From IMG/VR virus record IMGVR_UViG_3300032213_001568, positions 1 to 64,000 of that record: a DNA stretch of 64,000 nucleotides; one strand, written 5' to 3'. Within the stretch, counting starts at the first letter, position 1. Every line of letters starts with the position of its first letter. Positions 1 through 64,000 of this stretch are shown here, in pieces. Below the pieces are notes generated by a model. It saw nothing but the letters and a program-made list of their open reading frames with translations, was not told the origin of the DNA and ran no database searches. Both the position numbers and the translations under genes were made by a program. The DNA is from a virus. Its lineage: Duplodnaviria > Caudoviricetes.

Positions 1-2697
1 AATGGTTCTTCGGGTACAAGTGGAAGTAGTGGTAGTTCTGGTTCCGTTGGTACGTCAGGTTCTTCAGGAAGTTCAGGTTCAAGAGGAAGTAGTGGTTCTT
101 CAGGGTCTAGTGGTAGTGTAGGAACAAGCGGAACTTCTGGTTCTTCAGGAACTTCTGGTAGTTCAGGTTCAAGTGGTTCTTCAGGTTCGGCAGGTACATC
201 AGGTGTTAATGGTAGTTCAGGAACATCAGGGACAAGTGGTTCGTCAGGTTCTAGCGGTAGCGCTGGAAGCTCAGGAAGTTCTGGTTCTGTTGGTACTTCA
301 GGAACATCTGGTTCAAGTGGAAGCTCGGGGTCATCTGGAAGCTCAGGAAGTAGTGGTTCATCAGGTACATCGGGGGCCAACGGAAGTTCAGGTACAAGTG
401 GCTCTTCAGGAAGTAGTGGTAGTTCAGGGTCATCTGGTTCTGCGGGTACATCGGGAGCTAACGGAAGTTCAGGAACATCTGGTTCAAGTGGTAGTGCTGG
501 AAGCTCAGGAAGTAGTGGTAGTTCTGGTTCCGTTGGTACGTCAGGTTCTAGCGGTTCATCAGGAAGTTCTGGCACGAGTGGAAGTTCAGGAAGTAGTGGC
601 TCATCAGGTTCTTCAGGAAGTACTGGTTCAAGAGGAACATCAGGTACTTCAGGAACATCTGGTACATCAGGTGCTAATGGAAGTAGTGGAACTTCTGGTT
701 CATCAGGTTCTAGTGGAAGTGCTGGTTCATCAGGAAGTTCAGGTTCAACTGGTACATCTGGTTCTTCAGGAACATCGGGTTCAAGTGGTAGTTCAGGAAG
801 TACAGGTTCTTCTGGTTCAAGTGGAACATCAGGTTCGTCAGGAAGTAGTGGAAGTTCCGGCTCATCAGGCTCAAGTGGGTCTGCTGGAACTTCAGGGGCT
901 AACGGAAGTTCAGGAACAAGTGGTTCTTCAGGTTCTAGCGGTAGTGCTGGAAGCTCAGGAAGTTCTGGAACATCAGGTAGTAGTGGTTCTAGTGGAAGTG
1001 CTGGTTCATCAGGAAGTGCTGGTTCATCAGGTACATCAGGTGCTAATGGAAGCAGTGGAACCTCTGGGTCAAGTGGTTCATCAGGAAGTGCTGGTTCATC
1101 AGGTTCAAGTGGAAGTTCAGGAACATCAGGAGCTAACGGAAGTTCGGGAACATCAGGGACAAGTGGTTCGTCAGGTTCTAGCGGTAGTGCTGGAAGCTCA
1201 GGAAGTACTGGTTCATCGGGTACATCAGGTGCCAATGGAAGCAGTGGAACATCTGGTTCAAGTGGTAGTTCAGGAAGTAGTGGAAGTTCTGGTAATACAG
1301 GTTCATCAGGAACGAGTGGGAGTTCAGGAACATCAGGTTCAAGCGGAAGTTCGGGCTCAAGTGGAAGTTCAGGTAATACAGGTTCTTCGGGTACAAGTGG
1401 TAGTTCAGGAACATCAGGTTCATCAGGAACTAGCGGTTCATCAGGTAGTGCTGGCTCAAGTGGAAGTTCAGGTAATACAGGTTCTTCGGGTACAAGTGGT
1501 AGTTCAGGAACATCAGGTTCTTCAGGAAGTAGTGGTAGTTCAGGTTCAGTAGGAACTAGTGGTTCTTCAGGAAGTGCGGGTAGTTCAGGGTCAAGTGGAA
1601 ATACAGGTTCATCTGGTACTAGTGGAAGTTCAGGCACATCAGGTAGTTCAGGGTCAAGCGGAAGTTCAGGTTCATCAGGTAATACTGGAAGTAGTGGAAC
1701 TAGCGGTAGTTCTGGTAGTACAGGTTCTAGTGGAAGTTCAGGTTCATCAGGTATTACAGGAAGTAGTGGAACTAGTGGTAGTTCAGGAACATCAGGTAGT
1801 AGCGGTTCATCAGGAAGTTCTGGTTCATCGGGTATTACAGGTAGTAGTGGAACGTCAGGTTCTTCGGGTACATCTGGGTCAAGTGGAAGTGCAGGGTCAT
1901 CGGGAAGTTCAGGTTCAGGCTCTTCGGGTACTAGCGGTTCATCAGGGACATCCGGTTCAAGTGGGTCGTCAGGTTCAAGTGGAAGTGCTGGGTCAAGTGG
2001 GACTAGTGGCTCTTCGGGAACGTCAGGTTCATCAGGTTCAAGTGGAAGCTCAGGTTCTTCAGGTATTACAGGAAGTAGTGGAACTAGCGGTTCTTCAGGA
2101 AGTGCCGGTTCATCAGGTAGCTCAGGTTCAGGTTCATCAGGAACAAGCGGATTAGATGGTATTAGTGGAACATCTGGTTCATCAGGTTTTGGTTCTTCAG
2201 GGACAAGTGGAAGCTCAGGAACATCAGGTTCAAGTGGTTCATCAGGTAGTTCTGGGTCATCAGGAAGTACAGGTTCAAGAGGTACTAGCGGTAGTTCGGG
2301 AACATCAGGTTCATCGGGAACAAGTGGTACTAGCGGTTCATCAGGAACATCGGGAAGTGCTGGTTCATCAGGTACTAGCGGTTCATCAGGAACATCGGGG
2401 TCAAGTGGCTCATCAGGCTCAAGTGGAACTAGCGGTAGTTCGGGGACATCAGGTTCTAGTGGAAGCTCAGGTTCTTCAGGAAGTACAGGGTCAAGAGGTA
2501 CGAGCGGAAGTTCTGGTACATCAGGTTCTAATGGAAGTAGTGGTACTAGCGGAAGTTCAGGAACGTCGGGAAGTACTGGTTCATCAGGAAGTTCAGGTTC
2601 AGGTTCTTCAGGAACTAGTGGAGCAGCAGGTGCTGCGGGTGGAACATTCACATTAGGACTTGTTTATACAACAGCAAACAATTTTAACTTTATATAA
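1..2697 (+). CDS. 5'-partial (Gly-Ser-Ser/Thr)n collagen-like/polyglycine-II repeat protein, probable tail fibre
   Basis: Frame 1 reads NGSSGTSGSSGSSGSVGTSG from base 1 and ends GTFTLGLVYTTANNFNFI* at TAA 2695-2697; Gly at nearly every third residue; absent from the ORF track because the start is outside the window. Confidence 0.9.
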   Translation, partial: NGSSGTSGSSGSSGSVGTSGSSGSSGSRGSSGSSGSSGSVGTSGTSGSSGTSGSSGSSGSSGSAGTSGVNGSSGTSGTSGSSGSSGSAGSSGSSGSVGTSGTSGSSGSSGSSGSSGSSGSSGTSGANGSSGTSGSSGSSGSSGSSGSAGTSGANGSSGTSGSSGSAGSSGSSGSSGSVGTSGSSGSSGSSGTSGSSGSSGSSGSSGSTGSRGTSGTSGTSGTSGANGSSGTSGSSGSSGSAGSSGSSGSTGTSGSSGTSGSSGSSGSTGSSGSSGTSGSSGSSGSSGSSGSSGSAGTSGANGSSGTSGSSGSSGSAGSSGSSGTSGSSGSSGSAGSSGSAGSSGTSGANGSSGTSGSSGSSGSAGSSGSSGSSGTSGANGSSGTSGTSGSSGSSGSAGSSGSTGSSGTSGANGSSGTSGSSGSSGSSGSSGNTGSSGTSGSSGTSGSSGSSGSSGSSGNTGSSGTSGSSGTSGSSGTSGSSGSAGSSGSSGNTGSSGTSGSSGTSGSSGSSGSSGSVGTSGSSGSAGSSGSSGNTGSSGTSGSSGTSGSSGSSGSSGSSGNTGSSGTSGSSGSTGSSGSSGSSGITGSSGTSGSSGTSGSSGSSGSSGSSGITGSSGTSGSSGTSGSSGSAGSSGSSGSGSSGTSGSSGTSGSSGSSGSSGSAGSSGTSGSSGTSGSSGSSGSSGSSGITGSSGTSGSSGSAGSSGSSGSGSSGTSGLDGISGTSGSSGFGSSGTSGSSGTSGSSGSSGSSGSSGSTGSRGTSGSSGTSGSSGTSGTSGSSGTSGSAGSSGTSGSSGTSGSSGSSGSSGTSGSSGTSGSSGSSGSSGSTGSRGTSGSSGTSGSNGSSGTSGSSGTSGSTGSSGSSGSGSSGTSGAAGAAGGTFTLGLVYTTANNFNFI

Positions 2698-2733
2698 TAT
2701 TTATAATAAACTAAATTAAATTATAATAATAAT

Positions 2734-3162
2734 ATGCCAGCAAATACATCACCAATTTTTACACTAACTCCAGCGGTTGAATGGGGGTTAAATATGAACG
2801 TTGCAAATACGGGTAATATGTCTGCGGGAACCGCATATCTAATATGGAGCGCTGGAACCAACGGAAGTTATGTACAAAAAATAAGATTTAGACATCAATC
2901 AACTAATACAACTAATAGTGCAGCGACTGTTGCTCGTGTTTTTATCAATAATGGTGGGGCAACTGGAACTACAGCTAATAATACAATATTTGATGAAATA
3001 ACAATTGCCGCAAATACGGTATCTCAAGTTGCTGCATCAACAAACTATGAGTTACCATTAAACTTTGCCTTACCTCCATTATATACAATATATGTTACTT
3101 TAGGTACCGCCCCAAGTGCTGGTTCATTTATTCAAGCAACTGCTATAGGAGGGGATTACTAA
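2734..3162 (+). CDS. Tail-fibre-associated structural protein
   Basis: 142 aa Thr/Asn/Ala-rich ORF right after the fibre gene; TATTTATA at 2698-2705. Confidence 0.6.
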   Translation: MPANTSPIFTLTPAVEWGLNMNVANTGNMSAGTAYLIWSAGTNGSYVQKIRFRHQSTNTTNSAATVARVFINNGGATGTTANNTIFDEITIAANTVSQVAASTNYELPLNFALPPLYTIYVTLGTAPSAGSFIQATAIGGDY

Positions 3163-3338
3163 TGATTTATGACAAAATTAGATTTGAGTATGGGTCACCT
3201 GTTGAATACGGGTATAGAATCTTGGATAGTAGTGGTAACGAAATTAGAATAACTGATTTGGATGGTAATACATTAAATCTAACTCAATATGGTTATATGT
3301 GTGTGTTACCAAATCCATTACCATCATGGGCGACATAA
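3162..3338 (+). CDS. Small hypothetical protein (58 aa, MIYDKIRFEYG...LPSWAT)
   Basis: ATG overlaps the upstream TAA (TAATG); fills the gap to the next gene. Confidence 0.7.
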   Translation: MIYDKIRFEYGSPVEYGYRILDSSGNEIRITDLDGNTLNLTQYGYMCVLPNPLPSWAT

Positions 3339-3341
3339 TTT

Positions 3342-4247
3342 ATGATTGACTATTATCATTTAGCCGACAATCAATATCACAATCAAATCTATACTGGACC
3401 AATAGGTACCAACGCAACTTTAAGTACTTTTTTTTGGGTTAAACCAAGAGGTATTACTATGGTACATATTACAGCTATTGGTGCTGGAGGAGGAGGAGGT
3501 GCAGGTGTCGCGTCCGCAACATCAACTGCTGGTTCAGGAGGTAGCGGTGGTGGTTCAGGGGCAATAACAAGATTGACGATACCTGCAATTTTTATAACTG
3601 ATAGTTTAGAAATAACCGTTGCCGCTGGAGGTTCTGGTGGACCTACAGGTGGTGGAGCTACTGCGGGTAACACATTTGTTGATTGTGCTAGAGGTACCGA
3701 TGTTGCGGCAACTCGTTTAATACAGGCTAATGGAGGTGCAGGAGGTAGTGTCGGAAACGCGGCAGGTAATGTCGCAGGTGGAAGTGCAGGAGCCATTGGA
3801 GTAACAACAAATGCAATATACCAATCATTAGGTTCGTGGGTATCTATTGCCGGACAAACAGGTGCTAACTCAGGAGCGGGAGGAGCCGATGGTCTATCTA
3901 TTGCATTTGCAAGTTCAGGATTACCTATAACAGGTGGTGCAAGCGGTGGTGGAAAAACTGCGGCTAACGCCAATAATACTGGAGGTAGTATTACAAGTAG
4001 TGTTTTGGTTTTACCAACTATTGATGGTGGTGCCGCAGCAACTAACGGTGGTGGAGGTTATTTTTCACAAACTCCATTTTTTTCATTAGGTGGTGCTGGT
4101 GGAGGAGCAAACGCTGCGGGTACCGGAGGACGTGGAGGTAATGGAGAAATTGGTTGTGGGGGCGGAGGTGGTGGAGCAGGTCTTACTGGTGGTAATGGAC
4201 CAGGAGGTAATGGTGGGCCAGGCATGGTAATAATCACGTGTTGGTAA
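3342..4247 (+). CDS. Glycine-rich tail/adhesin protein, paralog 1
   Basis: KPRGITMVHITAIGAGGGGG, poly-Gly tracts, C-terminal GMVIITCW. Confidence 0.75.
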   Translation: MIDYYHLADNQYHNQIYTGPIGTNATLSTFFWVKPRGITMVHITAIGAGGGGGAGVASATSTAGSGGSGGGSGAITRLTIPAIFITDSLEITVAAGGSGGPTGGGATAGNTFVDCARGTDVAATRLIQANGGAGGSVGNAAGNVAGGSAGAIGVTTNAIYQSLGSWVSIAGQTGANSGAGGADGLSIAFASSGLPITGGASGGGKTAANANNTGGSITSSVLVLPTIDGGAAATNGGGGYFSQTPFFSLGGAGGGANAAGTGGRGGNGEIGCGGGGGGAGLTGGNGPGGNGGPGMVIITCW

Positions 4248-4259
4248 TATATATGTAAT

Positions 4260-5144
4260 ATGAGTTTTTTATATGATTTAGCGGATACAAGATATAAGAC
4301 AAGTGTGTTCTATCAGTCAGGCAGTTGGACCAAACCACAAGGTATAACTATGGTATCTATCACGGCTATTGGTGCTGGTGGTGGAGGTCTTGGTGGGGCA
4401 ACTAGTACCTCTGGTAACACAAGACAAGGTGGTTCCGGCGGAGGTTCTGGAAATATTACAAGATTAATTATTCCTGAGATGTTTATTACTGATTCCTTAA
4501 TAATAAATATAGGTATTGGAGGTAACGGAGGGGCATCAGGTGGAGGAGTTGGAGGTAATGGTGGTAACACAACTGTTGATATGCCTGTACGAGGTAATAC
4601 TGACATATATACACGTGTTATTATCGCCTCAGGTGGAACTGGAGGTGTTTCAATCGCTCCTGGTGCTGGCGCAGCCGCTTCGGTCATTGGTGATGCGTTA
4701 TATTCAAGTATGGGTGTTTGGATGTCACTTGCGGGTGTTAATGGTGGAGGTGGAAGTGGTATTGATGGACTCTCAGTAACTTTTGCAAGTGGTGGACTAC
4801 CAATAACAGGTGGTGCTGGTGGTGGTGGAATGACTGGTAACGTAACAACACCATCTTCAGGTGGAGCAATCACAGGTGCTGGATTTGTGCCTACAAATCC
4901 TGGTGGTGTTGGTAATACCGCCTCATCAGGAGGAACTATGGGGGTATATTCAATCACCCCTTTTTATTCTCTTGGTGGTAGTGGAGGTGGAGGTGGGGGA
5001 ACAACTCCAGTTTCAGGTGGGAACGGTGGTAATGGTAATCCTGGATGTGGAGGTGGTGGAGGTGGTGCTGGCACTTCACCTACAGGTGCTGGAGGAACAG
5101 GAGGACGTGGTGGAGATGGTTTAGTAATAATACAGTGTTGGTAA
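4260..5144 (+). CDS. Glycine-rich tail/adhesin protein, paralog 2
   Basis: KPQGITMVSITAIGAGGGG ... GDGLVIIQCW. Confidence 0.75.
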   Translation: MSFLYDLADTRYKTSVFYQSGSWTKPQGITMVSITAIGAGGGGLGGATSTSGNTRQGGSGGGSGNITRLIIPEMFITDSLIINIGIGGNGGASGGGVGGNGGNTTVDMPVRGNTDIYTRVIIASGGTGGVSIAPGAGAAASVIGDALYSSMGVWMSLAGVNGGGGSGIDGLSVTFASGGLPITGGAGGGGMTGNVTTPSSGGAITGAGFVPTNPGGVGNTASSGGTMGVYSITPFYSLGGSGGGGGGTTPVSGGNGGNGNPGCGGGGGGAGTSPTGAGGTGGRGGDGLVIIQCW

Positions 5145-5154
5145 AAATTTAATT

Positions 5155-6072
5155 ATGGATTTTGCATATAATTTAACAAATAACGCTCACAAAACGCAAA
5201 TATATCAAAGTGATGGTACATACGTTTATACTTTACCTAAAGGTATAACTATGGTCTATATCTTATGTATGGGCGCGGGAGGTGGAGGAGGAGGAGGATT
5301 TACTCGAGCCGCTGGTTCAGCTGGTGGTGGAGGTGGAGGTGGAGGAACAGGGGCTCTTACTCGTGTAGTTATACCTAAGATTTTTTTATCAGATTCTTTA
5401 ATTATATCGGTTGGTACGGGAGGACCAGGTGGTGCTGGTGGTAATCCTGCAACTGCGGGTACTGCTGGTGGTCAATCTATTGTTAGTACTAACTTAGGTG
5501 GTGCGCTGACTTTAACTAATTTATATATTGCTCAGGCTAATGGAGGTTCTGCCGGAAATCCTGGAACAGGTGCTGTGGGGGGTACAGGAGGTAATGGTGG
5601 TACTTCGACAACTAATACAGGTATGGGTATGGTATCATTGGGTACATTTACAAACAGAATTGGTATTAATGCTGGTGATGGTGGTTTCCCTGCCTCAGGA
5701 AATGTTTTATATGGTGGTGGGTCAATACCTTTTACCGCAGGAAGAGGTGGTGGTGGTATTAACGCAGCAACGCCTGGACTAGAACGAGATGGTGGTGGAA
5801 TTACTGGTAGAGGATTTGTTCCTGATTTTGCAGGCGGTACTGGAGGAAATGGAGTTGCCGGTGGAAATGGACCTAATGGAAACTTTATGATGAAACCATT
5901 TGTTTCTTTCGGTGGATGCGGTGGTGGAAGTAGTAACTCAACCACAGGTGGAAACGGTGGAAAAGGTGGACAAGGTACAGGTGGAGGTGGAGGTGGTGCT
6001 GGAACATCACCATCTAATGGAGGTGCCGGTGGTCCTGGTGGAGATGGTTTAGTAATCATAACTTGTTGGTAA
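5155..6072 (+). CDS. Glycine-rich tail/adhesin protein, paralog 3
   Basis: LPKGITMVYILCMGAGGGGG ... GDGLVIITCW. Confidence 0.75.
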   Translation: MDFAYNLTNNAHKTQIYQSDGTYVYTLPKGITMVYILCMGAGGGGGGGFTRAAGSAGGGGGGGGTGALTRVVIPKIFLSDSLIISVGTGGPGGAGGNPATAGTAGGQSIVSTNLGGALTLTNLYIAQANGGSAGNPGTGAVGGTGGNGGTSTTNTGMGMVSLGTFTNRIGINAGDGGFPASGNVLYGGGSIPFTAGRGGGGINAATPGLERDGGGITGRGFVPDFAGGTGGNGVAGGNGPNGNFMMKPFVSFGGCGGGSSNSTTGGNGGKGGQGTGGGGGGAGTSPSNGGAGGPGGDGLVIITCW

Positions 6073-6081
6073 TTATATAAT

Positions 6082-6381
6082 ATGACATACGTAGAAATAT
6101 CAAATATAAACGGAACACCACCTTTTCAAATTTATTTATGTGATTATGGTGGTAATAATTGTTCTTTGGTTCAGACGGAATATGACCCTGTTTATTGGCC
6201 CGTAATTGTTTATCTTCCATTGTCTTTGATTGGGTCAAGTCAAGTGATGTGTAAAGTTATTGATGGAAATTCTTGTGAGACTTTTAATATTTTAGTTTGT
6301 CCAACACCTACACCAACACCGACTATGACAGTTACCCCAACATCAACACCTACTCCAACACCTACACCAAGTACTACTTAA
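6082..6381 (+). CDS. Small Cys-containing protein with C-terminal Pro-Thr tail
   Basis: GTPPFQIYLC...CKVIDGNSC then PTPTPTPT; paralog of 13899-14120. Confidence 0.7.
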   Translation: MTYVEISNINGTPPFQIYLCDYGGNNCSLVQTEYDPVYWPVIVYLPLSLIGSSQVMCKVIDGNSCETFNILVCPTPTPTPTMTVTPTSTPTPTPTPSTT

Positions 6382-6433
6382 TTTTATTATGATTTATCAT
6401 ACATAAAAATAAATTTCTTGTTATTTATATGTA

Positions 6434-8497
6434 ATGGCACTTGGATTTCAAAATTGTTGTGATGTAGAAGATTATTTTTATGTAACAGGTATACCTGGTT
6501 CGGTTTCTGAATTTGAAATATATTATATAGAAACTGTCGAAGGTGAAACTTTATGTGGGACATATGTTGAACTACCTACATTAAACTATCAACCAATTAC
6601 TTATGATTTGGTTGGAATGACCGCACAGACAAGTTGTGCAAATTGTAATTTATTAAACCCTTGTCCGACAGGTATTATTATAGATTTTAACACTCAAAAT
6701 ACCGGTATTTTCACAACTGTTAACGAATGTAATATTAGAACTATTTTTCCGTTTTCTGCTGAATGTGTAACAACATATCCTACTATTGAAGGTATTACAG
6801 ATGGTTCAGTTGGTTTATTTGTTACGGGTGGAACACCACCCTATAGTTTCTACAGTGCAACTACTGAAACACCAATACGTATTGGTAATGATGGATTACC
6901 TATTAATAATGTTTATTCATTATTTGAAAATGTACCTGGTGGAACATACTCAATTTTAGTTCATGATTATTATGGTGATAATATTCAGATAATTGACTGT
7001 ACGATTCCTGCGGTACCTGAGCGTTTAGGTGGTATATGTTTACCTACTAATCCTGAATTTGGATTACCTAGTTCAGGTGAACTTAACTTATATATTACAG
7101 GTGGAACTTATCCATATTTTTATACGTTAAATGGAATTCCTATTGCGTTACCGCTAACAAATCTTACTGCTGATACATATACTATTATTGTAGAAGATAG
7201 TGGGGTTGACGCTTACAATCAAACCTTTACTATTTCGTGTACTTTACAAAACGCTGAAGATGTTGTTTATCCAAGTCAGTTATGTATGAGTTTTGAATAT
7301 TGTAATGTACAATTTTATTTAAATTTTGTAAGTGCTAGTACATACAATTATCGACCATTATATAGTGCGACAACACCAAGTAATATAAGTGTTACAGGTA
7401 TGACCTTATATTATGAAGATTATTGGTTATCGTCTATTCAAAATCATAATGCTCCGTTGGCAGTTCCTGGTGAATGTACACAACAAGAAACTGTTAGTTT
7501 TAATATTGGTAATATTAATAGTATACTGCCTACAGATTCTGCTTGGATTGGTGGTGGTACTTTTACTGGTGTAAATAATATCAGTGTTATTGAAGGGACT
7601 TGTGCTCAAACAACACCACCAACATTAAGTGTTCAATCAGAAAATATTTGTTCTACATCATCATGTCAAGCAAGTGCTACCATAACGGCTAACTCACCAA
7701 ATGGTGGACCATTTATTTATTTTGTTGATGATGTTCAATCAAACTCACCAATATTTGAAAATTTATGTACGGGTAGTCATATTGCTCAAGTAATTGATGG
7801 TGTGGGTAATTTAAGTAATACTGTAAGTTTTACTGTTGAAAGTAATGTACCCGCACAGGCTACCGCCTTGAGTTGTATTACATTTCCGGCTTTAAATAAC
7901 ATTGTTAATACACCAACAGGTGGTAACAAAAAATGGACTTTTAAGTTTAAACTTCAAAACATTTCCCAAGGGTGTTTAATGAGTGCTAAAGTTAGAATTA
8001 TCTATTCGTATAAAGAATGGTCACCTAATACATTAGTGACTAATCAGGTGATAACACCTTACGCTCCAAGTAATACTATACTTGCACAAACTGTCACATG
8101 GACTGAATCTACAACATTCGCTAATTTTTCAGTTCCTGAATGTTTAAGTGGACTTTATTTATCATGGCCTAATTATGTTAAAACTTATGAATCGACAAAC
8201 TTAATTAGTTTAACTAACAATACTATAATAGAATTAAATAATTTAGGATATAGTTGGAGTTGGGGTTCTCAACCCGCAACTAATCCATCATACCCTGGAT
8301 GTAAACCAAGTGTGTATGGTAGTGTTACTGTTCAGTTATTTGACTTTAAAATAAAAACCGCGGCATTATGTCCATGTCTATTACCACCAAATAATATTAC
8401 ATCAAGTATTGCTCAAGTTGGTTTAGGATATAATAATACAACACAAGCTCCTAATCTTGTTAATAATAGTCCAATAGCGCCTAATTGTACTTTTTAA
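6434..8497 (+). CDS. Cys-rich surface/virion protein with SprB-like repeats
   Basis: Repeated GGT(P/Y)PY(S/F)F/Y and Y(S/T)I.V.D motifs; TATTTATA at 6422-6429. Confidence 0.6.
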   Translation: MALGFQNCCDVEDYFYVTGIPGSVSEFEIYYIETVEGETLCGTYVELPTLNYQPITYDLVGMTAQTSCANCNLLNPCPTGIIIDFNTQNTGIFTTVNECNIRTIFPFSAECVTTYPTIEGITDGSVGLFVTGGTPPYSFYSATTETPIRIGNDGLPINNVYSLFENVPGGTYSILVHDYYGDNIQIIDCTIPAVPERLGGICLPTNPEFGLPSSGELNLYITGGTYPYFYTLNGIPIALPLTNLTADTYTIIVEDSGVDAYNQTFTISCTLQNAEDVVYPSQLCMSFEYCNVQFYLNFVSASTYNYRPLYSATTPSNISVTGMTLYYEDYWLSSIQNHNAPLAVPGECTQQETVSFNIGNINSILPTDSAWIGGGTFTGVNNISVIEGTCAQTTPPTLSVQSENICSTSSCQASATITANSPNGGPFIYFVDDVQSNSPIFENLCTGSHIAQVIDGVGNLSNTVSFTVESNVPAQATALSCITFPALNNIVNTPTGGNKKWTFKFKLQNISQGCLMSAKVRIIYSYKEWSPNTLVTNQVITPYAPSNTILAQTVTWTESTTFANFSVPECLSGLYLSWPNYVKTYESTNLISLTNNTIIELNNLGYSWSWGSQPATNPSYPGCKPSVYGSVTVQLFDFKIKTAALCPCLLPPNNITSSIAQVGLGYNNTTQAPNLVNNSPIAPNCTF

Positions 8498-8523
8498 AAT
8501 TAAAAAATGAATAATTATAAGAT

Positions 8524-10725
8524 ATGGGATATATCATAAAAGAAAATCAAGGATTATTAGTTACAAGAATTACAGATGTTGGAAGAAGAAAAATATCTGA
8601 AGGTAATTTTAATATTAGTTATTTCCAAATTGGGGATAGTGAAGTTAATTACAATACATTAACGGATTATAATAATTCTAATTTTCAAATACTCGAACCT
8701 TCATATAATGCACATAATAATGTTGGTGTACCACAGTCGAATAAAAATGATGTAAAGTATCCTTTCTATTTACAAGGTTCAACAGGAGCAACGTATGGTA
8801 TACCATTTATGGCATCTTCAGATGATTCTATTTATAATACTGCGGCACCTAATGGATTCTTTAGTGCTAGTACTGCAAGTACTTGTTTTATGCCGTATCA
8901 TTCATCGGCATATACTTATAATTCACAATATACCGTAAATTTAGCATCATCATCATTTAACGGTAATTCATCGATTATGACTTTAACGTCTAATCCATGT
9001 TTTGATTCGGCATCGGGAACTACAATATCTGCGGGAACACTTGTAACCATTTATATGAGTGGTGGTTCATCATGTGGTTGTATTAGGTCGTGTTATCCAA
9101 TATTAACATATCAAGTAACCGCATGGAATTCAGGGACATTACAATTGACAGTCGATAGACTTTTACCTGATTTAAATGGATTAGGATATACTGGAACTGC
9201 TAGATTATTCTTTTACCCTTCAGGGATGACTGGTTACGATTTACCAACTCCTATGAACTATTGGAATGATAGTGTAATCAACTATGAGTCTGTTTGTACA
9301 CCTGAGGATGGTTTAGTTAAGATTTGGAATATGAATATTCCTTGGTCTGAAAACCCTGCAGGATTATTTGAAACACAGAATAGAGGATTTAACAATTTTG
9401 GTTCTAAAGATTATATCAGTACTAAAGAATATTATGGTTATATGTCATCTAGTGGACAAACAGATACTTCAGGAACATCTTATTATAATTCATTCAATGA
9501 ACAGATAATTGTAACACCTGAAGAACAAAAGGCTATTGCAATTGTTCACTATACAAATAATACTATAATTAATTTTTACGGTGAAAAATTTGCTTGTGAA
9601 GCATATGATGTAACCGACCCAGGTGCTACGGGACAAGCTAGAAATTTCTCAATAAATTTACCATGGTTAATGTGGCATAAAAACCCAACATCATGTTGTA
9701 GTGGTGAAACATTTTGGATTGACCCTGCAGGATTTGATAATTATGATTTATTAATACCATATTACATACAATCATCTAAGAGTGTTGATATGAATAGTCC
9801 GGGTATTAGATATTATCATTTATATGATACACATGCTAATCCTGTTACAGGTAGACCAAATAGAGTTGGTAAAGTATTTCCTGATGACAAGATTATAATA
9901 TTTGACGATGAAGAAATAATCGCTGCGATGAGTAATATATCAAATAGAAACTTTACGCTTCCAGCACCTAAATTAGGGTTAATCGCTCCCGGCTCTTGTG
10001 GTGACAATTCAACGGACGGATTATTAGATAATGAAAGTCAATGTGTTTGGGTTACTTATGGATTTGAAGGTGATTGGCAAGGACTTCATTGTAATTATTA
10101 TCAAAAAATCATTGGACCAAATTCAGGTTGTAGTTTAACTGAACAAAACGTTACTGTTAGATTTGGAAATGAATTTAGATGTATGACAACTGGTACTACT
10201 AATGGATTTGGTGCAAATGGATTCTTTATACTTGCTCAAACAGGTACTACTTCACAAATCAGACCTAATCCTGAAAATTGGGTTCAGATAGATTATACAG
10301 GGGATTTATCTAATTATATATTAGGTAATTCATATATAAATCCACTTGGGTTAAGTGCAACAACATTTACTATAACACCTTCTTTATACCAGGGAGGTAC
10401 TTTATATAATTTAAATGAACAAATTGTAATACCAAGTAATTCAATATCGGAAAATGGTTTATTAGGATTTGGTGATGAATATTATTTTTACGGTAATATA
10501 AATACGGATATCCAAGCAACTATCTATGAGATGAGGTATTTAGTGAATTTACCTAACTCACAATTTGTAAATTCGTCAAATCCTACATGGACCCAAGGTA
10601 TCACACCTTATATGTCTGAAATAGGATTATATGACTCTAATAAAAATTTACTTGTGTTATCTAAGTTTCAATCACCTCAAGTTAGACAAGGTATTCAACA
10701 AGCATTAGTTAAGTTAGATTTTTAA
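8524..10725 (+). CDS. Tail/baseplate structural protein (tail-collar-fibre-like termini)
   Basis: N-terminal ITDVGRRKISEG..ISYFQIGDSE and C-terminal SEIGLYDSNKNLLVLSKF...VKLDF. Confidence 0.55.
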   Translation: MGYIIKENQGLLVTRITDVGRRKISEGNFNISYFQIGDSEVNYNTLTDYNNSNFQILEPSYNAHNNVGVPQSNKNDVKYPFYLQGSTGATYGIPFMASSDDSIYNTAAPNGFFSASTASTCFMPYHSSAYTYNSQYTVNLASSSFNGNSSIMTLTSNPCFDSASGTTISAGTLVTIYMSGGSSCGCIRSCYPILTYQVTAWNSGTLQLTVDRLLPDLNGLGYTGTARLFFYPSGMTGYDLPTPMNYWNDSVINYESVCTPEDGLVKIWNMNIPWSENPAGLFETQNRGFNNFGSKDYISTKEYYGYMSSSGQTDTSGTSYYNSFNEQIIVTPEEQKAIAIVHYTNNTIINFYGEKFACEAYDVTDPGATGQARNFSINLPWLMWHKNPTSCCSGETFWIDPAGFDNYDLLIPYYIQSSKSVDMNSPGIRYYHLYDTHANPVTGRPNRVGKVFPDDKIIIFDDEEIIAAMSNISNRNFTLPAPKLGLIAPGSCGDNSTDGLLDNESQCVWVTYGFEGDWQGLHCNYYQKIIGPNSGCSLTEQNVTVRFGNEFRCMTTGTTNGFGANGFFILAQTGTTSQIRPNPENWVQIDYTGDLSNYILGNSYINPLGLSATTFTITPSLYQGGTLYNLNEQIVIPSNSISENGLLGFGDEYYFYGNINTDIQATIYEMRYLVNLPNSQFVNSSNPTWTQGITPYMSEIGLYDSNKNLLVLSKFQSPQVRQGIQQALVKLDF

Positions 10726-10781
10726 ATTATTTACAATTAAGTTAATTAATTTAATATTATGACTAATAACTAATATTAGAT

Positions 10782-11375
10782 ATGGCAAAAAGTATTAAAA
10801 ATTCTCCTAAAATTTTGGGGTTGGATGTTTCAACTAAAACTATTGGTGTTGCATTGTTTGATTTATCTTCGAAAGATTTATTGGAATTAACTCATGTTTC
10901 ACCACAACCGAAACCAACACCTGAAACAAAGATTGAAGAAATGTTATTAAAATCTGCAACATTCAGAAAGAAGTTGGAAGAATATAAAGGTGTTGGTGTT
11001 GTTAGATGTGTTATTGAAGAACCTCTATTGAATAGTAATAATGCGTATACCATCGGTACATTATTAAGATATAACACATTAATTACTAAAGAAGTTTATG
11101 ATGTCTTGGGTATTGTCCCTGAATATGTATCAACGTATAATTCAAGAAAAGAAGCTTGGCCTGAATTGGTTAAGAAAAACGAAAAAGGTAAGTTTGTTTT
11201 ATTTGGAGGATATCCTAAAGATTGTGATAAGAAAATGATTATATGGGAACTTGTTGCGAAAAGAGAACCTCAGATTAATTGGTTATATACAAGAAACAAT
11301 ACATTAAAGAAAGAAAACTTTGATATGACAGATGCTTATACTGTTGTATTAAGTTATCTAAACTCTAAAAAATAA
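10782..11375 (+). CDS. RuvC-like Holliday junction resolvase
   Basis: ILGLDVSTKTIG, VIEEP and DMTDA catalytic motifs. Confidence 0.75.
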   Translation: MAKSIKNSPKILGLDVSTKTIGVALFDLSSKDLLELTHVSPQPKPTPETKIEEMLLKSATFRKKLEEYKGVGVVRCVIEEPLLNSNNAYTIGTLLRYNTLITKEVYDVLGIVPEYVSTYNSRKEAWPELVKKNEKGKFVLFGGYPKDCDKKMIIWELVAKREPQINWLYTRNNTLKKENFDMTDAYTVVLSYLNSKK

Positions 11376-11396
11376 TAGGATTTTTATTAAAAATTT

Positions 11397-11421
11397 AAGG
11401 GACTTTTTAGTCCCTTTTTTT
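11397..11421. terminator. Intrinsic terminator between convergent genes
   Basis: AAGGGACT-tttt-AGTCCCTT followed by T-run. Confidence 0.75.
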
Positions 11422-13894
11422 ATTTACATAATTCGTAAACATTCTGTTGAGAAGTCATATATAATGAATTCTTATTAGTGTCTACTGTTAATCCTAAAAT
11501 CAGTTTAGGTGAAACCGAATTAGTTTTTACAACTGTATTTGTACTCGCATTAATAACTGTAATAGTGTCATCATTATAGTTACCAACATATACATACGTA
11601 GAATCAAATGTTAATGTGTATGGTAAATCACCTACAGATATTGTTGAACCTGATGATAAAGTTATTGTATTATATGTTAAAACTTGGTCGTTAGCTCCTC
11701 TTAATACATATAATGTATTATTATTATAATTAACATAACATCTTGTCATATTTGTTTGACCTGTGATTGTGTTTGTAATTGTATTAGTGAATGTATCAAT
11801 TACTGAAATTGTATTTGCTCCTTGATTAAGTACAAATACTCTTCCTGTATTAACATCATAAGTTATAGACGTTGGATTAGTACCGACACTTATTGTTGAT
11901 AATACTGTGTTAGTTGGTGCATCAATTATTGACACACTATTTGTACTATAACTTGTGACGTAAATTCTATTATTGATTGAATCAAAAGTAGATTCTCGAG
12001 GGTTACTAACTAAAGAACCACCTATATATGAAAATGTTGAAGTTGTTTTATCAAAATCGACAGCGTAAACTATACCACCTAAATATCCTGTGGTAACAAT
12101 ATATAAGTAATTGTTTGTTGTGTCTAAAGTTAAATGAATAGGAACAGAACCTGAGAATAAACCGATTGATGTAATTAAATTATCATTATCCTGAGTATCT
12201 ATAATTCTAACGACCTGACCAACTGAATCTGCCACGAATAATAAACTATTTAACTCGTCATATACTGGACTATATAATGCGTTAGTATATCCTGATATGG
12301 TTGCAATAATACTTGGACAATTTAGTATTGGGGTTGGTGATGGTGTTGGTGTTAACGTTGGTGTTGGAGTTTGACTTGGTACTGGATTACAGAATTCACA
12401 ATCAAATAAATTACCACTTTCAATTGATTGAAGTATATTTGTTGGTGAACTTAAAATATCTGAAACATAAGTAACACATGATGATTTGCCATCAATTATT
12501 ACACTAAATGTTGCACCTGTAGAAAATGGGATATCTTCCGATACATAATACTTGTTAATGTTATTACAATCTTGTAAATATTTAGAAAATAAACTTGTAA
12601 ATTTAGATGAAAATGTATTAAATTCAGATGTACCTGTAACAATAACTCCTTTAACTGCGTTTGTTGGTGTAACACTTGGTGTCGGACTTGGTCCTGGGTA
12701 TGGATAATTAACTCCACTAAATGATAATGATTTATTATTACAAAGTGGGGTTGGTGATGGTGTGGTTGTTGGTGTTAAAGTTGGTGTTAAACTAGGTGTT
12801 GGTGTAGGTGTTGCTCCCGAAGTTATATTACAATCAAACACTGCTGTGAAATCAAAAGTATTACAAGAGTCAGTATTTGATGGTGTTGGTGTTGGACAAG
12901 AAGTACTTACATATGTATTATCTAAGTCTGGACAAACAGTATTACTACCTGTTTGTCCAAACAATTTACATTCACCATTTACACAAGATGATAAACACCA
13001 TCTTGTTTCACCTGTATTATAATAGATGTATGCTGAATTAATACCATCTGGTTTATAGAATACGTTATAACCATTAAATTGGTCGTAATTATAGTATATC
13101 CCATCATATTGGGTATACGCACTTAAATTTGTAAATACACAATAACTTGATTGAGGACATGCGGTGTAAATTGGTGATGGGGTGGGTGTATTTGTAGGTG
13201 TTACGGATAATGTTGGTGTTAAAGTTACACAAAATGTTGGAAGAGGTGTTTTAGTTACTGTAGGTGTTGGGGTCTTTGTTGGTGTAATCGATAATGTTGG
13301 TGTTGAAGTATTAGTTACTGTAGGTGTCGGTGTTTTTGTTTTAGTTACTGAAGGTGTTGGTGTTTGTGTTCTTGTTGGTGTGTTTGTTGGTGTTATTGAC
13401 AATGTAGGGGTAATAGTTGGTGTTGGTGTCGGTGTTTTTGTAACCGTTGCAGTAATTGAGACTGTTGGTGTAACTGTCGGTGTTTTAGTATTGGTTACTG
13501 AAGGTGTCGGTGTTTTAGTATTAGTGGGTGTTGTAGTTTTAGTTGGTGTGGTTGTTGGTGTTGTGGTTTTAGTTGGTGTTTGTGTTGGAGTTTTTGTCGG
13601 AGTAGTTGTTGGGGCGGGAGTGGACGTTGGGGTTGGAGTTGGACCTGGAACGCAAGGGTATATAGTTGTACATGCGGAACATGTTAAGTACGATGTTGTA
13701 TTTGCGCTAATTAAATTGAATTCAGTTGTTCCACTATTATAACCTGAGGTTATATATTGAGAACATCCGGTATATTTGTCGGTTATTAAATAATAGAAAG
13801 TATTTGCCGAAAATGTTCCCGCAGAATATGTTGTCTGTATTTGGAATGTAGTACCACTACAACAACCTGAAAATGAATAAAAATTTAATGCCAA
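11420..13894 (-). CDS. Mucin-like Pro-Thr-rich protein with C-terminal YVTN-type beta-propeller
   Basis: Long TPTPT tracts, Cys-rich linkers, repeats such as IYVTSYSTNSVSIID, VFVLNQGANTISVID, VYVGNYNDDTITVIN. Confidence 0.8.
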   Translation of the reverse strand: MALNFYSFSGCCSGTTFQIQTTYSAGTFSANTFYYLITDKYTGCSQYITSGYNSGTTEFNLISANTTSYLTCSACTTIYPCVPGPTPTPTSTPAPTTTPTKTPTQTPTKTTTPTTTPTKTTTPTNTKTPTPSVTNTKTPTVTPTVSITATVTKTPTPTPTITPTLSITPTNTPTRTQTPTPSVTKTKTPTPTVTNTSTPTLSITPTKTPTPTVTKTPLPTFCVTLTPTLSVTPTNTPTPSPIYTACPQSSYCVFTNLSAYTQYDGIYYNYDQFNGYNVFYKPDGINSAYIYYNTGETRWCLSSCVNGECKLFGQTGSNTVCPDLDNTYVSTSCPTPTPSNTDSCNTFDFTAVFDCNITSGATPTPTPSLTPTLTPTTTPSPTPLCNNKSLSFSGVNYPYPGPSPTPSVTPTNAVKGVIVTGTSEFNTFSSKFTSLFSKYLQDCNNINKYYVSEDIPFSTGATFSVIIDGKSSCVTYVSDILSSPTNILQSIESGNLFDCEFCNPVPSQTPTPTLTPTPSPTPILNCPSIIATISGYTNALYSPVYDELNSLLFVADSVGQVVRIIDTQDNDNLITSIGLFSGSVPIHLTLDTTNNYLYIVTTGYLGGIVYAVDFDKTTSTFSYIGGSLVSNPRESTFDSINNRIYVTSYSTNSVSIIDAPTNTVLSTISVGTNPTSITYDVNTGRVFVLNQGANTISVIDTFTNTITNTITGQTNMTRCYVNYNNNTLYVLRGANDQVLTYNTITLSSGSTISVGDLPYTLTFDSTYVYVGNYNDDTITVINASTNTVVKTNSVSPKLILGLTVDTNKNSLYMTSQQNVYELCK

Positions 13895-13898
13895 TTTT

Positions 13899-14120
13899 TT
13901 ATATACTTGTACAACCTGTTATTATGCAACCATTAGCATCTACAACCTTTAAACAATAGTAAGAAAAATCTTGTATTGGTTTTGGGACTGAAAAATCGTA
14001 TGGTAGCTCACCACTTCCAATACTTTTAACGTAATAACATGGACTACCACCTGAAAGACATAAATAAATGTCAAATGGAGTTGAACCTGTAATACTACTA
14101 ACCGTAATTGTTGTTGGCAT
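13899..14120 (-). CDS. Small Cys-containing protein, paralog of 6082-6381
   Basis: GSTPFDIYLC...CLKVVDANGC. Confidence 0.7.
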   Translation of the reverse strand: MPTTITVSSITGSTPFDIYLCLSGGSPCYYVKSIGSGELPYDFSVPKPIQDFSYYCLKVVDANGCIITGCTSI

Positions 14121-14158
14121 ATGATATAAATATAAAAGGGATTAAAACTTTGTGAAGT

Positions 14159-14187
14159 TTGACAACAATAAGTTTTTATCTTATTAT
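14159..14187 (+). promoter_or_regulatory. Promoter upstream of primase
   Basis: TTGACA-N17-TATTAT. Confidence 0.55.
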
Positions 14188-14194
14188 TAAGGTA

Positions 14195-15091
14195 ATGGAT
14201 GAAGATGAAATTTTACTTGAAATTATTAGGGACTTATTTGGTAAAGAGAAACATTATTATGCTTCCAAGGGTCAGATTTCAATAAACTGTCCATATTGTG
14301 ATGATGGGAAAAACAAGGGAAACCTTGAAATTAATATTAATGAACACGTATATAAATGTTGGTCGTGTTCAGATTCAAATGGAACACACGGGGTTTTAGG
14401 TAAGTTAATTGATATATTTGGAACCAAAAACCAAAAGAAAACTTACGACATATTCAAACCTGAGGAACACAAATCAAAACATGTTGAACTAAAAAAGTTA
14501 AAACTCCCCAAAGAATTTATTTCAATTAAGGATGCTAACCCCCTTCACATTCCACACAGAGAAGTTTTAAAATATATTAAGACACGTGGTATTACTGATG
14601 AGATGATTCAAAAGTTTAATATTGGGTTTGCTACCGATGGTGACTACGGAGGTAGAATTATCATACCTTCATATGGTATGGATGATGAGATTAACTACTT
14701 CATATCAAGAGCATGGTTTAAAACGAAGAACAAGTATAAAAATCCTGAATACCCAAAGGAAACAATCATATTCAATGAGAGGTTGATTGATTGGGAAAAA
14801 CCAATTTACTTATGTGAGGGTGCGATTGATGGGTTTTTTACACCCAACCCAGTTGTTCTACTTGGGAAGGTATTACATGAATTATTGTTTGAAACAATAT
14901 ATACCAAAGCTAAGTCAGATGTTATTATATGTTTGGACGCAGATGCTTGGAAAGACGCTCAAAAACTTTACAACCAACTAAATGGTGGGAAGTTAAGGGG
15001 GAGAGTGAAGATTCTAAAACTACCAAAAGATTCTGATATTGCGGATTTAAAAGGTAAGATAGATGATTATTTTTATGAAATGAGTTATTAA
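14195..15091 (+). CDS. dnaG: DnaG-type DNA primase (Zn-finger plus TOPRIM)
   Basis: CPYC...CWSC, RIIIP, KYKNP, LCEGAID, CLDADA, DIAD; ATG 14195 preferred over the TTG at 14159, which is part of the promoter. Confidence 0.85.
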   Translation: MDEDEILLEIIRDLFGKEKHYYASKGQISINCPYCDDGKNKGNLEININEHVYKCWSCSDSNGTHGVLGKLIDIFGTKNQKKTYDIFKPEEHKSKHVELKKLKLPKEFISIKDANPLHIPHREVLKYIKTRGITDEMIQKFNIGFATDGDYGGRIIIPSYGMDDEINYFISRAWFKTKNKYKNPEYPKETIIFNERLIDWEKPIYLCEGAIDGFFTPNPVVLLGKVLHELLFETIYTKAKSDVIICLDADAWKDAQKLYNQLNGGKLRGRVKILKLPKDSDIADLKGKIDDYFYEMSY

Positions 15092-15094
15092 GAT

Positions 15095-15949
15095 ATGGAT
15101 TTATATAAAATAAGAGAAGAAATTATAGAAATAATTTCACAAAAACAAAAAGAACTTCAATTAACTTTTGAAGAAGAAAGTCATACGTATACAATGGCCG
15201 ATAAGGATGGTAACTTACGAAGTGATTGGCCCTCAGTATCTAAAATATTAAAGTTGTTTTATCCTGAGTTTCCAACTGACGAAGCTGCTCAAAAGAAATC
15301 TAAAGGTGACCCAGTTCTCAAACAACAATTAATTGAAGAATGGGCGGCTGCCGGTGATTACTCAACCAATATGGGTAGTAGGGTCCATTACATTTTAGAA
15401 CAAGCTTCACATAAAATGTTTGGAATAGATAAAGAGATTAGAAAACCTGAATTTGAATGTGATATCACCCAAATATTGAAAGGTGATAGTATGGTTACTG
15501 CAGGTAAAAAGTTTCTTAAATTAATGGAAGGAAGAGAAACAGTTTTATTAGATACCGAAATTGTTTTGGGCTCAAATGAATTGGGATATGTGGGGCAACC
15601 CGATAAGGTGTGGTTGGTGATAAATAAGAAGAAAGATGGGTTTGGTATTTTAGTTACTGACTATAAAACAAACAAACCTAAAAACTTTGAAAGTAACAAC
15701 TTTACAAAACCTATGTTTAAACCATTCCAAAATCTACCAAATACCGCTCTTGGACACTACTATGTTCAACTACCTTTATATGGTAAGTTAATCCTAAAAA
15801 TGTTGGAAGGAACAAAATACGAAAACATGAAATTATATGGATGTATTGTCGTATTATTGCAAGAGGATTCAGAGTTTAAAGAGTTTAGAGTACCACAAGA
15901 TGTGATAGATACTGTGATGACTATGAATGTAAAGGACTATCTGAATTGA
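15095..15949 (+). CDS. PD-(D/E)XK exonuclease
   Basis: SVSKIL, GSRVH, E..L, GQPD, TDYKT, QLPLY. Confidence 0.8.
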   Translation: MDLYKIREEIIEIISQKQKELQLTFEEESHTYTMADKDGNLRSDWPSVSKILKLFYPEFPTDEAAQKKSKGDPVLKQQLIEEWAAAGDYSTNMGSRVHYILEQASHKMFGIDKEIRKPEFECDITQILKGDSMVTAGKKFLKLMEGRETVLLDTEIVLGSNELGYVGQPDKVWLVINKKKDGFGILVTDYKTNKPKNFESNNFTKPMFKPFQNLPNTALGHYYVQLPLYGKLILKMLEGTKYENMKLYGCIVVLLQEDSEFKEFRVPQDVIDTVMTMNVKDYLN

Positions 15950-15976
15950 CAACGAACAAAAAAAATACTATATTTG
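15946..15976 (+). promoter_or_regulatory. Bacteroidota-type housekeeping promoter
   Basis: TTGACA-N17-TATATTTG, i.e. TTG-N20-TAnnTTTG. Confidence 0.7.
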
Positions 15977-15980
15977 AACT

Positions 15981-16178
15981 ATGATAAAACTAACATTTAA
16001 CACAACAGACAAAACAGTAAGCGTTGATTTAGGTCAACTTCATTTTGAGGATTACTTAAACGTATCAACAGTACAAATTAGAGAAGGTTACTACGAAGTA
16101 ATGACTAAAACTGATGAGAAATCTAAACCAGTACTTAGAGTACCGATTAGTAATACAATAATGTTTATAGTAGAATAA
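15981..16178 (+). CDS. Hypothetical protein
   Basis: 65-aa ORF in operon. Confidence 0.7.
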   Translation: MIKLTFNTTDKTVSVDLGQLHFEDYLNVSTVQIREGYYEVMTKTDEKSKPVLRVPISNTIMFIVE

Positions 16179-16179
16179 T

Positions 16180-16413
16180 ATGCAATTAGAAAAACCAAAA
16201 ATTAATTTAAGAGACATGGACTTCATTGTCTGTGACAAATGTGAACATAACGAGTTCAAAGAAATTACGTATCTAAAACGAGTACCAAAGTTATTGACTG
16301 GTTCACCTGATGATACTGTTGTACCTTTCCCAACATACGCTTGTTTGGCTTGTGGACATGTGAATGAAGAGTTAAACCCATTTCATACTGAATCTCCGAA
16401 ATTAGAACTATGA
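16180..16413 (+). CDS. Small zinc-ribbon protein
   Basis: CDKC ... CLAC. Confidence 0.7.
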   Translation: MQLEKPKINLRDMDFIVCDKCEHNEFKEITYLKRVPKLLTGSPDDTVVPFPTYACLACGHVNEELNPFHTESPKLEL

Positions 16414-17189
16414 TAAAAAAGTTAGTTCATTTTTCTGATTTACACATTAGGTTGTTTAAAGACCACCAATTGTATAAAACAATATTGGAGGATGCATTTA
16501 AACAATGGAAAGATATTGTTCCTGATAGAATTGTGTTTACAGGAGATTTGGTTCACTCAAAGAATCAGATGACACCTGAACTTGTTGAGTTTATCGCTTG
16601 GGTATTAACGGAATGTTCAAAGATTGCTAAGACGGTATTAATACCTGGTAACCACGACTTCCTTGAAAACAATATGGAAAGGTTGGACGCTCTAACACCT
16701 GTGGTTGATTCACTTAAAAATGAAATGGTGGTTTACTACAAGAACAGGGGGGTGTATCAGGATGAAAACATTGATTGGTGTGTGTATTCACTTATGGACC
16801 ATAACATACCACCTACGATTGAAAAATCTGATAGAGTTAAGATTGGATTATTTCACGGACCAGTTCAGGGACTTACAACCAACTTAGGATTTAAGTTTGA
16901 GGATGGGTTTGAAACATCAAAGTTTGATGGATGTGACTTGGTATTATGTGGTGATATTCACAAGAGACAAATCTTTGATATACCGGGTGGTAAGAAGGCT
17001 TACATGATTGGGTCAACCGTTGGACAGAACTATGGTGAAACAGTAACTAAACACGGATATGGAATTTATGATGTGGAAAAGGATGAGTATACAACAGTAG
17101 ATTTATTCAACCCAAAACCTTTCATATCGTTTAGAATAAACTCATACGAAGATATTGAAAATGGAACAGAAAAATTCGTTAACTATTGA
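16410..17189 (+). CDS. sbcD: SbcD/Mre11-like metallophosphoesterase nuclease
   Basis: SDLH, GDLVH, GNHD, FHG, GDIH motifs. Confidence 0.85.
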   Translation: MIKKLVHFSDLHIRLFKDHQLYKTILEDAFKQWKDIVPDRIVFTGDLVHSKNQMTPELVEFIAWVLTECSKIAKTVLIPGNHDFLENNMERLDALTPVVDSLKNEMVVYYKNRGVYQDENIDWCVYSLMDHNIPPTIEKSDRVKIGLFHGPVQGLTTNLGFKFEDGFETSKFDGCDLVLCGDIHKRQIFDIPGGKKAYMIGSTVGQNYGETVTKHGYGIYDVEKDEYTTVDLFNPKPFISFRINSYEDIENGTEKFVNY

Positions 17190-17613
17190 GTTAGCCAAAC
17201 AAGACATTGAGGATTTCAATTCGTTCTGTAAGATTAATGAAATAACCGACCCTAATGGTTTTGTTAAACTATGTTTTAGAAAGGGTTATTATATTGAAAA
17301 ATATGGGTTATTAAATCAGGGTAATCTCCCTGAGGTTATTGACAGAGAATTTGAAAAGGAAGTTATTGTTGAGGATAACTCAAAGATTGAAGAACTACAA
17401 AATGAAATTTACATTCTTAAAGGTAAATTGGAAGATAAAAAGGAAGTTGAGTGTGGTAAACTACAGGAAACCCTTTTTGAACTAAACAGACAATTAAGTG
17501 ATAAAAATAACACAATAAAAGAATTAACAAGAAAGGTAAATGAGCTTGAAGATATGACAAAAACTTCTTATGCTTTCTACCTACAGAATTCAAACTTAAA
17601 AAACAGAATATGA
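17161..17613 (+). CDS. Coiled-coil hypothetical protein
   Basis: Heptad-rich C-terminal half. Confidence 0.65.
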   Translation: MEQKNSLTIELAKQDIEDFNSFCKINEITDPNGFVKLCFRKGYYIEKYGLLNQGNLPEVIDREFEKEVIVEDNSKIEELQNEIYILKGKLEDKKEVECGKLQETLFELNRQLSDKNNTIKELTRKVNELEDMTKTSYAFYLQNSNLKNRI

Positions 17614-17960
17614 CACAGTTAGTATTATTTATGATTTTAGCCTACGGGTTTTCAACAATTATGGTTTATGGAACCATCTTCAAAGGAATGAGAGATTTCA
17701 TCAAAGCTTATGGAAACTCCGATTTAATTTTATCAAACACGTTCAACTTCATTTCAGGTATCTTATCCTGTATGATGTGTTGTTCCACTTGGATAGGTTT
17801 CTTTTTGGGAACGGTTTTATTCTCACCTACATATCAGTTTTTCGGAACAAGTCCATACATCTCATGGTTCTTTGACGGATTATTTGCGTCAGGTGCGGTA
17901 TGGGCAATCAACGCTTTCATTGAATGGTTTGAAGTAAACCGACCAGCTAAAATAGATTAA
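17610..17960 (+). CDS. Membrane protein, DUF1360-like
   Basis: About 3 hydrophobic segments, ILSCMMCCSTW motif. Confidence 0.55.
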   Translation: MTQLVLFMILAYGFSTIMVYGTIFKGMRDFIKAYGNSDLILSNTFNFISGILSCMMCCSTWIGFFLGTVLFSPTYQFFGTSPYISWFFDGLFASGAVWAINAFIEWFEVNRPAKID

Positions 17961-17980
17961 TTTAAAAACCAAATAAATAT

Positions 17981-18163
17981 ATGCCAAAGTCAAGATTAAG
18001 ACCAAACCACAAGCAGAAGGTTGCTGCGTGGAAATTAAGAAACATCCATGCTGAAAGACGCTATCAAAGAACAATGTCAGATTTGTTTGAAAAGATGAGA
18101 CAAACAGCTTCTGAAAAGACAGAAGAAGTAGAAACAAATGGACCTGTTCAGCCCGCAAATTAA
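17981..18163 (+). CDS. Small basic hypothetical protein
   Basis: 60-aa ORF with A-rich leader. Confidence 0.6.
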   Translation: MPKSRLRPNHKQKVAAWKLRNIHAERRYQRTMSDLFEKMRQTASEKTEEVETNGPVQPAN

Positions 18164-18179
18164 TTTCACAAAAGTTAGA

Positions 18180-20507
18180 ATGATAAAAGATTTAGATTTT
18201 TCAAAACTTGAAAATCCTTACGTACAAGTAGTATGGGAAGACACACCCGAAAATTTTACACAAGAAAAGTTAAAAAGTGTGAAAGCGTACTTTCAAAAAA
18301 AGTATTCAACTACAAGCGTAAATGTTATTACCAAGTTAAAGAAAACAGAAGAGGTACAAGACAATGTTGATGTAACTATTAACATTATGGACGAGAACTA
18401 TCAACACGATTTGATTAAGTCCATCCTTCAATCTAAATCCCAAGAAAACCTTTACGAAGATATACTGAAGATTGACTCGGCGGTAAACAATAAGATGATT
18501 GCCGAACAAGACGAGATTGCTTCATTTAAGAAGTGGTATATTAAGAAGATTGAGTTTTCTAACTTTCTATCTTATGGTGAAAACCAACATATAAACTTCG
18601 AAAAGTTGGGTGGGATTACCGTAATTGAATCGGACCCACCTAACTTTGGAGGTAAGACTGTGTTGTCTGTAGATTTGTTGATGTTTTTGTTTTTTAATAC
18701 AACAACAAAGACAAACAAAGCTGAGGAGATATTCAACAGATATTCTGACAAAGATAAAGTATCTGTTAGAGGAGAGATTATTATTGATGGTGAGGATTAC
18801 ATTATTGTTCGTGAACTTGAACGTAAGAAATCTAAATCAGGTGAATGGAATGTTAAGACAGAGTTAGACTTCTTTAAAAAGTTTCCTGATGGTTCATTGG
18901 TTAAATTCACGGGTGAACAACGACGTGAAACTGAAAAGTTTATTAAGACATCCATTGGAAGTTATGAAGACTTCCTGATGACGATATTAACCACTGGTAC
19001 TAACCTTGAGGACTTGTTGGAGGCAAAACCAACGGCTCGTGGACAAGTCCTATCAAGATTTTTAGGATTAGATTTCCTTAAAAGAAAAGAAGAGACTGGA
19101 AAAGAAATATATTCAGAGTTCTCCAAGTCAATGATTTCAAACATATACAATACTGAAACATTGAAGAATGAGAACGAAGAACTATTGGTTAAAAACCAAG
19201 AGTTTGATAAGAATATTGCTGAAAGTGAAGTTAAGATTGAAGATGTTAAGGGTAGGATTGTTAAAGGACAAGAATATCGTGATAACCTTTTGAAATCAAA
19301 GGTTGTTGTTGATAGAGAAATTTCATTACTTAATCCTGACAATACAAAGAAAGAAGTAGAAAACTTTGAACATCAAATCAAACAAAATGTTCAGTTAAGA
19401 GATGGTGTTAAGATTGTTGAACCTTCGGAGTTTTATTATGAAAATGAACATGATAAGGTTAAGGAAGAGTACCAAAAGACTTACAAACAAAAGGTTGAGT
19501 TAGATACTAACATATCATCCATCCAAAAGTTAAAGAGTTCAGTAAGTGGTGGTATCAAGTGTGAACACTGTGGTATTGAACTTATGAGCGCAGCAATTAC
19601 ACAATCAAGAATTGCTGAACTTGACGGACTTATCGGGCAAAAAACCCAAATTGAGGGGTTAATTCAAGAATTATCGGACAAAGAACAAGGTTTTGTTAAA
19701 CTTAAAAAAGACTTTGATGAGTATGAAAGAAACAAACTTGTATACGAAAAATACCAAGCAACTATTGAAAACTTTGAGTTAAAAAAGGAAAGTTTATTAG
19801 ATAAGTTGAAAAGATATGATGATGTACAAGATGTTATCAAATCTAACGAACAGATTGAAAGTCAAATCATTAAGGCTAACTTACGATTGGAAGATTTAAA
19901 ACGAGAGGAACAACTTGCCCAACAAGAGGTTGCTAATACAAGATTTAAGATAACTAATAACCTTGAAAAGATTAATTCTAATAACAACTTAATCATTAAG
20001 ATTTCTGAAGAACAACAAAAGGAAGTTAAGTATAAAGTTTATTTGGAGTTGTTTGGTAAGAACGGTATCTCAAAAAGAATTATGAAGAGCATGATGCCTT
20101 TGATTAATTCGGAACTTCAACGACTATTACAGGATTCTTGTTACTTCAGATTGGAAATCCGTATCAGTGAAAAGAATGAGGTGGAGTTTTGGATGATAGA
20201 TAACAATACTCAAATTGAAAAGTTAATGACTTCAGGTTCAGGATATGAAAAAACAATTGCTTCATTGGCGTTAAGAGCAGTGATGGCTAAAGTATGTTCC
20301 TTACCTAAACCAAACATTACAGTATTTGATGAAGTATTTGGTAAAATATCTAACGACAACTTGGAAATGGTTTATGAGTTCTTTATTAAGATTAAAGAAT
20401 ACTTTGAAAATATACTTGTTATTACTCACAACCCATTGATTTCAAATTGGTCTGATAATATTATTAGAATAACTAAAACGGATAATATATCCAAAGTATC
20501 ACAATAA
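18180..20507 (+). CDS. sbcC: SbcC/Rad50-like SMC ATPase
   Basis: FSNFLSY, Walker A-like NFGGKT, Zn hook CEHC, signature SGSGYEK, Walker B VFDE, H-loop ITH. Confidence 0.9.
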   Translation: MIKDLDFSKLENPYVQVVWEDTPENFTQEKLKSVKAYFQKKYSTTSVNVITKLKKTEEVQDNVDVTINIMDENYQHDLIKSILQSKSQENLYEDILKIDSAVNNKMIAEQDEIASFKKWYIKKIEFSNFLSYGENQHINFEKLGGITVIESDPPNFGGKTVLSVDLLMFLFFNTTTKTNKAEEIFNRYSDKDKVSVRGEIIIDGEDYIIVRELERKKSKSGEWNVKTELDFFKKFPDGSLVKFTGEQRRETEKFIKTSIGSYEDFLMTILTTGTNLEDLLEAKPTARGQVLSRFLGLDFLKRKEETGKEIYSEFSKSMISNIYNTETLKNENEELLVKNQEFDKNIAESEVKIEDVKGRIVKGQEYRDNLLKSKVVVDREISLLNPDNTKKEVENFEHQIKQNVQLRDGVKIVEPSEFYYENEHDKVKEEYQKTYKQKVELDTNISSIQKLKSSVSGGIKCEHCGIELMSAAITQSRIAELDGLIGQKTQIEGLIQELSDKEQGFVKLKKDFDEYERNKLVYEKYQATIENFELKKESLLDKLKRYDDVQDVIKSNEQIESQIIKANLRLEDLKREEQLAQQEVANTRFKITNNLEKINSNNNLIIKISEEQQKEVKYKVYLELFGKNGISKRIMKSMMPLINSELQRLLQDSCYFRLEIRISEKNEVEFWMIDNNTQIEKLMTSGSGYEKTIASLALRAVMAKVCSLPKPNITVFDEVFGKISNDNLEMVYEFFIKIKEYFENILVITHNPLISNWSDNIIRITKTDNISKVSQ

Positions 20508-20515
20508 GAAAAAAT

Positions 20516-21184
20516 ATGTTTTATTATTACGGAAGAAAAGAAAGAATATTTGGGAAATATCCAAAACCAAAACATGATATCATTATTGAACCATTTGCGG
20601 GTTCTGCGGCATACGCCATGAATTATCATGAAAGAGAAGTTATATTGGTTGAAAAAGATGAAAAAATTGCTAACCTATGGAATTATTTAATTAATGTTAC
20701 ATCAGATGAAATATTATCATTACCCATGGTACCAAAGGGTGAATCATTAAATGATGAAAAATACGGTTATCTAAATGACAATCAAAAATCATTAATAGGT
20801 TTATATTTAAATCCTGGTTCTTCACAACCAAAAAAATCACCAGGTAATTTCTGTGCTTGGCATGAAAAAAATAGGGTAAAATTATCAAAAGAAGTTTTGA
20901 AGGTTAAACATTGGAAAGTAATCCTTGGTGATTATACTCAAGCTCCTGATGTACAAGCGACTTGGTATATTGACCCACCATATCAGGGTAATGGTGGACA
21001 GTATTATCGACATGGTAATAAAGGGTTTGACTATCCTAAATTAAAAGATTGGGTGATGAATAGAACAGGACAAATTATTGTTTGTGAAAATACTGAAGCG
21101 ACTTGGATGGATTTTAAACCACTCGTTGAAATACAAGGTCAAAAAAAGAAAACAACTGAAGTAATTTTTTATTTGGAAAAGTAA
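20516..21184 (+). CDS. DNA adenine methyltransferase (Dam/D12-like)
   Basis: YYGRK, EPFAGSA, IDPPY. Confidence 0.8.
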   Translation: MFYYYGRKERIFGKYPKPKHDIIIEPFAGSAAYAMNYHEREVILVEKDEKIANLWNYLINVTSDEILSLPMVPKGESLNDEKYGYLNDNQKSLIGLYLNPGSSQPKKSPGNFCAWHEKNRVKLSKEVLKVKHWKVILGDYTQAPDVQATWYIDPPYQGNGGQYYRHGNKGFDYPKLKDWVMNRTGQIIVCENTEATWMDFKPLVEIQGQKKKTTEVIFYLEK

Positions 21185-21234
21185 TTTTTTAATAGTATAT
21201 TTGTAGAACAATTAACAACTACTACAAAAAAACT

Positions 21235-22038
21235 ATGCAAAAGACATCTTCTACCGAAATGATTAAATTGTCAATTTATCAGTTTGTTTTACAAATGAAT
21301 CAAAGTAAAAAATACCCAACTTATCCTGAAATAAGACAAAAAATGAATGATATCATTGATACTGCACCATATCTTTTTGGTGACAGTCAAAGTTCAAGTA
21401 CTAAAGGTACTATGAGAAGTATGTTGTCAGAACTTGTTAATAAAAAAAATAATCCACGTATTTCAAACGTTTTTTTTCAAGAGATTAACGGTATTCAAAA
21501 GTTTTTTGTTGACCCATCTTTAATTGTTCAAAAACAAATTGAAAATGATTCAAAAGACATTATTGAATCTCCAAATAACACAATCCATTCTGACAGTCAA
21601 TATATGATTTGTGATATTTTTACCCAAGAAGGATGTGACATTTTTGTACCCAAAGGTGACCGAAATCAAAAAAATTCTTTTGGAAAAACAATTGAAGAAT
21701 CATTTTCAAATAACATGGTTGAAGTTGAAGATGAAAGGGGTAAATTTATTGATGTTATTGTTATGAAAAATAATAAACCTATCATTTTATTTGAAGTGGA
21801 AGAAAGTACAAATGTTCGTAATGGTTTAACAAGAATGTTAACTTTCAAAGACACGGGTATTAAAGTAAAAACATTTATTGTATCATCTAAGGATTCATAT
21901 AAAAAGAAATTTGATAAAGAAACAAAGTGGGATACTTTTAAAGATTTGAAATCCAAATTTTTATCTTTTTCTGACTTGAAAGAAATTTTTGAAAACAAAA
22001 ATAGAAAAGAAATAATTAGTGAAGTTTTTGGAATATAA
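21235..22038 (+). CDS. Putative PD-(D/E)XK restriction-endonuclease-like protein
   Basis: IDVI...FEVEEST...GLTRM; next to a methylase; own TTG-N20-TATATTTG promoter at 21173-21203. Confidence 0.5.
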   Translation: MQKTSSTEMIKLSIYQFVLQMNQSKKYPTYPEIRQKMNDIIDTAPYLFGDSQSSSTKGTMRSMLSELVNKKNNPRISNVFFQEINGIQKFFVDPSLIVQKQIENDSKDIIESPNNTIHSDSQYMICDIFTQEGCDIFVPKGDRNQKNSFGKTIEESFSNNMVEVEDERGKFIDVIVMKNNKPIILFEVEESTNVRNGLTRMLTFKDTGIKVKTFIVSSKDSYKKKFDKETKWDTFKDLKSKFLSFSDLKEIFENKNRKEIISEVFGI

Positions 22039-22044
22039 AAAAAT

Positions 22045-22593
22045 ATGGAATATATATTATTTGCATTCGGGGAATATAAAGAAAACCCACAGGCTTTAAA
22101 CCTTTTAACTGAAACGGTATCGCAGATATCAAAAGGTGAGATAAAATTCCAACATGGAGACAGTGGTGTCATAATAACATTTGGCACGAAGTTGGATTGG
22201 GAAGATATAGACGACTATATGAAGAAAAATATTGTTAAATTAACTGCAATGTATTTTGTTTTCCCTATTGAATCTGACATGATATATTCTATGGACGAAG
22301 ATATTAAAAAACATTTGTTTGAAAACACTGACATTTTGACAGAAAATGAAGAATTAAATCAGACTAGATACGTAAGTGATAATACAGGAGTTCCTGAATT
22401 TTTAAAGGGTATACATATTCACAGGGGTAGTCCTTTTGATGATATTCTTAAAATTCTTAATGAAGAAGTTATTCAAGATGCACCAGTTATGACACTTAAT
22501 GATTTGTTAGACAAGATAAAAGAAAAAGGTATTGATAGTCTTTCAGAAATTCAGTTAAAACAATTAGAAATTTACTCAAAACAAATAATATGA
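22045..22593 (+). CDS. Hypothetical protein
   Basis: 182-aa ORF, C-terminal LNDLLDKIKEKGIDSLS helix motif. Confidence 0.65.
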   Translation: MEYILFAFGEYKENPQALNLLTETVSQISKGEIKFQHGDSGVIITFGTKLDWEDIDDYMKKNIVKLTAMYFVFPIESDMIYSMDEDIKKHLFENTDILTENEELNQTRYVSDNTGVPEFLKGIHIHRGSPFDDILKILNEEVIQDAPVMTLNDLLDKIKEKGIDSLSEIQLKQLEIYSKQII

Positions 22594-23390
22594 TGGAAAA
22601 AAACCAAGTTATCCCGATTAATCAAGACGAAGTACAAATCTACCTTAAAGAACTTAGACGTATTAAGGTAATGACTCCTGAAAGAGAAAGGGAACTGTCG
22701 GCTAAGATGCAAAGTTCTGAAACATCTGACAGAGAAAAGGCAGGTATATGTAAAGAATTGTTAGAGGGTAACCTACGATTTGTCATCACTGTTGCTAAAC
22801 AGTATCAGGGACAAGGTGTTGATTTTAGTGATTTAGTTGCAGAAGGGAATATCGGACTTATGAAGGCTATTCAGAGTTTTGATTGGACAAAGAACCTTCG
22901 TTTTATATCATATGCGGTGTGGTGGATTAGACAATCTATCCTACAGTCTTTGAATGAACACTCAAGAACAATTCGCATCCCTGTGAATGTTATTCAAGAC
23001 TTATACAAAGAGAAAAAACGTACAGACAAGACAGGTGAGAGAATTGATGACCGATTTGCTAATCTACCATCAACAATCAACCTACAAACTCAGATTAATG
23101 AAGATGGTGATACATTAATTGATTTGATTGTGAACAAAGACAGTGATATGCCTGATGAGGTATTCAATAATGGTGAACAACTTAAAGACGGATTATTCAA
23201 CATCATGAATATTTTGGATGAACGTGAAAGACAGATTATTGAAGACTATTATGGTATTTCAGGTACCCCAAGAACACTTGAAGATATCGGTTCAGATTTC
23301 AGTTTAACTAAGGAAAGAGTAAGACAAATTAAAGAAAAGGCTCTTCGTAAATTACGTAATGAGAGTGTTACCTTGTTTGATTATATGTAA
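22590..23390 (+). CDS. RNA polymerase sigma-70 factor, RpoD/RpoS-like, Bacteroidota type
   Basis: NLRFVITVAKQY, DLVAEGNIGLMKA, RFISYAVWWIRQSI, TLEDIG...TKERVRQIKEKALRKLR. Confidence 0.92.
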   Translation: MMEKNQVIPINQDEVQIYLKELRRIKVMTPERERELSAKMQSSETSDREKAGICKELLEGNLRFVITVAKQYQGQGVDFSDLVAEGNIGLMKAIQSFDWTKNLRFISYAVWWIRQSILQSLNEHSRTIRIPVNVIQDLYKEKKRTDKTGERIDDRFANLPSTINLQTQINEDGDTLIDLIVNKDSDMPDEVFNNGEQLKDGLFNIMNILDERERQIIEDYYGISGTPRTLEDIGSDFSLTKERVRQIKEKALRKLRNESVTLFDYM

Positions 23391-23439
23391 CCAACTATTT
23401 ATTGTTATAAATTTAATTTTAAATTATATAAAAAACATT

Positions 23440-23718
23440 ATGGAAAAATTACAGAAATACTTTATTCCCGCGATTTTGGTAATCGTATTATTATCCTTCT
23501 TTAAAGGATGTGGGACCTCAACACAGGTTAAAACAACTGAAAAACAGGTTGAGTTATTAACAAAGAAAGTTGATTCTTTAAGTACTATCGTAGTATCTCA
23601 AGATAAACTAATTAACATTATTAAAGAAACTCCAAGTTGGAAGACTTTAGAAATTGAAGAATTATCGGATAAAAACCATATGCCCATAAACCATTACAAG
23701 AATGAGTTGGGACAATGA
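23440..23718 (+). CDS. Membrane-anchored, possibly lipoprotein, hypothetical protein
   Basis: Hydrophobic N-terminus ending FFKGCG; TATTTAT at 23396. Confidence 0.55.
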   Translation: MEKLQKYFIPAILVIVLLSFFKGCGTSTQVKTTEKQVELLTKKVDSLSTIVVSQDKLINIIKETPSWKTLEIEELSDKNHMPINHYKNELGQ

Positions 23719-24656
23719 AAAATTGGTTTAGTAGAAATTTAACAAACATAATTTCTTTAGCCTTTGTTATTCCAATATTACTCGTAGCGTTTGTGTCAAT
23801 ATCACACGTTACGAGTTTTTATGGTTTATCCAATCCTTTAACTTGGGCTATATACCTTTCAGTAGGTATTGAAATTGCTGCGTTATCTGCCTTAGCTGCC
23901 GTGTCAGTTAACATGGGTAGATTTGTTTATTTCCCGTTTTTAATCGTAACATTTATTCAAATGTTGGGGAACATATTCTTTTCGTTTACATACATTGATG
24001 AAACATCACAGACATTCCAAGATTGGATTTCAATGGTTGGTGGATTACTTGAAAATATGGGTATTGAAAAGACTGATTTGAATACTCACAAGACAGTACT
24101 CGCGTTTTTAACTGGTGGATTACTTCCAATCATATCTTTAACATTTGCTCACATGTTAGTTAAGTTCACTGAGAAGAATAAAGAAGTGGTTGAAGAGGTT
24201 AAAACTGAATTAACTGAAGAAGATGTTCAAGAAATATTTGAAGAACAAATTAAAGAAAAAGAAAAAGAAAAGTGGACACCTTCTAATGAAGATTTAGAAA
24301 AGTTAGAAAAAATATTACAAAATAATTATCCTGTTAAATCAGATGTTGAACACAAACCTTACAATCCGTCAGAAGAAGATTTACGTAAAATTGAAGAAGT
24401 TTTAAATGGATATACTGAAATTGTTGAAGAAAATATTAATGATAACAATGAGGTAATTACTGGGGACATTATTGAGGAACCTGTAAAAGAAATTAAACCT
24501 ATTACGGAAGAAAGTCAGTATGACAATACTGTTTATATGGGATTACTTAATAGATATGAGGATATCCAACCTGAAGAGGTTGAAAAAAAAAATGATATAC
24601 CCACCGAAACAGGTGAAGATTACAAGGTTTTAAACTACAGAAAAAGAGATGCTTGA
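23715..24656 (+). CDS. Multi-pass membrane protein with acidic C-terminal tail
   Basis: About 4 TM segments then Glu/Lys-rich region. Confidence 0.65.
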   Translation: MKNWFSRNLTNIISLAFVIPILLVAFVSISHVTSFYGLSNPLTWAIYLSVGIEIAALSALAAVSVNMGRFVYFPFLIVTFIQMLGNIFFSFTYIDETSQTFQDWISMVGGLLENMGIEKTDLNTHKTVLAFLTGGLLPIISLTFAHMLVKFTEKNKEVVEEVKTELTEEDVQEIFEEQIKEKEKEKWTPSNEDLEKLEKILQNNYPVKSDVEHKPYNPSEEDLRKIEEVLNGYTEIVEENINDNNEVITGDIIEEPVKEIKPITEESQYDNTVYMGLLNRYEDIQPEEVEKKNDIPTETGEDYKVLNYRKRDA

Positions 24657-25251
24657 AATTAAAAAGTATGGTAAGTTTTCTAATTTTGAAAAAAATAAAA
24701 AGAAAAAACAAATAATTCTTTGTAACAGTTTTAGACCGCAAGGAGAATATCTAAACTCTTTGAAATACCGTTTTAATGGTAACTACAAGAAAATTCCTAA
24801 TTATTTAATAACCAAATCAGGAGTGGTTTTAAATCTCATTTCAGATGATTCTTACGGTAATTTTTTTTCAGAAAATGAAGTAAATAAAAATTCAATTGTG
24901 ATTTGTTTAGAAAATTTAGGGTGGTTACAAAAAACACCATTAGGTTTATATTATTCTAATTGGATTGGTGATATTTATAGTAAAGATATTTTTGAAAGAA
25001 AGTGGAGAAGTAAAATTTTTTGGGAACCATATACTAAAGAACAAATAACTTCACTGATAGAACTTTCAAAAAAACTTTTAAAGAAATTTTCGATAGACAA
25101 TAAATTTATAGGACACAATACGAGAGTTGATGGTGTTAAATTATTTAATGGAATTGTCTGTAGAAGTAATTTCAGTGATAAATTTTTGGATTTAAATCCA
25201 TCATTTGAATATGAATATTTTAAAAAAGAGATAGAAAATTATGAGAGATAA
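24649..25251 (+). CDS. Divergent N-acetylmuramoyl-L-alanine amidase (Amidase_2)-like protein
   Basis: QIILCN, PNYLITKSG, NKNSIVICLEN, YTKEQITSL, FIGHN, DLNP. Confidence 0.6.
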   Translation: MLEIKKYGKFSNFEKNKKKKQIILCNSFRPQGEYLNSLKYRFNGNYKKIPNYLITKSGVVLNLISDDSYGNFFSENEVNKNSIVICLENLGWLQKTPLGLYYSNWIGDIYSKDIFERKWRSKIFWEPYTKEQITSLIELSKKLLKKFSIDNKFIGHNTRVDGVKLFNGIVCRSNFSDKFLDLNPSFEYEYFKKEIENYER

Positions 25252-25840
25252 CCAAGACATAAAAGACCAACTTAAAAAAGTTAGACAAATTCTTGAATCA
25301 AAAAATGAAATAGTTCAAGGACACATAAAGGAAATTAAAAAGTCGTATTTGATTACTGAAGAAGAAATTGAGGACAATAATATATCTACAAGATATAATG
25401 TCCCTAAATCTGTTGAAGATGATATACAAGGTGATACTGATGAACCAAATAAAGCTGAACAAGCGTATAGAATATCTGGCGGTATATTAGTTATCCATGC
25501 GGATACTATGAAAGACACTGAATTAACTACTGATGATAAAAAGGCTTTTCAGGAAACTATGGATGAGTTTGTTAGTGAAGTTTCTGATTTAGTTAATTTC
25601 AATCAATTAAATGTTTACAAAAACAATGTTGATTGGAGTGGTAAAATTGTTGATTTTGACATTGATTTTTATTTCACTATTGGTGAAAATAATGGTTTAT
25701 ATATAACTTGTGATATGGTTAAAGTTGATGAAAATTTCACAGCGTCAATGGATAAATTACAAACATATTATGAAAAGTTCAAATCTAAATGGGCTAAAGT
25801 AATTGCTAGTAGAAAGAAAACAAAACCAATGGGAGCATGA
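25241..25840 (+). CDS. Hypothetical, putative virion-internal protein
   Basis: RQILES and LITEE motifs. Confidence 0.55.
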   Translation: MRDNQDIKDQLKKVRQILESKNEIVQGHIKEIKKSYLITEEEIEDNNISTRYNVPKSVEDDIQGDTDEPNKAEQAYRISGGILVIHADTMKDTELTTDDKKAFQETMDEFVSEVSDLVNFNQLNVYKNNVDWSGKIVDFDIDFYFTIGENNGLYITCDMVKVDENFTASMDKLQTYYEKFKSKWAKVIASRKKTKPMGA

Positions 25841-26175
25841 GTCAAAAAATAATTATAATATTAGTTAGTATTTTAATTTTATTGGTTGGATACAATATTA
25901 TTACAACTACAAAGATTAAAACCGATGTTGAAAAATATCAAACATCAATTGACAGTATACAAACAAAAATTGATTCTGTCAGTTTAATAAATAAAGAATT
26001 GGATTTAAAACTTGCGTCATTAGATACGAATATCAATCAAATCACAAAAGAAATTGATTTGGTTGATAATAACATAAATGTAATAAAAAAGAAAACAAAT
26101 GAAAAAATTATTGTTGTTGACCATTATGACAATGCTGAGCTTAATGGGTTTTTCTCAGGAAGGTACGGTAACTAA
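25837..26175 (+). CDS. N-terminal TM plus coiled-coil protein (spanin-like candidate)
   Basis: Signal anchor then heptads; overlaps next gene by 77 nt. Confidence 0.5.
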   Translation: MSQKIIIILVSILILLVGYNIITTTKIKTDVEKYQTSIDSIQTKIDSVSLINKELDLKLASLDTNINQITKEIDLVDNNINVIKKKTNEKIIVVDHYDNAELNGFFSGRYGN

Positions 26176-26521
26176 AGATACAACTAAGGTTGTTATAAGT
26201 TCAGAAATTGCAAGACAAATAGCTAAAGATTTAATTAGATTAGATGGTTGTATTCAAGAAAATACCGAATTGTATACTAAGATATCAAAGATAGAAGATA
26301 GAGAAAAACAAAAAGACCAAAAGATTGAAATTTTACAAGAAAAAGATAAAAACAATCAAGTTATAATTGGTGAAAAAGATAAACAAATTGGTTTGTATGT
26401 TAATATGACTAACGATTTGAAAGATGAAATTAAAACCAATAATGATAAAACTAAATGGTGGAAAGTCGGAACCTATACCGGTGGAGGATTAACACTTCTA
26501 TTATTAATACTCGCATTTTAA
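26099..26521 (+). CDS. Exported coiled-coil protein with C-terminal hydrophobic anchor (spanin-like candidate)
   Basis: Signal peptide ...MGFS|Q, coiled coil, GGGLTLLLLILAF. Confidence 0.5.
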   Translation: MKKLLLLTIMTMLSLMGFSQEGTVTKDTTKVVISSEIARQIAKDLIRLDGCIQENTELYTKISKIEDREKQKDQKIEILQEKDKNNQVIIGEKDKQIGLYVNMTNDLKDEIKTNNDKTKWWKVGTYTGGGLTLLLLILAF

Positions 26522-26522
26522 A

Positions 26523-26765
26523 ATGGCTTTTAATCAATCTGAAAAAAACGAAATAGAAAAAATTGTCAAAAAAGAAGTAAAAGGATTTTTTGAATCAAAT
26601 ACTTTAAAACAATTTGAAGAAAAAATTATAGAATTACTGGTAAAAGATATTAAAAAAGGTAAATCTGAAAAAGAAATTAAAAATATAATTTCTAAGACTA
26701 TGTTAGATTTTTACGAATATTTATGGAATAACAGGTCAGTTTGGTCTGATAAAATTAAAAGGTAA
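26523..26765 (+). CDS. Hypothetical protein
   Basis: 80-aa ORF in operon. Confidence 0.65.
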   Translation: MAFNQSEKNEIEKIVKKEVKGFFESNTLKQFEEKIIELLVKDIKKGKSEKEIKNIISKTMLDFYEYLWNNRSVWSDKIKR

Positions 26766-26766
26766 T

Positions 26767-27501
26767 ATGAATATAAAAGATGCGTTATTAAAATCTCTAC
26801 AGAGTAAAATGCCAAGGGATACCGACTCTTTAAAAGATATGAATAGTTTTGCAACCAAGTTAAAAACTGAAAGTGAGGAGTTTGACGAAGCGACTGGCTC
26901 AGGAAGTGCTGGTGGATATGTTGGACCATTATTAGGAGGTGAAATGGAGGAAGAAAAATTAAAAGGCGGTAAATCGGATAAGATGAGTTTATTGGATATT
27001 GCTAAAAAACACACTAATAATCCAAAATCTGAAGATAGTGTTAAAAAGACACTTAAACAATTAGAATCACAACTAATAAAAGGTTTAGAAGTTGAAAAGG
27101 AACATACCAAAGATAAAGAAAGAGCTAAAGAGATTGTTATGGACCATTTAGTTGAAGACCCTAATTATTATGATAAGTTAAAAAAAGTTGAAGCAACTGA
27201 AGCGACAGGTTCTAGTTCATCTGGTTCATATGAAGGTCCTTCATTTTTAGCAAAATCACAAAGTAAAAAAAATTGGAGAGGTGCGGCAAAACCTTTATAC
27301 AAAGGTGGGAAGTTTGTTAAAATTAAAAAGAAATGTTTAAAATTCCCATATTGTAATCAAGGGGATATTAACGCTATTAAATTAAGTGAACTTGATGTCT
27401 TTGAAAGTATTGTCAAAAAATTAGCATTGGAATATAAAATAGATGAAAATCTAATTAAAAAATTAATCAAAGAAGATATTCTAAAAAACATGAATATCTG
27501 A
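26767..27501 (+). CDS. DUF5661-like phage protein with internal EATGS..G.Y.GP repeat
   Basis: GLEVEKEHT...AKEIVMDHLVEDPNYYDKL; EATGSGSAGGYVGP and EATGSSSSGSYEGP. Confidence 0.6.
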   Translation: MNIKDALLKSLQSKMPRDTDSLKDMNSFATKLKTESEEFDEATGSGSAGGYVGPLLGGEMEEEKLKGGKSDKMSLLDIAKKHTNNPKSEDSVKKTLKQLESQLIKGLEVEKEHTKDKERAKEIVMDHLVEDPNYYDKLKKVEATEATGSSSSGSYEGPSFLAKSQSKKNWRGAAKPLYKGGKFVKIKKKCLKFPYCNQGDINAIKLSELDVFESIVKKLALEYKIDENLIKKLIKEDILKNMNI

Positions 27502-27523
27502 ATATTTATTAATAAAAAAACTA

Positions 27524-28918
27524 ATGTCTAAAATCGAACAAATTATCAGTAATGTTATTTCAGAATCTCTTTCTAAAAGAGCTGACGAACTTACGGAAAA
27601 GATATTTGGTAAAATTGAATCAAACGAAGATGTTGATAAGTATGATTTAGAGGTTGGTATGGATTACGGTTTTGATGACGATGATGAGGATTATACGTTT
27701 ATGAGAAGAGGTAAACATTCCTCACATGGACCATTTCATTTTAAAAGAAATAAAAGAGGTGGTGAAACTGCCTTTGGAGAAAAAAAAATAGCAAACATGA
27801 AAAAAAGAATTAAAGAACAAACAGAAAAAGATTTAGATTTAGCAATTGCTTTACAATCTATGGAAGAAGAAGAGGTAGGAGAAGGAAATGCTTTTACTGG
27901 AGCTTTGGCTAAAGCTAAAAAAGAAGGTAAAAAATCTTTTAAAGTTGATGGTAAAGAATTTGAAGTAACTGAAGATTTAGGTGGTATGGGATTAGGTATG
28001 GGACACGACGACCTTGAAGATATCAATCTATCTGATGATGAAAACCCAAGAGTTAAATCTTTGAAGAAAAAGTATATGAGAAATTACCCTAAGTATGATG
28101 AAGTTGACCAAGAAGTTGATTTTATATCAGGTGATGAAGAGCCGGTTAATTATAGAATTAAGATGGGTGATGGTGATTTTCTTGACTTAGCGGAATCCGA
28201 ATTAGTTGATATGATTGAAGAACTTGTTAATGAAGAAAAAGTAAAAGATAATTTAAAAAAGACAGGTAAGCCAGCTGGTTTGGTTCAATACGATAGAGTT
28301 TCTAAAAAAGATAAAGAACAGAACTCAAAGGCTAATCAAGCTTCTTTTAAAAAGATGGCTGATTATGTTGAAAAAACAGGTTCTAAAGGTAAGTTTGACT
28401 CTAAACCTGTTATGTTCCCAAAAGGTAATGGTGAACTTGCTAAAATGGATAAGAAGGCTTATACACCATCTGAGTATGTTGATGAGTATATAGATGCGTT
28501 TGCGTATCCAGGACAAACTAACATAGTGTTTGATGAGATTAAACCTGATGATAAAAAAATTGAGATGTATCTTAAAGGTAATAGACTAACAGGTAATGCT
28601 CAGGTTGATGACGAAGGTAATCCTTTAGGTAATGTTGTTCCAAGTGAGTTAGGTGAAAAGATGTATAAAAACTACAAGGATAATTTATATGGTGCTGAAC
28701 AGTTAGAAGCTTCTTATAAGAGACAATCACAACCTGTTGATGTTGCTGGTGAAGTAACTCAAAAAGGTAAATTAAAAAGTAAAAAAAGTTCATCGGTGGC
28801 TAAGGCTCAAAAAGTTTTAGATAATGTTAGTGAATCCATTTTAAATGAAAAAAGTTTATTACTTAATGAAGAAATGGAAAACATGAAAAAACTTATTGGA
28901 TACCAATACAAAAAATAA
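27524..28918 (+). CDS. Charged putative head-core/internal protein
   Basis: VISES, RIKEQ, ILNEK, LLNEE motifs; EGNAFTGALAKAK; TATTTAT at 27503. Confidence 0.5.
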   Translation: MSKIEQIISNVISESLSKRADELTEKIFGKIESNEDVDKYDLEVGMDYGFDDDDEDYTFMRRGKHSSHGPFHFKRNKRGGETAFGEKKIANMKKRIKEQTEKDLDLAIALQSMEEEEVGEGNAFTGALAKAKKEGKKSFKVDGKEFEVTEDLGGMGLGMGHDDLEDINLSDDENPRVKSLKKKYMRNYPKYDEVDQEVDFISGDEEPVNYRIKMGDGDFLDLAESELVDMIEELVNEEKVKDNLKKTGKPAGLVQYDRVSKKDKEQNSKANQASFKKMADYVEKTGSKGKFDSKPVMFPKGNGELAKMDKKAYTPSEYVDEYIDAFAYPGQTNIVFDEIKPDDKKIEMYLKGNRLTGNAQVDDEGNPLGNVVPSELGEKMYKNYKDNLYGAEQLEASYKRQSQPVDVAGEVTQKGKLKSKKSSSVAKAQKVLDNVSESILNEKSLLLNEEMENMKKLIGYQYKK

Positions 28919-28962
28919 TTAGTTACTTTAAAATATTTTAATCTATAATTCTCCATATAACT

Positions 28963-29436
28963 ATGGAGAATTTTTTTTCATACATATCCAAACCAATAGA
29001 CCCTGAAGAATTTGAATTTTGGGTTGAATCAAATAACATCTGTTTTTTAAAATTAGAGTTATATGAGACTTTTGTTAAATCATTGGTTAATTTAGTTTCC
29101 CAAACATACTTGGGGGAGTCTGAATTTAATGAAACTAACATTAATTTTACCGAACAGGATATCAATAATCATTTTGATTGGTGTTGGGGTAAAATCGTCG
29201 ATAACTTTAAAAAAGAAAAAATTTTTTTTGAAAATAATGGTGAACATAAAAAATTTATCAAAGAGTTTATTTTTGAAACCTTTTATCTACAAAAAAACAA
29301 AGAGGTTAAATCATCATTAAATAAGTTCTTTAATGAAATATTTGATATTGAGAGCTCAATGACAAAATCTGATTTGGATTTGTTGACTACGATTTATAAA
29401 TTGATGGAAAAAAATGTAAAAGTAAATTTACAATAA
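28963..29436 (+). CDS. Hypothetical protein
   Basis: 157-aa ORF. Confidence 0.7.
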   Translation: MENFFSYISKPIDPEEFEFWVESNNICFLKLELYETFVKSLVNLVSQTYLGESEFNETNINFTEQDINNHFDWCWGKIVDNFKKEKIFFENNGEHKKFIKEFIFETFYLQKNKEVKSSLNKFFNEIFDIESSMTKSDLDLLTTIYKLMEKNVKVNLQ

Positions 29437-29489
29437 TAAATAAATTACTATTCTTGATAGTGTAATAAACAATTTTTATTTTTAACAAA

Positions 29490-29666
29490 ATGGATACAGT
29501 TGAAAAAATTAAAGAATTAACTGAACTACTTTCAGTAGATGCTACTAAGTTCTACAAAGGAAATAAGAGTGCTGGTACAAGAGCAAGAAAAACTGCTCAA
29601 GAACTAAAGGCTCTTCTTCAGACATTCAGAGGTGAAATTTTACAAGAAAAAAAACAAAATGACTAA
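29490..29666 (+). CDS. Histone H1-like (Hc1-family) small basic protein
   Basis: 58 aa MDTVEKIKEL...KFYKGNKSAGTRARKTAQELK; below ORF-track cutoff. Confidence 0.75.
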   Translation: MDTVEKIKELTELLSVDATKFYKGNKSAGTRARKTAQELKALLQTFRGEILQEKKQND

Positions 29667-29847
29667 TCTAAATAATTTATTTTTATTTATTTTTATTTTT
29701 AGTATTTTAAATGTTTTTAAAATTTCAATTATTTTTATAAAATCCCTACTACAAACTCCACCCCAAAAGATGGAGTTGAGTAGTGGGATTAATTTATTGT
29801 TCCATTTAACATTAACTTACATAATAACTTATATAATTGCAATCTGA
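29659..29847 (+). CDS. Small two-TM membrane protein
   Basis: MTNLNNLFLFIFIFSILNVF...LTLTYIITYIIAI. Confidence 0.55.
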   Translation: MTNLNNLFLFIFIFSILNVFKISIIFIKSLLQTPPQKMELSSGINLLFHLTLTYIITYIIAI

Positions 29848-30284
29848 TGAGTTTATATACTGAAATCAAACCTTTATTTGACTATCTTAATCAAATACGA
29901 AAACTTGAAAATTATATCGTTTTTGATATGACTTTTCCAAAGACATGGAAAATACCTAAAAAATTTATAATTGAAGATAAATTTTTAAATAATGGTTCTG
30001 ATGATGATTCACTTATTTTATCTTTTATTTCTGAGTACGATGAGTCTGAAATAAATAAAAACCAACAAAATATTTTGGGAATAGTTAATTATAATTTAGA
30101 AAGAGAAGCTAAAGAAAAACTATTGGAAAATAAAATAAATGAGTTAAAAAATATATTTGAAAAAGAAACTTTAGATAATTTAAAAGTTCTAAAATTTGAA
30201 TTAAAATCCGAAAAACCTGTAAAAAATGCTGTCACAAAATCAAATACAGAAAGAGTTGGAAGCCCTGAAATCGTTGAGGACTAA
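29847..30284 (+). CDS. Hypothetical protein
   Basis: 145-aa ORF, overlapping stop/start. Confidence 0.7.
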   Translation: MSLYTEIKPLFDYLNQIRKLENYIVFDMTFPKTWKIPKKFIIEDKFLNNGSDDDSLILSFISEYDESEINKNQQNILGIVNYNLEREAKEKLLENKINELKNIFEKETLDNLKVLKFELKSEKPVKNAVTKSNTERVGSPEIVED

Positions 30285-30417
30285 GAACGAACTTGATTTA
30301 AATAAAGAAAAAGAAAAGTTGGCTGAAATTTTTAAGGATATTAAAAAGAAAGATTTATTTCCTGAAAAGAAAAAATATACATTATGGCAGAGAATAAAGA
30401 AAGTAATGAATTTTTAG
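30226..30417 (+). CDS. Small basic hypothetical protein
   Basis: 63-aa ORF ending TLWQRIKKVMNF. Confidence 0.55.
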   Translation: MLSQNQIQKELEALKSLRTKNELDLNKEKEKLAEIFKDIKKKDLFPEKKKYTLWQRIKKVMNF

Positions 30418-30599
30418 GTAAATTAGCAATGATTGCAGATGCTTCTCAATCGTTAATTGAAGGTAAAGTATCTGTGGTTATTGAAGTTTACCAACAGGAG
30501 TTTGACATTATTAAACAAAACTTCGAACAAAATACTGCTGAAGATAGATTTAAAGTTGAAATCTCAGATGTTGATTTTATATTTATTTTGGATAAGTAG
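30384..30599 (+). CDS. Hypothetical protein
   Basis: 71-aa ORF. Confidence 0.6.
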   Translation: MAENKESNEFLGKLAMIADASQSLIEGKVSVVIEVYQQEFDIIKQNFEQNTAEDRFKVEISDVDFIFILDK

Positions 30600-31215
30600 T
30601 AAAACTTGTGTATAGTTGTTTTCTGGTAAATCCCTTTTCTTCTAAGATTTCATAAAGATATTTTCTGTGTATTGTTGAAATATCTTTTACTATAATCAAA
30701 TTTTTTTTTGGGTTGTTGTTGAAAAGAAGGTCTAAAAATCTATCACAGTCTTCTTCATTTTTTAAACTAAATAATTTATAATCATCATCATTTTGAACTA
30801 TGAATTTATTTTTTAGTTTTGACACCATTAATATTTTATCATGGTTTAAGTAAGTTTTCAAAAATTCTGAAAATGTAATTCTTTTATTTTTTCCTATGTC
30901 AAAAATAAGTTCTTCTAAATTATATCTATCTATTTTGAGTAGATATTGATTTTCGGATATCTTGGGATTAATTACTTTATTTCGACCAAACTCGTCAGTG
31001 TAATGGATAGTTTCTCCAATATAATCACTGGTAACAATCCCCAAGTTAAATTTACAATCATGTCCACTTTCAAATTGTTTATTAAAAATTATATCACTTG
31101 ACTTTTTTAATAAACCTTTGTAATAATTTTCAGCCAAAGTTTGTTTAACAAAAGATTTGAGTTTTTTCTTTTTTTTGTTATTCTTAAACAATATGATATG
31201 AAATTTTTGTTCCAT
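30583..31215 (-). CDS. Basic hypothetical protein
   Basis: 210-aa ORF. Confidence 0.7.
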   Translation of the reverse strand: MEQKFHIILFKNNKKKKKLKSFVKQTLAENYYKGLLKKSSDIIFNKQFESGHDCKFNLGIVTSDYIGETIHYTDEFGRNKVINPKISENQYLLKIDRYNLEELIFDIGKNKRITFSEFLKTYLNHDKILMVSKLKNKFIVQNDDDYKLFSLKNEEDCDRFLDLLFNNNPKKNLIIVKDISTIHRKYLYEILEEKGFTRKQLYTSFTTYPK

Positions 31216-31252
31216 ATTAATAAATTAATAAAATTTTAAAAAATAAAAACAG

Positions 31253-32173
31253 TTGGAAAATTTTTATCAGATTTTAGATGTACCAGAAACTGCAAGTCAG
31301 GAAGAAATAAAAAAGGCGTATAGAAAAAAAGCGGTGGAATCACATCCTGATAAGGGTGGTGATGAGGAAGTATTTAAGAAGATTTCAGAAGCTTATGATA
31401 CTTTAGGTGATGAAGAAAAAAAGAGACAATATGACAATAATCGAAATAACCCTTTTGGTAGTTTTGACGGTGACCCCTTCAACATGTTTCATGATTTCTT
31501 TAATAATGTAAGACAAAATAATCCAAGAAAGGCTCCTGATAAAGTTGTTGAATTAAATGTTGGAACTTTAGATTCTTATATTGGAAAGAACGTTGATATT
31601 AATTTTAGTCGAAAAATTAATTGTAATACCTGTAATGGTAAAGGTGGTGATAGGGTTACATGTTCGAAATGTAACGGTTCAGGTAGACTAACACAAAGAA
31701 TTGGTAATTCATTCTTTAGTAATATAGTACAGACACCGTGTGATGTTTGTTCAGGTCAAGGATTTAGTTTAAATAACGTTTGTTTTTCTTGTGCTGGTGA
31801 GGGTAAAAATAATGAGATGAAGACAATTAACATTAATTTACCTCATGGTATTACTGATGGTCAAATGATAAAGGCAAAACAAATGGGTGATTATCATGAA
31901 GGTAGTTTTGGGGATATAATTTTTAAAGTTAAGGTAAATCCTCAGGATGGATTTGATAAAGTAAATAATGACTTAGTATACAATTATCAAATGTCATTAG
32001 AAGATTTTAATAAAGATATGATTGATGTGCCACATCCATCAGGTAACCTAAATATAAAATTACCTGAAGAGATAGATACGACAAAACCCCTACGTGTTAA
32101 AGGTAAGGGTTTTAAAAATGACGGTATTGGTGATTTCTATGTCAACATGTACGTTAAACACAAAAGGGGTTAG
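31253..32173 (+). CDS. dnaJ: DnaJ co-chaperone
   Basis: J-domain HPD, four CxxCxGxG repeats, C-terminal LRVKGKG; TTG start. Confidence 0.92.
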   Translation: MENFYQILDVPETASQEEIKKAYRKKAVESHPDKGGDEEVFKKISEAYDTLGDEEKKRQYDNNRNNPFGSFDGDPFNMFHDFFNNVRQNNPRKAPDKVVELNVGTLDSYIGKNVDINFSRKINCNTCNGKGGDRVTCSKCNGSGRLTQRIGNSFFSNIVQTPCDVCSGQGFSLNNVCFSCAGEGKNNEMKTININLPHGITDGQMIKAKQMGDYHEGSFGDIIFKVKVNPQDGFDKVNNDLVYNYQMSLEDFNKDMIDVPHPSGNLNIKLPEEIDTTKPLRVKGKGFKNDGIGDFYVNMYVKHKRG

Positions 32174-32556
32174 TAGTCAATTTCTGTAAGATACATCCAA
32201 GCGTAATCGTTATACTCTATTGCTATGAATACATACCCTTGAGTCTCTGACGGACCCATATGGAAGTTACAGTTACCACCTTGTGAATCTACCATTCTAT
32301 AAGTGATATATGAATTTTCGTCACTTAGTTTGGTTACTACACGATATACTTGGATTTGTTGACTAAAAATGGTTACTTTGTCGTCCTCAAGTTTAATCAG
32401 GATGTCTACGGATGTTGGTGAACCGTTCCATACGATTTCGTTATTTGTGTCTCTATAACCTGTGTAGAGCTCTACGGCTTTAGCAAAACCTATTTCTTGA
32501 GAAAATGATAATAGTGTTGAAAGAACTAAAAAGACTGATAAGATAAATTTTTTCAT
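32170..32556 (-). CDS. Secreted hypothetical protein
   Basis: Signal peptide MKKFILSVFLVLSTLLSFS|Q. Confidence 0.7.
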   Translation of the reverse strand: MKKFILSVFLVLSTLLSFSQEIGFAKAVELYTGYRDTNNEIVWNGSPTSVDILIKLEDDKVTIFSQQIQVYRVVTKLSDENSYITYRMVDSQGGNCNFHMGPSETQGYVFIAIEYNDYAWMYLTEIDY

Positions 32557-32629
32557 TGTGTATATTTTTTTTTGTAAAGATAATATATTCTATGGATTTA
32601 TGAAATAAATATTGTTATTTTTTTTAGGT

Positions 32630-35230
32630 ATGAAGAAAATATTATTTATAGTCCCACACCTATCTACTGGAGGACTACCACAGGTTACTACGAATAAGAT
32701 TCAACTTCTTAAAGACGATTATATTATAAAGTGTGTTGAATACGGATGTTATTCATGGGATTTTGTTGTTCAGAAGAACCGAATTAAGAATTTGATTGGG
32801 GAAGATAACCTTGTTACTTTATGGGACGATAAAAATGTTTTAATTGATTTTATTAATGATTTCCAACCTGATATCATATCAATGGAGGAGTTCCCTGAAT
32901 TTTTTATGGATAACAACATTACAAGACAAATTTATAGACAAAACCGACCATATAAAATATTTGAAACAACACATGACTCAAGTTTCAAACCAACATCTAA
33001 AGTTTGGTTTCCTGATAAATTTATTTTTGTTAGTGTGTTCAATGCTATTCAGTATTCAATGTTTGATATACCCTATGAGGTGATTGAATATCCTATTGAA
33101 AATCGAGATAAAAGAAAAGAACTCTTCCAAGAAAAACTTGGACTTGATAAAGGTTATAAACATGTTGTTAACGTCGGGTTATTCACTGAAAGAAAGAATC
33201 AAAAATACATTTTTGAAATTGCTCGTAAGTTAGAGAACTCTAAAATTAAATTTCATTTCATTGGTAACCAAGCGGATAACTTTAAAGGTTACTGGGAACC
33301 ATTGATGAATAACAAACCTGAGAACTGTATTGTTTGGGGTGAGAAGGATAATGTAAATGAATTTTTGGAAGCGTCCGATTTGTTTATGTTTCCATCTAAA
33401 GGTGATAGAAATAATAAAGAATTAAATCCAATAGCTATTAAGGAAGCCATTGAATATGGTATTCCTATGATGATGTATAACTTGGATGTGTATTGTGGGA
33501 AATATGATAAACTACCTCAGGTTACATTTTTAACTGGAGATATTGATAAAGATGTGAATAATATGATGGATGTATTAAATGTTGGTGGTATTGATTCCCT
33601 ATTCAACTTGGGTTTTAATGGGGATAATAATCAGATTACAATAACCTATAATGGAAACCAAAAATTTGATTTTAATGTAAGTATTAGAGACATGACTTCA
33701 AAAGCTCCGATGTATTGGTTTAATTTACCTTTGGAGTATCCAATATTTTACTGGACAATACCTATTCCAATTCATATTAAGAAATTCAAAGACAATACTA
33801 ATTTCAGAGGATTTTTAGTTGAGTTTTATGATTCTCAAACAAATGAGTTAGTTTTTGGTCAAGAGTTGATTGTTAATCCTAATTTTCATCCAAGAATCCC
33901 TGAATTTAAATTTAAACCTTTGGATTGTAATTATATTAATTATTATGAATTTTTTGTTGATAGATGTTTTGACGATTTAAAGTTAGAAAATCTTGATACA
34001 GTAATTGATATTGGTGCCAATGTTGGTTTGTTTGCAAAGTATATGTATACCATAAATGCTAAAAAAGTTATTTTAGTTGAAGCAAATCCATATTTACAGG
34101 AAAGTATTGAATATCATTTAGATAATGATTTGGAAAAATCTGTTATTTACATGAATCCTGTTTATAAAGAACATACCAAGATTGATTTTAGATTTTCAAA
34201 AGAAAACTCAACTATTGGTTCAAATGTTTTTGATGGTAATGTGGGAGAATATGGACAACTTAACAATCTAATTAGTTGTGATACAATTACAATTGATGAT
34301 ATATACAAAGATAATAACTACGGTAGAATATCTCTATTTAAATGTGATATTGAAGGTGGGGAGTATCCGATTTTTGAATCAATTACCGATGAACAAATTG
34401 GATTAGTTGACAGATTCATGGTTGAGTTTCACGAAAATACTAATGGTGAAATTAATATTATACTTGAAAAATTAGATAGAAATAATTTTGAGTATGACAT
34501 TATTGTTTATGAAATGGGTAGGAAAACTAAAGCCGATAAAAATGCTAAACATGGTGTTATTTTTGCTAAACCTAAGAATGTTAAATTAAGAAAACCTGGT
34601 ACTTTATCATCGTCAGTTTATGATGTAACAAAGAGTTTTGAAGAACGATTAGCGGAATATACAGGGGCACCCTATGCTGTTACTATTGATAACCAAAGTA
34701 ATGCTTTGTTCTTGGCTTTGTATTATGAAAAGATTACTGGTAAAACAATTAAAATACCAAGTAGAACATACCCTTCAGTTCCTTGTGAGATTATCCATGC
34801 CGGTGGTAAAGTTGAATTTGAACCTGTTTATGGTTCTACTCTTAAAGGACCTTATCAATTATCACCAACAAATGTTTGGGATTCAGCGTTAAGATTCACC
34901 AACGATATGTATATACCAGGAACTCATATGTGTTTATCATTTACGGGCCCGTATAAACACTTGAAACTAGGTAAGGGTGGTGCAATCCTAACTGATGACT
35001 TTGAGGCTTACAAGTGGTTTAAACGGGCAAGATACTCAGGTAGAAATGAAGTTTCATATCATGATGATAATTTTGACATGTTAGGATGGAATTTTTACAT
35101 GATGCCTGAAATCGCTTCAAGAGGTTTACTGCTTATGAATCAATTCTATAACATGGATGGTACACCTAAACACAATGAGGATTTAGAATTACCATATCCT
35201 GACTTATCAAAATTTGATATCTATAAATGA
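32630..35230 (+). CDS. Fusion of GT4 glycosyltransferase, FkbM methyltransferase and DegT-like PLP aminotransferase
   Basis: HLSTGG, VGLFTERKNQ, PIAIKEA (GT4); IDIGANVG, FKCDIEGGE (FkbM); FEERLAEYTG, DSA, LSFTGPYK..GKGG (DegT). Confidence 0.85.
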   Translation: MKKILFIVPHLSTGGLPQVTTNKIQLLKDDYIIKCVEYGCYSWDFVVQKNRIKNLIGEDNLVTLWDDKNVLIDFINDFQPDIISMEEFPEFFMDNNITRQIYRQNRPYKIFETTHDSSFKPTSKVWFPDKFIFVSVFNAIQYSMFDIPYEVIEYPIENRDKRKELFQEKLGLDKGYKHVVNVGLFTERKNQKYIFEIARKLENSKIKFHFIGNQADNFKGYWEPLMNNKPENCIVWGEKDNVNEFLEASDLFMFPSKGDRNNKELNPIAIKEAIEYGIPMMMYNLDVYCGKYDKLPQVTFLTGDIDKDVNNMMDVLNVGGIDSLFNLGFNGDNNQITITYNGNQKFDFNVSIRDMTSKAPMYWFNLPLEYPIFYWTIPIPIHIKKFKDNTNFRGFLVEFYDSQTNELVFGQELIVNPNFHPRIPEFKFKPLDCNYINYYEFFVDRCFDDLKLENLDTVIDIGANVGLFAKYMYTINAKKVILVEANPYLQESIEYHLDNDLEKSVIYMNPVYKEHTKIDFRFSKENSTIGSNVFDGNVGEYGQLNNLISCDTITIDDIYKDNNYGRISLFKCDIEGGEYPIFESITDEQIGLVDRFMVEFHENTNGEINIILEKLDRNNFEYDIIVYEMGRKTKADKNAKHGVIFAKPKNVKLRKPGTLSSSVYDVTKSFEERLAEYTGAPYAVTIDNQSNALFLALYYEKITGKTIKIPSRTYPSVPCEIIHAGGKVEFEPVYGSTLKGPYQLSPTNVWDSALRFTNDMYIPGTHMCLSFTGPYKHLKLGKGGAILTDDFEAYKWFKRARYSGRNEVSYHDDNFDMLGWNFYMMPEIASRGLLLMNQFYNMDGTPKHNEDLELPYPDLSKFDIYK

Positions 35231-35850
35231 TTGTAGGTTTCAACGAATATAAACATAAGTATGACTTTAATGTTACTGGTGTAATTCATGTTGGTGCTCA
35301 TGTTGGTCAAGAGTATGATGAATATATAAGAACATTTGGTGTAATACCAACATATTGGTTTGAACCTATACCACATGTATATAAAGAACTATCTAAAAAT
35401 TTAAATGGTAAACCTAACACATTTTATTATAATGTTGCGATAGGTGATAGAAATGGTATACACGAAATGTATCTTGATGAAGGTAATGGACAACAAAGTT
35501 CTTCATTATTAAAACCAAAGGAACATCAAAATTTTTACCCACATATTAAATTTAGTGAAGAGAATACTATTAATATTACATTAAGCACATTAGATTTTTA
35601 CAATATAACTTCTTGTAATGTTTTAGTTTTAGATACACAAGGATATGAGTTAAACTCTCTTAAAGGTTCAATTAATACTTTAAAGAATATTGATTATATA
35701 TTTACGGAGTTTAATTTGATTGAAATGTATGATGGTTGCCCATCTATTGAACAACTTGATGAGTTTTTATTACCATTTGGGTTCCAAAGACAAGAGACAT
35801 GGAATGTTGACGGTGTTTGGGGTGATGCATTTTATTTAAAAAGAATATGA
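35227..35850 (+). CDS. FkbM-family methyltransferase
   Basis: IHVGAHVGQE, FEP, LDTQGYE, WGDAFY. Confidence 0.85.
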   Translation: MIVGFNEYKHKYDFNVTGVIHVGAHVGQEYDEYIRTFGVIPTYWFEPIPHVYKELSKNLNGKPNTFYYNVAIGDRNGIHEMYLDEGNGQQSSSLLKPKEHQNFYPHIKFSEENTINITLSTLDFYNITSCNVLVLDTQGYELNSLKGSINTLKNIDYIFTEFNLIEMYDGCPSIEQLDEFLLPFGFQRQETWNVDGVWGDAFYLKRI

Positions 35851-36434
35851 TTAAGAAAGCGTTTATTGGTAATGGAGGGCATTTAAGAGAAGTAATTGCT
35901 CATACAAACTATGATGTAACTAGGTTTGTTGAAGATGAGTATTTCAAAGGGGAGGATAAAACATTACCATTATCACAATTCAATCCAAAAGAGTTCTATA
36001 TTATGATTGCAATTGCTGATAGTCAAGTTAGGTCAAGAATTCAAAAATCACTACCTGAAGATACTAAATATTTTTCATTCATCCATCCATCATCAATTTT
36101 ATTGGATAGAAATATTGTAATTGGTGAAGGTTCATTTATTGGTGCTAATTGTGTTATAACTACCAATGTTAAGATTGGTAATCATACTATTTTGAATAGA
36201 AATGTTAATATCGGACACGATGTTGTAATAGGTGATTGTTTTAGTGCTATGGCCGGTTCTGTTGTTTCAGGTAATGTTTTAATTGGTGATAATTGTTATA
36301 TGGGTAATAACTCATCAATAAGAGAAAAGATAACAATTTGTGATGATGTTATAATTGGAATGAATGGAAGTGTTGTTAAAGATATTGATAAACCTGGAAC
36401 TTATGTTGGGGTTCCTGTAAATAAAATAAAATAA
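35847..36434 (+). CDS. NeuD/PglD-like sugar acetyltransferase
   Basis: GNGGH, FIHPS, hexapeptide repeats, IGHD, YVGVP. Confidence 0.85.
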   Translation: MIKKAFIGNGGHLREVIAHTNYDVTRFVEDEYFKGEDKTLPLSQFNPKEFYIMIAIADSQVRSRIQKSLPEDTKYFSFIHPSSILLDRNIVIGEGSFIGANCVITTNVKIGNHTILNRNVNIGHDVVIGDCFSAMAGSVVSGNVLIGDNCYMGNNSSIREKITICDDVIIGMNGSVVKDIDKPGTYVGVPVNKIK

Positions 36435-38170
36435 TGGAAAAATTACTTTCGGTCATTGTATCGTCATATAATTTTGAGAAATACCTCAAGGAGTGTGTTG
36501 ATTCAATTTATAAACAAAAAATCACCTATGGTTTTCAGGTAGTAGTTAGAGATGATTGTTCAACAGACAATACTAAAGATGTTTTAGTTGAATTAAAAGA
36601 AAAGTATCCTGATTTAGTTATTTTAAATGGTAATGTTAATTTAGGGGCTCTTGAAAATATTAGAACTTTATTAAATTACTGTAAAACAAAATACATTGCA
36701 TATATTGATGGTGATGATTATTTTGATAATTATACAATCTTAAATGAAGAAGTTGAGTTTTTAGAAAACAGCCCAAATTATAGTATGGTTTGTACAGGAA
36801 CAAGATATTTGTATCCTGATGGTACCAAGATACCTACAGTTCCCGAATTGTTTATTAGTTCATTTCTTGACGATGTAACAACAAATGATTTATTAACTAT
36901 CAATCACGCATCTTTTGCAAGGGTATTTAGGAACATACCAAATCTAATAAAGGATTATTTTACAAATTTACCTTATGTTGATTGGCCGCTTAATTATGAA
37001 ATTAGTAAACATGGTTTAATTAAGTGTATTCATAAATGTGGTGGAATATATAGAATATCAAATGATGGTATGTTTTCAAATGTTTCAGAAGAGGAAAAAA
37101 ACAAAAAAAACATAATAGTTTCTAATGAACTCAAAAGACAAAATATTAAAGATGAGTTTAAAACAATAACAATAGTTGATTGTTTTATTCATAATGAAAA
37201 TGTTTTAAATAAGTTGGAGTTATGTGTTAATAACTTAAAAAAGTATAACCATACAATACTTCTTGTGTCTAATACTATTGTTCCTGAACATATATTAAAA
37301 ATTGTTGATTATCATTTATATAACTCAAATAACATTCTTTTTGAAGGTGAATACACTAATTCCGAACCAGTTATTTTTTGGAAAAACCTTGGTTCATTAA
37401 CAACTCATGAAGTTACAAATACAATACAAAAACATGGATTACCTGTTATGGTTAATTTGTTTAACTCATTAGATTTGTGTAAGTCATTTGGGTTTACACA
37501 TTTCCAAAGAATTGAAGTTGATGATTTATATAGTGAAGAAGGTTATGAATATATGAAAACTGTACCAGTGATTTGTTCTACTCAAAACAAAAAGGGAATG
37601 TTTTATTTTAATGAAGGTAGAGATGTTTCGTTCCATTATTTTTATTGTGAAATAGAATACTTCCAACAGATAATTAATAGGATTAATTGTGAGGAAGATT
37701 ATAAAAATTATTTACAAAATAATGGGTATGGTACTGACTTTATAAATGTTGAAAAATATCTTTATGATAACATAAATAGAAAAGATTATGGTTTAATAAT
37801 TCGAAAAGACGGAGAAGTTGATATGAACACTGATTTCCAAAATACCTTATGGAATACGGAAACAACTGTTAGTAATGTATCTTCAAAATTCAAAGGATGT
37901 TCTACAAAACTTTATAATATTTCAGGACAAAATTCTATAATGTTATTATCCTACAATTACAATCATTTTAGGTCGGAAAGAAAAATAGTTGTTAATTATA
38001 TTGATGGTAGTTTAGAAACTATATACCACGGGTTAGAAAATTATGGACATTGGTCATTTAATATTTTTGAAAATAAAGTTGAAAAAATATCAGTGTACGA
38101 TACTCAAGATGATGAATTTTTATATGATTTTATAAATAAAAATATTCTTGATTACATTATTTTTTCATGA
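36434..38170 (+). CDS. GT2 glycosyltransferase fused to a second unknown domain
   Basis: SVIVSSYN, DDCSTD, YIDGDDY. Confidence 0.8.
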   Translation: MEKLLSVIVSSYNFEKYLKECVDSIYKQKITYGFQVVVRDDCSTDNTKDVLVELKEKYPDLVILNGNVNLGALENIRTLLNYCKTKYIAYIDGDDYFDNYTILNEEVEFLENSPNYSMVCTGTRYLYPDGTKIPTVPELFISSFLDDVTTNDLLTINHASFARVFRNIPNLIKDYFTNLPYVDWPLNYEISKHGLIKCIHKCGGIYRISNDGMFSNVSEEEKNKKNIIVSNELKRQNIKDEFKTITIVDCFIHNENVLNKLELCVNNLKKYNHTILLVSNTIVPEHILKIVDYHLYNSNNILFEGEYTNSEPVIFWKNLGSLTTHEVTNTIQKHGLPVMVNLFNSLDLCKSFGFTHFQRIEVDDLYSEEGYEYMKTVPVICSTQNKKGMFYFNEGRDVSFHYFYCEIEYFQQIINRINCEEDYKNYLQNNGYGTDFINVEKYLYDNINRKDYGLIIRKDGEVDMNTDFQNTLWNTETTVSNVSSKFKGCSTKLYNISGQNSIMLLSYNYNHFRSERKIVVNYIDGSLETIYHGLENYGHWSFNIFENKVEKISVYDTQDDEFLYDFINKNILDYIIFS

Positions 38171-38934
38171 TTGGATTAACTATAACAACTTGTAAACGAA
38201 TTGATTTATTTGAAAAAACAATAATTTCTTTTACCAAAGAATGTGAAGATTTAAATTTAATTGATATCATAATCCACTACGATGATTCTTCGTCTTTAGA
38301 GGACAGAAATAAAATGTTTTCTTTACTGAATAGATTGTTTCCTGAAACTTTAATAGTATCTAAAAGATTTAACGTTAACTCATTTAATACTAGTAGAAGA
38401 CATTTAGAAATAATGAAAAAATGGAAAGAAGATATTAAATTTTTTAATATTGATTATGTTTTTCATTTGGAAGATGATTGGTTTTTTGAAAATCCATTTA
38501 ACCTTCATGAGGGTATTGAGTTATTAAAAAATAATGAAGATGTTGGTATGGTAGGATTTTCATGGAAGAAAAAAATATTCCCAATGGAATTATTCCAACC
38601 TAAATTAATTGGTAATTTTTGGGAATGGTATTATTCTGATAAACATTATTTAAATGAACCGTTGTTTAATGACACTGTTGAAGAAGATTTACATGTAGTT
38701 AAGGGATTGTGGATTAAATATATTAATTGGCCATACTTTGGTTTTAGACCGGCAATTCATGATGTTAATAAATTAAATCAAATTGATACTTTTAATGATA
38801 ACATGGATTCTTTTGAATTAGAATTTGCAATAAGATTCTCAAAAAGATTCAAATCGTTTTTACATTCAGAAAGAATTTGTTATCATATTGGTGATGAAAA
38901 TTCATCATATAATTTAAATAATTCTTTAAGATAA
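38167..38934 (+). CDS. GT-A fold glycosyltransferase
   Basis: TTCKR, DDSS, YVFHLEDDW. Confidence 0.7.
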   Translation: MIGLTITTCKRIDLFEKTIISFTKECEDLNLIDIIIHYDDSSSLEDRNKMFSLLNRLFPETLIVSKRFNVNSFNTSRRHLEIMKKWKEDIKFFNIDYVFHLEDDWFFENPFNLHEGIELLKNNEDVGMVGFSWKKKIFPMELFQPKLIGNFWEWYYSDKHYLNEPLFNDTVEEDLHVVKGLWIKYINWPYFGFRPAIHDVNKLNQIDTFNDNMDSFELEFAIRFSKRFKSFLHSERICYHIGDENSSYNLNNSLR

Positions 38935-39506
38935 TGGATTACAATTTTTTATGGGTACCTAAGACCACTTATCATAGGTCAGCACAAAGTCAGTTTGTTG
39001 TTGATGTTTTTCCTAAAATATTAAAAAATTTTGAATTAATAATTGAAATTGGAACATTTACAGGGGCGTTCACTTTATGGTTGTCTGAAAATAAATCTGA
39101 TAATTGTAAAATAATTTCTTACGATATTAATCCTGATTATTGTGAAGTTAATAATCTTAAAGATACTGAATTAAGAATTGGAGATTGTTTTGATATTGAT
39201 GTTATGAAAGATATTCGTGATTTAATTAACAATTCGGGTAGAACTATTTTTTTATGTGATGGAGGGGATAAGGAACTTGAGTTTAGATTATATTCAAAGT
39301 ACTTGAAAAAGGATGATGTTATAATGCTTCACGATTATTCACATAGTGATGAAGAGTATAATATTATTAAAGAAAAAATAAATTGGCCAACAAATTCAGA
39401 ATCACACTATAAAAATATTGAAAGATACTTACCTGAACTTAATTTGACTACATTTATGTATGATGATTTTAAACAAGTTTTATGGGGTTCGTTTATAAAA
39501 AATTGA
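38934..39506 (+). CDS. Class I SAM-dependent methyltransferase
   Basis: IEIGTFTG, CDGG, LHDY. Confidence 0.7.
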   Translation: MDYNFLWVPKTTYHRSAQSQFVVDVFPKILKNFELIIEIGTFTGAFTLWLSENKSDNCKIISYDINPDYCEVNNLKDTELRIGDCFDIDVMKDIRDLINNSGRTIFLCDGGDKELEFRLYSKYLKKDDVIMLHDYSHSDEEYNIIKEKINWPTNSESHYKNIERYLPELNLTTFMYDDFKQVLWGSFIKN

Positions 39507-39507
39507 T

Positions 39508-40227
39508 ATGAATTATAAGATTAAATTAGTTCATTTACAGACAACACAGAATGAACATAGAGAAAAACTATCACGAAAATCTATACAACAAGTAATACCT
39601 TACGGTATTGAATATGTTTTACATCAGAACGAGTTATATACTTCGTTACCTCCAGTTCATACAAGTGTTAGACCACATAATGTTAGAATCGGTAAGTATG
39701 AAGATGTTAATGACCCTGAATATGGGAACGCATTAACTCCAGCTCACTACGGATGTTTTGAAGCTTTTAAAATTGGTATCCTATCAGAATTTGATAATGA
39801 TTTAGATTTCTTAATTGTCTGTGAGGGTGATTGTATAATAGAAGTACCTATTGAAGAATTTATAGATAAAGTTAATTGGGTATGTGGTATTGTTAATCAG
39901 GAAGATATTTCTTATTTTTCATTTGGTGATACTAAAACTTTAGATTATGGGTGGCATCAATCTGACGTTGTTAGAGAAATACCGAACCAAGATTTATTGT
40001 TTATTACTAATAAAATAATTGGTTTACAGTGTATTATGTTTTCAAAAAAATCACGTAAAACAATTATGAACCAGTTAAGAACACATAGATGGGATTGTGC
40101 TGACACATTTTTTAATATAATATGTGCTGAACAGAGATTAACTATGGGTGTTTTAAAGAAAAGAATAACAACCCAAGCGGATGGGGAATCATTCATAGAT
40201 AAAGAATATAAAGTTTTTACAAAATAA
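39508..40227 (+). CDS. GT25-like glycosyltransferase
   Basis: LTPAHYGCF, LIVCEGD. Confidence 0.55.
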   Translation: MNYKIKLVHLQTTQNEHREKLSRKSIQQVIPYGIEYVLHQNELYTSLPPVHTSVRPHNVRIGKYEDVNDPEYGNALTPAHYGCFEAFKIGILSEFDNDLDFLIVCEGDCIIEVPIEEFIDKVNWVCGIVNQEDISYFSFGDTKTLDYGWHQSDVVREIPNQDLLFITNKIIGLQCIMFSKKSRKTIMNQLRTHRWDCADTFFNIICAEQRLTMGVLKKRITTQADGESFIDKEYKVFTK

Positions 40228-40228
40228 T

Positions 40229-40774
40229 ATGGCACACGAACAACAAAAGAATTTTTTTAAAAGAGTTAAAGATAAATATCCAAAATATTTTACAGATGTA
40301 AAAGTTTTAGATATTGGTTCTTTGGATATAAATGGTTCAATACGGGATTTATTTGATTATCCATTTTATTATGTTGGGTTAGATTTAGCTGAGGGTAAAA
40401 ATGTTGATGTAATTTGTCCTGGGCATTTATATGACTCAGGATTTGAATTTGATGTTGTTTCATCTGGAGAATGTTTTGAACATGATATGTATTATGCAAG
40501 AACAATACAGAATATGATTAGACTTCTTAAGTGTGGAGGTTTAATGGTTTTTACTTGTGCGTCAACAGGTAGACCTGAACACGGTACTTTAAGGACTACA
40601 CCTGAAAACGCTCCTTTTTTAAGTGGTATTAGTGAAAAGTGGGGAAATTATTATAAAAATTTAACTGAAGATGATATAAGGTCGGTTATTGATGTTAATG
40701 ATATCTTTAGTGATTTTGGATTTGAATATGAACCAGTAACTTGTGATTTATATTTTTGGGGGATAAAAAAATGA
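40229..40774 (+). CDS. Class I SAM-dependent methyltransferase (type 11-like)
   Basis: VLDIGSLDING, FDVVSSGECFEH. Confidence 0.8.
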   Translation: MAHEQQKNFFKRVKDKYPKYFTDVKVLDIGSLDINGSIRDLFDYPFYYVGLDLAEGKNVDVICPGHLYDSGFEFDVVSSGECFEHDMYYARTIQNMIRLLKCGGLMVFTCASTGRPEHGTLRTTPENAPFLSGISEKWGNYYKNLTEDDIRSVIDVNDIFSDFGFEYEPVTCDLYFWGIKK

Positions 40775-41466
40775 TTGATGTTGATGTGATTTGTCTGACA
40801 AATACAACTTCTGATGATTTGTATTGGATGACTCGTCGTACATTAACTACCATACACGATTCGGAAAAAGATTATAAATTTCATATTCATTTGATTGAGA
40901 CAAATTCTGATAGTAAATATGACTATTCAGATATTGTTGAAAATTATGTAAAACCAAATGAAAAATTTAATTACAATAGATTTTTAAATCACTCATATCC
41001 ATATGTAAAACATGATTGGGTATTAATTACAAATAATGATGTAAGATACGAAAGAGGATGGTTTTCAAAAATAATTGAAGTTTACACTAAAAGACCTGAT
41101 GTTGAATCTTTTTCACCTAAATGTCCAATTTTATATTCTAAATATTTTTACGATGATTTCTTAGGTGGTGATTTAGATTTTCATGAAAGTGTTGGTACTA
41201 GTGTTCATTTAATGGGATGGTCATTAGTTATGAAAAAAAGAGTTTTTGATATTGTTTATCCTTGGGACGAAAATTTTTATATGTATTACCAAGATAATGA
41301 TTACGCTGAAATTCTATTAAAGAATAATATTAAACATGGTTTGGTTAGGGACTCAATTGCAACTCACTTAGAATCACAAACTATAAAACATAAATTTAAT
41401 TCAAATACAATTGATAATCTTAAAGTAAAAAATTATTTTTATCAAAAATGGGGAAAGGAGATTTAA
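40771..41466 (+). CDS. GT2-like glycosyltransferase
   Basis: FNYNRFLN, ITNND, WDENFYMYYQDND. Confidence 0.75.
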   Translation: MIDVDVICLTNTTSDDLYWMTRRTLTTIHDSEKDYKFHIHLIETNSDSKYDYSDIVENYVKPNEKFNYNRFLNHSYPYVKHDWVLITNNDVRYERGWFSKIIEVYTKRPDVESFSPKCPILYSKYFYDDFLGGDLDFHESVGTSVHLMGWSLVMKKRVFDIVYPWDENFYMYYQDNDYAEILLKNNIKHGLVRDSIATHLESQTIKHKFNSNTIDNLKVKNYFYQKWGKEI

Positions 41467-41467
41467 T

Positions 41468-43594
41468 ATGAAAATTACACAAGTAACACCTGGAATTATT
41501 ACAATACCACCTAACGGATGGGGAGCGGTCGAAAAAGTAATATGGGAATATTACAACAATATTAAAGAGTTAGGTTACCAATGTGACATAAAATATCTTA
41601 ATGAGGTAGATACTAATAGTAGTGATATTATTCATATTCACATGGCTAATTTAGCAATTGATGCTGCTAACAAAGGAATACCCTACATTTTTTCATTACA
41701 CGACCACCACGTTGTTTATTATGGTAAGGACTCATCTAACTACCAACAAAATTTAGAGGCGATTAAAAGGTCTGTGGTATCTTTTACACATGCTGAGTTT
41801 TTAGTTGATTACTTTGATGAAACTGATAAGTTGTTCTACCTATCACATGGTGTTAATACAGAGTTCTTTAAGAATGACAAACCGAAAAGAAGTGAACATA
41901 AATTATTATGTTTAGCGAACAATGGTATTGGGGGAGATTCAACGTATGATAGAAAGGGATTTAGATATGCAATTGAAGCGGCAATTAAATTAGATTTACC
42001 TATTACAGTTGCCGGTCCTGAAAATAATAGAATATTCTTTGAACATCATAATGACTTATTAAATTATGATAAGTTAACTTTAATGTTTTCAAATCCAAAC
42101 GAAGAACAAATATTAGAATTATATAAAAGTCATTCTATATTCTTACATCCTTCTATGTTAGAGGCCGGTCACCCTAATCTAACATTATTAGAAGCAGTAT
42201 CTTGTAATATGCCAGTTGTTGGTACTTACTTAGGTTCACAAACGATAGAAGGAATGGTTGTGGTTGAAAGAGATGTAAATCAAATAGTTAGTGGTGTTAA
42301 ACAAATCATTGATAATTACGATTTATATTTAAGTAACACTGAATTAGATAGACAAAATTATGATTGGAGTATTATTACCAAGAGAATGGTTAGAATTTAT
42401 GAAGACCTGATTAACAGTAGAAAAAATTTGAATAGTCTTGAGACTAAACAAAGATTTGATAAAGTATTTGAGAATACTGAAATAAAACCAAAAGAGATGG
42501 TTGAAAAAATTGAAGTGATTAATCACTACATCAACGGAGCATTAGTAGAAATTAAAGGTAATACTGATAAGAAATATTTGGTTGAGTTTTGGAACCAAAA
42601 TGGTGATTGTGAATATCGTGAGGAGATTGGGTGTAATATGTGGGTTAGATTAAGTAAGAAGTATTTTGATGAATACACATTGAAAATTTACTCTGAAGGT
42701 AATTTAATCAGTGAAAAGAAATACAACGCTGAAAACAAACGAGTTTATATTGCATTAGATTCAAAATCTTTGGGTGATACATTTGCTTGGGTACCTTACG
42801 CTGAAGAATTTAGAAAGAAACATAACTGTAAAGTTATCTGTTCAACATTCTTTAACGATTTGTTTGTAAAACAATATCCTGAAATACAATTTGTTCCACC
42901 TGGAAGCACGGTTGATAACCTATATGCTATGTATGAGATAGGTTGGTTCTACAATGGTGATAATGTTAAAACTGATAGACACCCAAGTGATTTTAAATTA
43001 GGACCATTACAAAAAACTGCTACAGACATCTTAGGTTTGGAATACAAGGAGGTAAAACCTTTAATCAAAAATCCTAACAAGTTAAAAAAGAAAAGAGTTG
43101 GACTTGGTATACACTCAACCGCTCAATCAAAATACTGGAACAACCCAAATGGGTGGCAAGAGATTACTGATTATCTAATATCTCTTGGTTATGAGGTTAT
43201 TATCTATTCAAAAGAGGAAGATGGGTATATGGGTAATTACTATCCTAAAGGCGCTAAACAAAACCCACCAGGTTCCATCTATAAATTGATTGAAGAATTA
43301 TCTACCTGTGAATTCTTCATAGGTATATCAAGTGGTATATCATGGGTTACTTGGGCTTTGGACATCCCAACAGTATTAATATCAGGATTTACTGAAGAGT
43401 TTAATGAGCCTTATGATAATGTTTATAAGGTTAGTGCTCCTGAAAATACTTGTAGAGGATGTGCTAATAAATTTAGATTAGACCCGGGTGATTGGAATTG
43501 GTGTCCAATAAATAAGGGAAATGATAAGATATTTGAATGTTCTAAAAAGATAACATCTGATATGGTAAAAGAACAAATCGTTAAAATAATTTAA
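41468..43594 (+). CDS. GT4 glycosyltransferase fused to an Aah/TibC-type autotransporter O-heptosyltransferase domain
   Basis: PPNGWGAVE, EAGHPNLTLLEA (GT4); SKSLGDTFAWVPY, FIGISSGISW, CRGC...WNWCP...FECSKKIT. Confidence 0.85.
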   Translation: MKITQVTPGIITIPPNGWGAVEKVIWEYYNNIKELGYQCDIKYLNEVDTNSSDIIHIHMANLAIDAANKGIPYIFSLHDHHVVYYGKDSSNYQQNLEAIKRSVVSFTHAEFLVDYFDETDKLFYLSHGVNTEFFKNDKPKRSEHKLLCLANNGIGGDSTYDRKGFRYAIEAAIKLDLPITVAGPENNRIFFEHHNDLLNYDKLTLMFSNPNEEQILELYKSHSIFLHPSMLEAGHPNLTLLEAVSCNMPVVGTYLGSQTIEGMVVVERDVNQIVSGVKQIIDNYDLYLSNTELDRQNYDWSIITKRMVRIYEDLINSRKNLNSLETKQRFDKVFENTEIKPKEMVEKIEVINHYINGALVEIKGNTDKKYLVEFWNQNGDCEYREEIGCNMWVRLSKKYFDEYTLKIYSEGNLISEKKYNAENKRVYIALDSKSLGDTFAWVPYAEEFRKKHNCKVICSTFFNDLFVKQYPEIQFVPPGSTVDNLYAMYEIGWFYNGDNVKTDRHPSDFKLGPLQKTATDILGLEYKEVKPLIKNPNKLKKKRVGLGIHSTAQSKYWNNPNGWQEITDYLISLGYEVIIYSKEEDGYMGNYYPKGAKQNPPGSIYKLIEELSTCEFFIGISSGISWVTWALDIPTVLISGFTEEFNEPYDNVYKVSAPENTCRGCANKFRLDPGDWNWCPINKGNDKIFECSKKITSDMVKEQIVKII

Positions 43595-43733
43595 CGATTT
43601 GTTTTACTAAATCAACGGCTCCATAAACCGCTAAAGACATGATTAATAAAGCGAAAAATACTTGAGGTAACATTTTTTTAATGTTGTTACATTTATTACA
43701 AGTTTTTTCTTCAGATTTTTTTAAATTTTCCAT
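43581..43733 (-). CDS. Small membrane protein with CxxC (50 aa)
   Basis: MENLKKSEEKTCNKCNNIKKMLPQVFFALLIMSLAVYGAVDLVKQIVKLF. Confidence 0.55.
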   Translation of the reverse strand: MENLKKSEEKTCNKCNNIKKMLPQVFFALLIMSLAVYGAVDLVKQIVKLF

Positions 43734-43754
43734 AATATAATCTTAAAAGGATAT

Positions 43755-44306
43755 TTAATCTAAGTAAACAATTGGAATACTTTCTGAAATAGATTCTATG
43801 AAAACTTTTGGAGCGTCAGGACCTTTGAATTTCTTAAGCATCTTTCCATCTTTAGAAAAGGCTGAAGTAAAGATGAAATAAGTTTCACCAATTTCACGGG
43901 CTAAACCTATTTCCATATAATCGAAGTCTTCTTCTCTTGGGTTATCAGTATATCTTTTAACAAATATAATTTTTTGACCATCAATAAATTTATTATTAGA
44001 AGGAACACCGTATTTTTCGTAAAAATACTCTTTTATTTTTTCGTAGTTATCATCAAAAAAATCAGTAATCATATCATTTGGAATACCAACTCTGACTACA
44101 TATTCAGGTTTGTCTAAGTTCCTGTCCTTATCCTCTAAATAGAAATCAGCAATCTTATCAAAACTGAATTTTCCGTATCGGTCTTCCCATTGGTGATACG
44201 AAGCAAATAGTCTAACCCTTTTATCTTCAATAACATCAGCAAACAAAAGAATGGGCCTTCTCCCACTTTCTAATAATATCTGCTTAACGGTATCTAAAAG
44301 TTTCAT
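43755..44306 (-). CDS. Hypothetical, putative virion-internal protein
   Basis: MKLLDTVKQILLES start; TATTTAT motif just upstream on the minus strand. Confidence 0.65.
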   Translation of the reverse strand: MKLLDTVKQILLESGRRPILLFADVIEDKRVRLFASYHQWEDRYGKFSFDKIADFYLEDKDRNLDKPEYVVRVGIPNDMITDFFDDNYEKIKEYFYEKYGVPSNNKFIDGQKIIFVKRYTDNPREEDFDYMEIGLAREIGETYFIFTSAFSKDGKMLKKFKGPDAPKVFIESISESIPIVYLD

Positions 44307-44321
44307 ATAAGATAAATATAG

Positions 44322-44450
44322 AAAAAAACGAAAGGGAACCATTTCTGATTCCCTTTCTTTGACCTGGGGGTCGGGTTTTTCAACCTGTGTCTACTTACGC
44401 TAAACACCCAACGGTAAGTTTTTTTGTGGAGAGCTTACTTCCTTAATTCT
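44322..44450 (-). ncRNA. Candidate small structured RNA (~120 nt)
   Basis: TATATTTG promoter (44462-44455), four short hairpins, intrinsic terminator, no credible ORF. Confidence 0.5.
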
Positions 44451-44521
44451 TTTACAAATATATATCTAAAAATCCCAACAAAAAAATATATTTTAAACTT
44501 TTTTTGATATATCTTTGTCGT

Positions 44522-44659
44522 ATGAAACAGGAAATACTACCACTTAATCTTCGTCATGTTGCTCAAATTGTGAGACGAAATATGATTACAAAAGTTGTGC
44601 CGTCAGGTAAGGTTTATTCCCGTAAGAGAGGTAAAAAGGTTGATATCTACCAAGATTAG
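44522..44659 (+). CDS. Small basic protein (45 aa)
   Basis: MKQEILPLNLRHVAQIVRRNM...; TATCTTTG promoter at 44510-44517. Confidence 0.55.
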   Translation: MKQEILPLNLRHVAQIVRRNMITKVVPSGKVYSRKRGKKVDIYQD

Positions 44660-44682
44660 AATTATATTTTACGAAAAAAGTT

Positions 44683-45522
44683 ATGCTAAGTTATATTGGT
44701 GGTAAAAGTAAGATAGGTAAGTGGATTGTTCCATTCTACCCAACAGATATGGAAACGTATGTTGAAACGTTTGGTGGAATGTTTTGGTGTTTCTTCAATA
44801 TGGATTTGAAACTATATCCTAATTTGAAAAGAGTTGTTTATAACGACTTCAATCCTTTGAACTATAACTTGTTTGTGTGTCTTCAGAACCCTGAGACTTT
44901 GTTATCGGCGATTAATAACATCCCATGTCAACAACAAGGTGTGGAAGTAACACCACCAGTTTATAAAGAACAATTTAATGAGTTTCAGAAGGAAATTTTC
45001 TCTCATGGTTTAACAATTAACTATCCTGATTATGGTGTTGCGGCAAAATATGCTTATGTTCTGACACAGGTTTTCAGTGGTTCAAAACCTGAGACCTCAA
45101 GTTTTATTGATTTGAAGGGAAAATATAAGTCAAAATATCTTACCTTTAGAGATAAATTATCTAAACCTGAATGGGTAGAACATTTCAATAAAATATCAGA
45201 GTTTAGATTGGGTGATTTTGAAGATGTGATTAAAGAGTTTGATAGTCCTACAACATATTTTTATGTAGACCCACCATATTGGAAGACTGAGAACTATTAC
45301 TCAAACCATGATTTTGATAGGGAAGACCATGAAAGATTGGCAGATTGTTTGAAAGGTATTGAAGGTAAGTTTAGTTTATCTTACTACGATTTTCAGTTGT
45401 TGAATGAGTGGTTTCCAAAGGAGGAATACAAATGGGAGAAGAAAGAATTTGCTAAAGCTGCCGCTGCGAAGAAAGGAAAGGCACAAAATATGGGTGAAGA
45501 ACTATTAATTATGAATTATTGA
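44683..45522 (+). CDS. Dam-like DNA adenine methyltransferase
   Basis: YIGGKS, YVETFGG, VYNDF, YVDPPY. Confidence 0.9.
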   Translation: MLSYIGGKSKIGKWIVPFYPTDMETYVETFGGMFWCFFNMDLKLYPNLKRVVYNDFNPLNYNLFVCLQNPETLLSAINNIPCQQQGVEVTPPVYKEQFNEFQKEIFSHGLTINYPDYGVAAKYAYVLTQVFSGSKPETSSFIDLKGKYKSKYLTFRDKLSKPEWVEHFNKISEFRLGDFEDVIKEFDSPTTYFYVDPPYWKTENYYSNHDFDREDHERLADCLKGIEGKFSLSYYDFQLLNEWFPKEEYKWEKKEFAKAAAAKKGKAQNMGEELLIMNY

Positions 45523-45546
45523 TATATTTATATAAAAACTTTAGAA

Positions 45547-46899
45547 ATGAAATTTACTAATATCTTAACAAACATTATTTTAGAAGATTCAAGATTTACC
45601 CTTCTATATGATAAATTAGTTGACAAGGGTGGTAGAAAACCTGAACCAGGTAAAATCCCTTTTGAAACATTAAGAACTATTATCTTTGCTGACCCTACAA
45701 CAAGAGCTCCGCAAAGCTTACTTCAAAATATTGATAGTCTAACACCTGAACAAATGGAAATTGTTAAGGTTGGTAAGTATACTAACTGGATATTAAAGAA
45801 TTTCTTAAAACCATCATTTAGTGATGAAAGAGCGGATGTTGAAGTTGGTTCACCTGAATATAAACAATTAGTTAAAAGATATCGTGACTTATACCTTGAG
45901 GATTTATACAAGGTTACTGACGACTTAAAGAAGTTTGAGAGATTCAAAGGTCAATTAGAAGCTGACAAAAGAGATATTAATAAATTGACTGTTGATACAT
46001 TATTTGATGCGGTTAAGGACTTTAAGTTAGAAAAAACAAAAGGAACAAAACAAGAAAAAGAAGAAGCTAAATCAACTTACCAATACCCTGGTTCAACGAT
46101 TGCATTTAAAGGGCCAAACTGGACTGTAGTTAAGATTGAAGACCAAAGTGAACTTGGTAAGAACGCGGCTTGTTTCTTTGGTGGTTATCACGAACCTGAT
46201 ATGGGTGAAACAAGATGGTGTACATCATCACCTGGTTTAAGTTACTTTAACACTTATATCAAACAAGGACCATTATATGTAATTCTACCTAATCAAAGTT
46301 CTGATTTGGGTAAAAAATCAGGTCTTCCTGTTGAAAGATACCAGTGGCACTTCCAGTCTAATCAGTTTATGGATAGACATGATAGAAATGTGAATATCGT
46401 TGAAATGTTACAAGGTAAGTTGTCGGAACTTAAAGATTTCTTCAAACCTGAATTTGCTAAAGGATTGGCAAAAGAAAATGGTAAGAGAGTTGATATTGTT
46501 TACCCTGAATCTTCGGCTGGTAAGTTTGTTGGATTGTATGGATTTAAAGAATTATTTGACAACCTACCAGATGACTTGGAACAATTAATCATCCAAACTT
46601 CAAAGAACATTAAAGAAACAATCGCTCTTGAAGTTCCTGAAAGTATTGGAAGATTTGATAAGTTACAAACACTTTTATTAGGTGGTATGGTTAAATCTGT
46701 TCCTGATAGTATTTGTAATTTGACGAGTTTACTATTACTTGCTTTACCAAACAACCCTCAGTTAACGACTATTCCAGCGTGTATTAAAGATTTACCTATG
46801 TTAGGTTTCTTGAACGTAAGTGGTAGTAATGTTAAACTTCCTGAAGAACTTAAAGATGTTTTACATGAGGAAGGTGATGGTTATTATTATGTAGTTTAA
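45547..46899 (+). CDS. Protein with WCT motif and C-terminal leucine-rich repeats
   Basis: TRWCTS, GPLYVI; VPESIGRFDKLQTLLL, VPDSICNLTSLLLLAL, IPACIKDLPMLGFLNV. Confidence 0.7.
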   Translation: MKFTNILTNIILEDSRFTLLYDKLVDKGGRKPEPGKIPFETLRTIIFADPTTRAPQSLLQNIDSLTPEQMEIVKVGKYTNWILKNFLKPSFSDERADVEVGSPEYKQLVKRYRDLYLEDLYKVTDDLKKFERFKGQLEADKRDINKLTVDTLFDAVKDFKLEKTKGTKQEKEEAKSTYQYPGSTIAFKGPNWTVVKIEDQSELGKNAACFFGGYHEPDMGETRWCTSSPGLSYFNTYIKQGPLYVILPNQSSDLGKKSGLPVERYQWHFQSNQFMDRHDRNVNIVEMLQGKLSELKDFFKPEFAKGLAKENGKRVDIVYPESSAGKFVGLYGFKELFDNLPDDLEQLIIQTSKNIKETIALEVPESIGRFDKLQTLLLGGMVKSVPDSICNLTSLLLLALPNNPQLTTIPACIKDLPMLGFLNVSGSNVKLPEELKDVLHEEGDGYYYVV

Positions 46900-46937
46900 T
46901 AAATTAGTTATATCTTTGTTTCCTAATCTTACTGCCT

Positions 46938-47228
46938 ATGAAAAATGTAGATGCGGAAATTTACTTAAATCAGTTGATAGGGTTCTTTGAAAAGAACCCC
47001 AACGACTTGATTGACTTAATCGGGAAACTTAAGAAAAATACTTTCTATGAAAGGGTTAAAGAAAAAGTTTACGAAAATCTTGATAATGGTTTGGAACTTA
47101 TCCTTACCCAGCAACAACTTATTGATATTGTTGTAGGTATGTACGATGAGACAAACAAAACTGTTAAACCATTAGAAATAAAAACACCTGTTATCAAAAC
47201 AAATTACGGAATTATTTGGCTTAACTAA
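46938..47228 (+). CDS. Hypothetical protein
   Basis: 96-aa ORF after TATCTTTG promoter (46911-46918). Confidence 0.7.
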   Translation: MKNVDAEIYLNQLIGFFEKNPNDLIDLIGKLKKNTFYERVKEKVYENLDNGLELILTQQQLIDIVVGMYDETNKTVKPLEIKTPVIKTNYGIIWLN

Positions 47229-47268
47229 GAAACTGTTGTATATTTGTAGTCATAAATAAATAAACACT

Positions 47269-48015
47269 ATGAACCTACAAGATTTAAAAACAACAGTACC
47301 AGCATTATTCCAAACAGAAAAACTTTCAAAATTGTCTGACCGTTACACTATGGTCCCTACCATTGATGTAGTTGACAAGTTCATCCAAAACGGATGGCAA
47401 GTAAGCGGAGCAAAACAAGTGGGTAAGAGCTCATTTGGTAAACACCAAGTTCGTCTTCGTAACGCAGAACTTCCACAAGTAGGTGACTCGTTATTAGAGG
47501 CGGTAATCACCAACTCACACAACGGAAGTTCAACTCTTCAAGTAGGTGCAGGTTTATTCCGACTTGTATGTAGCAATGGTTTAACTGTTCCTGTATCAAC
47601 CTTCGGGGACATGAAACAAACTCACTTGAACTTGAGTATGAGTGATGTTGAATTGATTACTGAGCAGTTCGTATTGAATACTCCAAAAATCCAAAAGTCA
47701 GTAACCCGTATGATGGAAGTGACTATGGATACTGAAAGAAAGATTGACTTCGTATCTAAGGCGGTTGGTATCCGTTGGAAGAACACCGAGGATATCTCAA
47801 CTCTAACTTTGGAAACAATCATTGACCCACTTCGTGATGGTGATAGTGATGACAACCTTTGGACCACCTTCAACGTAGTACAAGAGAAGTTAATTCGTGG
47901 AGGGTTCATCAAACAACAAGGACGTAACACTCGTTCAGTAAAGGGTATCCAATCCTTGAATATGGATAACATGATTAACACAAAACTTTGGGAACTAGCT
48001 GAAACATTTTGCTAA
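47269..48015 (+). CDS. DUF932/DUF945-family phage/plasmid protein
   Basis: SDRY..VPT, NSHNGSS, GLFRLVCSNGL, LWTTFNVVQE. Confidence 0.85.
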   Translation: MNLQDLKTTVPALFQTEKLSKLSDRYTMVPTIDVVDKFIQNGWQVSGAKQVGKSSFGKHQVRLRNAELPQVGDSLLEAVITNSHNGSSTLQVGAGLFRLVCSNGLTVPVSTFGDMKQTHLNLSMSDVELITEQFVLNTPKIQKSVTRMMEVTMDTERKIDFVSKAVGIRWKNTEDISTLTLETIIDPLRDGDSDDNLWTTFNVVQEKLIRGGFIKQQGRNTRSVKGIQSLNMDNMINTKLWELAETFC

Positions 48016-49709
48016 TGGACAACCTATTCACACTCATCAACGAAAAATATTATGTCGGTCACTATCTCCCCTACAATTCGGTGGGGGAGAATAATTCCGA
48101 TTTTAATGAGGATGACGAGCCATTATTTATATTACGTAAGTCAAATCCTAGAGACCATTTTGATGGTAAACATTTGTTTTATACGTTTGATAAATCTGTA
48201 AATGGTAGTAAAGAAGAGTTTGAAAAAAACTATGGTAATCCTCTTTGTGAGGTAACTGTACAAAGAAGTACTTTTGTTGTTGAGGAAAATGAGGATAAGA
48301 TTTGCTTAAAAGTATTCTATTGTGGGAAACATAGAAAGGCTGGAGAAGTATTTTTTCGTAAAAGTACTAAACTAAACTACATTACGTTTAATAAGAAAAC
48401 CAATATTTTTACGGTTGGTAAAAATACTGAATACCATAAGAAAAGAGGTAAGGGTAAGAGTAGTGTTGTTAGACGTAATTCATTCCCGATATCGTTAACT
48501 ACGGATGCTTATCATTCATTTATGAATGGGTTAGATGATACCAAAACATACAATTTGGAGATTATCGAAGGTATTAATGTATTTTTATCTAAAATCGGAG
48601 CTGAAAAAGTTTTAAACTACACTGGGTTACCGATGTCTTTATTTGGATGTTTGTTGGACAAACAAGGTGTTAAAAAACCTGACAATTGGAGAGGGTATTA
48701 CAATGTATATCCAAAACCAATTAAAAAAGACTATAAGAAATACGGATTTAAGATGGTTGATGCTTATATGAAATTAAACGATGTAAGTTCAGAGAAAATT
48801 AAAAAAGTATTACATAAAGTTCAAAATCCTTGTTTCAAAAGTATTAAAATGTTGATGGATATCTTTGGGAGAGATTTTATTTTACAAAGACCTGAAGAAG
48901 AATTGTGTATTATTTTTAATACTAAAATTGACGAATCACCATTTCAACCTGTAAGACATTACTTTGAAAATTTTAGTAAAAGGGATATGAGTAATTGTTA
49001 TCAGATTTACTTAATATCTAAAACAGACCATTTAGCATCTACTCATAGTTTTTACGACCACGTAAGATTTTTTGATGTTCTATCAAGAAACGAACCGATT
49101 AAATGGATGTCTAAAACTTTGAAAGAATTTAATGCTGAACATACTATTTGGTCAGACAAAGTTGACTTTTATACCACAGGGAAATACTCAAGACAATATT
49201 CTAATGAATTTGTTGAACGAGTATCAAAACCAATAATAACAAGTGATAAAATTACATTTAACCCTCTTGTGTTACAAAGTAGTGAAGAATATGTTGATGA
49301 GTCAGTACACCAATCTAATTGTGTAAGAACTTATCAAAATAGACCTTCATCGTTAATTATATCACTTCGTAAAGAGAATGGTGATAGAGCGTCAATTGAA
49401 TATAGGCCTTCAATTGGTAAGTTTGGTATGAATGAAAATCAACCAGTTAATTTCAAACGAGTTCAGACACTTGGAAGGTTTAATAATATGTTAGATGATA
49501 CTTGGGATGATGCGATTTTTATATTAGATGTTAGATTAAAAAGTATTACTAGTAGAGTGTGGGGTAATCCTATTGCTGAGTTTGTTACTGGTGGTGGAAG
49601 AAAAGAATACAACTTTATTTTTGATAAAGACGGACAACTTAACTGGGAACATTTAACAAATTCAATTGACATTGGGGACGACTTACCTTACATTGACTTT
49701 GAATGGTAA
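48015..49709 (+). CDS. PcfJ-like domain protein
   Basis: C-terminal EYVDESVHQSNCVRTY, IISLR, RASIE. Confidence 0.65.
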   Translation: MDNLFTLINEKYYVGHYLPYNSVGENNSDFNEDDEPLFILRKSNPRDHFDGKHLFYTFDKSVNGSKEEFEKNYGNPLCEVTVQRSTFVVEENEDKICLKVFYCGKHRKAGEVFFRKSTKLNYITFNKKTNIFTVGKNTEYHKKRGKGKSSVVRRNSFPISLTTDAYHSFMNGLDDTKTYNLEIIEGINVFLSKIGAEKVLNYTGLPMSLFGCLLDKQGVKKPDNWRGYYNVYPKPIKKDYKKYGFKMVDAYMKLNDVSSEKIKKVLHKVQNPCFKSIKMLMDIFGRDFILQRPEEELCIIFNTKIDESPFQPVRHYFENFSKRDMSNCYQIYLISKTDHLASTHSFYDHVRFFDVLSRNEPIKWMSKTLKEFNAEHTIWSDKVDFYTTGKYSRQYSNEFVERVSKPIITSDKITFNPLVLQSSEEYVDESVHQSNCVRTYQNRPSSLIISLRKENGDRASIEYRPSIGKFGMNENQPVNFKRVQTLGRFNNMLDDTWDDAIFILDVRLKSITSRVWGNPIAEFVTGGGRKEYNFIFDKDGQLNWEHLTNSIDIGDDLPYIDFEW

Positions 49710-50044
49710 ACGAAAAAAAGATATTTCTATTTGAGGATAGATTGTTGGATAAAGAAGGACTTTTATCGATTCTTCAGTTATCTGATGGACACAATCTTTT
49801 ACCTAATGACTTTTTGAAAAGAGATAACATAGAAAAAGTTTTTATCAACTCAATCATGTATAGTGATGGTGAGGTTTATTCCGATTTAATATGTAAACTA
49901 CCTAACGGTAGTTTCATTTATTTATCTAAAGCTGATGGGGTTGAGTATAAAGTAAAATTATATTATAATGCCGACAAGTTGAGTGAGGTTAAGTTCTTCT
50001 TAACTCAAATTTTGAAACAAAAAAAGGAAAGTAAAAATATTTAA
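49703..50044 (+). CDS. Hypothetical protein
   Basis: 113-aa ORF. Confidence 0.65.
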   Translation: MVNEKKIFLFEDRLLDKEGLLSILQLSDGHNLLPNDFLKRDNIEKVFINSIMYSDGEVYSDLICKLPNGSFIYLSKADGVEYKVKLYYNADKLSEVKFFLTQILKQKKESKNI

Positions 50045-50048
50045 AAGT

Positions 50049-50354
50049 ATGGAACAATTAACAAGTAGTCAGATACAAGAAAAGATTAACAACGGGGAAG
50101 ATTTTATTTTAAAGATGTATGCCACATGGTGTGGTCCCTGTAAACAATTAACAGAAGAATTAAAGAAAATTACAACTGATGTGCCAATCTATGAATTTGA
50201 TGTTGAAAGTGATATTTTCTTTTCAAAGAGTTTGGGTGTTAGAAACGTACCAGTTTTAAAATTCTATAAAGAAGGTGTTGATACACACACAATGGTTGGT
50301 TTAAAACCTGCTGATATAGTATCATCATTAATCCTTGAACACATTGAAAACTAA
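50049..50354 (+). CDS. trxA: Thioredoxin
   Basis: ATWCGPCK, GVRNVP. Confidence 0.9.
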   Translation: MEQLTSSQIQEKINNGEDFILKMYATWCGPCKQLTEELKKITTDVPIYEFDVESDIFFSKSLGVRNVPVLKFYKEGVDTHTMVGLKPADIVSSLILEHIEN

Positions 50355-50626
50355 TGGCTAATTTATTGGTAGCATACACAATGAAAGGATGTCATTGGTG
50401 TACGGAGTTTAAAAAACAACTCAAAGAAAACAAAATTAAGTTTAAAGAAAGAGACATTGAAAAATACGAAGAGGAATATAACCTTTTTGTTGAAGTGACT
50501 GGTAACGATTTTGTTCCAGCATTTATGATTGTGGATACTGTAACAGAAGATGCTAAATTATTTGCTCCTGACAGAGATTTTCAAGATATCAACGAAGCTG
50601 TTGGAATTATCAAAAATATTTTGTAG
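50354..50626 (+). CDS. Glutaredoxin/NrdH-like redoxin
   Basis: YTMKGCHWC, FVPAF. Confidence 0.8.
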   Translation: MANLLVAYTMKGCHWCTEFKKQLKENKIKFKERDIEKYEEEYNLFVEVTGNDFVPAFMIVDTVTEDAKLFAPDRDFQDINEAVGIIKNIL

Positions 50627-50635
50627 TTTTGTTCC

Positions 50636-51163
50636 ATGAAGGAACTAACATTTAAAAAGAAAGGGGTAGTTCATACCCCTTTGACATTTTGGCAAGTTGA
50701 CCCAACATCAAAGATTGCTATCTATCAAGGTGGAAGAGGGGCTCGTCCTGATTTGGATTTCATAGTAAAACATAAGGAAGAAGGTAAGAGACTACGAACA
50801 CCATCACATACACATTGGATTGTTGATTTGATTGCTAAGAAACAATGCGCTCCGAATGTTATTGTAGGATTTATTGACGACCTGATAAAAATCTATGATG
50901 AAACCGAACCATTTAATTGTGAGACATCAAGAGACACCTACCAATTACAGTATGTTAATAAACTCACACCAAAGTATCTTGCGTTACAAGGATGTGGTTA
51001 TTATTCTATTGAAGTTTTAATTTCTTTTGTTGAGTTGTTTTCCAAGTGTGAAAAACAAACACCAGGTGCCTTCATGTTCCGAAACCTATTGGTGATGGTT
51101 AAGCAATATATTGATGGTGAAAGAGACTTCTACCAAATCGTTGGTTATTCTAAACGTGTTTAA
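50636..51163 (+). CDS. Hypothetical protein
   Basis: 175-aa ORF; TTG-N20-TAGTTTTG promoter at 50601-50631. Confidence 0.7.
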   Translation: MKELTFKKKGVVHTPLTFWQVDPTSKIAIYQGGRGARPDLDFIVKHKEEGKRLRTPSHTHWIVDLIAKKQCAPNVIVGFIDDLIKIYDETEPFNCETSRDTYQLQYVNKLTPKYLALQGCGYYSIEVLISFVELFSKCEKQTPGAFMFRNLLVMVKQYIDGERDFYQIVGYSKRV

Positions 51164-51786
51164 ATAACGTTCAGGAACAATTTAGAAGGTAGTTGGTAGT
51201 CATCTGATACCTTACCTTCAAAGTTGTCGTTTAATATAGATAATAGAAGTTCTGAACTATAGTAACTATCTGATTTTACCTTTGTGAACTTCAGGTTACC
51301 CTCATTACTTTCAAATTCTAATCTAAGGTTTCTGAACTTAAAGTACGGTTGTGATTTCTCCGAGATTTTATAAAGGTAAGAATAAAGATTACCTAAATAG
51401 TTTTTAGAATATCCGTGAGGGAATGTTGATTGTATTGTTATTGATGATAGATTGTTTGTTGTGAAAGTTTCAGGATATTCAAATACGAATTTGGTATCCT
51501 CAAAGTTAGTGTCTTTGGTGTCGTAATCTATGATGTCTAATGTTTTAAGGTTAAGTCCTGTTAGGTCTGAATAGTTATCTTGGTGTTCTTCTATGAACTT
51601 ATCTGTAATGTTGTTAAGAACAAGAACGTTTGGGTTCTTTGTATAACCTTTAATTATGAATAGACTATTACAATCAACGACGGATAGTTTAGTTTTGTAA
51701 GTGTTATTTTCACTTACTTCTTGACATAAGAAATCTGCAAACTTATTAACAAATTCCTGATTTAAAATACAACTCTCTTTTTCCAT
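51160..51786 (-). CDS. Hypothetical protein, faint resemblance to MetK N-terminal domain
   Basis: VNKFADFLC...SVVDC...IIKG; PHGYS. Confidence 0.5.
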   Translation of the reverse strand: MEKESCILNQEFVNKFADFLCQEVSENNTYKTKLSVVDCNSLFIIKGYTKNPNVLVLNNITDKFIEEHQDNYSDLTGLNLKTLDIIDYDTKDTNFEDTKFVFEYPETFTTNNLSSITIQSTFPHGYSKNYLGNLYSYLYKISEKSQPYFKFRNLRLEFESNEGNLKFTKVKSDSYYSSELLLSILNDNFEGKVSDDYQLPSKLFLNVI

Positions 51787-51827
51787 ATTCAATTTTAGAA
51801 CTAAAATTTTAAAGGTTAAAGTCTAAA

Positions 51828-51923
51828 TTATTTTCTATTGTATTTAAAATATTCTTTTCTGTCTCGGATGACTAAAGAAACGTTAAAAAATAAAAATATT
51901 GAAATAAAAATTAAACTAATCAT
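51828..51923 (-). CDS. Possible 31-aa membrane peptide
   Basis: MISLIFISIFLFFNVSLVIRDRKEYFKYNRK. Confidence 0.3.
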   Translation of the reverse strand: MISLIFISIFLFFNVSLVIRDRKEYFKYNRK

Positions 51924-51993
51924 ACCAATATATAGGTATAGAATGTTGAAAGTGTGTTAAGGAATTATTAACAAATCTTGAATAAATTTATTA

Positions 51994-53106
51994 TTATAAA
52001 TAACTATTAAACTCAATATTAAGACATTTTTTAACGTCACCAAAATCAGGGTAGTCAGGAACTCTACCAGAATTCAACCAATTTAAGTCACCATTATCAA
52101 ATAAGTTTTTAAGTAAGTCGAGATAACCTCTGAAATAATTTAAATTTTCATATTGGTTATTTACGTTACTTTCAAGCCAAAGTTTAATATTATAATGAGC
52201 GGTTTTTGTTACTTCATATCTTACACCATATCTATCTGTGTATCCAGTTCTAGAGTTGTTGTATTTTTTGTATTTATACTCTTCTGATTTTTTATTATCA
52301 ATAACCTCACCGACTAATTGTCCTATAAGTGATTCATACAATTCGTTAGCATAAACCGACGAATAACAATTTGAGTATAATGAGTATAAATCATGGTTCA
52401 GGTCTAAACTAAGATTATTCAAACAATATTCCAAACAATCGTTGTCATTAATAATTTGTGTTACAATATTCTCATCTAATTTAAGTGTTGACTCATCACC
52501 TTGTTCTTTAGCTAAATCTTCTATGAATTCAGGTGTTTTATATCCAACAGATAACTCACCAAGTTTAAGTAATTCTTCTTTAAGATAATTTTTTATTTGT
52601 TGTTGGTATTCTGGTTCTAGGTCTTCATAAACATCTTTGAATACATCATTTGTTAAATCATCATAAAAATAACCATCATAATCCCCATTTAATATTTCGG
52701 CAATTCTATCTTCACTAATATCGTTTCTACCACTACTAAAGAATTGTGCTAGTTCACCGGAATCTTCTAAATCAACATAATATTTTCCATCAATTTCAGT
52801 TATATCTGAAAATTCCATTTCCATCATCTTATAGATATAATTTGGGTCTTTTTGTATTAATTGATAAATTATTTTATTTTGATAATCCGACCAATCACTA
52901 TTAAAAGGGTCAATGTAATGTGTTAAATTATTTTTAATTATTAACTCAAAAAATTTATCAAAACTACCCATGGCATTTTCAATATCCTCTTCAGTAACAT
53001 CTCCGTTTTGGAATAGAGTAATAAGTTTTACTAACTTATTTTGGAAACCTGTTAGTACGGGTTTTTCCTCTTCTTCGTTTAATTTTTTGAAAATTTTAAA
53101 TTCCAT
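51994..53106 (-). CDS. Acidic hypothetical, putative virion-internal protein
   Basis: MEFKIFKKLNEE start; TATTTATA on minus strand at 53110-53117. Confidence 0.65.
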   Translation of the reverse strand: MEFKIFKKLNEEEEKPVLTGFQNKLVKLITLFQNGDVTEEDIENAMGSFDKFFELIIKNNLTHYIDPFNSDWSDYQNKIIYQLIQKDPNYIYKMMEMEFSDITEIDGKYYVDLEDSGELAQFFSSGRNDISEDRIAEILNGDYDGYFYDDLTNDVFKDVYEDLEPEYQQQIKNYLKEELLKLGELSVGYKTPEFIEDLAKEQGDESTLKLDENIVTQIINDNDCLEYCLNNLSLDLNHDLYSLYSNCYSSVYANELYESLIGQLVGEVIDNKKSEEYKYKKYNNSRTGYTDRYGVRYEVTKTAHYNIKLWLESNVNNQYENLNYFRGYLDLLKNLFDNGDLNWLNSGRVPDYPDFGDVKKCLNIEFNSYL

Positions 53107-53118
53107 AATTATAAATAT

Positions 53119-53144
53119 AAAAAAAGGGGAAAAATTCCCCTTTT
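53119..53144 (-). terminator. Intrinsic terminator after the CGC micropeptide pair
   Basis: AAAAGGGGAA-aaa-TTCCCCTTTT with A-run on the left (U-tail on minus strand). Confidence 0.7.
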
Positions 53145-53168
53145 AGTTTTCTTATGTTGCGGGAAAGA

Positions 53169-53210
53169 TTATTTTCCACATCCGCAACCACCACCGCCGT
53201 TGTTTTTCAT
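53169..53210 (-). CDS. 13-aa micropeptide MKNNGGGGCGCGK
   Basis: A-rich leader, ATG to TAA, GC-rich codons in AT-rich surroundings, upstream of a terminator. Confidence 0.5.
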   Translation of the reverse strand: MKNNGGGGCGCGK

Positions 53211-53234
53211 TGTTCTTAATTTATTTGAGGTTTA

Positions 53235-53360
53235 TTACTTTTTCTTGTTTTTGTTGTAGTACTTATCAATAGTACTCTGAACTGCGTTTTTAATACTTTC
53301 AGTTCTTAACTTTTTCACCTGTTCAGGTGAAGCGTTTTGTTTTTTACATCCACAGCCCAT
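53235..53360 (-). CDS. 41-aa basic peptide starting MGCGCKK
   Basis: MGCGCKKQNASPEQVKKLRTESIKNAVQSTIDKYYNKNKKK; TATTTATA at 53384-53377. Confidence 0.65.
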   Translation of the reverse strand: MGCGCKKQNASPEQVKKLRTESIKNAVQSTIDKYYNKNKKK

Positions 53361-53450
53361 ATTGTTGGTATTTTATTATAAATATTTACCACATGTGATT
53401 TAATAGTAAATAATATAGTTATTTTAATATTTATTAATATAATTTTTATC

Positions 53451-54749
53451 ATGAGAGTTAATATAGATATATCACAAATACAAAAGGTTGTTCAGATGTT
53501 GGTTGAGGAAGAAGGACAAGAGAGTGTTGTTATAACACCTGAGCAATATATTAATTTTTTAAAGTTCACTAATTATAACGGTAAATTGGTTCAAAATATG
53601 AAACAATTCAGAGGTAAAAGGATTGTTATTGATGGTGATTTAAGTCTGAGAGGTACGGATGCTAATAACATCACAAATATCACAGTTAATGGTGGTTTAG
53701 ATTTATCATACACTCAAGTTAATTCTCTTGAGGGAGTTAAATACAAGCATATTTCAACATATGGAACACCGTATGAAAAAATTCAAATCAAAAAACAAAG
53801 ACAGATTGAATTAGCCAAACAAAACGATTTACGACAAGAGGACGAGTGGAATTTAGAAACTGCTACAAGTGATATTGCGATTTTAGCAAATGTTTTATTT
53901 GAGTATCTGACTTCATCTTTTGGTCTTTATGAAGCTAAAGAACCTAATCATGATACAAGGTTACAAGAACTTTATGCTGAAAAAGAAAGAATGGAAGAAA
54001 TTGAAAGAGAAACAGAAGATAATGAAAATCTGATGGATTTAGAGGCAGTTGAAGAAGAAATTGAAGACCTTGAAAAAAGAATTGACGTATATAACTTGGT
54101 TTATGCCTACAAATATTATAGTATGAGAGTTTTCTATGTGTTAACCAATGACTTAGAAGAATCAAAAGAAAGATGGGCGGTTGGTGGTGATTATGATACC
54201 CACATGTCGGCATATGAAAGAATTGATGAATTGATTGATGATATTGGAATAAAAGGTTTTAATTCAAGTTTTGTTGAAGATTATATTGATATTGAAGAAC
54301 TTAAGGAAACTTTTAGAGAAGATGAAGAAAATAATGTTAGAGAAAACCTTGAAGACTATTTTGATGAAGATGAGTTTGAATATTCAGACCCGGAAGTTCA
54401 AAAAAGAATTGATGAACTTGAAGCGAGATTGGAAGATTCTGAAATAGACCAAGAAGAAGCTGATGAATTAAATGAAGAACTTGATGAGTTAAAAGATAGT
54501 GATAAAACTATTCCTGAAAATTTAATTGAGGAAAAGGTTGAAGATTTAATTAGTGATTTGGTTGATGACCCAATGAGCGTAATAGAAAACTACGGTTTGG
54601 AAATTGAAAATTATATAGACACACGAGCATTCAAAGAAGGATTACTTCAATCTGATGGTATCGGTCACACATTGAACACTTACAATGGTGATTACGATAC
54701 TATTGAATTTAATGATGAAACATATTACATTTTACAAATAGAAGGGTAA
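53451..54749 (+). CDS. Highly acidic protein with short LRR-like segment, putative virion-internal
   Basis: MLVEEE; GDLSLRGT and GGLDLSYTQVNSL; Glu/Asp-rich; TATTTAT at 53428. Confidence 0.65.
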   Translation: MRVNIDISQIQKVVQMLVEEEGQESVVITPEQYINFLKFTNYNGKLVQNMKQFRGKRIVIDGDLSLRGTDANNITNITVNGGLDLSYTQVNSLEGVKYKHISTYGTPYEKIQIKKQRQIELAKQNDLRQEDEWNLETATSDIAILANVLFEYLTSSFGLYEAKEPNHDTRLQELYAEKERMEEIERETEDNENLMDLEAVEEEIEDLEKRIDVYNLVYAYKYYSMRVFYVLTNDLEESKERWAVGGDYDTHMSAYERIDELIDDIGIKGFNSSFVEDYIDIEELKETFREDEENNVRENLEDYFDEDEFEYSDPEVQKRIDELEARLEDSEIDQEEADELNEELDELKDSDKTIPENLIEEKVEDLISDLVDDPMSVIENYGLEIENYIDTRAFKEGLLQSDGIGHTLNTYNGDYDTIEFNDETYYILQIEG

Positions 54750-54750
54750 A

Positions 54751-55512
54751 ATGGAAACCAAACCAAAAAAAAGAAGAACGAAAAAAAATAATCATTTCAG
54801 ATTAACGACAGACTGGTTATTAACAGAACCAATTGACTACGAACACAAATATTATATGTTGATGGACTTTTTAAAGTTCTGTGACGATAAGATTGAGAAG
54901 TTTGAGTTATATCCATTATTTAGTGAAATGTCATTACACTTGGCTAATCTACAAGTGATGTCTTCGGAATTTAAATATATTGTTGTTAATAAGAAGTTTG
55001 AAGTTATTGATGATGAAATATTAATTAATGAACTTAAATTCACACCCATCCCAAAATTAAATGATGATGAGTTGGAAGAATTAAATAAGATATTAAAATA
55101 TGCAGGACCAAAGTTTTTTGAATACTTTAATGTTATCAAAGCTCTTTGGACATTAACCTACGACTCGGTTTCAATCAAACACACCAACGAAAATAAAAAA
55201 CAGAATTTAGAAAGAGGTTACTTCTTCACACTTAACGGAAACAACAAAAAGATTTGGAAGTATACAACTGGTGGTATTGATACTGTTAAACACGACAGTA
55301 AGTTTGCGGTTCAGTTAATATTTGATGGGGAAAGTAAGAAGGTAATTAGAACAATATTAAATGAGTTAACTCAAGATATAAGTTTACCCATCTTTGAATT
55401 AATGTCATCCAATGACTTACCATTTGAGAATACACTCCTACCCATCTTTAAAAGAAAGGTATTAAGTTACATAGTTCAGAAAAAAACAATTGTAAATCTA
55501 AAGAAAAATTAA
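54751..55512 (+). CDS. Hypothetical protein
   Basis: WLLTEPIDYEHKYYML ... PFENTLLPIFKRK. Confidence 0.7.
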   Translation: METKPKKRRTKKNNHFRLTTDWLLTEPIDYEHKYYMLMDFLKFCDDKIEKFELYPLFSEMSLHLANLQVMSSEFKYIVVNKKFEVIDDEILINELKFTPIPKLNDDELEELNKILKYAGPKFFEYFNVIKALWTLTYDSVSIKHTNENKKQNLERGYFFTLNGNNKKIWKYTTGGIDTVKHDSKFAVQLIFDGESKKVIRTILNELTQDISLPIFELMSSNDLPFENTLLPIFKRKVLSYIVQKKTIVNLKKN

Positions 55513-55524
55513 TACTTTTGTAAT

Positions 55525-55686
55525 ATGGGATTCAACAAAAAAATAATAGGGGAAGAACAAATCAAAAGTTTAGAAAAAGATTTAACTATTATTAATTACT
55601 ATCTCAAAGCCGATTCCATCATTTTTACAAATAACAACGTTGCTAAAAAATTTAAAGAGTATGAGAAACAATATAGACCCGTATGA
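55525..55686 (+). CDS. Small hypothetical protein (53 aa)
   Basis: MGFNKKIIG...; TTG-N20-TACTTTTG promoter at 55490-55520. Confidence 0.6.
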   Translation: MGFNKKIIGEEQIKSLEKDLTIINYYLKADSIIFTNNNVAKKFKEYEKQYRPV

Positions 55687-55861
55687 AGTTCTGTTAAGAA
55701 AACTTGAAAAACCAGTTCATATCAATTACATTTGTGATTATATCCTACGAGTTGGAATCGACGAAACAAGAAAACGAATTGAAAAACTTGTAAGTGAGGG
55801 TATACTTGAAGAAAGTAAATATGGAAAAGAATATTATGTCAGAACAAAAAGAAATGGTTAA
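55661..55861 (+). CDS. Small winged-helix-like protein
   Basis: PVHINYIC...ETRKRIEKLVSEGILEESKYGKEYY. Confidence 0.55.
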   Translation: MRNNIDPYEVLLRKLEKPVHINYICDYILRVGIDETRKRIEKLVSEGILEESKYGKEYYVRTKRNG

Positions 55862-56063
55862 TCATCCATCACACTATGGTGGTAAAGATAATCCATATGA
55901 GGCAATCAAAGTCATTGACGCTTGGGATTTAGATAAAGATTTTTATTTGGGTAACGCAGTTAAATACCTATCACGAGCTGGTAAGAAAGACAACGTGGTT
56001 CAGGACCTGAAGAAGGCTATATGGTATATTGAAAAAAAGATAGAAAAATTACAGAATGATTGA
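55836..56063 (+). CDS. DUF3310-family protein
   Basis: VNHPSHY, EAIKVI, FYLGNAVKYLSRAGKK, DLKKAIWY. Confidence 0.88.
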   Translation: MSEQKEMVNHPSHYGGKDNPYEAIKVIDAWDLDKDFYLGNAVKYLSRAGKKDNVVQDLKKAIWYIEKKIEKLQND

Positions 56064-56913
56064 GAATTATATTAACAGAGTCCTAAATGGTGATACCATT
56101 GAGGTGATGAGTGAGATGCCGGAAGGATGGGTTGACTTGATTGTGACATCGCCGCCATATAATGTAGGTATCCAATACGACATACATAACGATGAGATTG
56201 TTATGGATGAATATTGGGAGTGGTCTGAAAAATGGTTGACAGAAGCTTATCGTCTACTTAAAGACGATGGAAGAATGGCTATTAACATACCCTATGAAGT
56301 TAATGTACAAGCTCGTGGTGGTAGAGTATTCTTTGCTTCAGAACTATATCAGGTAATGAAAAAAGTTGGGTTTAAGTTCTACGGTATTGTTGACCTTGAA
56401 GAACAATCACCTCATAGAAGTAAGACAACTGCTTGGGGTTCTTGGATGAGTCCATCGGCACCTTACATCTACAACCCAAAAGAATGTGTTATCTTGGCTT
56501 ATAAAAAAGTTCATATTAAGAAAGTTAAAGGTGAACCACAATGGAAGGGTGAACCTTATCTAACTGAAGAGGGAAAGAACAAAGTTGCCTATTCTGAACA
56601 AGATAAGAAAGAGTTTATGGAATTAGTGTTTGGACAATGGAAATACTTTGCGGATACCCGTTCATTAACAAAGGCAACGTTCTCCATGGATATCCCTGAA
56701 AAGGCAATCAAGATATTGTCATACAGAAATGATATCGTATTAGACCCCTTCAATGGTTCAGGGACCAGTTGTGTGGCATCAGTTGTTCATGACAGACGAT
56801 GGGTCGGTATTGAATTAAGTGAAAACTATTGTGAAATTGCTAAACAACGAATACAAAGTTTTGTTGACCAAAAGAACCAACAGAAGTTACAATTTGAAAA
56901 CGGAGTCCAATAA
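56056..56913 (+). CDS. N4/N6 DNA methyltransferase (beta class)
   Basis: VTSPPYN precedes LDPFNGSGTS. Confidence 0.9.
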   Translation: MIENYINRVLNGDTIEVMSEMPEGWVDLIVTSPPYNVGIQYDIHNDEIVMDEYWEWSEKWLTEAYRLLKDDGRMAINIPYEVNVQARGGRVFFASELYQVMKKVGFKFYGIVDLEEQSPHRSKTTAWGSWMSPSAPYIYNPKECVILAYKKVHIKKVKGEPQWKGEPYLTEEGKNKVAYSEQDKKEFMELVFGQWKYFADTRSLTKATFSMDIPEKAIKILSYRNDIVLDPFNGSGTSCVASVVHDRRWVGIELSENYCEIAKQRIQSFVDQKNQQKLQFENGVQ

Positions 56914-56926
56914 ACTCCGTTTTTTT
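56897..56926 (+). terminator. Intrinsic terminator
   Basis: AAAACGGAGT-loop-ACTCCGTTTT plus T-run. Confidence 0.8.
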
Positions 56927-56958
56927 ATTTATTTGTATATTTATAATTAAATGTTATT

Positions 56959-57330
56959 ATGAAAAATTCGGAAGTTGTTAAATTTTTACTAGAAACACAA
57001 ACTCAGTTTAGAATACTACACTGGCAAACAAAATCATTCTCAAGACATGGGGCTTATGGACGTATTTATGATTCACTTGATGATTTGATTGATAAGTTTG
57101 TTGAAGTTTGTATGGGTAAACACGGAAGACCTAGTTTTACAGGTGGTTACACATTAGCGGGTAAAGATATTGAAGAACTTGAGTTAACTGAGTTTATTAA
57201 TTTAGTATGTGAATACTTGGTGGGATTGTCTGAAAGCTACGACCCAAAGATGGACTCAGATTTATTAAACATTAGAGACGAAATGTTAGCGGAAATTAAC
57301 CAGTTGAAATACTTGTTAACTTTAAAATAG
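56959..57330 (+). CDS. Ferritin/Dps-like protein (DUF5856-like)
   Basis: LHWQT.SFSRH.A...D.FVE...NIRDEML..INQLKYLL. Confidence 0.75.
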   Translation: MKNSEVVKFLLETQTQFRILHWQTKSFSRHGAYGRIYDSLDDLIDKFVEVCMGKHGRPSFTGGYTLAGKDIEELELTEFINLVCEYLVGLSESYDPKMDSDLLNIRDEMLAEINQLKYLLTLK

Positions 57331-57352
57331 AGGTATATTACTTTTTTACTTT

Positions 57353-57385
57353 AAAAGGTTCATCGTAATGATGAACTTTTTTTTT
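57353..57385 (+). terminator. Intrinsic terminator
   Basis: AAGGTTCATC-loop-GATGAACTT plus T-run. Confidence 0.75.
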
Positions 57386-57404
57386 GTTATAATATTTATT
57401 ATTA

Positions 57405-58808
57405 ATGAAAAAGATAATTTCTGAAGGTGGTATTAGAAACATAAAAGAACTTTCTGATAGATACAAAAAAGCGAAGATATACTTTCACCAAGATTTAGAT
57501 GGTGTTGCAACTGCATTAGCAATGAAAAAGTATTTGGAAGACAATGGAATTAAAGTTGTTGATGTTGAAGTAATCCAATACGGAGATAAAGAATTTGCGG
57601 TTAAGAAGGCGGATGCTGAAGGTGAAATTATGCCAGTTCTTGTTGACTTTGCTCACGGAAAACCAATGTTCGTGGTTCATACCGACCACCACGACAGACA
57701 AGCTGGAGCTGACGAAACTCAGTCAACTCAGTTCAGAGGAGCTCGTTCAAATGTTGAAACTCTTTCACAGATTGTTCCATCATCTGAGATTTTTACACCT
57801 GAAGATGTTGCGACAATATCTATGGTTGATAGTGCTGATTACGCTTCCAAAAATATTACACCTGAAATGGTGATGAATTATGTTTATGGAACATCAAAAG
57901 AAAAGAGTGCTAAAGAAAATAGAATGTTATTAGGTTTGGTTACAAACAAATTATTGTTGGCATTCAAAAGTAAACCAGGATTTTTAGAGACATTAGTATT
58001 AGATTGTAAACCTTCACTTCTTTCAATCTTCAATAAGATTAAGGAATTAATGAAGACAAACAGATATGCTGATATATCTTCATTAGAGAAAAACAAAGAA
58101 GATTACGTTCAGACAATGAAAGGACATAAGAATGTTCAGGTTAAAGATAATATCATCGTTCAGTATGGTGGTGGAAGTATGATGAAACCTGGTTCATATG
58201 ATAGATATACCCCATTTAGAAACAACCCTGAGGCTGACTTCCTTGTTATTGCTTGGCCACTTGGTTTATTACAGGCATCATGTAACCCTTTTAAAAAAGA
58301 AAGAGAACTTAAAGGTGTTAACTTGGGAGAGATTGCTCAAGAAGTATTATCACATTGGGAAGGACAACTTAAAGAAAAACAAATACCACTTTCAACAATT
58401 AAATGGGTATCTGAAACTGCTGCAAAAGAAGAATCAGTTGGATTTACCTTTAAGGATTTTGCGGCAATATACGGAGACAAGTACTTGGATGAGAAAGATG
58501 GTGTTAAAACACTTATGGATATTAAATCTTTGATGGAAAAGAAATCAACTGAATTGACTGAAGAAGAATGGAGTGTGTTAGACGGTGTTACTGTTCCTGT
58601 ATGGGAAGTTATTCAAGCTAATTCAGGTGGACACAAGTGTATTACAAATGTATCTGGTTTAAATTATATTGGAAGAAGTAAACGACCACCACAAGGTAAG
58701 TACAAGTACGAGTCTGAAAAAGAAGATTCACCTTACATCAAGTTTTTAAAGATGTTACAGAATAGATTTGTGAATGTTTTACAACAGAAGATTGAAGAAA
58801 GTAAGTAA
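57405..58808 (+). CDS. DHH-family phosphoesterase
   Basis: HQDLDG, LVDF, TDHH, C-terminal SGGH. Confidence 0.75.
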   Translation: MKKIISEGGIRNIKELSDRYKKAKIYFHQDLDGVATALAMKKYLEDNGIKVVDVEVIQYGDKEFAVKKADAEGEIMPVLVDFAHGKPMFVVHTDHHDRQAGADETQSTQFRGARSNVETLSQIVPSSEIFTPEDVATISMVDSADYASKNITPEMVMNYVYGTSKEKSAKENRMLLGLVTNKLLLAFKSKPGFLETLVLDCKPSLLSIFNKIKELMKTNRYADISSLEKNKEDYVQTMKGHKNVQVKDNIIVQYGGGSMMKPGSYDRYTPFRNNPEADFLVIAWPLGLLQASCNPFKKERELKGVNLGEIAQEVLSHWEGQLKEKQIPLSTIKWVSETAAKEESVGFTFKDFAAIYGDKYLDEKDGVKTLMDIKSLMEKKSTELTEEEWSVLDGVTVPVWEVIQANSGGHKCITNVSGLNYIGRSKRPPQGKYKYESEKEDSPYIKFLKMLQNRFVNVLQQKIEESK

Positions 58809-58809
58809 T

Positions 58810-59157
58810 TTATTTAAAGAACTCACAAACTTGTCCTTCTTTGATACCTAAATCTTCACAGGTACCACCTTCAAGTTCTAATACATACATTCCTTTACCT
58901 ACAAACCTTTCACAAGGTTGAGACTTACATGGTTCACAGTTGTGATGTATCTTATTGATTTTAAAGTTTTTATCTATAAAGATAATATCTAAAGGGATGA
59001 TACAATTCATCATCCAAAAACTATGTAAACCATCACCCATGATGAACAACATACCGTCAAAATTGTCAAAAGTCTTGTTCATCATACCTTCACTGGTTTC
59101 GGAACTTTCAATTAATACTTTGACATTGAAACTATTTTTATTTATTTTTAACAACAT
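58810..59157 (-). CDS. DUF192-family protein
   Basis: GMLF, FWMMNCIIPLDIIF, YVLELEGG. Confidence 0.88.
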   Translation of the reverse strand: MLLKINKNSFNVKVLIESSETSEGMMNKTFDNFDGMLFIMGDGLHSFWMMNCIIPLDIIFIDKNFKINKIHHNCEPCKSQPCERFVGKGMYVLELEGGTCEDLGIKEGQVCEFFK

Positions 59158-59177
59158 ACTTATTAATAAATATTTCT

Positions 59178-59588
59178 ATGAAACAAAGTGCAGGAATTAT
59201 TGTGAAAGTAAATGATAAATGTTTGGTTTGTAAGAGAGCTTCAGACATTAATGAACCATCAAAGTGGGCAATACCTATGGGTGGAATAGAAGAAGGTGAA
59301 GACCCTAAAGAGGCGGCATATAGAGAGTTCTATGAAGAGATGGGTGTTTCAGTTGATGGTGTTATTAAACCTTTGTCTAGGATTAATCGTTATAATAAGT
59401 TAGGACAGATAAAAACAATTTTACATGTTTTTATTTTTAAAACCGATACTGAAATCATTCCTGATTTAGATGGTGCTGTAGATGGTTTTGAACACACAGA
59501 ATGTGAGTATATGACTTTAGACCAAATTAAAGGGCTTAAGATGTCATCAGGTATTAAGGAAGTTTTAACAGATGTGTTAAACTTTTGA
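59178..59588 (+). CDS. NUDIX hydrolase
   Basis: GGIEEGEDPKEAAYREFYEEMG Nudix box. Confidence 0.9.
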   Translation: MKQSAGIIVKVNDKCLVCKRASDINEPSKWAIPMGGIEEGEDPKEAAYREFYEEMGVSVDGVIKPLSRINRYNKLGQIKTILHVFIFKTDTEIIPDLDGAVDGFEHTECEYMTLDQIKGLKMSSGIKEVLTDVLNF

Positions 59589-59606
59589 TTTTTTTGATAT
59601 ATTTAT

Positions 59607-59637
59607 TTGACACTACGGAATATTTGCCGTAAGTTTG
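59607..59637 (+). promoter_or_regulatory. Promoter P1 of the giant ncRNA unit
   Basis: TTGACA-N17-TAAGTTTG. Confidence 0.75.
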
Positions 59638-59708
59638 TAAAAGATTTAACACTCATAGGGAATGAAAGATACTCGGTAGTTAAATCAAAAAAAAAGTTCA
59701 CAAACTAC

Positions 59709-59739
59709 TTGACAGAAAGAAAAAAAAGTCGTAAGTTTG
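59709..59739 (+). promoter_or_regulatory. Promoter P2 of the giant ncRNA unit
   Basis: TTGACA-N17-TAAGTTTG; shares CGTAAGTTTGTAAAAGATTT with P1. Confidence 0.75.
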
Positions 59740-59758
59740 TAAAAGATTTGAGATGAAG

Positions 59759-59805
59759 AGGTTGTAAAGATTCCTACTTCGGTAGGTTGTAAAGATTCCT
59801 ACTTC
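59759..59805 (+). repeat. 22-bp direct repeat x2 (AGGTTGTAAAGATTCCTACTTC)
   Basis: Copies at 59759-59780 and 59784-59805; the junction forms a CCTAC-TTCG-GTAGG hairpin. Confidence 0.9.
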
Positions 59806-59819
59806 TTCTCTTTTTGAAA

Positions 59820-60735
59820 AAGCGTTCTTTGAAACAAAAAGATTATCCGTTCAGGAAACACAAAGTGTCGGTGATATTATCCACCGAGTAAATGGCAGAA
59901 AGTCCGCAGCTTGAGTGTAACTGATAAACGATAATGGGCCGTGTATGGTCCTTAAATAAACTACGAAAGTAGGATAAAGTGGTCTCCCTCGTGTTGAGGA
60001 GACTGCGGTTTGAAACCCCGTAAGGGTGATTGAACTCGAGTACACAAGTGGGATATCACCACACCGTAAGTACCGAGGATAACTTCGTAGGGAAAATGGT
60101 AGGGTGACCTGGCAAAGTAGATTGTCAGGTTGAGTTCGGAAGAACGATAAGAATAACCCATAGGAACTCTGTAAGAAATGTGACCATCCAGTTACACTAT
60201 TGCGGGTCCCAATATGATAGAGGACTTAAAACCGAAAGGTAAGATGGAGAACGAGTGGTGTCGCTACTATCCCTAAGGAAGACCTACCAAGGTCTCTTTA
60301 TGAAGTAATCTTGAAATATGGAGGTGGGGACACTTCACGGAGTAGTTTAGTATTTCGTTTCTCAAAAGGAGACGGAGCTTACGTTGGACCACTACTCTGA
60401 CACATCTACAACACAAACCTAAAATTATTACAAAATAACAAAGGAAAAGTGTCCATCAGGTTTGAGTGAAAGGTGACTACATAGTAATGAGCTGTTCATT
60501 GCATACAGAGACCCCAAGTCAATGTGTATTGTTAAGAAAAACCTTTAGTCCCGCAAGGACGAACTGGGGTGGCAACCTCGGAAAGAGTTAAGTACTGATA
60601 GAGTAATTCAAACCTCAAGGAGTGGTACACCTAAAATACCGTCACTAAGAAATACTACCCAAAAGGTGGTGGATACGAAGGGAAACAATAATCCTTCAAA
60701 AGTTTCTTAACATAAGCTGTAATCTCAGGCTTTTC
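59820..60735 (+). ncRNA. Giant structured non-coding RNA (GOLLD/ROOL-class candidate or new class); ends approximate
   Basis: ~0.9 kb with no credible ORF, visibly higher GC, many GNRA-capped hairpins, long-range complementarity, own promoters and terminator. Confidence 0.8.
59824..59834 (+). promoter_or_regulatory. boxA-like antitermination element
   Basis: GTTCTTTGAAA after leader hairpins, as in rRNA leaders. Confidence 0.5.
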
Positions 60736-60742
60736 TAATCTG

Positions 60743-60766
60743 ACCTGTCAATTGACGGGTTTTTTT
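60743..60766 (+). terminator. Intrinsic terminator of the ncRNA unit
   Basis: ACCTGTCA..TGACGGGT followed by T-run. Confidence 0.8.
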
Positions 60767-60787
60767 ATTTATAGATACTTATAAACT

Positions 60788-61012
60788 ATGACAATATTAG
60801 AAAATCTTAAAGAAGTATTACCATCATGGGCGGTGGTAACACAAAAGGAACTACCATATAAGATGGAGTATGAGATTAGACTTCAACCTACTTTGGATGA
60901 GGATGAACATTTTGCTTTAACACCAAAACTTAAGGAGGCTTGTCAGGGTAAGTTTATGGAAAGATACACTGTGGATATTGGTGAACACTTTTATATTTAT
61001 ACTAAAAAGTAA
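60788..61012 (+). CDS. Hypothetical protein
   Basis: 74-aa ORF. Confidence 0.65.
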   Translation: MTILENLKEVLPSWAVVTQKELPYKMEYEIRLQPTLDEDEHFALTPKLKEACQGKFMERYTVDIGEHFYIYTKK

Positions 61013-61014
61013 TC

Positions 61015-61200
61015 ATGACACAAGAAGAACTTAAAGAATTAGTTGACAGATACCCTAACAGTTATGAATTAGGTGAGGAAGTTAAAAAAATTTATTATAA
61101 AAATAAAGAAGAAGAAAACTCTAATATTGGTATGTTATGGGTGGGTTTTTTATTTTTAGCGATATTATTATCACTCATAACTTGGATTGTAGTCGTTTAA
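61015..61200 (+). CDS. Small protein with C-terminal TM helix
   Basis: YPNSYELGEEV; hydrophobic C-terminus. Confidence 0.6.
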   Translation: MTQEELKELVDRYPNSYELGEEVKKIYYKNKEEENSNIGMLWVGFLFLAILLSLITWIVVV

Positions 61201-61241
61201 TTTCCAGACTTTAAACATATTTATAATTAAAATTATTAATT

Positions 61242-62087
61242 ATGTTACTAAAAGTTGGGTCTAAAGGGGAAGACGTTAAACAACTCCAAGCAAAATTAGG
61301 ATTAACCGCAGATGGTTCATTTGGTCCTAACACAGAAAAAAAAGTTAAAGAATGGCAAGCGGCTAACGGACTAACTGCTGATGGTATCGTTGGTGATGGT
61401 ACTTGGTCTAAAATGTTCGGAGCAACAACTCAACCTGTTCAACCAGCACAAGTGGTTAAAGAAGATGTTGTTATCCCTACAAGTTCAGAATTTAAATTAC
61501 AAAATCTAAAAGGACATGTTCCTGACGCAGTAATTGTTCAAATCCCTGACACTGCTAAAAAATTCAATATTACTAACCCATTAAGATTGGCTCATTTCTT
61601 AGCTCAGTGTGGACACGAGTCAGGTGGGTTTAAAGCTGTTTCTGAGAACCTTAACTATTCTGCTGACGGACTTAAGAAAATCTTTGGTAAGTATTTCCCT
61701 GGTAACTTAAACGAGTCATACGCTCGTCAACCTGAAAAGATTGCTTCACGTGTTTATGGTGGAAGAATGGGTAATGGTGATGAGTCAACAGGTGAAGGTT
61801 TTAAGTTTCGTGGAAGAGGTTACATTCAACTGACTGGAAAACAAAACTATACAAACTTTGCTAAGTTCATTGGTGAAGATACTGTGTCTAATCCTGATTT
61901 AGTTGCTACCAAATATCCTTTAGCTTCTGCGGCGTTCTTCTTTGATTCAAATAAACTTTGGTCAATCTGTGATAAGGGTGCTGACGAAGCAACTGTCACG
62001 GCAGTTACCAAAAGAGTTAATGGTGGTACAATAGGTCTACCAGATAGAATAAAACACTTCAACGAGTATTATAACTTACTTAAATAA
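61242..62087 (+). CDS. Endolysin: peptidoglycan-binding domain plus GH19 lysozyme domain
   Basis: LKVGSKGEDVKQLQ, ADGIVG; HFLAQCGHES, ENLNYS, FRGRGYIQLTG, RVNGG. Confidence 0.92.
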   Translation: MLLKVGSKGEDVKQLQAKLGLTADGSFGPNTEKKVKEWQAANGLTADGIVGDGTWSKMFGATTQPVQPAQVVKEDVVIPTSSEFKLQNLKGHVPDAVIVQIPDTAKKFNITNPLRLAHFLAQCGHESGGFKAVSENLNYSADGLKKIFGKYFPGNLNESYARQPEKIASRVYGGRMGNGDESTGEGFKFRGRGYIQLTGKQNYTNFAKFIGEDTVSNPDLVATKYPLASAAFFFDSNKLWSICDKGADEATVTAVTKRVNGGTIGLPDRIKHFNEYYNLLK

Positions 62088-62090
62088 TCT

Positions 62091-62114
62091 AAACCCCCTC
62101 TAAACAGGGGGTTT
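62091..62114 (+). terminator. Intrinsic terminator
   Basis: AAACCCCCT-loop-AGGGGGTTT. Confidence 0.7.
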
Positions 62115-62179
62115 CTAATTAATATGTTGATTTAGTCAACCAAATCTTCTATTATTACCTAAACATAAAAAAACAAACT

Positions 62180-63202
62180 ATGAAAAAAATTAAATTATTT
62201 CTCTTAACCCTTTTCGCATTCATTGGATTGAGTGCTTCGTCACAAGTATTAACATCGTTTAATCTTGATGTAATCAACCCTGAAGGTTGTCCATACACTT
62301 TAATTGGAAACTACTATGGTGGTGGTATCCAAGGAACGATAACTTTCTCATCACAACCTTTAGCAGGATATTATGTTTGTACAGTACCGGCGATTGACAG
62401 TTTGAATATTAGTATTTGTGTGGTTTCAGCGCCACCTTGTTTTGGTGAATCTTGTATAAATGAAGTTATATATCTTGGACCTGGACAAGGAGTTCAAACA
62501 TTTACTGTTGTACTACAACCTCAAGATATTGATGGGGATGGTTTCTTTGATAGTGTTGACTGTAACCCATTTGACCCAACTGTTTATCCTGGAGCACCTG
62601 AGTTGTGTGATGGTATTGATAATAATTGTGATGGGATATTTGATTTAACACCATCAATTAGTATGTATTTTGTTCCTGACTCAATTGTTACTGAACCAAA
62701 CTCAATATTCATTGTATGTCAAACAACAAATGTTACTTCTTGGAATTGGAATTTTGGAAATGGTGTGACATCAAATACATCTTACCCAACTACAAATTAC
62801 GATATTGATGGAACATACTCAGTATGTTTATATGGAACTTCATACGATGGATGTGTAGTTGATTCTTGTCTAACATTTACAATTGATTCACTTGGATGGA
62901 CACCAGGAGGTGTTATGACTAACTACACTTTAAATATTGTACCTGAGTATACTGTTGGTGTGACTGAATTAACTAACAACGTTAAAGTTTGGCCAAATCC
63001 TGTGTTAGGTATTGTTAATATTAACACACCATCAAATAGTGGAACATTAAGAATTATGTCTATTGACGGAAGATGTGTTTACCAACAAAAATATTTCACT
63101 AGCAACATTCAGTTTGATTCTGAAACATTAAGTGATGGAACTTATGTTATTACTCTTACTGACGATAGTGGTAAGTTTTACACAACAAGAATTATTAAAT
63201 AA
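62180..63202 (+). CDS. Secreted protein with Cys/Asp metal-binding motif, PKD domain and T9SS C-terminal sorting domain
   Basis: Signal peptide ..SASS|Q; DIDGDGF...[18 protein letters not shown]; WNWNFGNG; VWPNP...IDGR...LSDGTYVI...TTRIIK. Confidence 0.85.
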
Positions 63203-63205
63203 TAA

Positions 63206-63229
63206 AATCCCCCTGAAATATGGGGGATT
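63206..63229 (+). terminator. Probable terminator hairpin
   Basis: AATCCCCC-loop-GGGGGATT. Confidence 0.6.
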
Positions 63230-63247
63230 ATAATTTTTATATTGGAT

Positions 63248-63511
63248 ATGAAAATTAAAATGGGGGTGGTTGAAAAACACCAATACGAAGGTGTTAGGGA
63301 ATTTGAAGAAATTGACTTGGACAAGTTTCCGATAATTAAACAATTTATGGATGTTAATCCAGATTGCACCGAGCATGAATTACTTTCTTATATTAAGAAA
63401 ATTAAAGATGAGGAGTTCAAAAAATTCATAACAGAATTAAGTTGGAACTCTATCATTAAAGAAAACTTCAGTAAGAACAAGACTGAATTTAAAATAGAAA
63501 TAGAGAAATGA
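63248..63511 (+). CDS. Hypothetical protein
   Basis: 87-aa ORF overlapping the rfbB start (ATGA). Confidence 0.6.
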   Translation: MKIKMGVVEKHQYEGVREFEEIDLDKFPIIKQFMDVNPDCTEHELLSYIKKIKDEEFKKFITELSWNSIIKENFSKNKTEFKIEIEK

Positions 63512-64000
63512 ATATATTAATAACTGGTGGATTAGGTTTTATTGGTTCTAATTTTTATAATACCTTTAAAAATAAATATCCTGACTATAATTTAGTTATC
63601 CTTGATAGTGAAACATATGCTGCTGATGAAGATAATATTGAAGATTATGGAAAGGCAAGAATAATCAAGTTCAGTATTACTGAACGAGAAAGATTATTTG
63701 AGTTATTTGAAAATTACAAGTTTGATTCGGTGATACACTTTGCAGCTGAATCACATGTTGATAACTCAATATTAAATCCGATGGAGTTTGTTCAAACAAA
63801 TATTATTGGAACGTTGAATTTGTTGGATGCTTCTGTTAAGTATGGTATTAACTTGTTCTATCATATATCAACCGATGAAGTTTTCGGACATTTAGGTGCT
63901 GTGGGTTCTTTTGATGAGAAAACCGCTTACGACCCAAGAAGTCCTTACTCGGCATCAAAAGCATCATCCGACCATTTTGTTAGAGCGTATTACCACACTT
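63508..64000 (+). CDS. rfbB: dTDP-glucose 4,6-dehydratase, 3'-partial
   Basis: MNILITGGLGFIGSNF, HFAAESHVD, HISTDEVFG, PRSPYSASKA; not in ORF track because it runs off the window. Confidence 0.92.
   Translation, partial: MNILITGGLGFIGSNFYNTFKNKYPDYNLVILDSETYAADEDNIEDYGKARIIKFSITERERLFELFENYKFDSVIHFAAESHVDNSILNPMEFVQTNIIGTLNLLDASVKYGINLFYHISTDEVFGHLGAVGSFDEKTAYDPRSPYSASKASSDHFVRAYYHT

What the first reader, a model, noticed from the sequence alone, without database searches (positions are those of the whole stretch)
32630..43594. Phage-encoded protein O-glycosylation cluster, probably decorating Ser/Thr-rich virion fibres
Seen: ten co-oriented, tightly packed genes with about seven glycosyltransferase domains, four methyltransferase domains, a DegT aminotransferase and a PglD/NeuD acetyltransferase, plus rfbB at 63508. 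The same window encodes extreme Ser/Thr-rich acceptor-like proteins (1-2697, 6082-6381, 11420-13894). Known: dehydratase then DegT then acetyltransferase makes N-acetamido-deoxy sugars, and FkbM enzymes O-methylate glycans. Inference: the phage builds its own methylated/acetylated glycan coat. Alternatives are host surface conversion or DNA hypermodification.
Basis: partly seen in the sequence, partly recalled or inferred. Interest (0 to 1): 0.8.

Follow-up and report, generated by a model that had tools for sequence, protein, structure and literature searches.

The report
Phage glycosylation cluster for serine-collagen fibres
A large uncultured phage carries a ten-gene sugar-building operon whose last enzyme is a true relative of the bacterial enzyme that sugar-coats adhesins, and it most likely decorates the phage's own giant serine-rich collagen-like protein, though no sugar has yet been seen.

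Summary
Ten co-oriented, overlapping genes (32612/32630-43594) encode about seven glycosyltransferase domains, four methyltransferase domains, a half-size DegT aminotransferase and a NeuD/VioB-type acetyltransferase. RmlB lies at 63508, and RmlA lies outside the window.

The "GT9" half of the last gene is a TibC/Aah-type protein serine O-glycosyltransferase (TIGR04414, 262 bits against a cut-off of 200; PDB 4RAP, E 2e-53). Its catalytic Asp and four iron-finger Cys are invariant.

None of the ten proteins has a membrane segment, and no lipid-carrier initiating enzyme was found.

The gene at 1-2697 is the last 898 codons of a proline-free (Gly-Ser/Thr-Ser)n protein of about 4770 residues. In three contigs of a different phage backbone, the same cassette starts about 700 bp after such a gene.

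Across dereplicated phage loci, Ser/Thr-rich Gly-X-Y repeats lie near TibC-like genes in 20 of 58 lineages, against 0 of 25 controls. Exceptions exist.

Best reading (about 0.65): cytoplasmic O-glycosylation of the phage's own Ser/Thr-rich proteins. That these proteins sit in the virion, what the glycan is and which donor is used are all inferred.

This scan has noted the same theme on other DNA (71 notes). I found no paper describing it.

The parts
1..2697 (+). Last 898 codons of a giant proline-free (Gly-Ser/Thr-Ser)n collagen-like gene, cut by the contig end. It is the proposed main acceptor.
   Evidence: Pfam Collagen at E 7e-121; translation; composition. The ortholog in the close relative G002 is 4766 aa, with a 207-aa N-terminal globular part.
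2734..3162 (+). 142-aa ORF of unknown function, conserved directly after the collagen-like gene.
   Evidence: No Pfam family. 63% identical, in the same position, in G002.
3342..6072 (+). Three paralogous glycine-rich proteins (3342-4247, 4260-5144, 5155-6072). They may be fibre or adhesin parts; this is inferred.
   Evidence: Pfam Gly_rich_2 at 8e-8, 9e-7 and 3e-13; alignment A4. A weak PDB hit to 'tail wing brush gp33' at E 0.019. The fold model failed, with pLDDT 46.5.
6082..6381 (+). Small Cys-containing domain with a (Pro-Thr)n tail. Candidate second acceptor.
   Evidence: Translation. Its N-domain recurs (33% identity) at the head of PT-rich proteins beside TibC-like multi-GT genes in L030 and L035.
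11420..13894 (-). 824-aa protein with long PT-rich linkers and a beta-propeller-like C-terminus. Candidate acceptor.
   Evidence: Translation; weak beta-propeller Pfam hits; phrog_15511.
32612..35230 (+). g1, a three-domain enzyme: GT4 glycosyltransferase (about aa 1-330), FkbM methyltransferase (aa 463-627) and a miniature DegT-like PLP aminotransferase (aa 665-872).
   Evidence: Pfam and NCBIfam. PDB alignment shows the SFxxxK...GxGG lysine motif. The domains are separate genes, or split by insertions, in relatives.
35227..35850 (+). g2, FkbM-family methyltransferase.
   Evidence: Pfam 61 bits against a cut-off of 22.7; TIGR01444.
35847..36434 (+). g3, NeuD/PglB/VioB-type sugar N-acetyltransferase.
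   Evidence: Hexapeptide repeats plus PglD_N. TIGR03570 at 149 bits, under the cut-off of 160.8. Adjacent to the mini-DegT gene in many viral contigs.
36434..38170 (+). g4, GT2 glycosyltransferase (aa 1-165) plus about 410 aa that remain unassigned.
   Evidence: Pfam 80 bits. The C-terminal part has no PDB sequence match. Its aa 245-423 is fused to the TibC-like domain in L026 and L028.
38167..38934 (+). g5, probable GT-A glycosyltransferase.
   Evidence: No library family. DDxS and EDD motifs are invariant in 9 homologues. ESM Atlas lead to GT2. PDB profile search found nothing.
38934..39506 (+). g6, weak Rossmann-type methyltransferase.
   Evidence: FtsJ at 23.9 bits against a cut-off of 24.1, plus other methyltransferase families below cut-off.
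39508..40227 (+). g7, GT-A (GT25-like) glycosyltransferase. It is the commonest neighbour of the TibC-like gene in other phages.
   Evidence: Model pLDDT 82.6. Foldseek PDB top hits are GT-A enzymes, including COLGALT1 at E 7e-7 and TMq 0.6. ESM Atlas lead to PF01755. Homologues lie just upstream of the TibC-like gene in about 19 loci.
40229..40774 (+). g8, SAM-dependent methyltransferase.
   Evidence: phrog_32762 at E 9e-57. Pfam hits are below cut-off.
40756..41466 (+). g9, probable GT2-like glycosyltransferase.
   Evidence: phrog_22332 glycosyltransferase at 2e-11. Pfam GT2 at 17 bits, below cut-off.
41468..43594 (+). g10, a GT4 domain (aa about 40-320) fused to a TibC/Aah-type protein O-glycosyltransferase (aa 369-707; nt 42572-43588).
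   Evidence: TIGR04414 at 262 bits against a cut-off of 200. PDB 4RAP TibC at E 2.4e-53. Catalytic Asp and four Cys are invariant in 20 homologues.
63508..64000 (+). RmlB, dTDP-glucose 4,6-dehydratase. The gene runs to 64476, beyond the window.
   Evidence: TIGR01181 at 404 bits against a cut-off of 365; Pfam. RmlA-like gene at G000:102802-103668.

Best explanation
The ten-gene operon is a cytoplasmic protein O-glycosylation system of a jumbo phage. The contig is 110 kb and is estimated at 38% of the genome.

Proposed sequence of events (only the enzyme-family assignments are shown; everything else is inferred):
1. Phage RmlA and RmlB make dTDP-4-keto-6-deoxyglucose.
2. The miniature DegT domain of g1 aminates it.
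3. g3 N-acetylates it, giving an acetamido-dideoxyhexose donor.
4. The TibC-like domain of g10 puts the first sugar directly on Ser/Thr hydroxyls of phage-encoded low-complexity proteins.
5. The soluble GT4, GT2 and GT25-like enzymes (g10-N, g1-N, g4, g5, g7, g9) extend the chain.
6. The FkbM and SAM methyltransferases (g1, g2, g6, g8) cap it.

The main acceptor would be the proline-free (Gly-Ser/Thr-Ser)n collagen-like protein of about 4770 residues, whose tail is 1-2697. The Pro-Thr-rich proteins may be further acceptors.

The glycoprotein is probably a long virion fibre, and the sugars may be needed for it to fold or stay soluble.

Shown: enzyme family memberships, lack of membrane segments, and gene linkage across phages. 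Inferred: the acceptor, the donor, the order of steps and the virion location.
For: (1) g10 C-terminal half belongs to the TibC/Aah family.
- TIGR04414 equivalog at 262 bits against a cut-off of 200.
- PDB TibC 4RAP at E 2.4e-53 over 313 residues.
- Conservation in 20 phage homologues: TibC's catalytic Asp-110 20/20, Lys-230 20/20, Trp-305 20/20, Thr-226 19/20, and each of Cys-339/342/358/370 20/20. Residue roles come from PMC4358343, passages and section 11.
- TibC is a cytoplasmic enzyme that glycosylates serines of a repetitive protein.

(2) No lipid-carrier route is visible.
- None of the ten proteins has a 19-residue hydrophobic window of 1.6 or more (maximum 1.37).
- No Bac_transf initiating enzyme in 0 of 4 records G000-G003.

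(3) Linkage to the collagen-like gene.
- In three contigs (L045, L052, L054), a collagen-like ORF with at least 3094 aa in L054, running on beyond the locus start, ends about 700 nt before g1 on the same strand.
- That record (G004) shares only the ten cluster genes (83-100% aa identity) and the repeats with this genome. The cassette therefore travels with such a gene across backbones.

(4) Co-occurrence in relatives.
- All 5 cluster-bearing relatives G001-G005 carry both collagen-like frames and a TibC-like gene.
- In G002, a PF11397 'GlcNAc' glycosyltransferase, an HtrL-like gene and a GT2-like gene lie directly upstream of the 4766-aa gene.

(5) Wider sample, dereplicated.
- Ser/Thr-rich Gly-X-Y runs within the fetched flanks: 20 of 58 TibC-bearing lineages against 0 of 25 control lineages (Fisher p 2e-4).
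- Any 60-aa window with at least 50% Ser+Thr: 32/58 against 2/25 (p 3e-5).
- In bacterial and MAG contigs, 18 of the 35 closest homologues have such repeats nearby, against 0 of 45 more distant ones.

(6) Domain shuffling. The TibC-like domain is fused to g1-type GT4 or to the g4 middle domain in other phages, and g7 homologues directly precede it in about 19 loci.

(7) Donor branch. RmlA, RmlB, mini-DegT and the acetyltransferase are all present. The mini-DegT and acetyltransferase genes are adjacent in many contigs.

(8) A cultured example. Microcystis phage Mel-JY01 has a collagen-like ORF of at least 1016 aa, then an annotated 'structural protein', then a TibC-like fusion protein, all near the terminase and prohead protease genes.
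Against: - No glycan, glycoprotein or virion data exist for this phage or any relative.
- In this genome the operon lies 29.9 kb from the collagen-like gene. Its neighbours are DnaJ, a sigma factor, an amidase and Dam, which are not structural genes.
- Strict adjacency holds in only 20 of 58 lineages.
- Two near-complete jumbo records break the pairing. G006 (94% complete) has a TibC-like gene and no collagen match. G007 (100% complete) has two TibC-like genes, only a sub-threshold collagen match, and no Ser/Thr-rich neighbour. G009 has collagen but no TibC-like gene.
- The residue aligned with TibC Arg-286, which contacts adenine and is required for activity in TibC, is Ile, Met or Phe in 20 of 20 phage homologues. 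The donor, and even activity, are therefore uncertain.
- No GmhA-type heptose gene was found in 0 of 5 records.
- The globular parts of the collagen-like protein matched no structural family or solved structure.
- The lineages compared are related, and the control set is small and was recruited through one gene.
Confidence: 0.65

Rival explanations
1. Host-surface conversion. The cluster would build or alter a host outer polysaccharide (O-antigen or capsule) during infection or pseudolysogeny, to block superinfection. This is how polymorphic glycosyltransferase clusters of jumbo cyanophages have been read.
For: Iyer et al. 2021 (PMC7824862, passages) give this reading for variable GT clusters of jumbo phages. 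The cluster content here is strongly polymorphic between near-identical phages. PHROG labels g4 'GtrB-like O-antigen conversion' and g9 and g10 'moron/auxiliary'. The operon sits among non-structural genes.
Against: No membrane segment in any of the ten proteins. No initiating phosphoglycosyltransferase in 0 of 4 records. No flippase- or polymerase-like multi-span protein in the operon. The last enzyme belongs to a protein-glycosylating family. The cassette abuts a Ser/Thr collagen-like gene in another backbone.
Confidence: 0.12
2. Protein glycosylation of a different target. The TibC-like enzyme would modify other phage proteins (the Pro-Thr-rich proteins, or capsid or tail proteins) or host proteins, and the collagen-like protein would not be the substrate or not be a virion part.
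For: TibC-like genes occur without collagen-like genes in G006 and G007. PT-rich proteins with the 6082-type N-domain sit beside TibC-like multi-GT genes in L030 and L035. 38 of 58 lineages lack Gly-X-Y Ser/Thr runs nearby. No structural annotation was found for the collagen-like protein.
Against: The direct adjacency in G004-type contigs and in many distant loci involves Gly-X-Y Ser/Thr repeats specifically. Every one of the 5 cluster-bearing relatives has such genes.
Confidence: 0.18
3. DNA hypermodification. The sugars would be attached to modified bases of the phage genome.
For: Phage glycosyltransferases that hypermodify DNA are known (bioRxiv 10.1101/2023.12.21.572611, abstract seen in the listing). 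The genome has a thymidylate-synthase-like gene with a long insertion and several DNA methyltransferases.
Against: The ThyA-like gene scores 320 bits over the whole model, as an ordinary ThyA would, and is absent from G001-G003. No Tet/JBP match in 0 of 4 records, but that search's controls were silent, so this is weak. Seven GT domains with a protein-glycosylating terminal enzyme, and linkage to repeat proteins, do not fit base modification.
Confidence: 0.03

Closest known systems
TibC-TibA and Aah-AIDA-I of E. coli (bacterial autotransporter heptosyltransferases, BAHT; TIGR04414; PDB 4RAP/4RB4; PMC4358343)
   Same: The g10 C-terminal half scores above the family's curated cut-off. It keeps the catalytic Asp, the phosphate- and sugar-binding Thr, Lys and Trp, and the four iron-finger Cys. 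It is soluble. It is genetically linked to a highly repetitive Ser-rich protein.
   Different: The acceptor would be a Gly-X-Y collagen-like repeat rather than a beta-helical autotransporter. The adenine-contacting Arg-286 is replaced in 20 of 20 phage homologues, so the donor may not be ADP-heptose. The domain is fused to a GT4 domain and embedded in an operon with elongating GTs, methyltransferases and an amino-sugar branch. It is phage-encoded.
Mimivirus fibre glycosylation cluster (R141 dehydratase, L136 aminotransferase, L142 acetyltransferase, GTs; PMC4691112, passages read)
   Same: It is a virus-encoded 4,6-dehydratase, PLP aminotransferase and N-acetyltransferase branch with glycosyltransferases in one cluster. 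There the sugar (viosamine) is also O-methylated. The virus has collagen-like proteins and glycosylated fibres.
   Different: Mimivirus is a eukaryotic giant virus using UDP-sugars. Its collagen is glycosylated on hydroxylysine by L230. It has no TibC-type enzyme. Here the pathway is dTDP-type (RmlA, RmlB) and the aminotransferase is half-size.
Mycobacteriophage virion glycosylation (recalled: Freeman et al. 2023, not read; 24 papers carry the phrase, listing)
   Same: Phage-encoded glycosyltransferases O-glycosylate the phage's own virion proteins in the cytoplasm.
   Different: From recall, those systems have one to a few GTs acting on C-terminal tails of capsid or tail-tube proteins. They have no TibC-type enzyme, no collagen-like acceptor and no sugar-nucleotide branch.
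BclA exosporium glycoprotein and anthrose pathway of Bacillus (recalled; Daubenspeck 2004 seen only as a reference entry; listing)
   Same: A collagen-like Gly-X-Thr repeat protein forms surface filaments. It is O-glycosylated on Thr with an oligosaccharide ending in a methylated 4-acylamino-4,6-dideoxyhexose, made by dehydratase, aminotransferase and acyltransferase steps.
   Different: It is a bacterial spore protein whose repeats contain Pro. The glycosyltransferases are different. It is not a virus.
Variable glycosyltransferase clusters of jumbo cyanophages read as capsule or O-antigen modification (PMC7824862)
   Same: These are polymorphic multi-GT clusters with nucleotide-sugar enzymes in jumbo phages.
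   Different: That reading assumes a host polysaccharide target. Here the terminal enzyme is of a protein-glycosylating family and no lipid-carrier machinery is present.

Membership tests
BAHT (TibC/Aah protein O-heptosyltransferases, TIGR04414) | Profile score above the curated equivalog cut-off | tested here: met
   262.1 bits against a cut-off of 200, aa 369-707 on model positions 28-374. 264 bits in the six-frame search. PDB TibC at E 2.4e-53.
BAHT (TibC/Aah protein O-heptosyltransferases, TIGR04414) | Catalytic base Asp-110 and donor-binding Thr-226, Lys-230 and Trp-305 | tested here: met
   Asp 20/20, Thr 19/20 (one Ser), Lys 20/20 and Trp 20/20 in alignment A1. Residue roles from PMC4358343 section 11.
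BAHT (TibC/Aah protein O-heptosyltransferases, TIGR04414) | Iron-finger motif with four Cys (TibC 339, 342, 358, 370) | tested here: met
   All four align with Cys in the window protein and are invariant in 20 of 20 homologues.
BAHT (TibC/Aah protein O-heptosyltransferases, TIGR04414) | Arg-286 contacting adenine N1, the basis of ADP-sugar specificity | tested here: not met
   The aligned position is Ile in the window protein, and Ile 9, Met 9, Phe 2 among 20 homologues. This rests on the ungapped HMMER pairwise alignment.
BAHT (TibC/Aah protein O-heptosyltransferases, TIGR04414) | Transfers heptose from ADP-heptose to Ser of an autotransporter passenger; dodecameric ring | not testable with these tools
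   No GmhA-type SIS domain in 0 of 5 related records. Activity, donor and oligomer state need experiments.
DegT/DnrJ/EryC1 sugar aminotransferases (PF01041) | Profile score above cut-off and the PLP-binding lysine motif | tested here: met
   47.3 bits against a cut-off of 19.8. The SF..K...G.GG motif aligns with that of solved DegT enzymes.
DegT/DnrJ/EryC1 sugar aminotransferases (PF01041) | Full two-domain fold of about 360-390 residues | tested here: not met
   The domain is about 208 residues. Only profile positions 23-90 and a second short stretch align. Stand-alone homologues are 209-217 aa. Fold not modelled.
NeuD/PglB/VioB sugar N-acetyltransferases (TIGR03570) | Profile score above cut-off; left-handed beta-helix hexapeptide repeats with a PglD-type N-domain | tested here: inconclusive
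   149.3 bits against a cut-off of 160.8. Hexapep 59 bits is above cut-off. PglD_N 22.8 against 23.4 is just below.
dTDP-glucose 4,6-dehydratase RmlB (TIGR01181) | Equivalog score above cut-off | tested here: met
   404.5 bits against a cut-off of 365.1.
Collagen triple-helix repeat proteins (PF01391) | Long uninterrupted Gly-X-Y register | tested here: met
   394 bits. In G002, 4293 of 4766 residues lie in Gly-X-Y runs of 5 or more triplets.
Collagen triple-helix repeat proteins (PF01391) | Known stabilisers: Pro/Hyp or Lys-Gly-Asp/Glu salt-bridge triplets | tested here: not met
   Window part: 0 Pro, 0 Lys, 0 Glu. G002 ortholog: 9 Pro and 53 charged residues in 4766. Stabiliser roles from PMC11923368 passages. 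Whether a triple helix forms cannot be tested here.
Lipid-carrier (Und-P) O-antigen/capsule pathways (rival) | Initiating phosphoglycosyltransferase, flippase or polymerase, and membrane-anchored GTs | tested here: not met
   PF02397 found in 0 of 4 records, with controls ringing in 9 of 14. No hydrophobic segment in the ten proteins. WecA-type PF00953 and Wzx/Wzy families were not searched.
Virus-encoded virion glycosylation systems (Mimivirus, chlorovirus and mycobacteriophage type) | Glycan demonstrated on a virion protein | not testable with these tools
   No virion or glycan data. No RNA run was listed.

The most novel reading that the evidence does not exclude
The sugars are not mere decoration. 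They would be what lets a proline-free, charge-free (Gly-Ser/Thr-Ser)n chain of more than 4000 residues fold into a fibre that could exceed a micrometre.

- A ring-forming TibC-like enzyme, with a changed nucleotide pocket, would thread and densely O-glycosylate the chain in the cytoplasm.
- The swappable, hypervariable ten-gene cassette would set a glycan 'serotype' of the fibre.
- That cassette is exchanged between unrelated phage backbones together with the fibre gene.

This would be a bacterial-virus counterpart of the Mimivirus fibre coat, and a new way of stabilising collagen.
Probability: 0.25. Interest if true: 0.85.

Novelty: new variant of a known kind. Interest (0 to 1): 0.72.

Why it matters
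Self-glycosylation of virions is established for giant eukaryotic viruses and, from recall, for a few mycobacteriophages. Multi-GT clusters of large phages are usually read as host-surface modification.

A TibC-type protein O-glycosyltransferase tied to giant serine-collagen genes would change that picture in four ways:
- It would reassign many such clusters.
- It would give the adhesin-glycosylating enzyme family a second, viral role.
- It would offer a natural test of whether O-glycans can replace proline and salt bridges in holding a collagen helix together.
- It would point to glycan-coated fibres as a variable phage surface that could matter for host recognition, particle stability or sticking to polysaccharide matrices.

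A cultured phage with the same gene trio (Microcystis phage Mel-JY01) makes this directly testable.

Tried and rejected
- Near-identity DNA search of the cluster against GenBank phages: no match.
- Promoter and terminator scan of 31800-44800: fewer promoter-like sites than in shuffles and terminator-like sites at the chance level, so not used.
- PHROG, Pfam and PDB sequence searches found nothing informative for: the 687-aa and 733-aa neighbours; the collagen protein's N-terminal, internal and C-terminal globular parts; the g4 C-terminal 408 aa; and the g5 profile.
- AlphaFold model of a Gly_rich_2 paralog: pLDDT 46.5, unusable and not searched.
- ESM Atlas for g5 and g7 gave only leads: GT2 share 20%, GT25 share 52%.
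- I first guessed that the 147-aa gene near RmlA might be a 3,4-ketoisomerase. It is a 4HBT thioesterase, so the guess was rejected.
- The GT upstream of the collagen gene in G002 is not a second TibC-like gene. There is one copy per close relative.
- Tet/JBP search: no hit, but the controls were silent, so this carries little weight.
- Sequencing runs: no RNA holder was listed.
- Complex prediction was not used, because enzyme-substrate pairs are poorly served by it.
- Literature: 'bacteriophage' + 'heptosyltransferase' + 'collagen-like' returned 0 papers. 'TibC' + 'phage' returned 22 papers, of which the 12 listed were unrelated by title. 'Mel-JY01' returned 0 papers.
- Supplementary files were not consulted. 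The supplements of PMC7824862 may list jumbo-phage GT clusters relevant to the rival reading.

Full report
WHAT THE WINDOW IS. The window is the first 64 kb of a 110,526-bp linear IMG/VR virus record that CheckV puts at 38% complete, so the phage is a jumbo phage of roughly 290 kb. G+C is about 30%. Phage hallmarks in the window are Mre11/Rad50-like genes, a primase, a sigma-70 factor, two Dam-type methylases, an amidase and DnaJ. A protein with a type IX secretion C-terminal sorting domain (62180-63202) hints at a Bacteroidota host. The nearest cultured phage with shared genes infects Microcystis, so the host is left open.

THE OBSERVATION. Ten + strand ORFs run from 32612 (TTG; first ATG at 32630) to 43594, with overlaps or 1-nt gaps at every junction. 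Family searches give the following.
- g1: GT4, FkbM and DegT domains in one protein.
- g2: FkbM.
- g3: hexapeptide acetyltransferase of the NeuD/PglB/VioB type (149 bits, just under the cut-off of 160.8).
- g4: GT2 plus about 410 unassigned residues.
- g6: a weak Rossmann methyltransferase.
- g8: a SAM methyltransferase (PHROG 9e-57).
- g9: a weak GT2 (PHROG glycosyltransferase 2e-11).
- g10: GT4 plus a domain that Pfam calls GT9.
- g7, which matched no library, modelled well (pLDDT 82.6) as a GT-A fold. The closest solved chains include the GT25 collagen galactosyltransferase COLGALT1 (E 7e-7, TMq 0.6).
- g5 keeps invariant DDxS and EDD motifs in 9 of 9 homologues. It is a probable GT-A enzyme on that evidence and an Atlas lead only.
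RmlB at 63508-64476 is above its equivalog cut-off. An RmlA-like gene lies outside the window at G000:102802-103668. The three Ser/Thr-rich proteins are as described.

THE KEY ENZYME. The C-terminal half of g10 (aa 369-707) is not a lipopolysaccharide heptosyltransferase. It scores 262 bits on TIGR04414, the Aah/TibC 'autotransporter strand-loop-strand O-heptosyltransferase' equivalog, whose cut-off is 200. It aligns with the solved TibC structure at E 2.4e-53. According to PMC4358343 (passages and section 11), TibC is a soluble cytoplasmic enzyme that hyperglycosylates serines of a repetitive adhesin. Asp-110 is its catalytic base. Thr-226, Lys-230, Trp-305 and Arg-286 bind the donor. Cys-339, 342, 358 and 370 hold an iron that is needed for the dodecamer and for activity. 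In an alignment of 20 phage homologues at 34-53% identity to the window protein, the Asp, Lys, Trp and all four Cys are invariant and the Thr is kept in 19. The position of Arg-286, which reads the adenine of ADP-heptose, is Ile, Met or Phe in all 20. No GmhA-type heptose gene occurs in five related records. I therefore file the domain as a member of the TibC/Aah family by sequence, but I do not claim that it transfers heptose.

NO LIPID-CARRIER ROUTE. None of the ten proteins has a hydrophobic 19-residue window of 1.6 or more (maximum 1.37). No Bac_transf initiating enzyme occurs in the window's record or in three relatives, one of them complete (0 of 4; the controls rang in 9 of 14). WecA-type and Wzx/Wzy families were not searched. 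This argues against the published reading of variable GT clusters in jumbo phages as host capsule or O-antigen modification (PMC7824862, passages). It does not exclude use of host machinery.

THE ACCEPTOR CANDIDATE. The frame at 1-2697 is 48.7% Ser, 33.1% Gly and 10.2% Thr, with no Pro, Lys or Glu. It is the only frame that stays open through the non-repetitive parts in relatives. In the close relative G002, whose neighbouring genes are 54-100% identical, the gene has the following features.
- It is 4766 codons long.
- It has a 207-residue N-terminal globular part and two internal globular inserts.
- 4293 residues lie in Gly-X-Y runs.
- It has 2746 Ser+Thr, 9 Pro and 53 charged residues.
At the collagen rise per residue that I recall (about 0.29 nm), this would be a rod of more than a micrometre. 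The chain lacks both known stabilisers of triple helices, namely Pro/Hyp and Lys-Gly-Asp/Glu salt bridges. PMC11923368 (passages) records that (Gly-Pro-Thr)10 is a random coil unless its threonines are galactosylated. That is the basis of my bolder reading that the sugars are structurally required.

LINKAGE.
(a) In this genome the operon lies 29.9 kb downstream of the collagen-like gene, and 28 kb downstream in G002.
(b) In three contigs (L045, L052, L054), a collagen-like ORF ends about 700 nt before g1 on the same strand. In L054 it has at least 3094 aa and runs beyond the locus start. The frame is 3416 aa in the whole record. That record, G004, shares with this genome only the ten cluster genes (83-100% amino-acid identity) and the repeats. 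Its 20 kb upstream and 10 kb downstream have no match to any of the 143 ORFs I called. They have only one 580-nt, 68% stretch in G001/G002. The window's record is incomplete, which weakens this somewhat. Still, the simplest reading is a cassette exchanged between different backbones that sits beside the fibre gene in one of them.
(c) All five cluster-bearing records G001-G005 have collagen-like frames and one or two TibC-like genes.
(d) In G002 the genes just upstream of the giant gene include a PF11397 'GlcNAc' glycosyltransferase (233 bits), an HtrL-like gene and a GT2-like gene. They also include a ConA-like protein matching a PHROG 'virion structural protein', and a PT-rich protein. From memory, PF11397 is the family of cytoplasmic polypeptide GlcNAc-transferases. 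I did not test this.

WIDER TEST AND ITS LIMITS. Scans of viral contigs with g10, g1 and the 20-sequence TibC-like alignment gave 192 loci. I dropped the window's own loci (L001-L005) and the two loci fetched on purpose over the G002 fibre gene (L119, L120). I then merged loci sharing at least 2 kb at 85% or more. This left 58 lineages with a TibC-like hit and 25 without. The 25 were recruited through the mini-DegT gene. The results were as follows.
- Ser/Thr-rich Gly-X-Y runs (at least 12 triplets, at least 50% Ser+Thr) in the fetched flanks: 20 of 58 against 0 of 25 (one-sided Fisher p 2e-4).
- Any 60-residue window with at least 50% Ser+Thr: 32 of 58 against 2 of 25 (p 3e-5).
Among 80 bacterial or MAG loci, 18 of the 35 closest homologues had such runs, usually within 2 kb. 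None of the 45 more distant ones did. The lineages are related, so these p-values overstate independence. Two controls (L072, L075) come from records that carry a TibC-like gene elsewhere.

There are clear exceptions.
- G006 (94% complete) has a TibC-like gene and no collagen match.
- G007 (100% complete) has two TibC-like genes, only a 25.8-bit collagen match, and no Ser/Thr-rich neighbour.
- G009 has collagen but no TibC-like gene.
The enzyme family is therefore enriched beside such repeats but not bound to them.

MODULARITY. Between phages whose flanks are 90-99% identical, g2, g3, g5, g6, g8 and g9 come and go. The mini-DegT domain is split from g1 by insertions. In L070, a g7 homologue lies between the two parts of g1. 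g1, g4, g7 and g10 are the constant core in the close family. In other phages the TibC-like domain is fused to the g1-type GT4 or to the g4 middle domain. g7 homologues (23-29% identity) directly precede it in about 19 loci. This is the pattern expected of enzymes that build one variable glycan.

MOST LIKELY MECHANISM. RmlA and RmlB make dTDP-4-keto-6-deoxyglucose. The mini-DegT aminates it and g3 acetylates it. The TibC-like domain starts chains on Ser/Thr of the repeat protein in the cytoplasm. The soluble GTs extend the chains and the methyltransferases cap them. The family assignments are shown. The acceptor, the donor of the first step, the order of steps, the sugar identities and the virion location are inferred. 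The position at which the sugar is aminated is unknown.

A CULTURED HANDLE. Only 4 of 50,697 GenBank phage records hold a homologue of the TibC-like domain. One is Microcystis phage Mel-JY01. There the + strand frame 2..3049 is a (Gly-Thr/Ser-Ser)n ORF of at least 1016 aa. The deposited annotation covers it with antisense 'hypothetical' CDSs. It is followed by an annotated 'structural protein' and a 1226-aa 'methyltransferase FkbM' whose last 365 residues are the TibC-like domain. All of this is close to the terminase and prohead protease genes. I found no paper on this phage.

COMPARISON AND NOVELTY. The system works like TibC-TibA or Aah-AIDA-I at the first step. It works like the Mimivirus fibre cluster in its sugar-nucleotide branch (R141, L136, L142, with O-methylated N-acetylviosamine; PMC4691112 passages). 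From recall, it also resembles BclA/anthrose and mycobacteriophage virion glycosylation. Searches for the combination in print returned nothing. This scan has already noted the same theme on other DNA (71 notes in at least 63 genomes). I reached the TibC reading before seeing those notes, and they are not independent evidence.

What this window adds:
- the full ten-gene context with an amino-sugar branch;
- the cassette exchange between backbones;
- the Arg-286 replacement;
- the counter-examples;
- the Mel-JY01 handle.

VERDICT. This is a new variant of a known kind.

Noticed in passing
window 34604-35227 (C-terminal domain of g1); loci L072-L115: A miniature DegT-family aminotransferase of about 209 aa, against about 370 for the family, that keeps the PLP-lysine motif. 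It is a very large and very conserved family: 7938 of the 8000 scored candidates at E<=1e-5, mostly 209-aa stand-alone proteins at 77-85% identity. JGI names them dTDP-4-amino-4,6-dideoxygalactose transaminase. The gene usually sits next to a NeuD/VioB-type acetyltransferase in viral contigs. Whether such a reduced fold is active is unknown.
   Followed up: partly
window 62180-63202: A phage-encoded protein with a signal-like N-terminus, a MopE-type metal-binding motif, a PKD domain and a type IX secretion C-terminal sorting domain. It is also present in G001. This hints at a Bacteroidota host and at a phage protein exported by the host's T9SS.
   Followed up: partly
L278 (GenBank PP395634, Microcystis phage Mel-JY01) 1-3052: The deposited annotation places 'hypothetical protein' CDSs on the antisense strand (1-651, 739-2298) over what is a + strand collagen-like (Gly-Thr/Ser-Ser)n ORF of at least 1016 aa. 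That ORF runs into the annotated CDS at 2519-3052.
   Followed up: yes
L119:2129-3373 (G002, just upstream of the collagen-like gene): A PF11397 'GlcNAc' glycosyltransferase (233 bits; phrog_24687 at E 2e-168), plus HtrL-like and GT2-like genes, form a second GT group beside the giant gene in the close relative. The matching region of this genome lies beyond the contig end.
   Followed up: partly
window 31253-32173: A full-length DnaJ (J domain, zinc-finger and C-terminal domains) sits directly upstream of the operon and is conserved there in close relatives. It could be a chaperone for the repeat protein. Not tested.
   Followed up: no
G000:98528-99676 (outside the window): A thymidylate-synthase-like gene of 382 aa, matching the whole 266-position model across an insertion of about 115 residues. 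It is absent from G001-G003.
   Followed up: partly
G000:100820-105351 (outside the window): RmlA lies in a group with a PALP-family PLP enzyme, a DUF2452 protein, a glutamine-synthetase-like protein and a 4HBT thioesterase. The thioesterase homologue co-occurs with the mini-DegT in L072, L110 and L112.
   Followed up: no
L116, L117, L118 (records G006, G007): Near-complete jumbo phage records carry TibC-like genes fused or adjacent to g1-type GT4 domains, but have no collagen-like or strongly Ser/Thr-rich gene nearby. The acceptor there is unknown.
   Followed up: partly
window 61242-62087 and G000:105957-106868(-): Two glycoside hydrolase family 19 (chitinase class I-like) proteins, one with a peptidoglycan-binding domain. 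They are probable endolysins.
   Followed up: no
window 20516-21184, 44683-45522, 56056-56913: Three DNA methyltransferase genes: two D12-class adenine methylases and one phrog_67 type.
   Followed up: no

What the first reader, a model, noticed from the sequence alone, without database searches (positions are those of the whole stretch)
59820..60735. Giant (~0.9 kb) ornate non-coding RNA in a Bacteroidota-type phage
Seen: the only gap >1 kb in a tightly packed genome, visibly GC-richer than its flanks and full of GNRA-capped hairpins: CTAC-GAAA-GTAG 59961-59972, CCC-GTAA-GGG 60017-60026, GTTC-GGAA-GAAC 60134-60145, ACC-GAAA-GGT 60231-60240, GAGGTG-GGGA-CACTTC and GTCCC-GCAA-GGAC. There is also a long GACCTGGCAA/TTGTCAGGTT stem. 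A perfect 10-bp long-range match (AGTGTAACTG 59914-59923 with CAGTTACACT 60189-60198) crosses the CCGCAG/CTGCGG helix (59904-59909 with 60003-60008), which implies a pseudoknot. The 3' CTCAGGC can pair with GTTTGAG near 60460. Known: GOLLD and ROOL are phage-associated giant RNAs of this size range with unknown function. Inference: a divergent GOLLD-like RNA or a new class. No tRNA, tmRNA, RNase P or intron signature was recognised.
Basis: partly seen in the sequence, partly recalled or inferred. Interest (0 to 1): 0.92.

Follow-up and report, generated by a model that had tools for sequence, protein, structure and literature searches.

The report
GOLLD RNA gene with rRNA-style leader
This gene-free stretch of a large freshwater phage encodes a member of the already known GOLLD family of giant, cage-forming RNAs, so it is real but not a new class; its start carries the same short signal that the likely host group places in front of its ribosomal RNA genes.

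Summary
The structured RNA is real, but it is a canonical GOLLD RNA, not a divergent relative or a new class. Rfam's GOLLD model (RF02032) matches window 60338-60731 (+) end to end at 321.5 bits against a cut-off of 150.

That model covers only the conserved 3' half. The 5' half (about 59936-60337) is shared by every related IMG/VR locus that holds enough upstream DNA. On 51 non-redundant relatives, 198 predicted pairs are 97.6% paired and 123 show compensatory changes. No shuffle of 500 reached this.

Its three long-range pairings, including the "pseudoknot", are not supported. Contigs from four freshwater metatranscriptome studies cover about 59870-60740.

The RNA is preceded by Bacteroidota-type promoters, a hairpin and GTTCTTTGAAA (59824-59834). 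This word is kept in 49 of 51 relatives. It also sits before the 16S gene in 21 of 25 genomes of the Flavobacterium class. Transcription with rRNA-type (Nus/boxA) antitermination is therefore likely, but untested.

This scan has already reported the same boxA leader before GOLLD in several other phage genomes. My literature searches found no paper on it.

The parts
59607..59637 (+). Upstream promoter-like module: TTGACA (59607-59612), 17 nt, TAAGTTTG (59630-59637)
   Evidence: Sequence read. The word TAnnTTTGTAAAA was located at 59630. It is a duplicate of the module 102 nt downstream. One metatranscriptome contig (X4, 59662-59812) lies downstream of it. Promoter activity is inferred, not shown.
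59709..59739 (+). Proximal promoter-like module: TTGACA (59709-59714), 17 nt, TAAGTTTG (59732-59739). This is the Bacteroidota-type -33/-7 layout.
   Evidence: In relatives, a TAnnTTTG word lies 34-36 nt before the boxA word in 46 of the 63 unique loci that have the word (my hand count on the list printed). Bacteroidia rrn operons show TAnnTTTG 36-88 nt before their boxA in 19 of 21 cases.
59773..59786 (+). Leader hairpin CCTAC-UUCG-GUAGG, inside a 25-nt direct repeat (59760-59780 and 59785-59805)
   Evidence: Relatives carry a different small hairpin (TCGGAAAnGTCCGA) at the same place between promoter and boxA. A role like boxB is inferred only.
59824..59834 (+). boxA-like word GTTCTTTGAAA
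   Evidence: Exact match at 59824-59834. GTTCTTT is kept at this alignment position in 49 of 51 non-redundant relatives. The word with at most 1 mismatch occurs in 63 of 71 unique upstream regions. The same word lies 68-145 nt before the 16S gene in 21 of 25 genomes of the Flavobacterium class.
59835..59935 (+). Lineage-variable 5' extension with hairpin UCGGUG/CACCGA (59868-59887)
Evidence: This region is variable in length and sequence in alignment A1. The WIN type is shared only with L013 and L031.
59936..60337 (+). GOLLD 5' domain (about 400 nt, not covered by the Rfam model)
   Evidence: Homologous in all related loci that hold upstream DNA. It has 104 predicted pairs, 70 of them with compensatory changes (helices 2-21). 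Metatranscriptome contigs cover it.
60338..60731 (+). GOLLD conserved 3' domain
   Evidence: Rfam RF02032, model positions 1-416 of 416, 321.5 bits, E = 2.8e-91 (the same). It has 87 predicted pairs, 53 with compensatory changes (helices 22-36).
60394..60447 (+). A/C-rich unpaired linker (54 nt) closed by helix 60383-60393 / 60448-60457
   Evidence: The length ranges from 52 to 76 nt in the 51 relatives. It corresponds by position to the disordered internal linker of env-38 GOLLD described in PMC12286853 (passages). No tRNA lies in it.
60458..60615 (+). Long-range helix 60458-60467 with 60606-60615 (Rfam's annotated pseudoknot strands)
   Evidence: Structure line. This is helix 24: 7 of 10 pairs have compensatory changes and 98.6% of cells are paired.
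60742..60768 (+). Intrinsic terminator: 8-bp stem, 4-nt loop, U run
   Evidence: It starts 11 nt after the end of the Rfam match. It is conserved in the closest relatives (L005, L073, L098, L121).

Best explanation
Window 59824-60731 (+) is the gene of a GOLLD RNA, carried by a fragment of a large freshwater phage whose host is probably in Bacteroidota.

Shown:
- It belongs to the family.
- It has a two-domain, covariation-supported secondary structure.
- The strand is +.
- An intrinsic terminator follows it.
- It is present in RNA libraries.

Inferred, step 1 (about 0.6): host RNA polymerase starts at the TTGACA-N17-TAAGTTTG promoters. It transcribes a leader hairpin and the boxA word GTTCTTTGAAA. 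That word recruits host NusB/S10 and the rest of the rRNA antitermination complex. The roughly 1-kb untranslated, highly structured transcript then escapes Rho and folds as it is made.

Inferred, step 2 (about 0.75, by homology with the solved env-38 and Streptococcus agalactiae GOLLDs): copies of the RNA assemble without protein into a closed cage of about 12-14 subunits. The 3' domains form the ring, the 5' domains form the caps, and the 54-nt linker points inward.

For: - Rfam RF02032 matches over its full length at 321.5 bits, against a gathering score of 150. It is the only Rfam family in the window and in the 110.5-kb contig.
- All related loci with upstream DNA share the 5' domain.
- On 51 non-redundant sequences, 198 pairs are 97.6% paired against 85.5% in shuffles. 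123 pairs show compensatory changes. No shuffle of 500 reaches this, and slid controls give 38-47%.
- Folding is strand-specific.
- An intrinsic terminator lies at 60742-60761.
- Contigs from 4 metatranscriptome runs of 4 studies lie on about 59870-60740. Several pieces have no differences, for example X2 at 60116-60354 and X1 at 60069-60272. 18 of the 24 runs listed are on record as RNA.
- boxA: conserved in relatives and identical to the rrn leader word in 21 of 25 genomes of the Flavobacterium class. 10 of those matches are exact and 11 have one mismatch. The promoter-hairpin-word layout is the same.
- A second copy of the word (GTTCTTTGACA) lies 25 nt before the contig's tRNA array.
- The word fits 10 of 11 positions of the published gammaproteobacterial boxA consensus GYTCTTTAANA (PMC5725501, passages).
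- Cage: PMC12286853 and PMC12990946 (passages) report RNA-only 14-mers and 12-mers for two GOLLDs. Both small hairpins of the 3' domain, with loops CGCAA and GGCA, are kept in 49 of 51 relatives including this one.
Against: - No raw reads were available. The transcript's 5' end, its strand in vivo and its level are therefore not shown (laid contigs only).
- High-depth contigs begin near 59870-59937, downstream of boxA. The leader may be processed off, or may simply be too variable to map.
- boxA and the 3'-domain word CAAGGAG (60616-60622) are complementary and both invariant. RNAalifold pairs them, so a structural role for the word cannot be excluded.
- No binding or antitermination assay exists.
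- No tRNA lies beside the RNA, unlike many GOLLDs. The nearest tRNA is about 10 kb away.
- I could not compare the 5' domain with the solved env-38 RNA, because no RNA sequence of it was available in the tools. Oligomer number and cage formation are therefore extrapolated.
Confidence: 0.9

Rival explanations
1. One reading: a divergent GOLLD-like RNA or a wholly new class of giant RNA with its own long-range pseudoknot.
For: Only the 3' 394 nt match Rfam. The 5' 500 nt have no Rfam model, and a perfect 10-bp complementarity exists in this sequence.
Against: - The Rfam model is known to cover only the 3' region. Residues 421-833 of env-38 are called the 3' region in PMC12286853.
- The match is full-length at twice the cut-off.
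- The 5' domain is shared with all relatives.
- The 10-bp match and the two other long-range helices show no conservation beyond shuffles.
Confidence: 0.03
2. GTTCTTTGAAA is not an antitermination signal. It is a structural strand that pairs with the invariant CAAGGAG (60616-60622), tying the 5' end to the 3' domain.
For: RNAalifold predicts this 7-bp helix with 97.2% of cells paired. Both words are nearly invariant.
Against: - No pair shows a compensatory change. Five sequences break the G-C pair without compensation.
- The same word stands before 16S genes and before this phage's tRNA array, where no CAAGGAG partner logic applies.
- The solved env-38 construct forms its cage with separate 5' and 3' domains.
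Confidence: 0.15
3. The stretch is an ordinary long 5' or 3' UTR, or hides a small protein gene, and its structure is incidental.
For: Short ORFs exist in the stretch: 41 aa on the + strand, and 64, 66 and 47 aa on the - strand.
Against: The Rfam hit, the covariation in 123 pairs, a terminator straight after the RNA, and promoters of its own. The ORFs are not conserved as frames: substitutions in the alignment follow base pairing.
Confidence: 0.01

Closest known systems
GOLLD RNA (Rfam RF02032; solved examples are the env-38 14-mer and the Streptococcus agalactiae 12-mer, as named in PMC12286853 and PMC12990946)
   Same: - Full-length match to the family model.
- A conserved 3' domain with its pseudoknot.
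- A variable 5' domain of about 400 nt.
- An internal unstructured linker.
- Phage-encoded, from fresh water.
- Total length of about 800-900 nt.
   Different: - No tRNA lies beside it or inside it. The tRNA array lies about 10 kb downstream.
- The linker is of the shortest class in the family sample (54 nt).
- It has an extra lineage-specific 5' extension.
- The host signals point to Bacteroidota. My searches found no paper on this, but Rfam's species lists were not available to me.
ROOL RNA (phage-associated, cage-forming, 8-mer)
   Same: The same kind of element: a large phage or prophage RNA that forms an RNA-only cage, often near tRNAs (PMC12286853).
   Different: A different family. There is no Rfam ROOL hit in the window, and its sequence and fold are unrelated according to the paper.
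Bacterial rrn operon leader (promoters, hairpin, boxA; Nus-factor antitermination complex)
   Same: - The same word GTTCTTTGAA(A) as in rrn leaders of the Flavobacterium class.
- The same order: TAnnTTTG promoter, hairpin, word.
- A second copy before another stable-RNA unit, the tRNA array.
   Different: It drives a phage non-coding RNA, not rRNA. Function is untested, and the 110-kb contig encodes no Nus factor (NusG search).
Phage lambda nut sites (boxA plus boxB; from my own knowledge, not from a call)
   Same: A phage transcript that carries a host-type boxA to make RNA polymerase resistant to termination.
   Different: Lambda needs its own N protein and uses the signal for mRNA operons. 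No N-like protein was sought or seen here, and the product is a stable RNA.

Membership tests
GOLLD RNA (RF02032) | Covariance-model score at or above Rfam's gathering score, over the whole model | tested here: met
   321.5 bits against 150; model positions 1-416 of 416; E = 2.8e-91. Reproduced.
GOLLD RNA (RF02032) | Conserved 3'-domain pseudoknot and helices kept by compensatory change | tested here: met
   Helix 60458-60467 / 60606-60615: 7 of 10 pairs are compensatory. 3' domain overall: 53 of 87 pairs.
GOLLD RNA (RF02032) | A large, less conserved, structured 5' domain joined to the 3' domain, giving a total of about 800 nt or more | tested here: met
   59936-60337 is shared by relatives, with 70 of 104 pairs compensatory. 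The core 59936-60731 is 796 nt, or 908 nt counted from boxA.
GOLLD RNA (RF02032) | 5' domain homologous to P1-P13 of the solved env-38 and S. agalactiae GOLLDs | not testable with these tools
   No RNA sequence of the solved entries could be fetched. Figures and supplements of PMC12286853 are not held.
GOLLD RNA (RF02032) | Encoded by phages or prophages, often next to tRNA genes | tested here: inconclusive
   The phage part is met: this is an IMG/VR virus record. No tRNA lies within the window. An array of 14 tRNAs lies at contig positions 70660-78909. The huge-phage relatives L002 and L003 have a tRNA 3' end directly upstream.
GOLLD RNA (RF02032) | RNA-only homo-oligomeric cage | not testable with these tools
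   Known for two members. Here it is only inferred from conserved loops.
GOLLD RNA (RF02032) | Made as an RNA | tested here: met
   Contigs of 4 RNA libraries from 4 studies lie on about 59870-60740. Contigs cannot show ends, strand or level.
rrn-type boxA antitermination leader | Sequence equals the boxA of the host group's rrn leaders | tested here: met
   GTTCTTTGAAA with at most 1 mismatch lies 68-145 nt before the 16S gene in 21 of 25 genomes that have at least 250 nt upstream. It fits 10 of 11 positions of GYTCTTTAANA.
rrn-type boxA antitermination leader | Placed shortly after the promoter, behind a small hairpin, and conserved in relatives | tested here: met
   63 of 71 unique relatives have the word. 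46 of those 63 have TAnnTTTG 34-36 nt before it (hand count). In this window the distance is 92 nt because of a 25-nt repeat.
rrn-type boxA antitermination leader | Binds NusB-S10 and makes transcription resistant to Rho or terminators | not testable with these tools
No paper was found.

The most novel reading that the evidence does not exclude
GOLLD genes of Bacteroidota phages (and this phage's tRNA array) are built as mimics of the host's rRNA operons: host-type promoters, a hairpin and an exact host boxA. The phage thereby borrows the Nus-factor antitermination and RNA-folding machinery to mass-produce a giant cage-forming RNA. This would be the first stated mechanism for how a GOLLD RNA is expressed. 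It would also be an example of boxA use for a non-ribosomal stable RNA. The same idea has been noted by this scan on several other phage genomes. My searches found no paper on it.
Probability: 0.55. Interest if true: 0.5.

Novelty: new member of a known kind. Interest (0 to 1): 0.3.

Why it matters
For the finding as written, it matters little. The RNA is a textbook member of a family described in 2009 and solved by cryo-EM in 2025, and it is abundant in freshwater viromes.

Its value is as a clean, well-bounded example: promoters, leader, RNA and terminator all lie in 1.2 kb. It comes with a deep set of natural variants (51 non-redundant sequences, 123 covarying pairs) that could guide structure and assembly studies of the lake-type GOLLD.

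The leader is the more useful lead. If the boxA word works as in rRNA operons, it explains how a 0.9-kb untranslated RNA escapes Rho and folds correctly. It would also tie GOLLD, whose function is still unknown, to the host's stable-RNA production line.

Tried and rejected
Tested on alignment A1 and rejected.
- **Prophage or host copies.** The 27-nt GOLLD motif found 0 stretches in the 185,579-species genome collection, so it gave no host.
- **Host by RfbB (contig 63508-64476).** 64 loci were found. The best three are Bacteroidota or Flavobacteriales MAGs at 55-57%, and the rest are from many phyla. This is only weak support.
- **16S in five of those genomes.** Only one had a 16S gene, and it had only 79 nt upstream. 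I therefore sampled the class. 30 of 61 genomes had a 16S gene, 28 loci were read, and 25 had at least 250 nt upstream. Four of those 25 (L192, L205, L206, L208) lack the word.
- **Is boxA a feature of GOLLDs in other phyla?** GOLLD was found in 0 of 4 handles and in 0 of 151 genomes of the class of Lederbergia. The question stays open.
- **NusG in the contig.** None found; the contig is only 38% of the phage.
- **Count of the boxA word in the window.** 7 matches against 4.6 expected, with 20 of 100 shuffles reaching this. The count alone is not significant; the evidence is position and conservation.
- **Weinberg 2009 (the GOLLD discovery paper).** Not held, so what it says about leaders or hosts is unseen.
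I saw only the abstract and outline. They do not mention boxA, so I did not use it.
- **Supplements of PMC12286853.** They may already hold this lake subfamily.
- **Read laying flanks.** Bins 59200-59601 and 61143-61200 had no cover in any of the four runs. The bins in between the flanks and the RNA held only two low-depth contigs (X4 at 59662-59812; X2 at 60789-61013).
- **Joints.** They skip 68-176 nt, at a likeness threshold of 90, and are most likely relatives with shorter helices. I did not follow them.

Full report
**What is there.**
- The window is the first 64 kb of a 110,526-base IMG/VR virus record that CheckV rates 38% complete. It is therefore a fragment of a large phage.
- Between a NUDIX gene (59178-59588) and a 74-aa ORF (60788-61012) lies the largest ORF-free stretch of the window.
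- Its G+C is 41.8% against 32.2% for the window.
- The + strand folds much better than shuffles (z = -4.75). The - strand does not (z = -0.12).

**Identity.**
- A scan of the whole window against Rfam gave one hit above threshold. It is GOLLD (RF02032) at 60338-60731 (+), covering model positions 1-416 of 416, at 321.5 bits against a gathering score of 150, E = 2.8e-91.
- The model covers only the conserved 3' region. In the solved env-38 GOLLD, residues 1-420 are the 5' region and 421-833 the 3' region (PMC12286853, passages).
- No tRNA, tmRNA or other Rfam family is in the window.

**Relatives.**
- blastn against GenBank phages found two uncultured huge phages of 634 and 642 kb.
- All 121 fetched loci match the 3' part. 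110 of them also match the 5' part (window 59745-60337). The 11 without a 5' match are cut at the locus edge.
- Identity to the 5' part runs from 65% to 99%. Homology starts at about 59916-59935 in all relatives, and at about 59820 in a subset.
- Of 100 full-length copies, 51 are less than 93% identical to each other. These form alignment A1.

**Structure.**
- RNAalifold on A1 predicts 198 pairs.
- Counted independently, 97.6% of cells are paired, against 85.5% in shuffles and 38-47% when partners are slid by one to three columns.
- 123 pairs carry compensatory changes, and no shuffle of 500 reaches any of the five measures.
- The 5' domain alone has 104 pairs, 70 of them compensatory. The 3' domain has 87 pairs, 53 compensatory.
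The seventh (CCC-GTAA-GGG) is the tip of a variable-length stem.
They are 60.6% paired against 59.7% in shuffles, and their covariation is no better than chance.
  - CAGTTACACT pairs locally, within 60178-60197.
  - GTTTGAG belongs to Rfam's pseudoknot helix 60458-60467 / 60606-60615, in which 7 of 10 pairs are compensatory.
  - CCGCAG lies in an insert found only in WIN, L013 and L031.
- A 54-nt A/C-rich linker (60394-60447) sits where the solved GOLLD has its disordered internal loop. In relatives it is 52-76 nt long.

**Expression.**
- 24 public runs hold 34-46% of the sampled words of 59600-60800. 18 of them are on record as RNA, from 19 studies of fresh water, rivers, lakes and sediment.
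- I laid the contigs of four RNA runs from four studies on 59200-61200. They lie on about 59870-60740, and several pieces have no differences.
- These are contigs, so they show presence in RNA libraries. They do not show ends, strand or level.
- An intrinsic terminator follows at 60742-60761 plus a U run.

**Leader.**
- Two TTGACA-N17-TAAGTTTG modules lie 102 nt apart (59607-59637 and 59709-59739). They are followed by a UUCG-capped hairpin (59773-59786) and by GTTCTTTGAAA at 59824-59834.
- GTTCTTT is kept at this position in 49 of 51 sequences of A1, including one huge phage.
- With at most one mismatch, the 11-mer is present in 63 of 71 unique upstream regions. In 46 of those 63, a TAnnTTTG word lies 34-36 nt before it (the 46 is my hand count).
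- To learn what the word is, I took 16S loci from genomes of the class of Flavobacterium sp. 28A. This handle came from an RfbB search.
- Of 25 genomes with at least 250 nt upstream, 21 carry the word 68-145 nt before the 16S gene. 10 matches are exact and 11 have one mismatch. Several genomes carry GTTCTTTGACA in the 16S-23S spacer.
- 19 of the 21 have TAnnTTTG 36-88 nt before the word, often with a hairpin between.
- The word fits 10 of 11 positions of the published boxA consensus GYTCTTTAANA (PMC5725501, passages).
- Outside the window, the spacer-type variant stands 25 nt before the first of the contig's 14 tRNAs.
- I therefore read the word as a host-type boxA. That it recruits Nus factors is inference.
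- The alternative is that it pairs with the invariant CAAGGAG at 60616-60622. This cannot be excluded, because neither side varies informatively.

**Host.**
- The gene at 62180-63202 has a T9SS C-terminal sorting domain (41.8 bits against a cut-off of 27).
- The promoters are of the TAnnTTTG type.
- The boxA equals that of the Flavobacterium class.
- The best RfbB matches are Bacteroidota or Flavobacteriales MAGs.
- Together these point to Bacteroidota. No direct link (prophage, spacer) was found.

**Comparison and novelty.**
- The RNA passes every testable defining feature of GOLLD.
- Untestable here are homology of its 5' domain to P1-P13 of the solved RNAs and cage formation. Adjacency to tRNAs is not met in this window.
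- Two GOLLDs form RNA-only 14-mers and 12-mers. By homology this one probably does too.
- The family's function is unknown in the papers I read.
- The RNA is therefore a new member of a known kind.
- The leader is not described in any paper my searches found: 'GOLLD' with 'boxA' gave 4 unrelated plant papers, 'GOLLD' with 'Bacteroidetes' gave 3 unrelated papers, and 'GOLLD RNA' is held by 15 papers.
- The discovery paper and the supplements were not available to me.
- Earlier notes of this scan report the same boxA leader before GOLLD in several other Bacteroidota phage genomes, and a first-reader note reports it on this window. I read the latter before my own test, so it was a lead. The tests are my own.

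**Verdict.**
- Interest is low to moderate, and it rests on the rRNA-style leader.

Noticed in passing
G000:C1:70635-70645 (outside the window; tRNA array at 70660-78909): GTTCTTTGACA stands 25 nt before the first of 14 phage tRNAs. This is the boxA variant seen in Bacteroidia 16S-23S spacers. It follows a terminator hairpin and a TTGACA..TACTTTTG promoter near 70424.
   Followed up: partly
window 59607-59812: The leader is duplicated. Two promoter modules lie 102 nt apart, and a 25-nt direct repeat sits at 59760-59780 and 59785-59805. The 99%-identical relatives L006 and L055 lack this and have the -7 word 34 nt before boxA. The stretch after the first module resembles the leader type of L014, L016 and L017.
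   Followed up: partly
G000:C1:89847-89857 (outside the window): An exact GTTCTTTGAAA lies after a terminator and a TATATTTG promoter, about 20 nt before an ATG. It may be a boxA in front of a protein gene.
   Followed up: no
window 46982-46992: An exact copy of the boxA word lies in the 369-nt gap 46900-47268. It sits inside a GGGTTCTT/AAGAACCC hairpin, so it is probably a chance match.
   Followed up: no
window 44450 (-), 36958 (-); G000:C1:73850 (+): Further copies of the promoter word TAnnTTTGTAAAA. The one at 44450 (-) heads the small ORF-free stretch that another first-reader note calls a second small RNA.
   Followed up: no
window 62180-63202: A phage protein with a MopE metal-binding motif, a PKD domain and a T9SS C-terminal sorting domain (Pfam). 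It is next to a PG_binding_1 plus Glyco_hydro_19 endolysin-like gene at 61242-62087.
   Followed up: partly
L002 (LR745206, 634 kb) and L003 (LR756502, 642 kb): Two uncultured huge phages carry the most divergent GOLLDs of the set (about 46% identity over the alignment). Each lies directly after a tRNA 3' end. L002 keeps the boxA word; L003 does not at that position.
   Followed up: partly
Read laying joints at window 60157-60340: Metatranscriptome contigs skip 68-176 nt inside the 5' domain in two runs (for example 60168 to 60317 in X1 and X4). They are probably relatives with shorter helices rather than processing.
   Followed up: no
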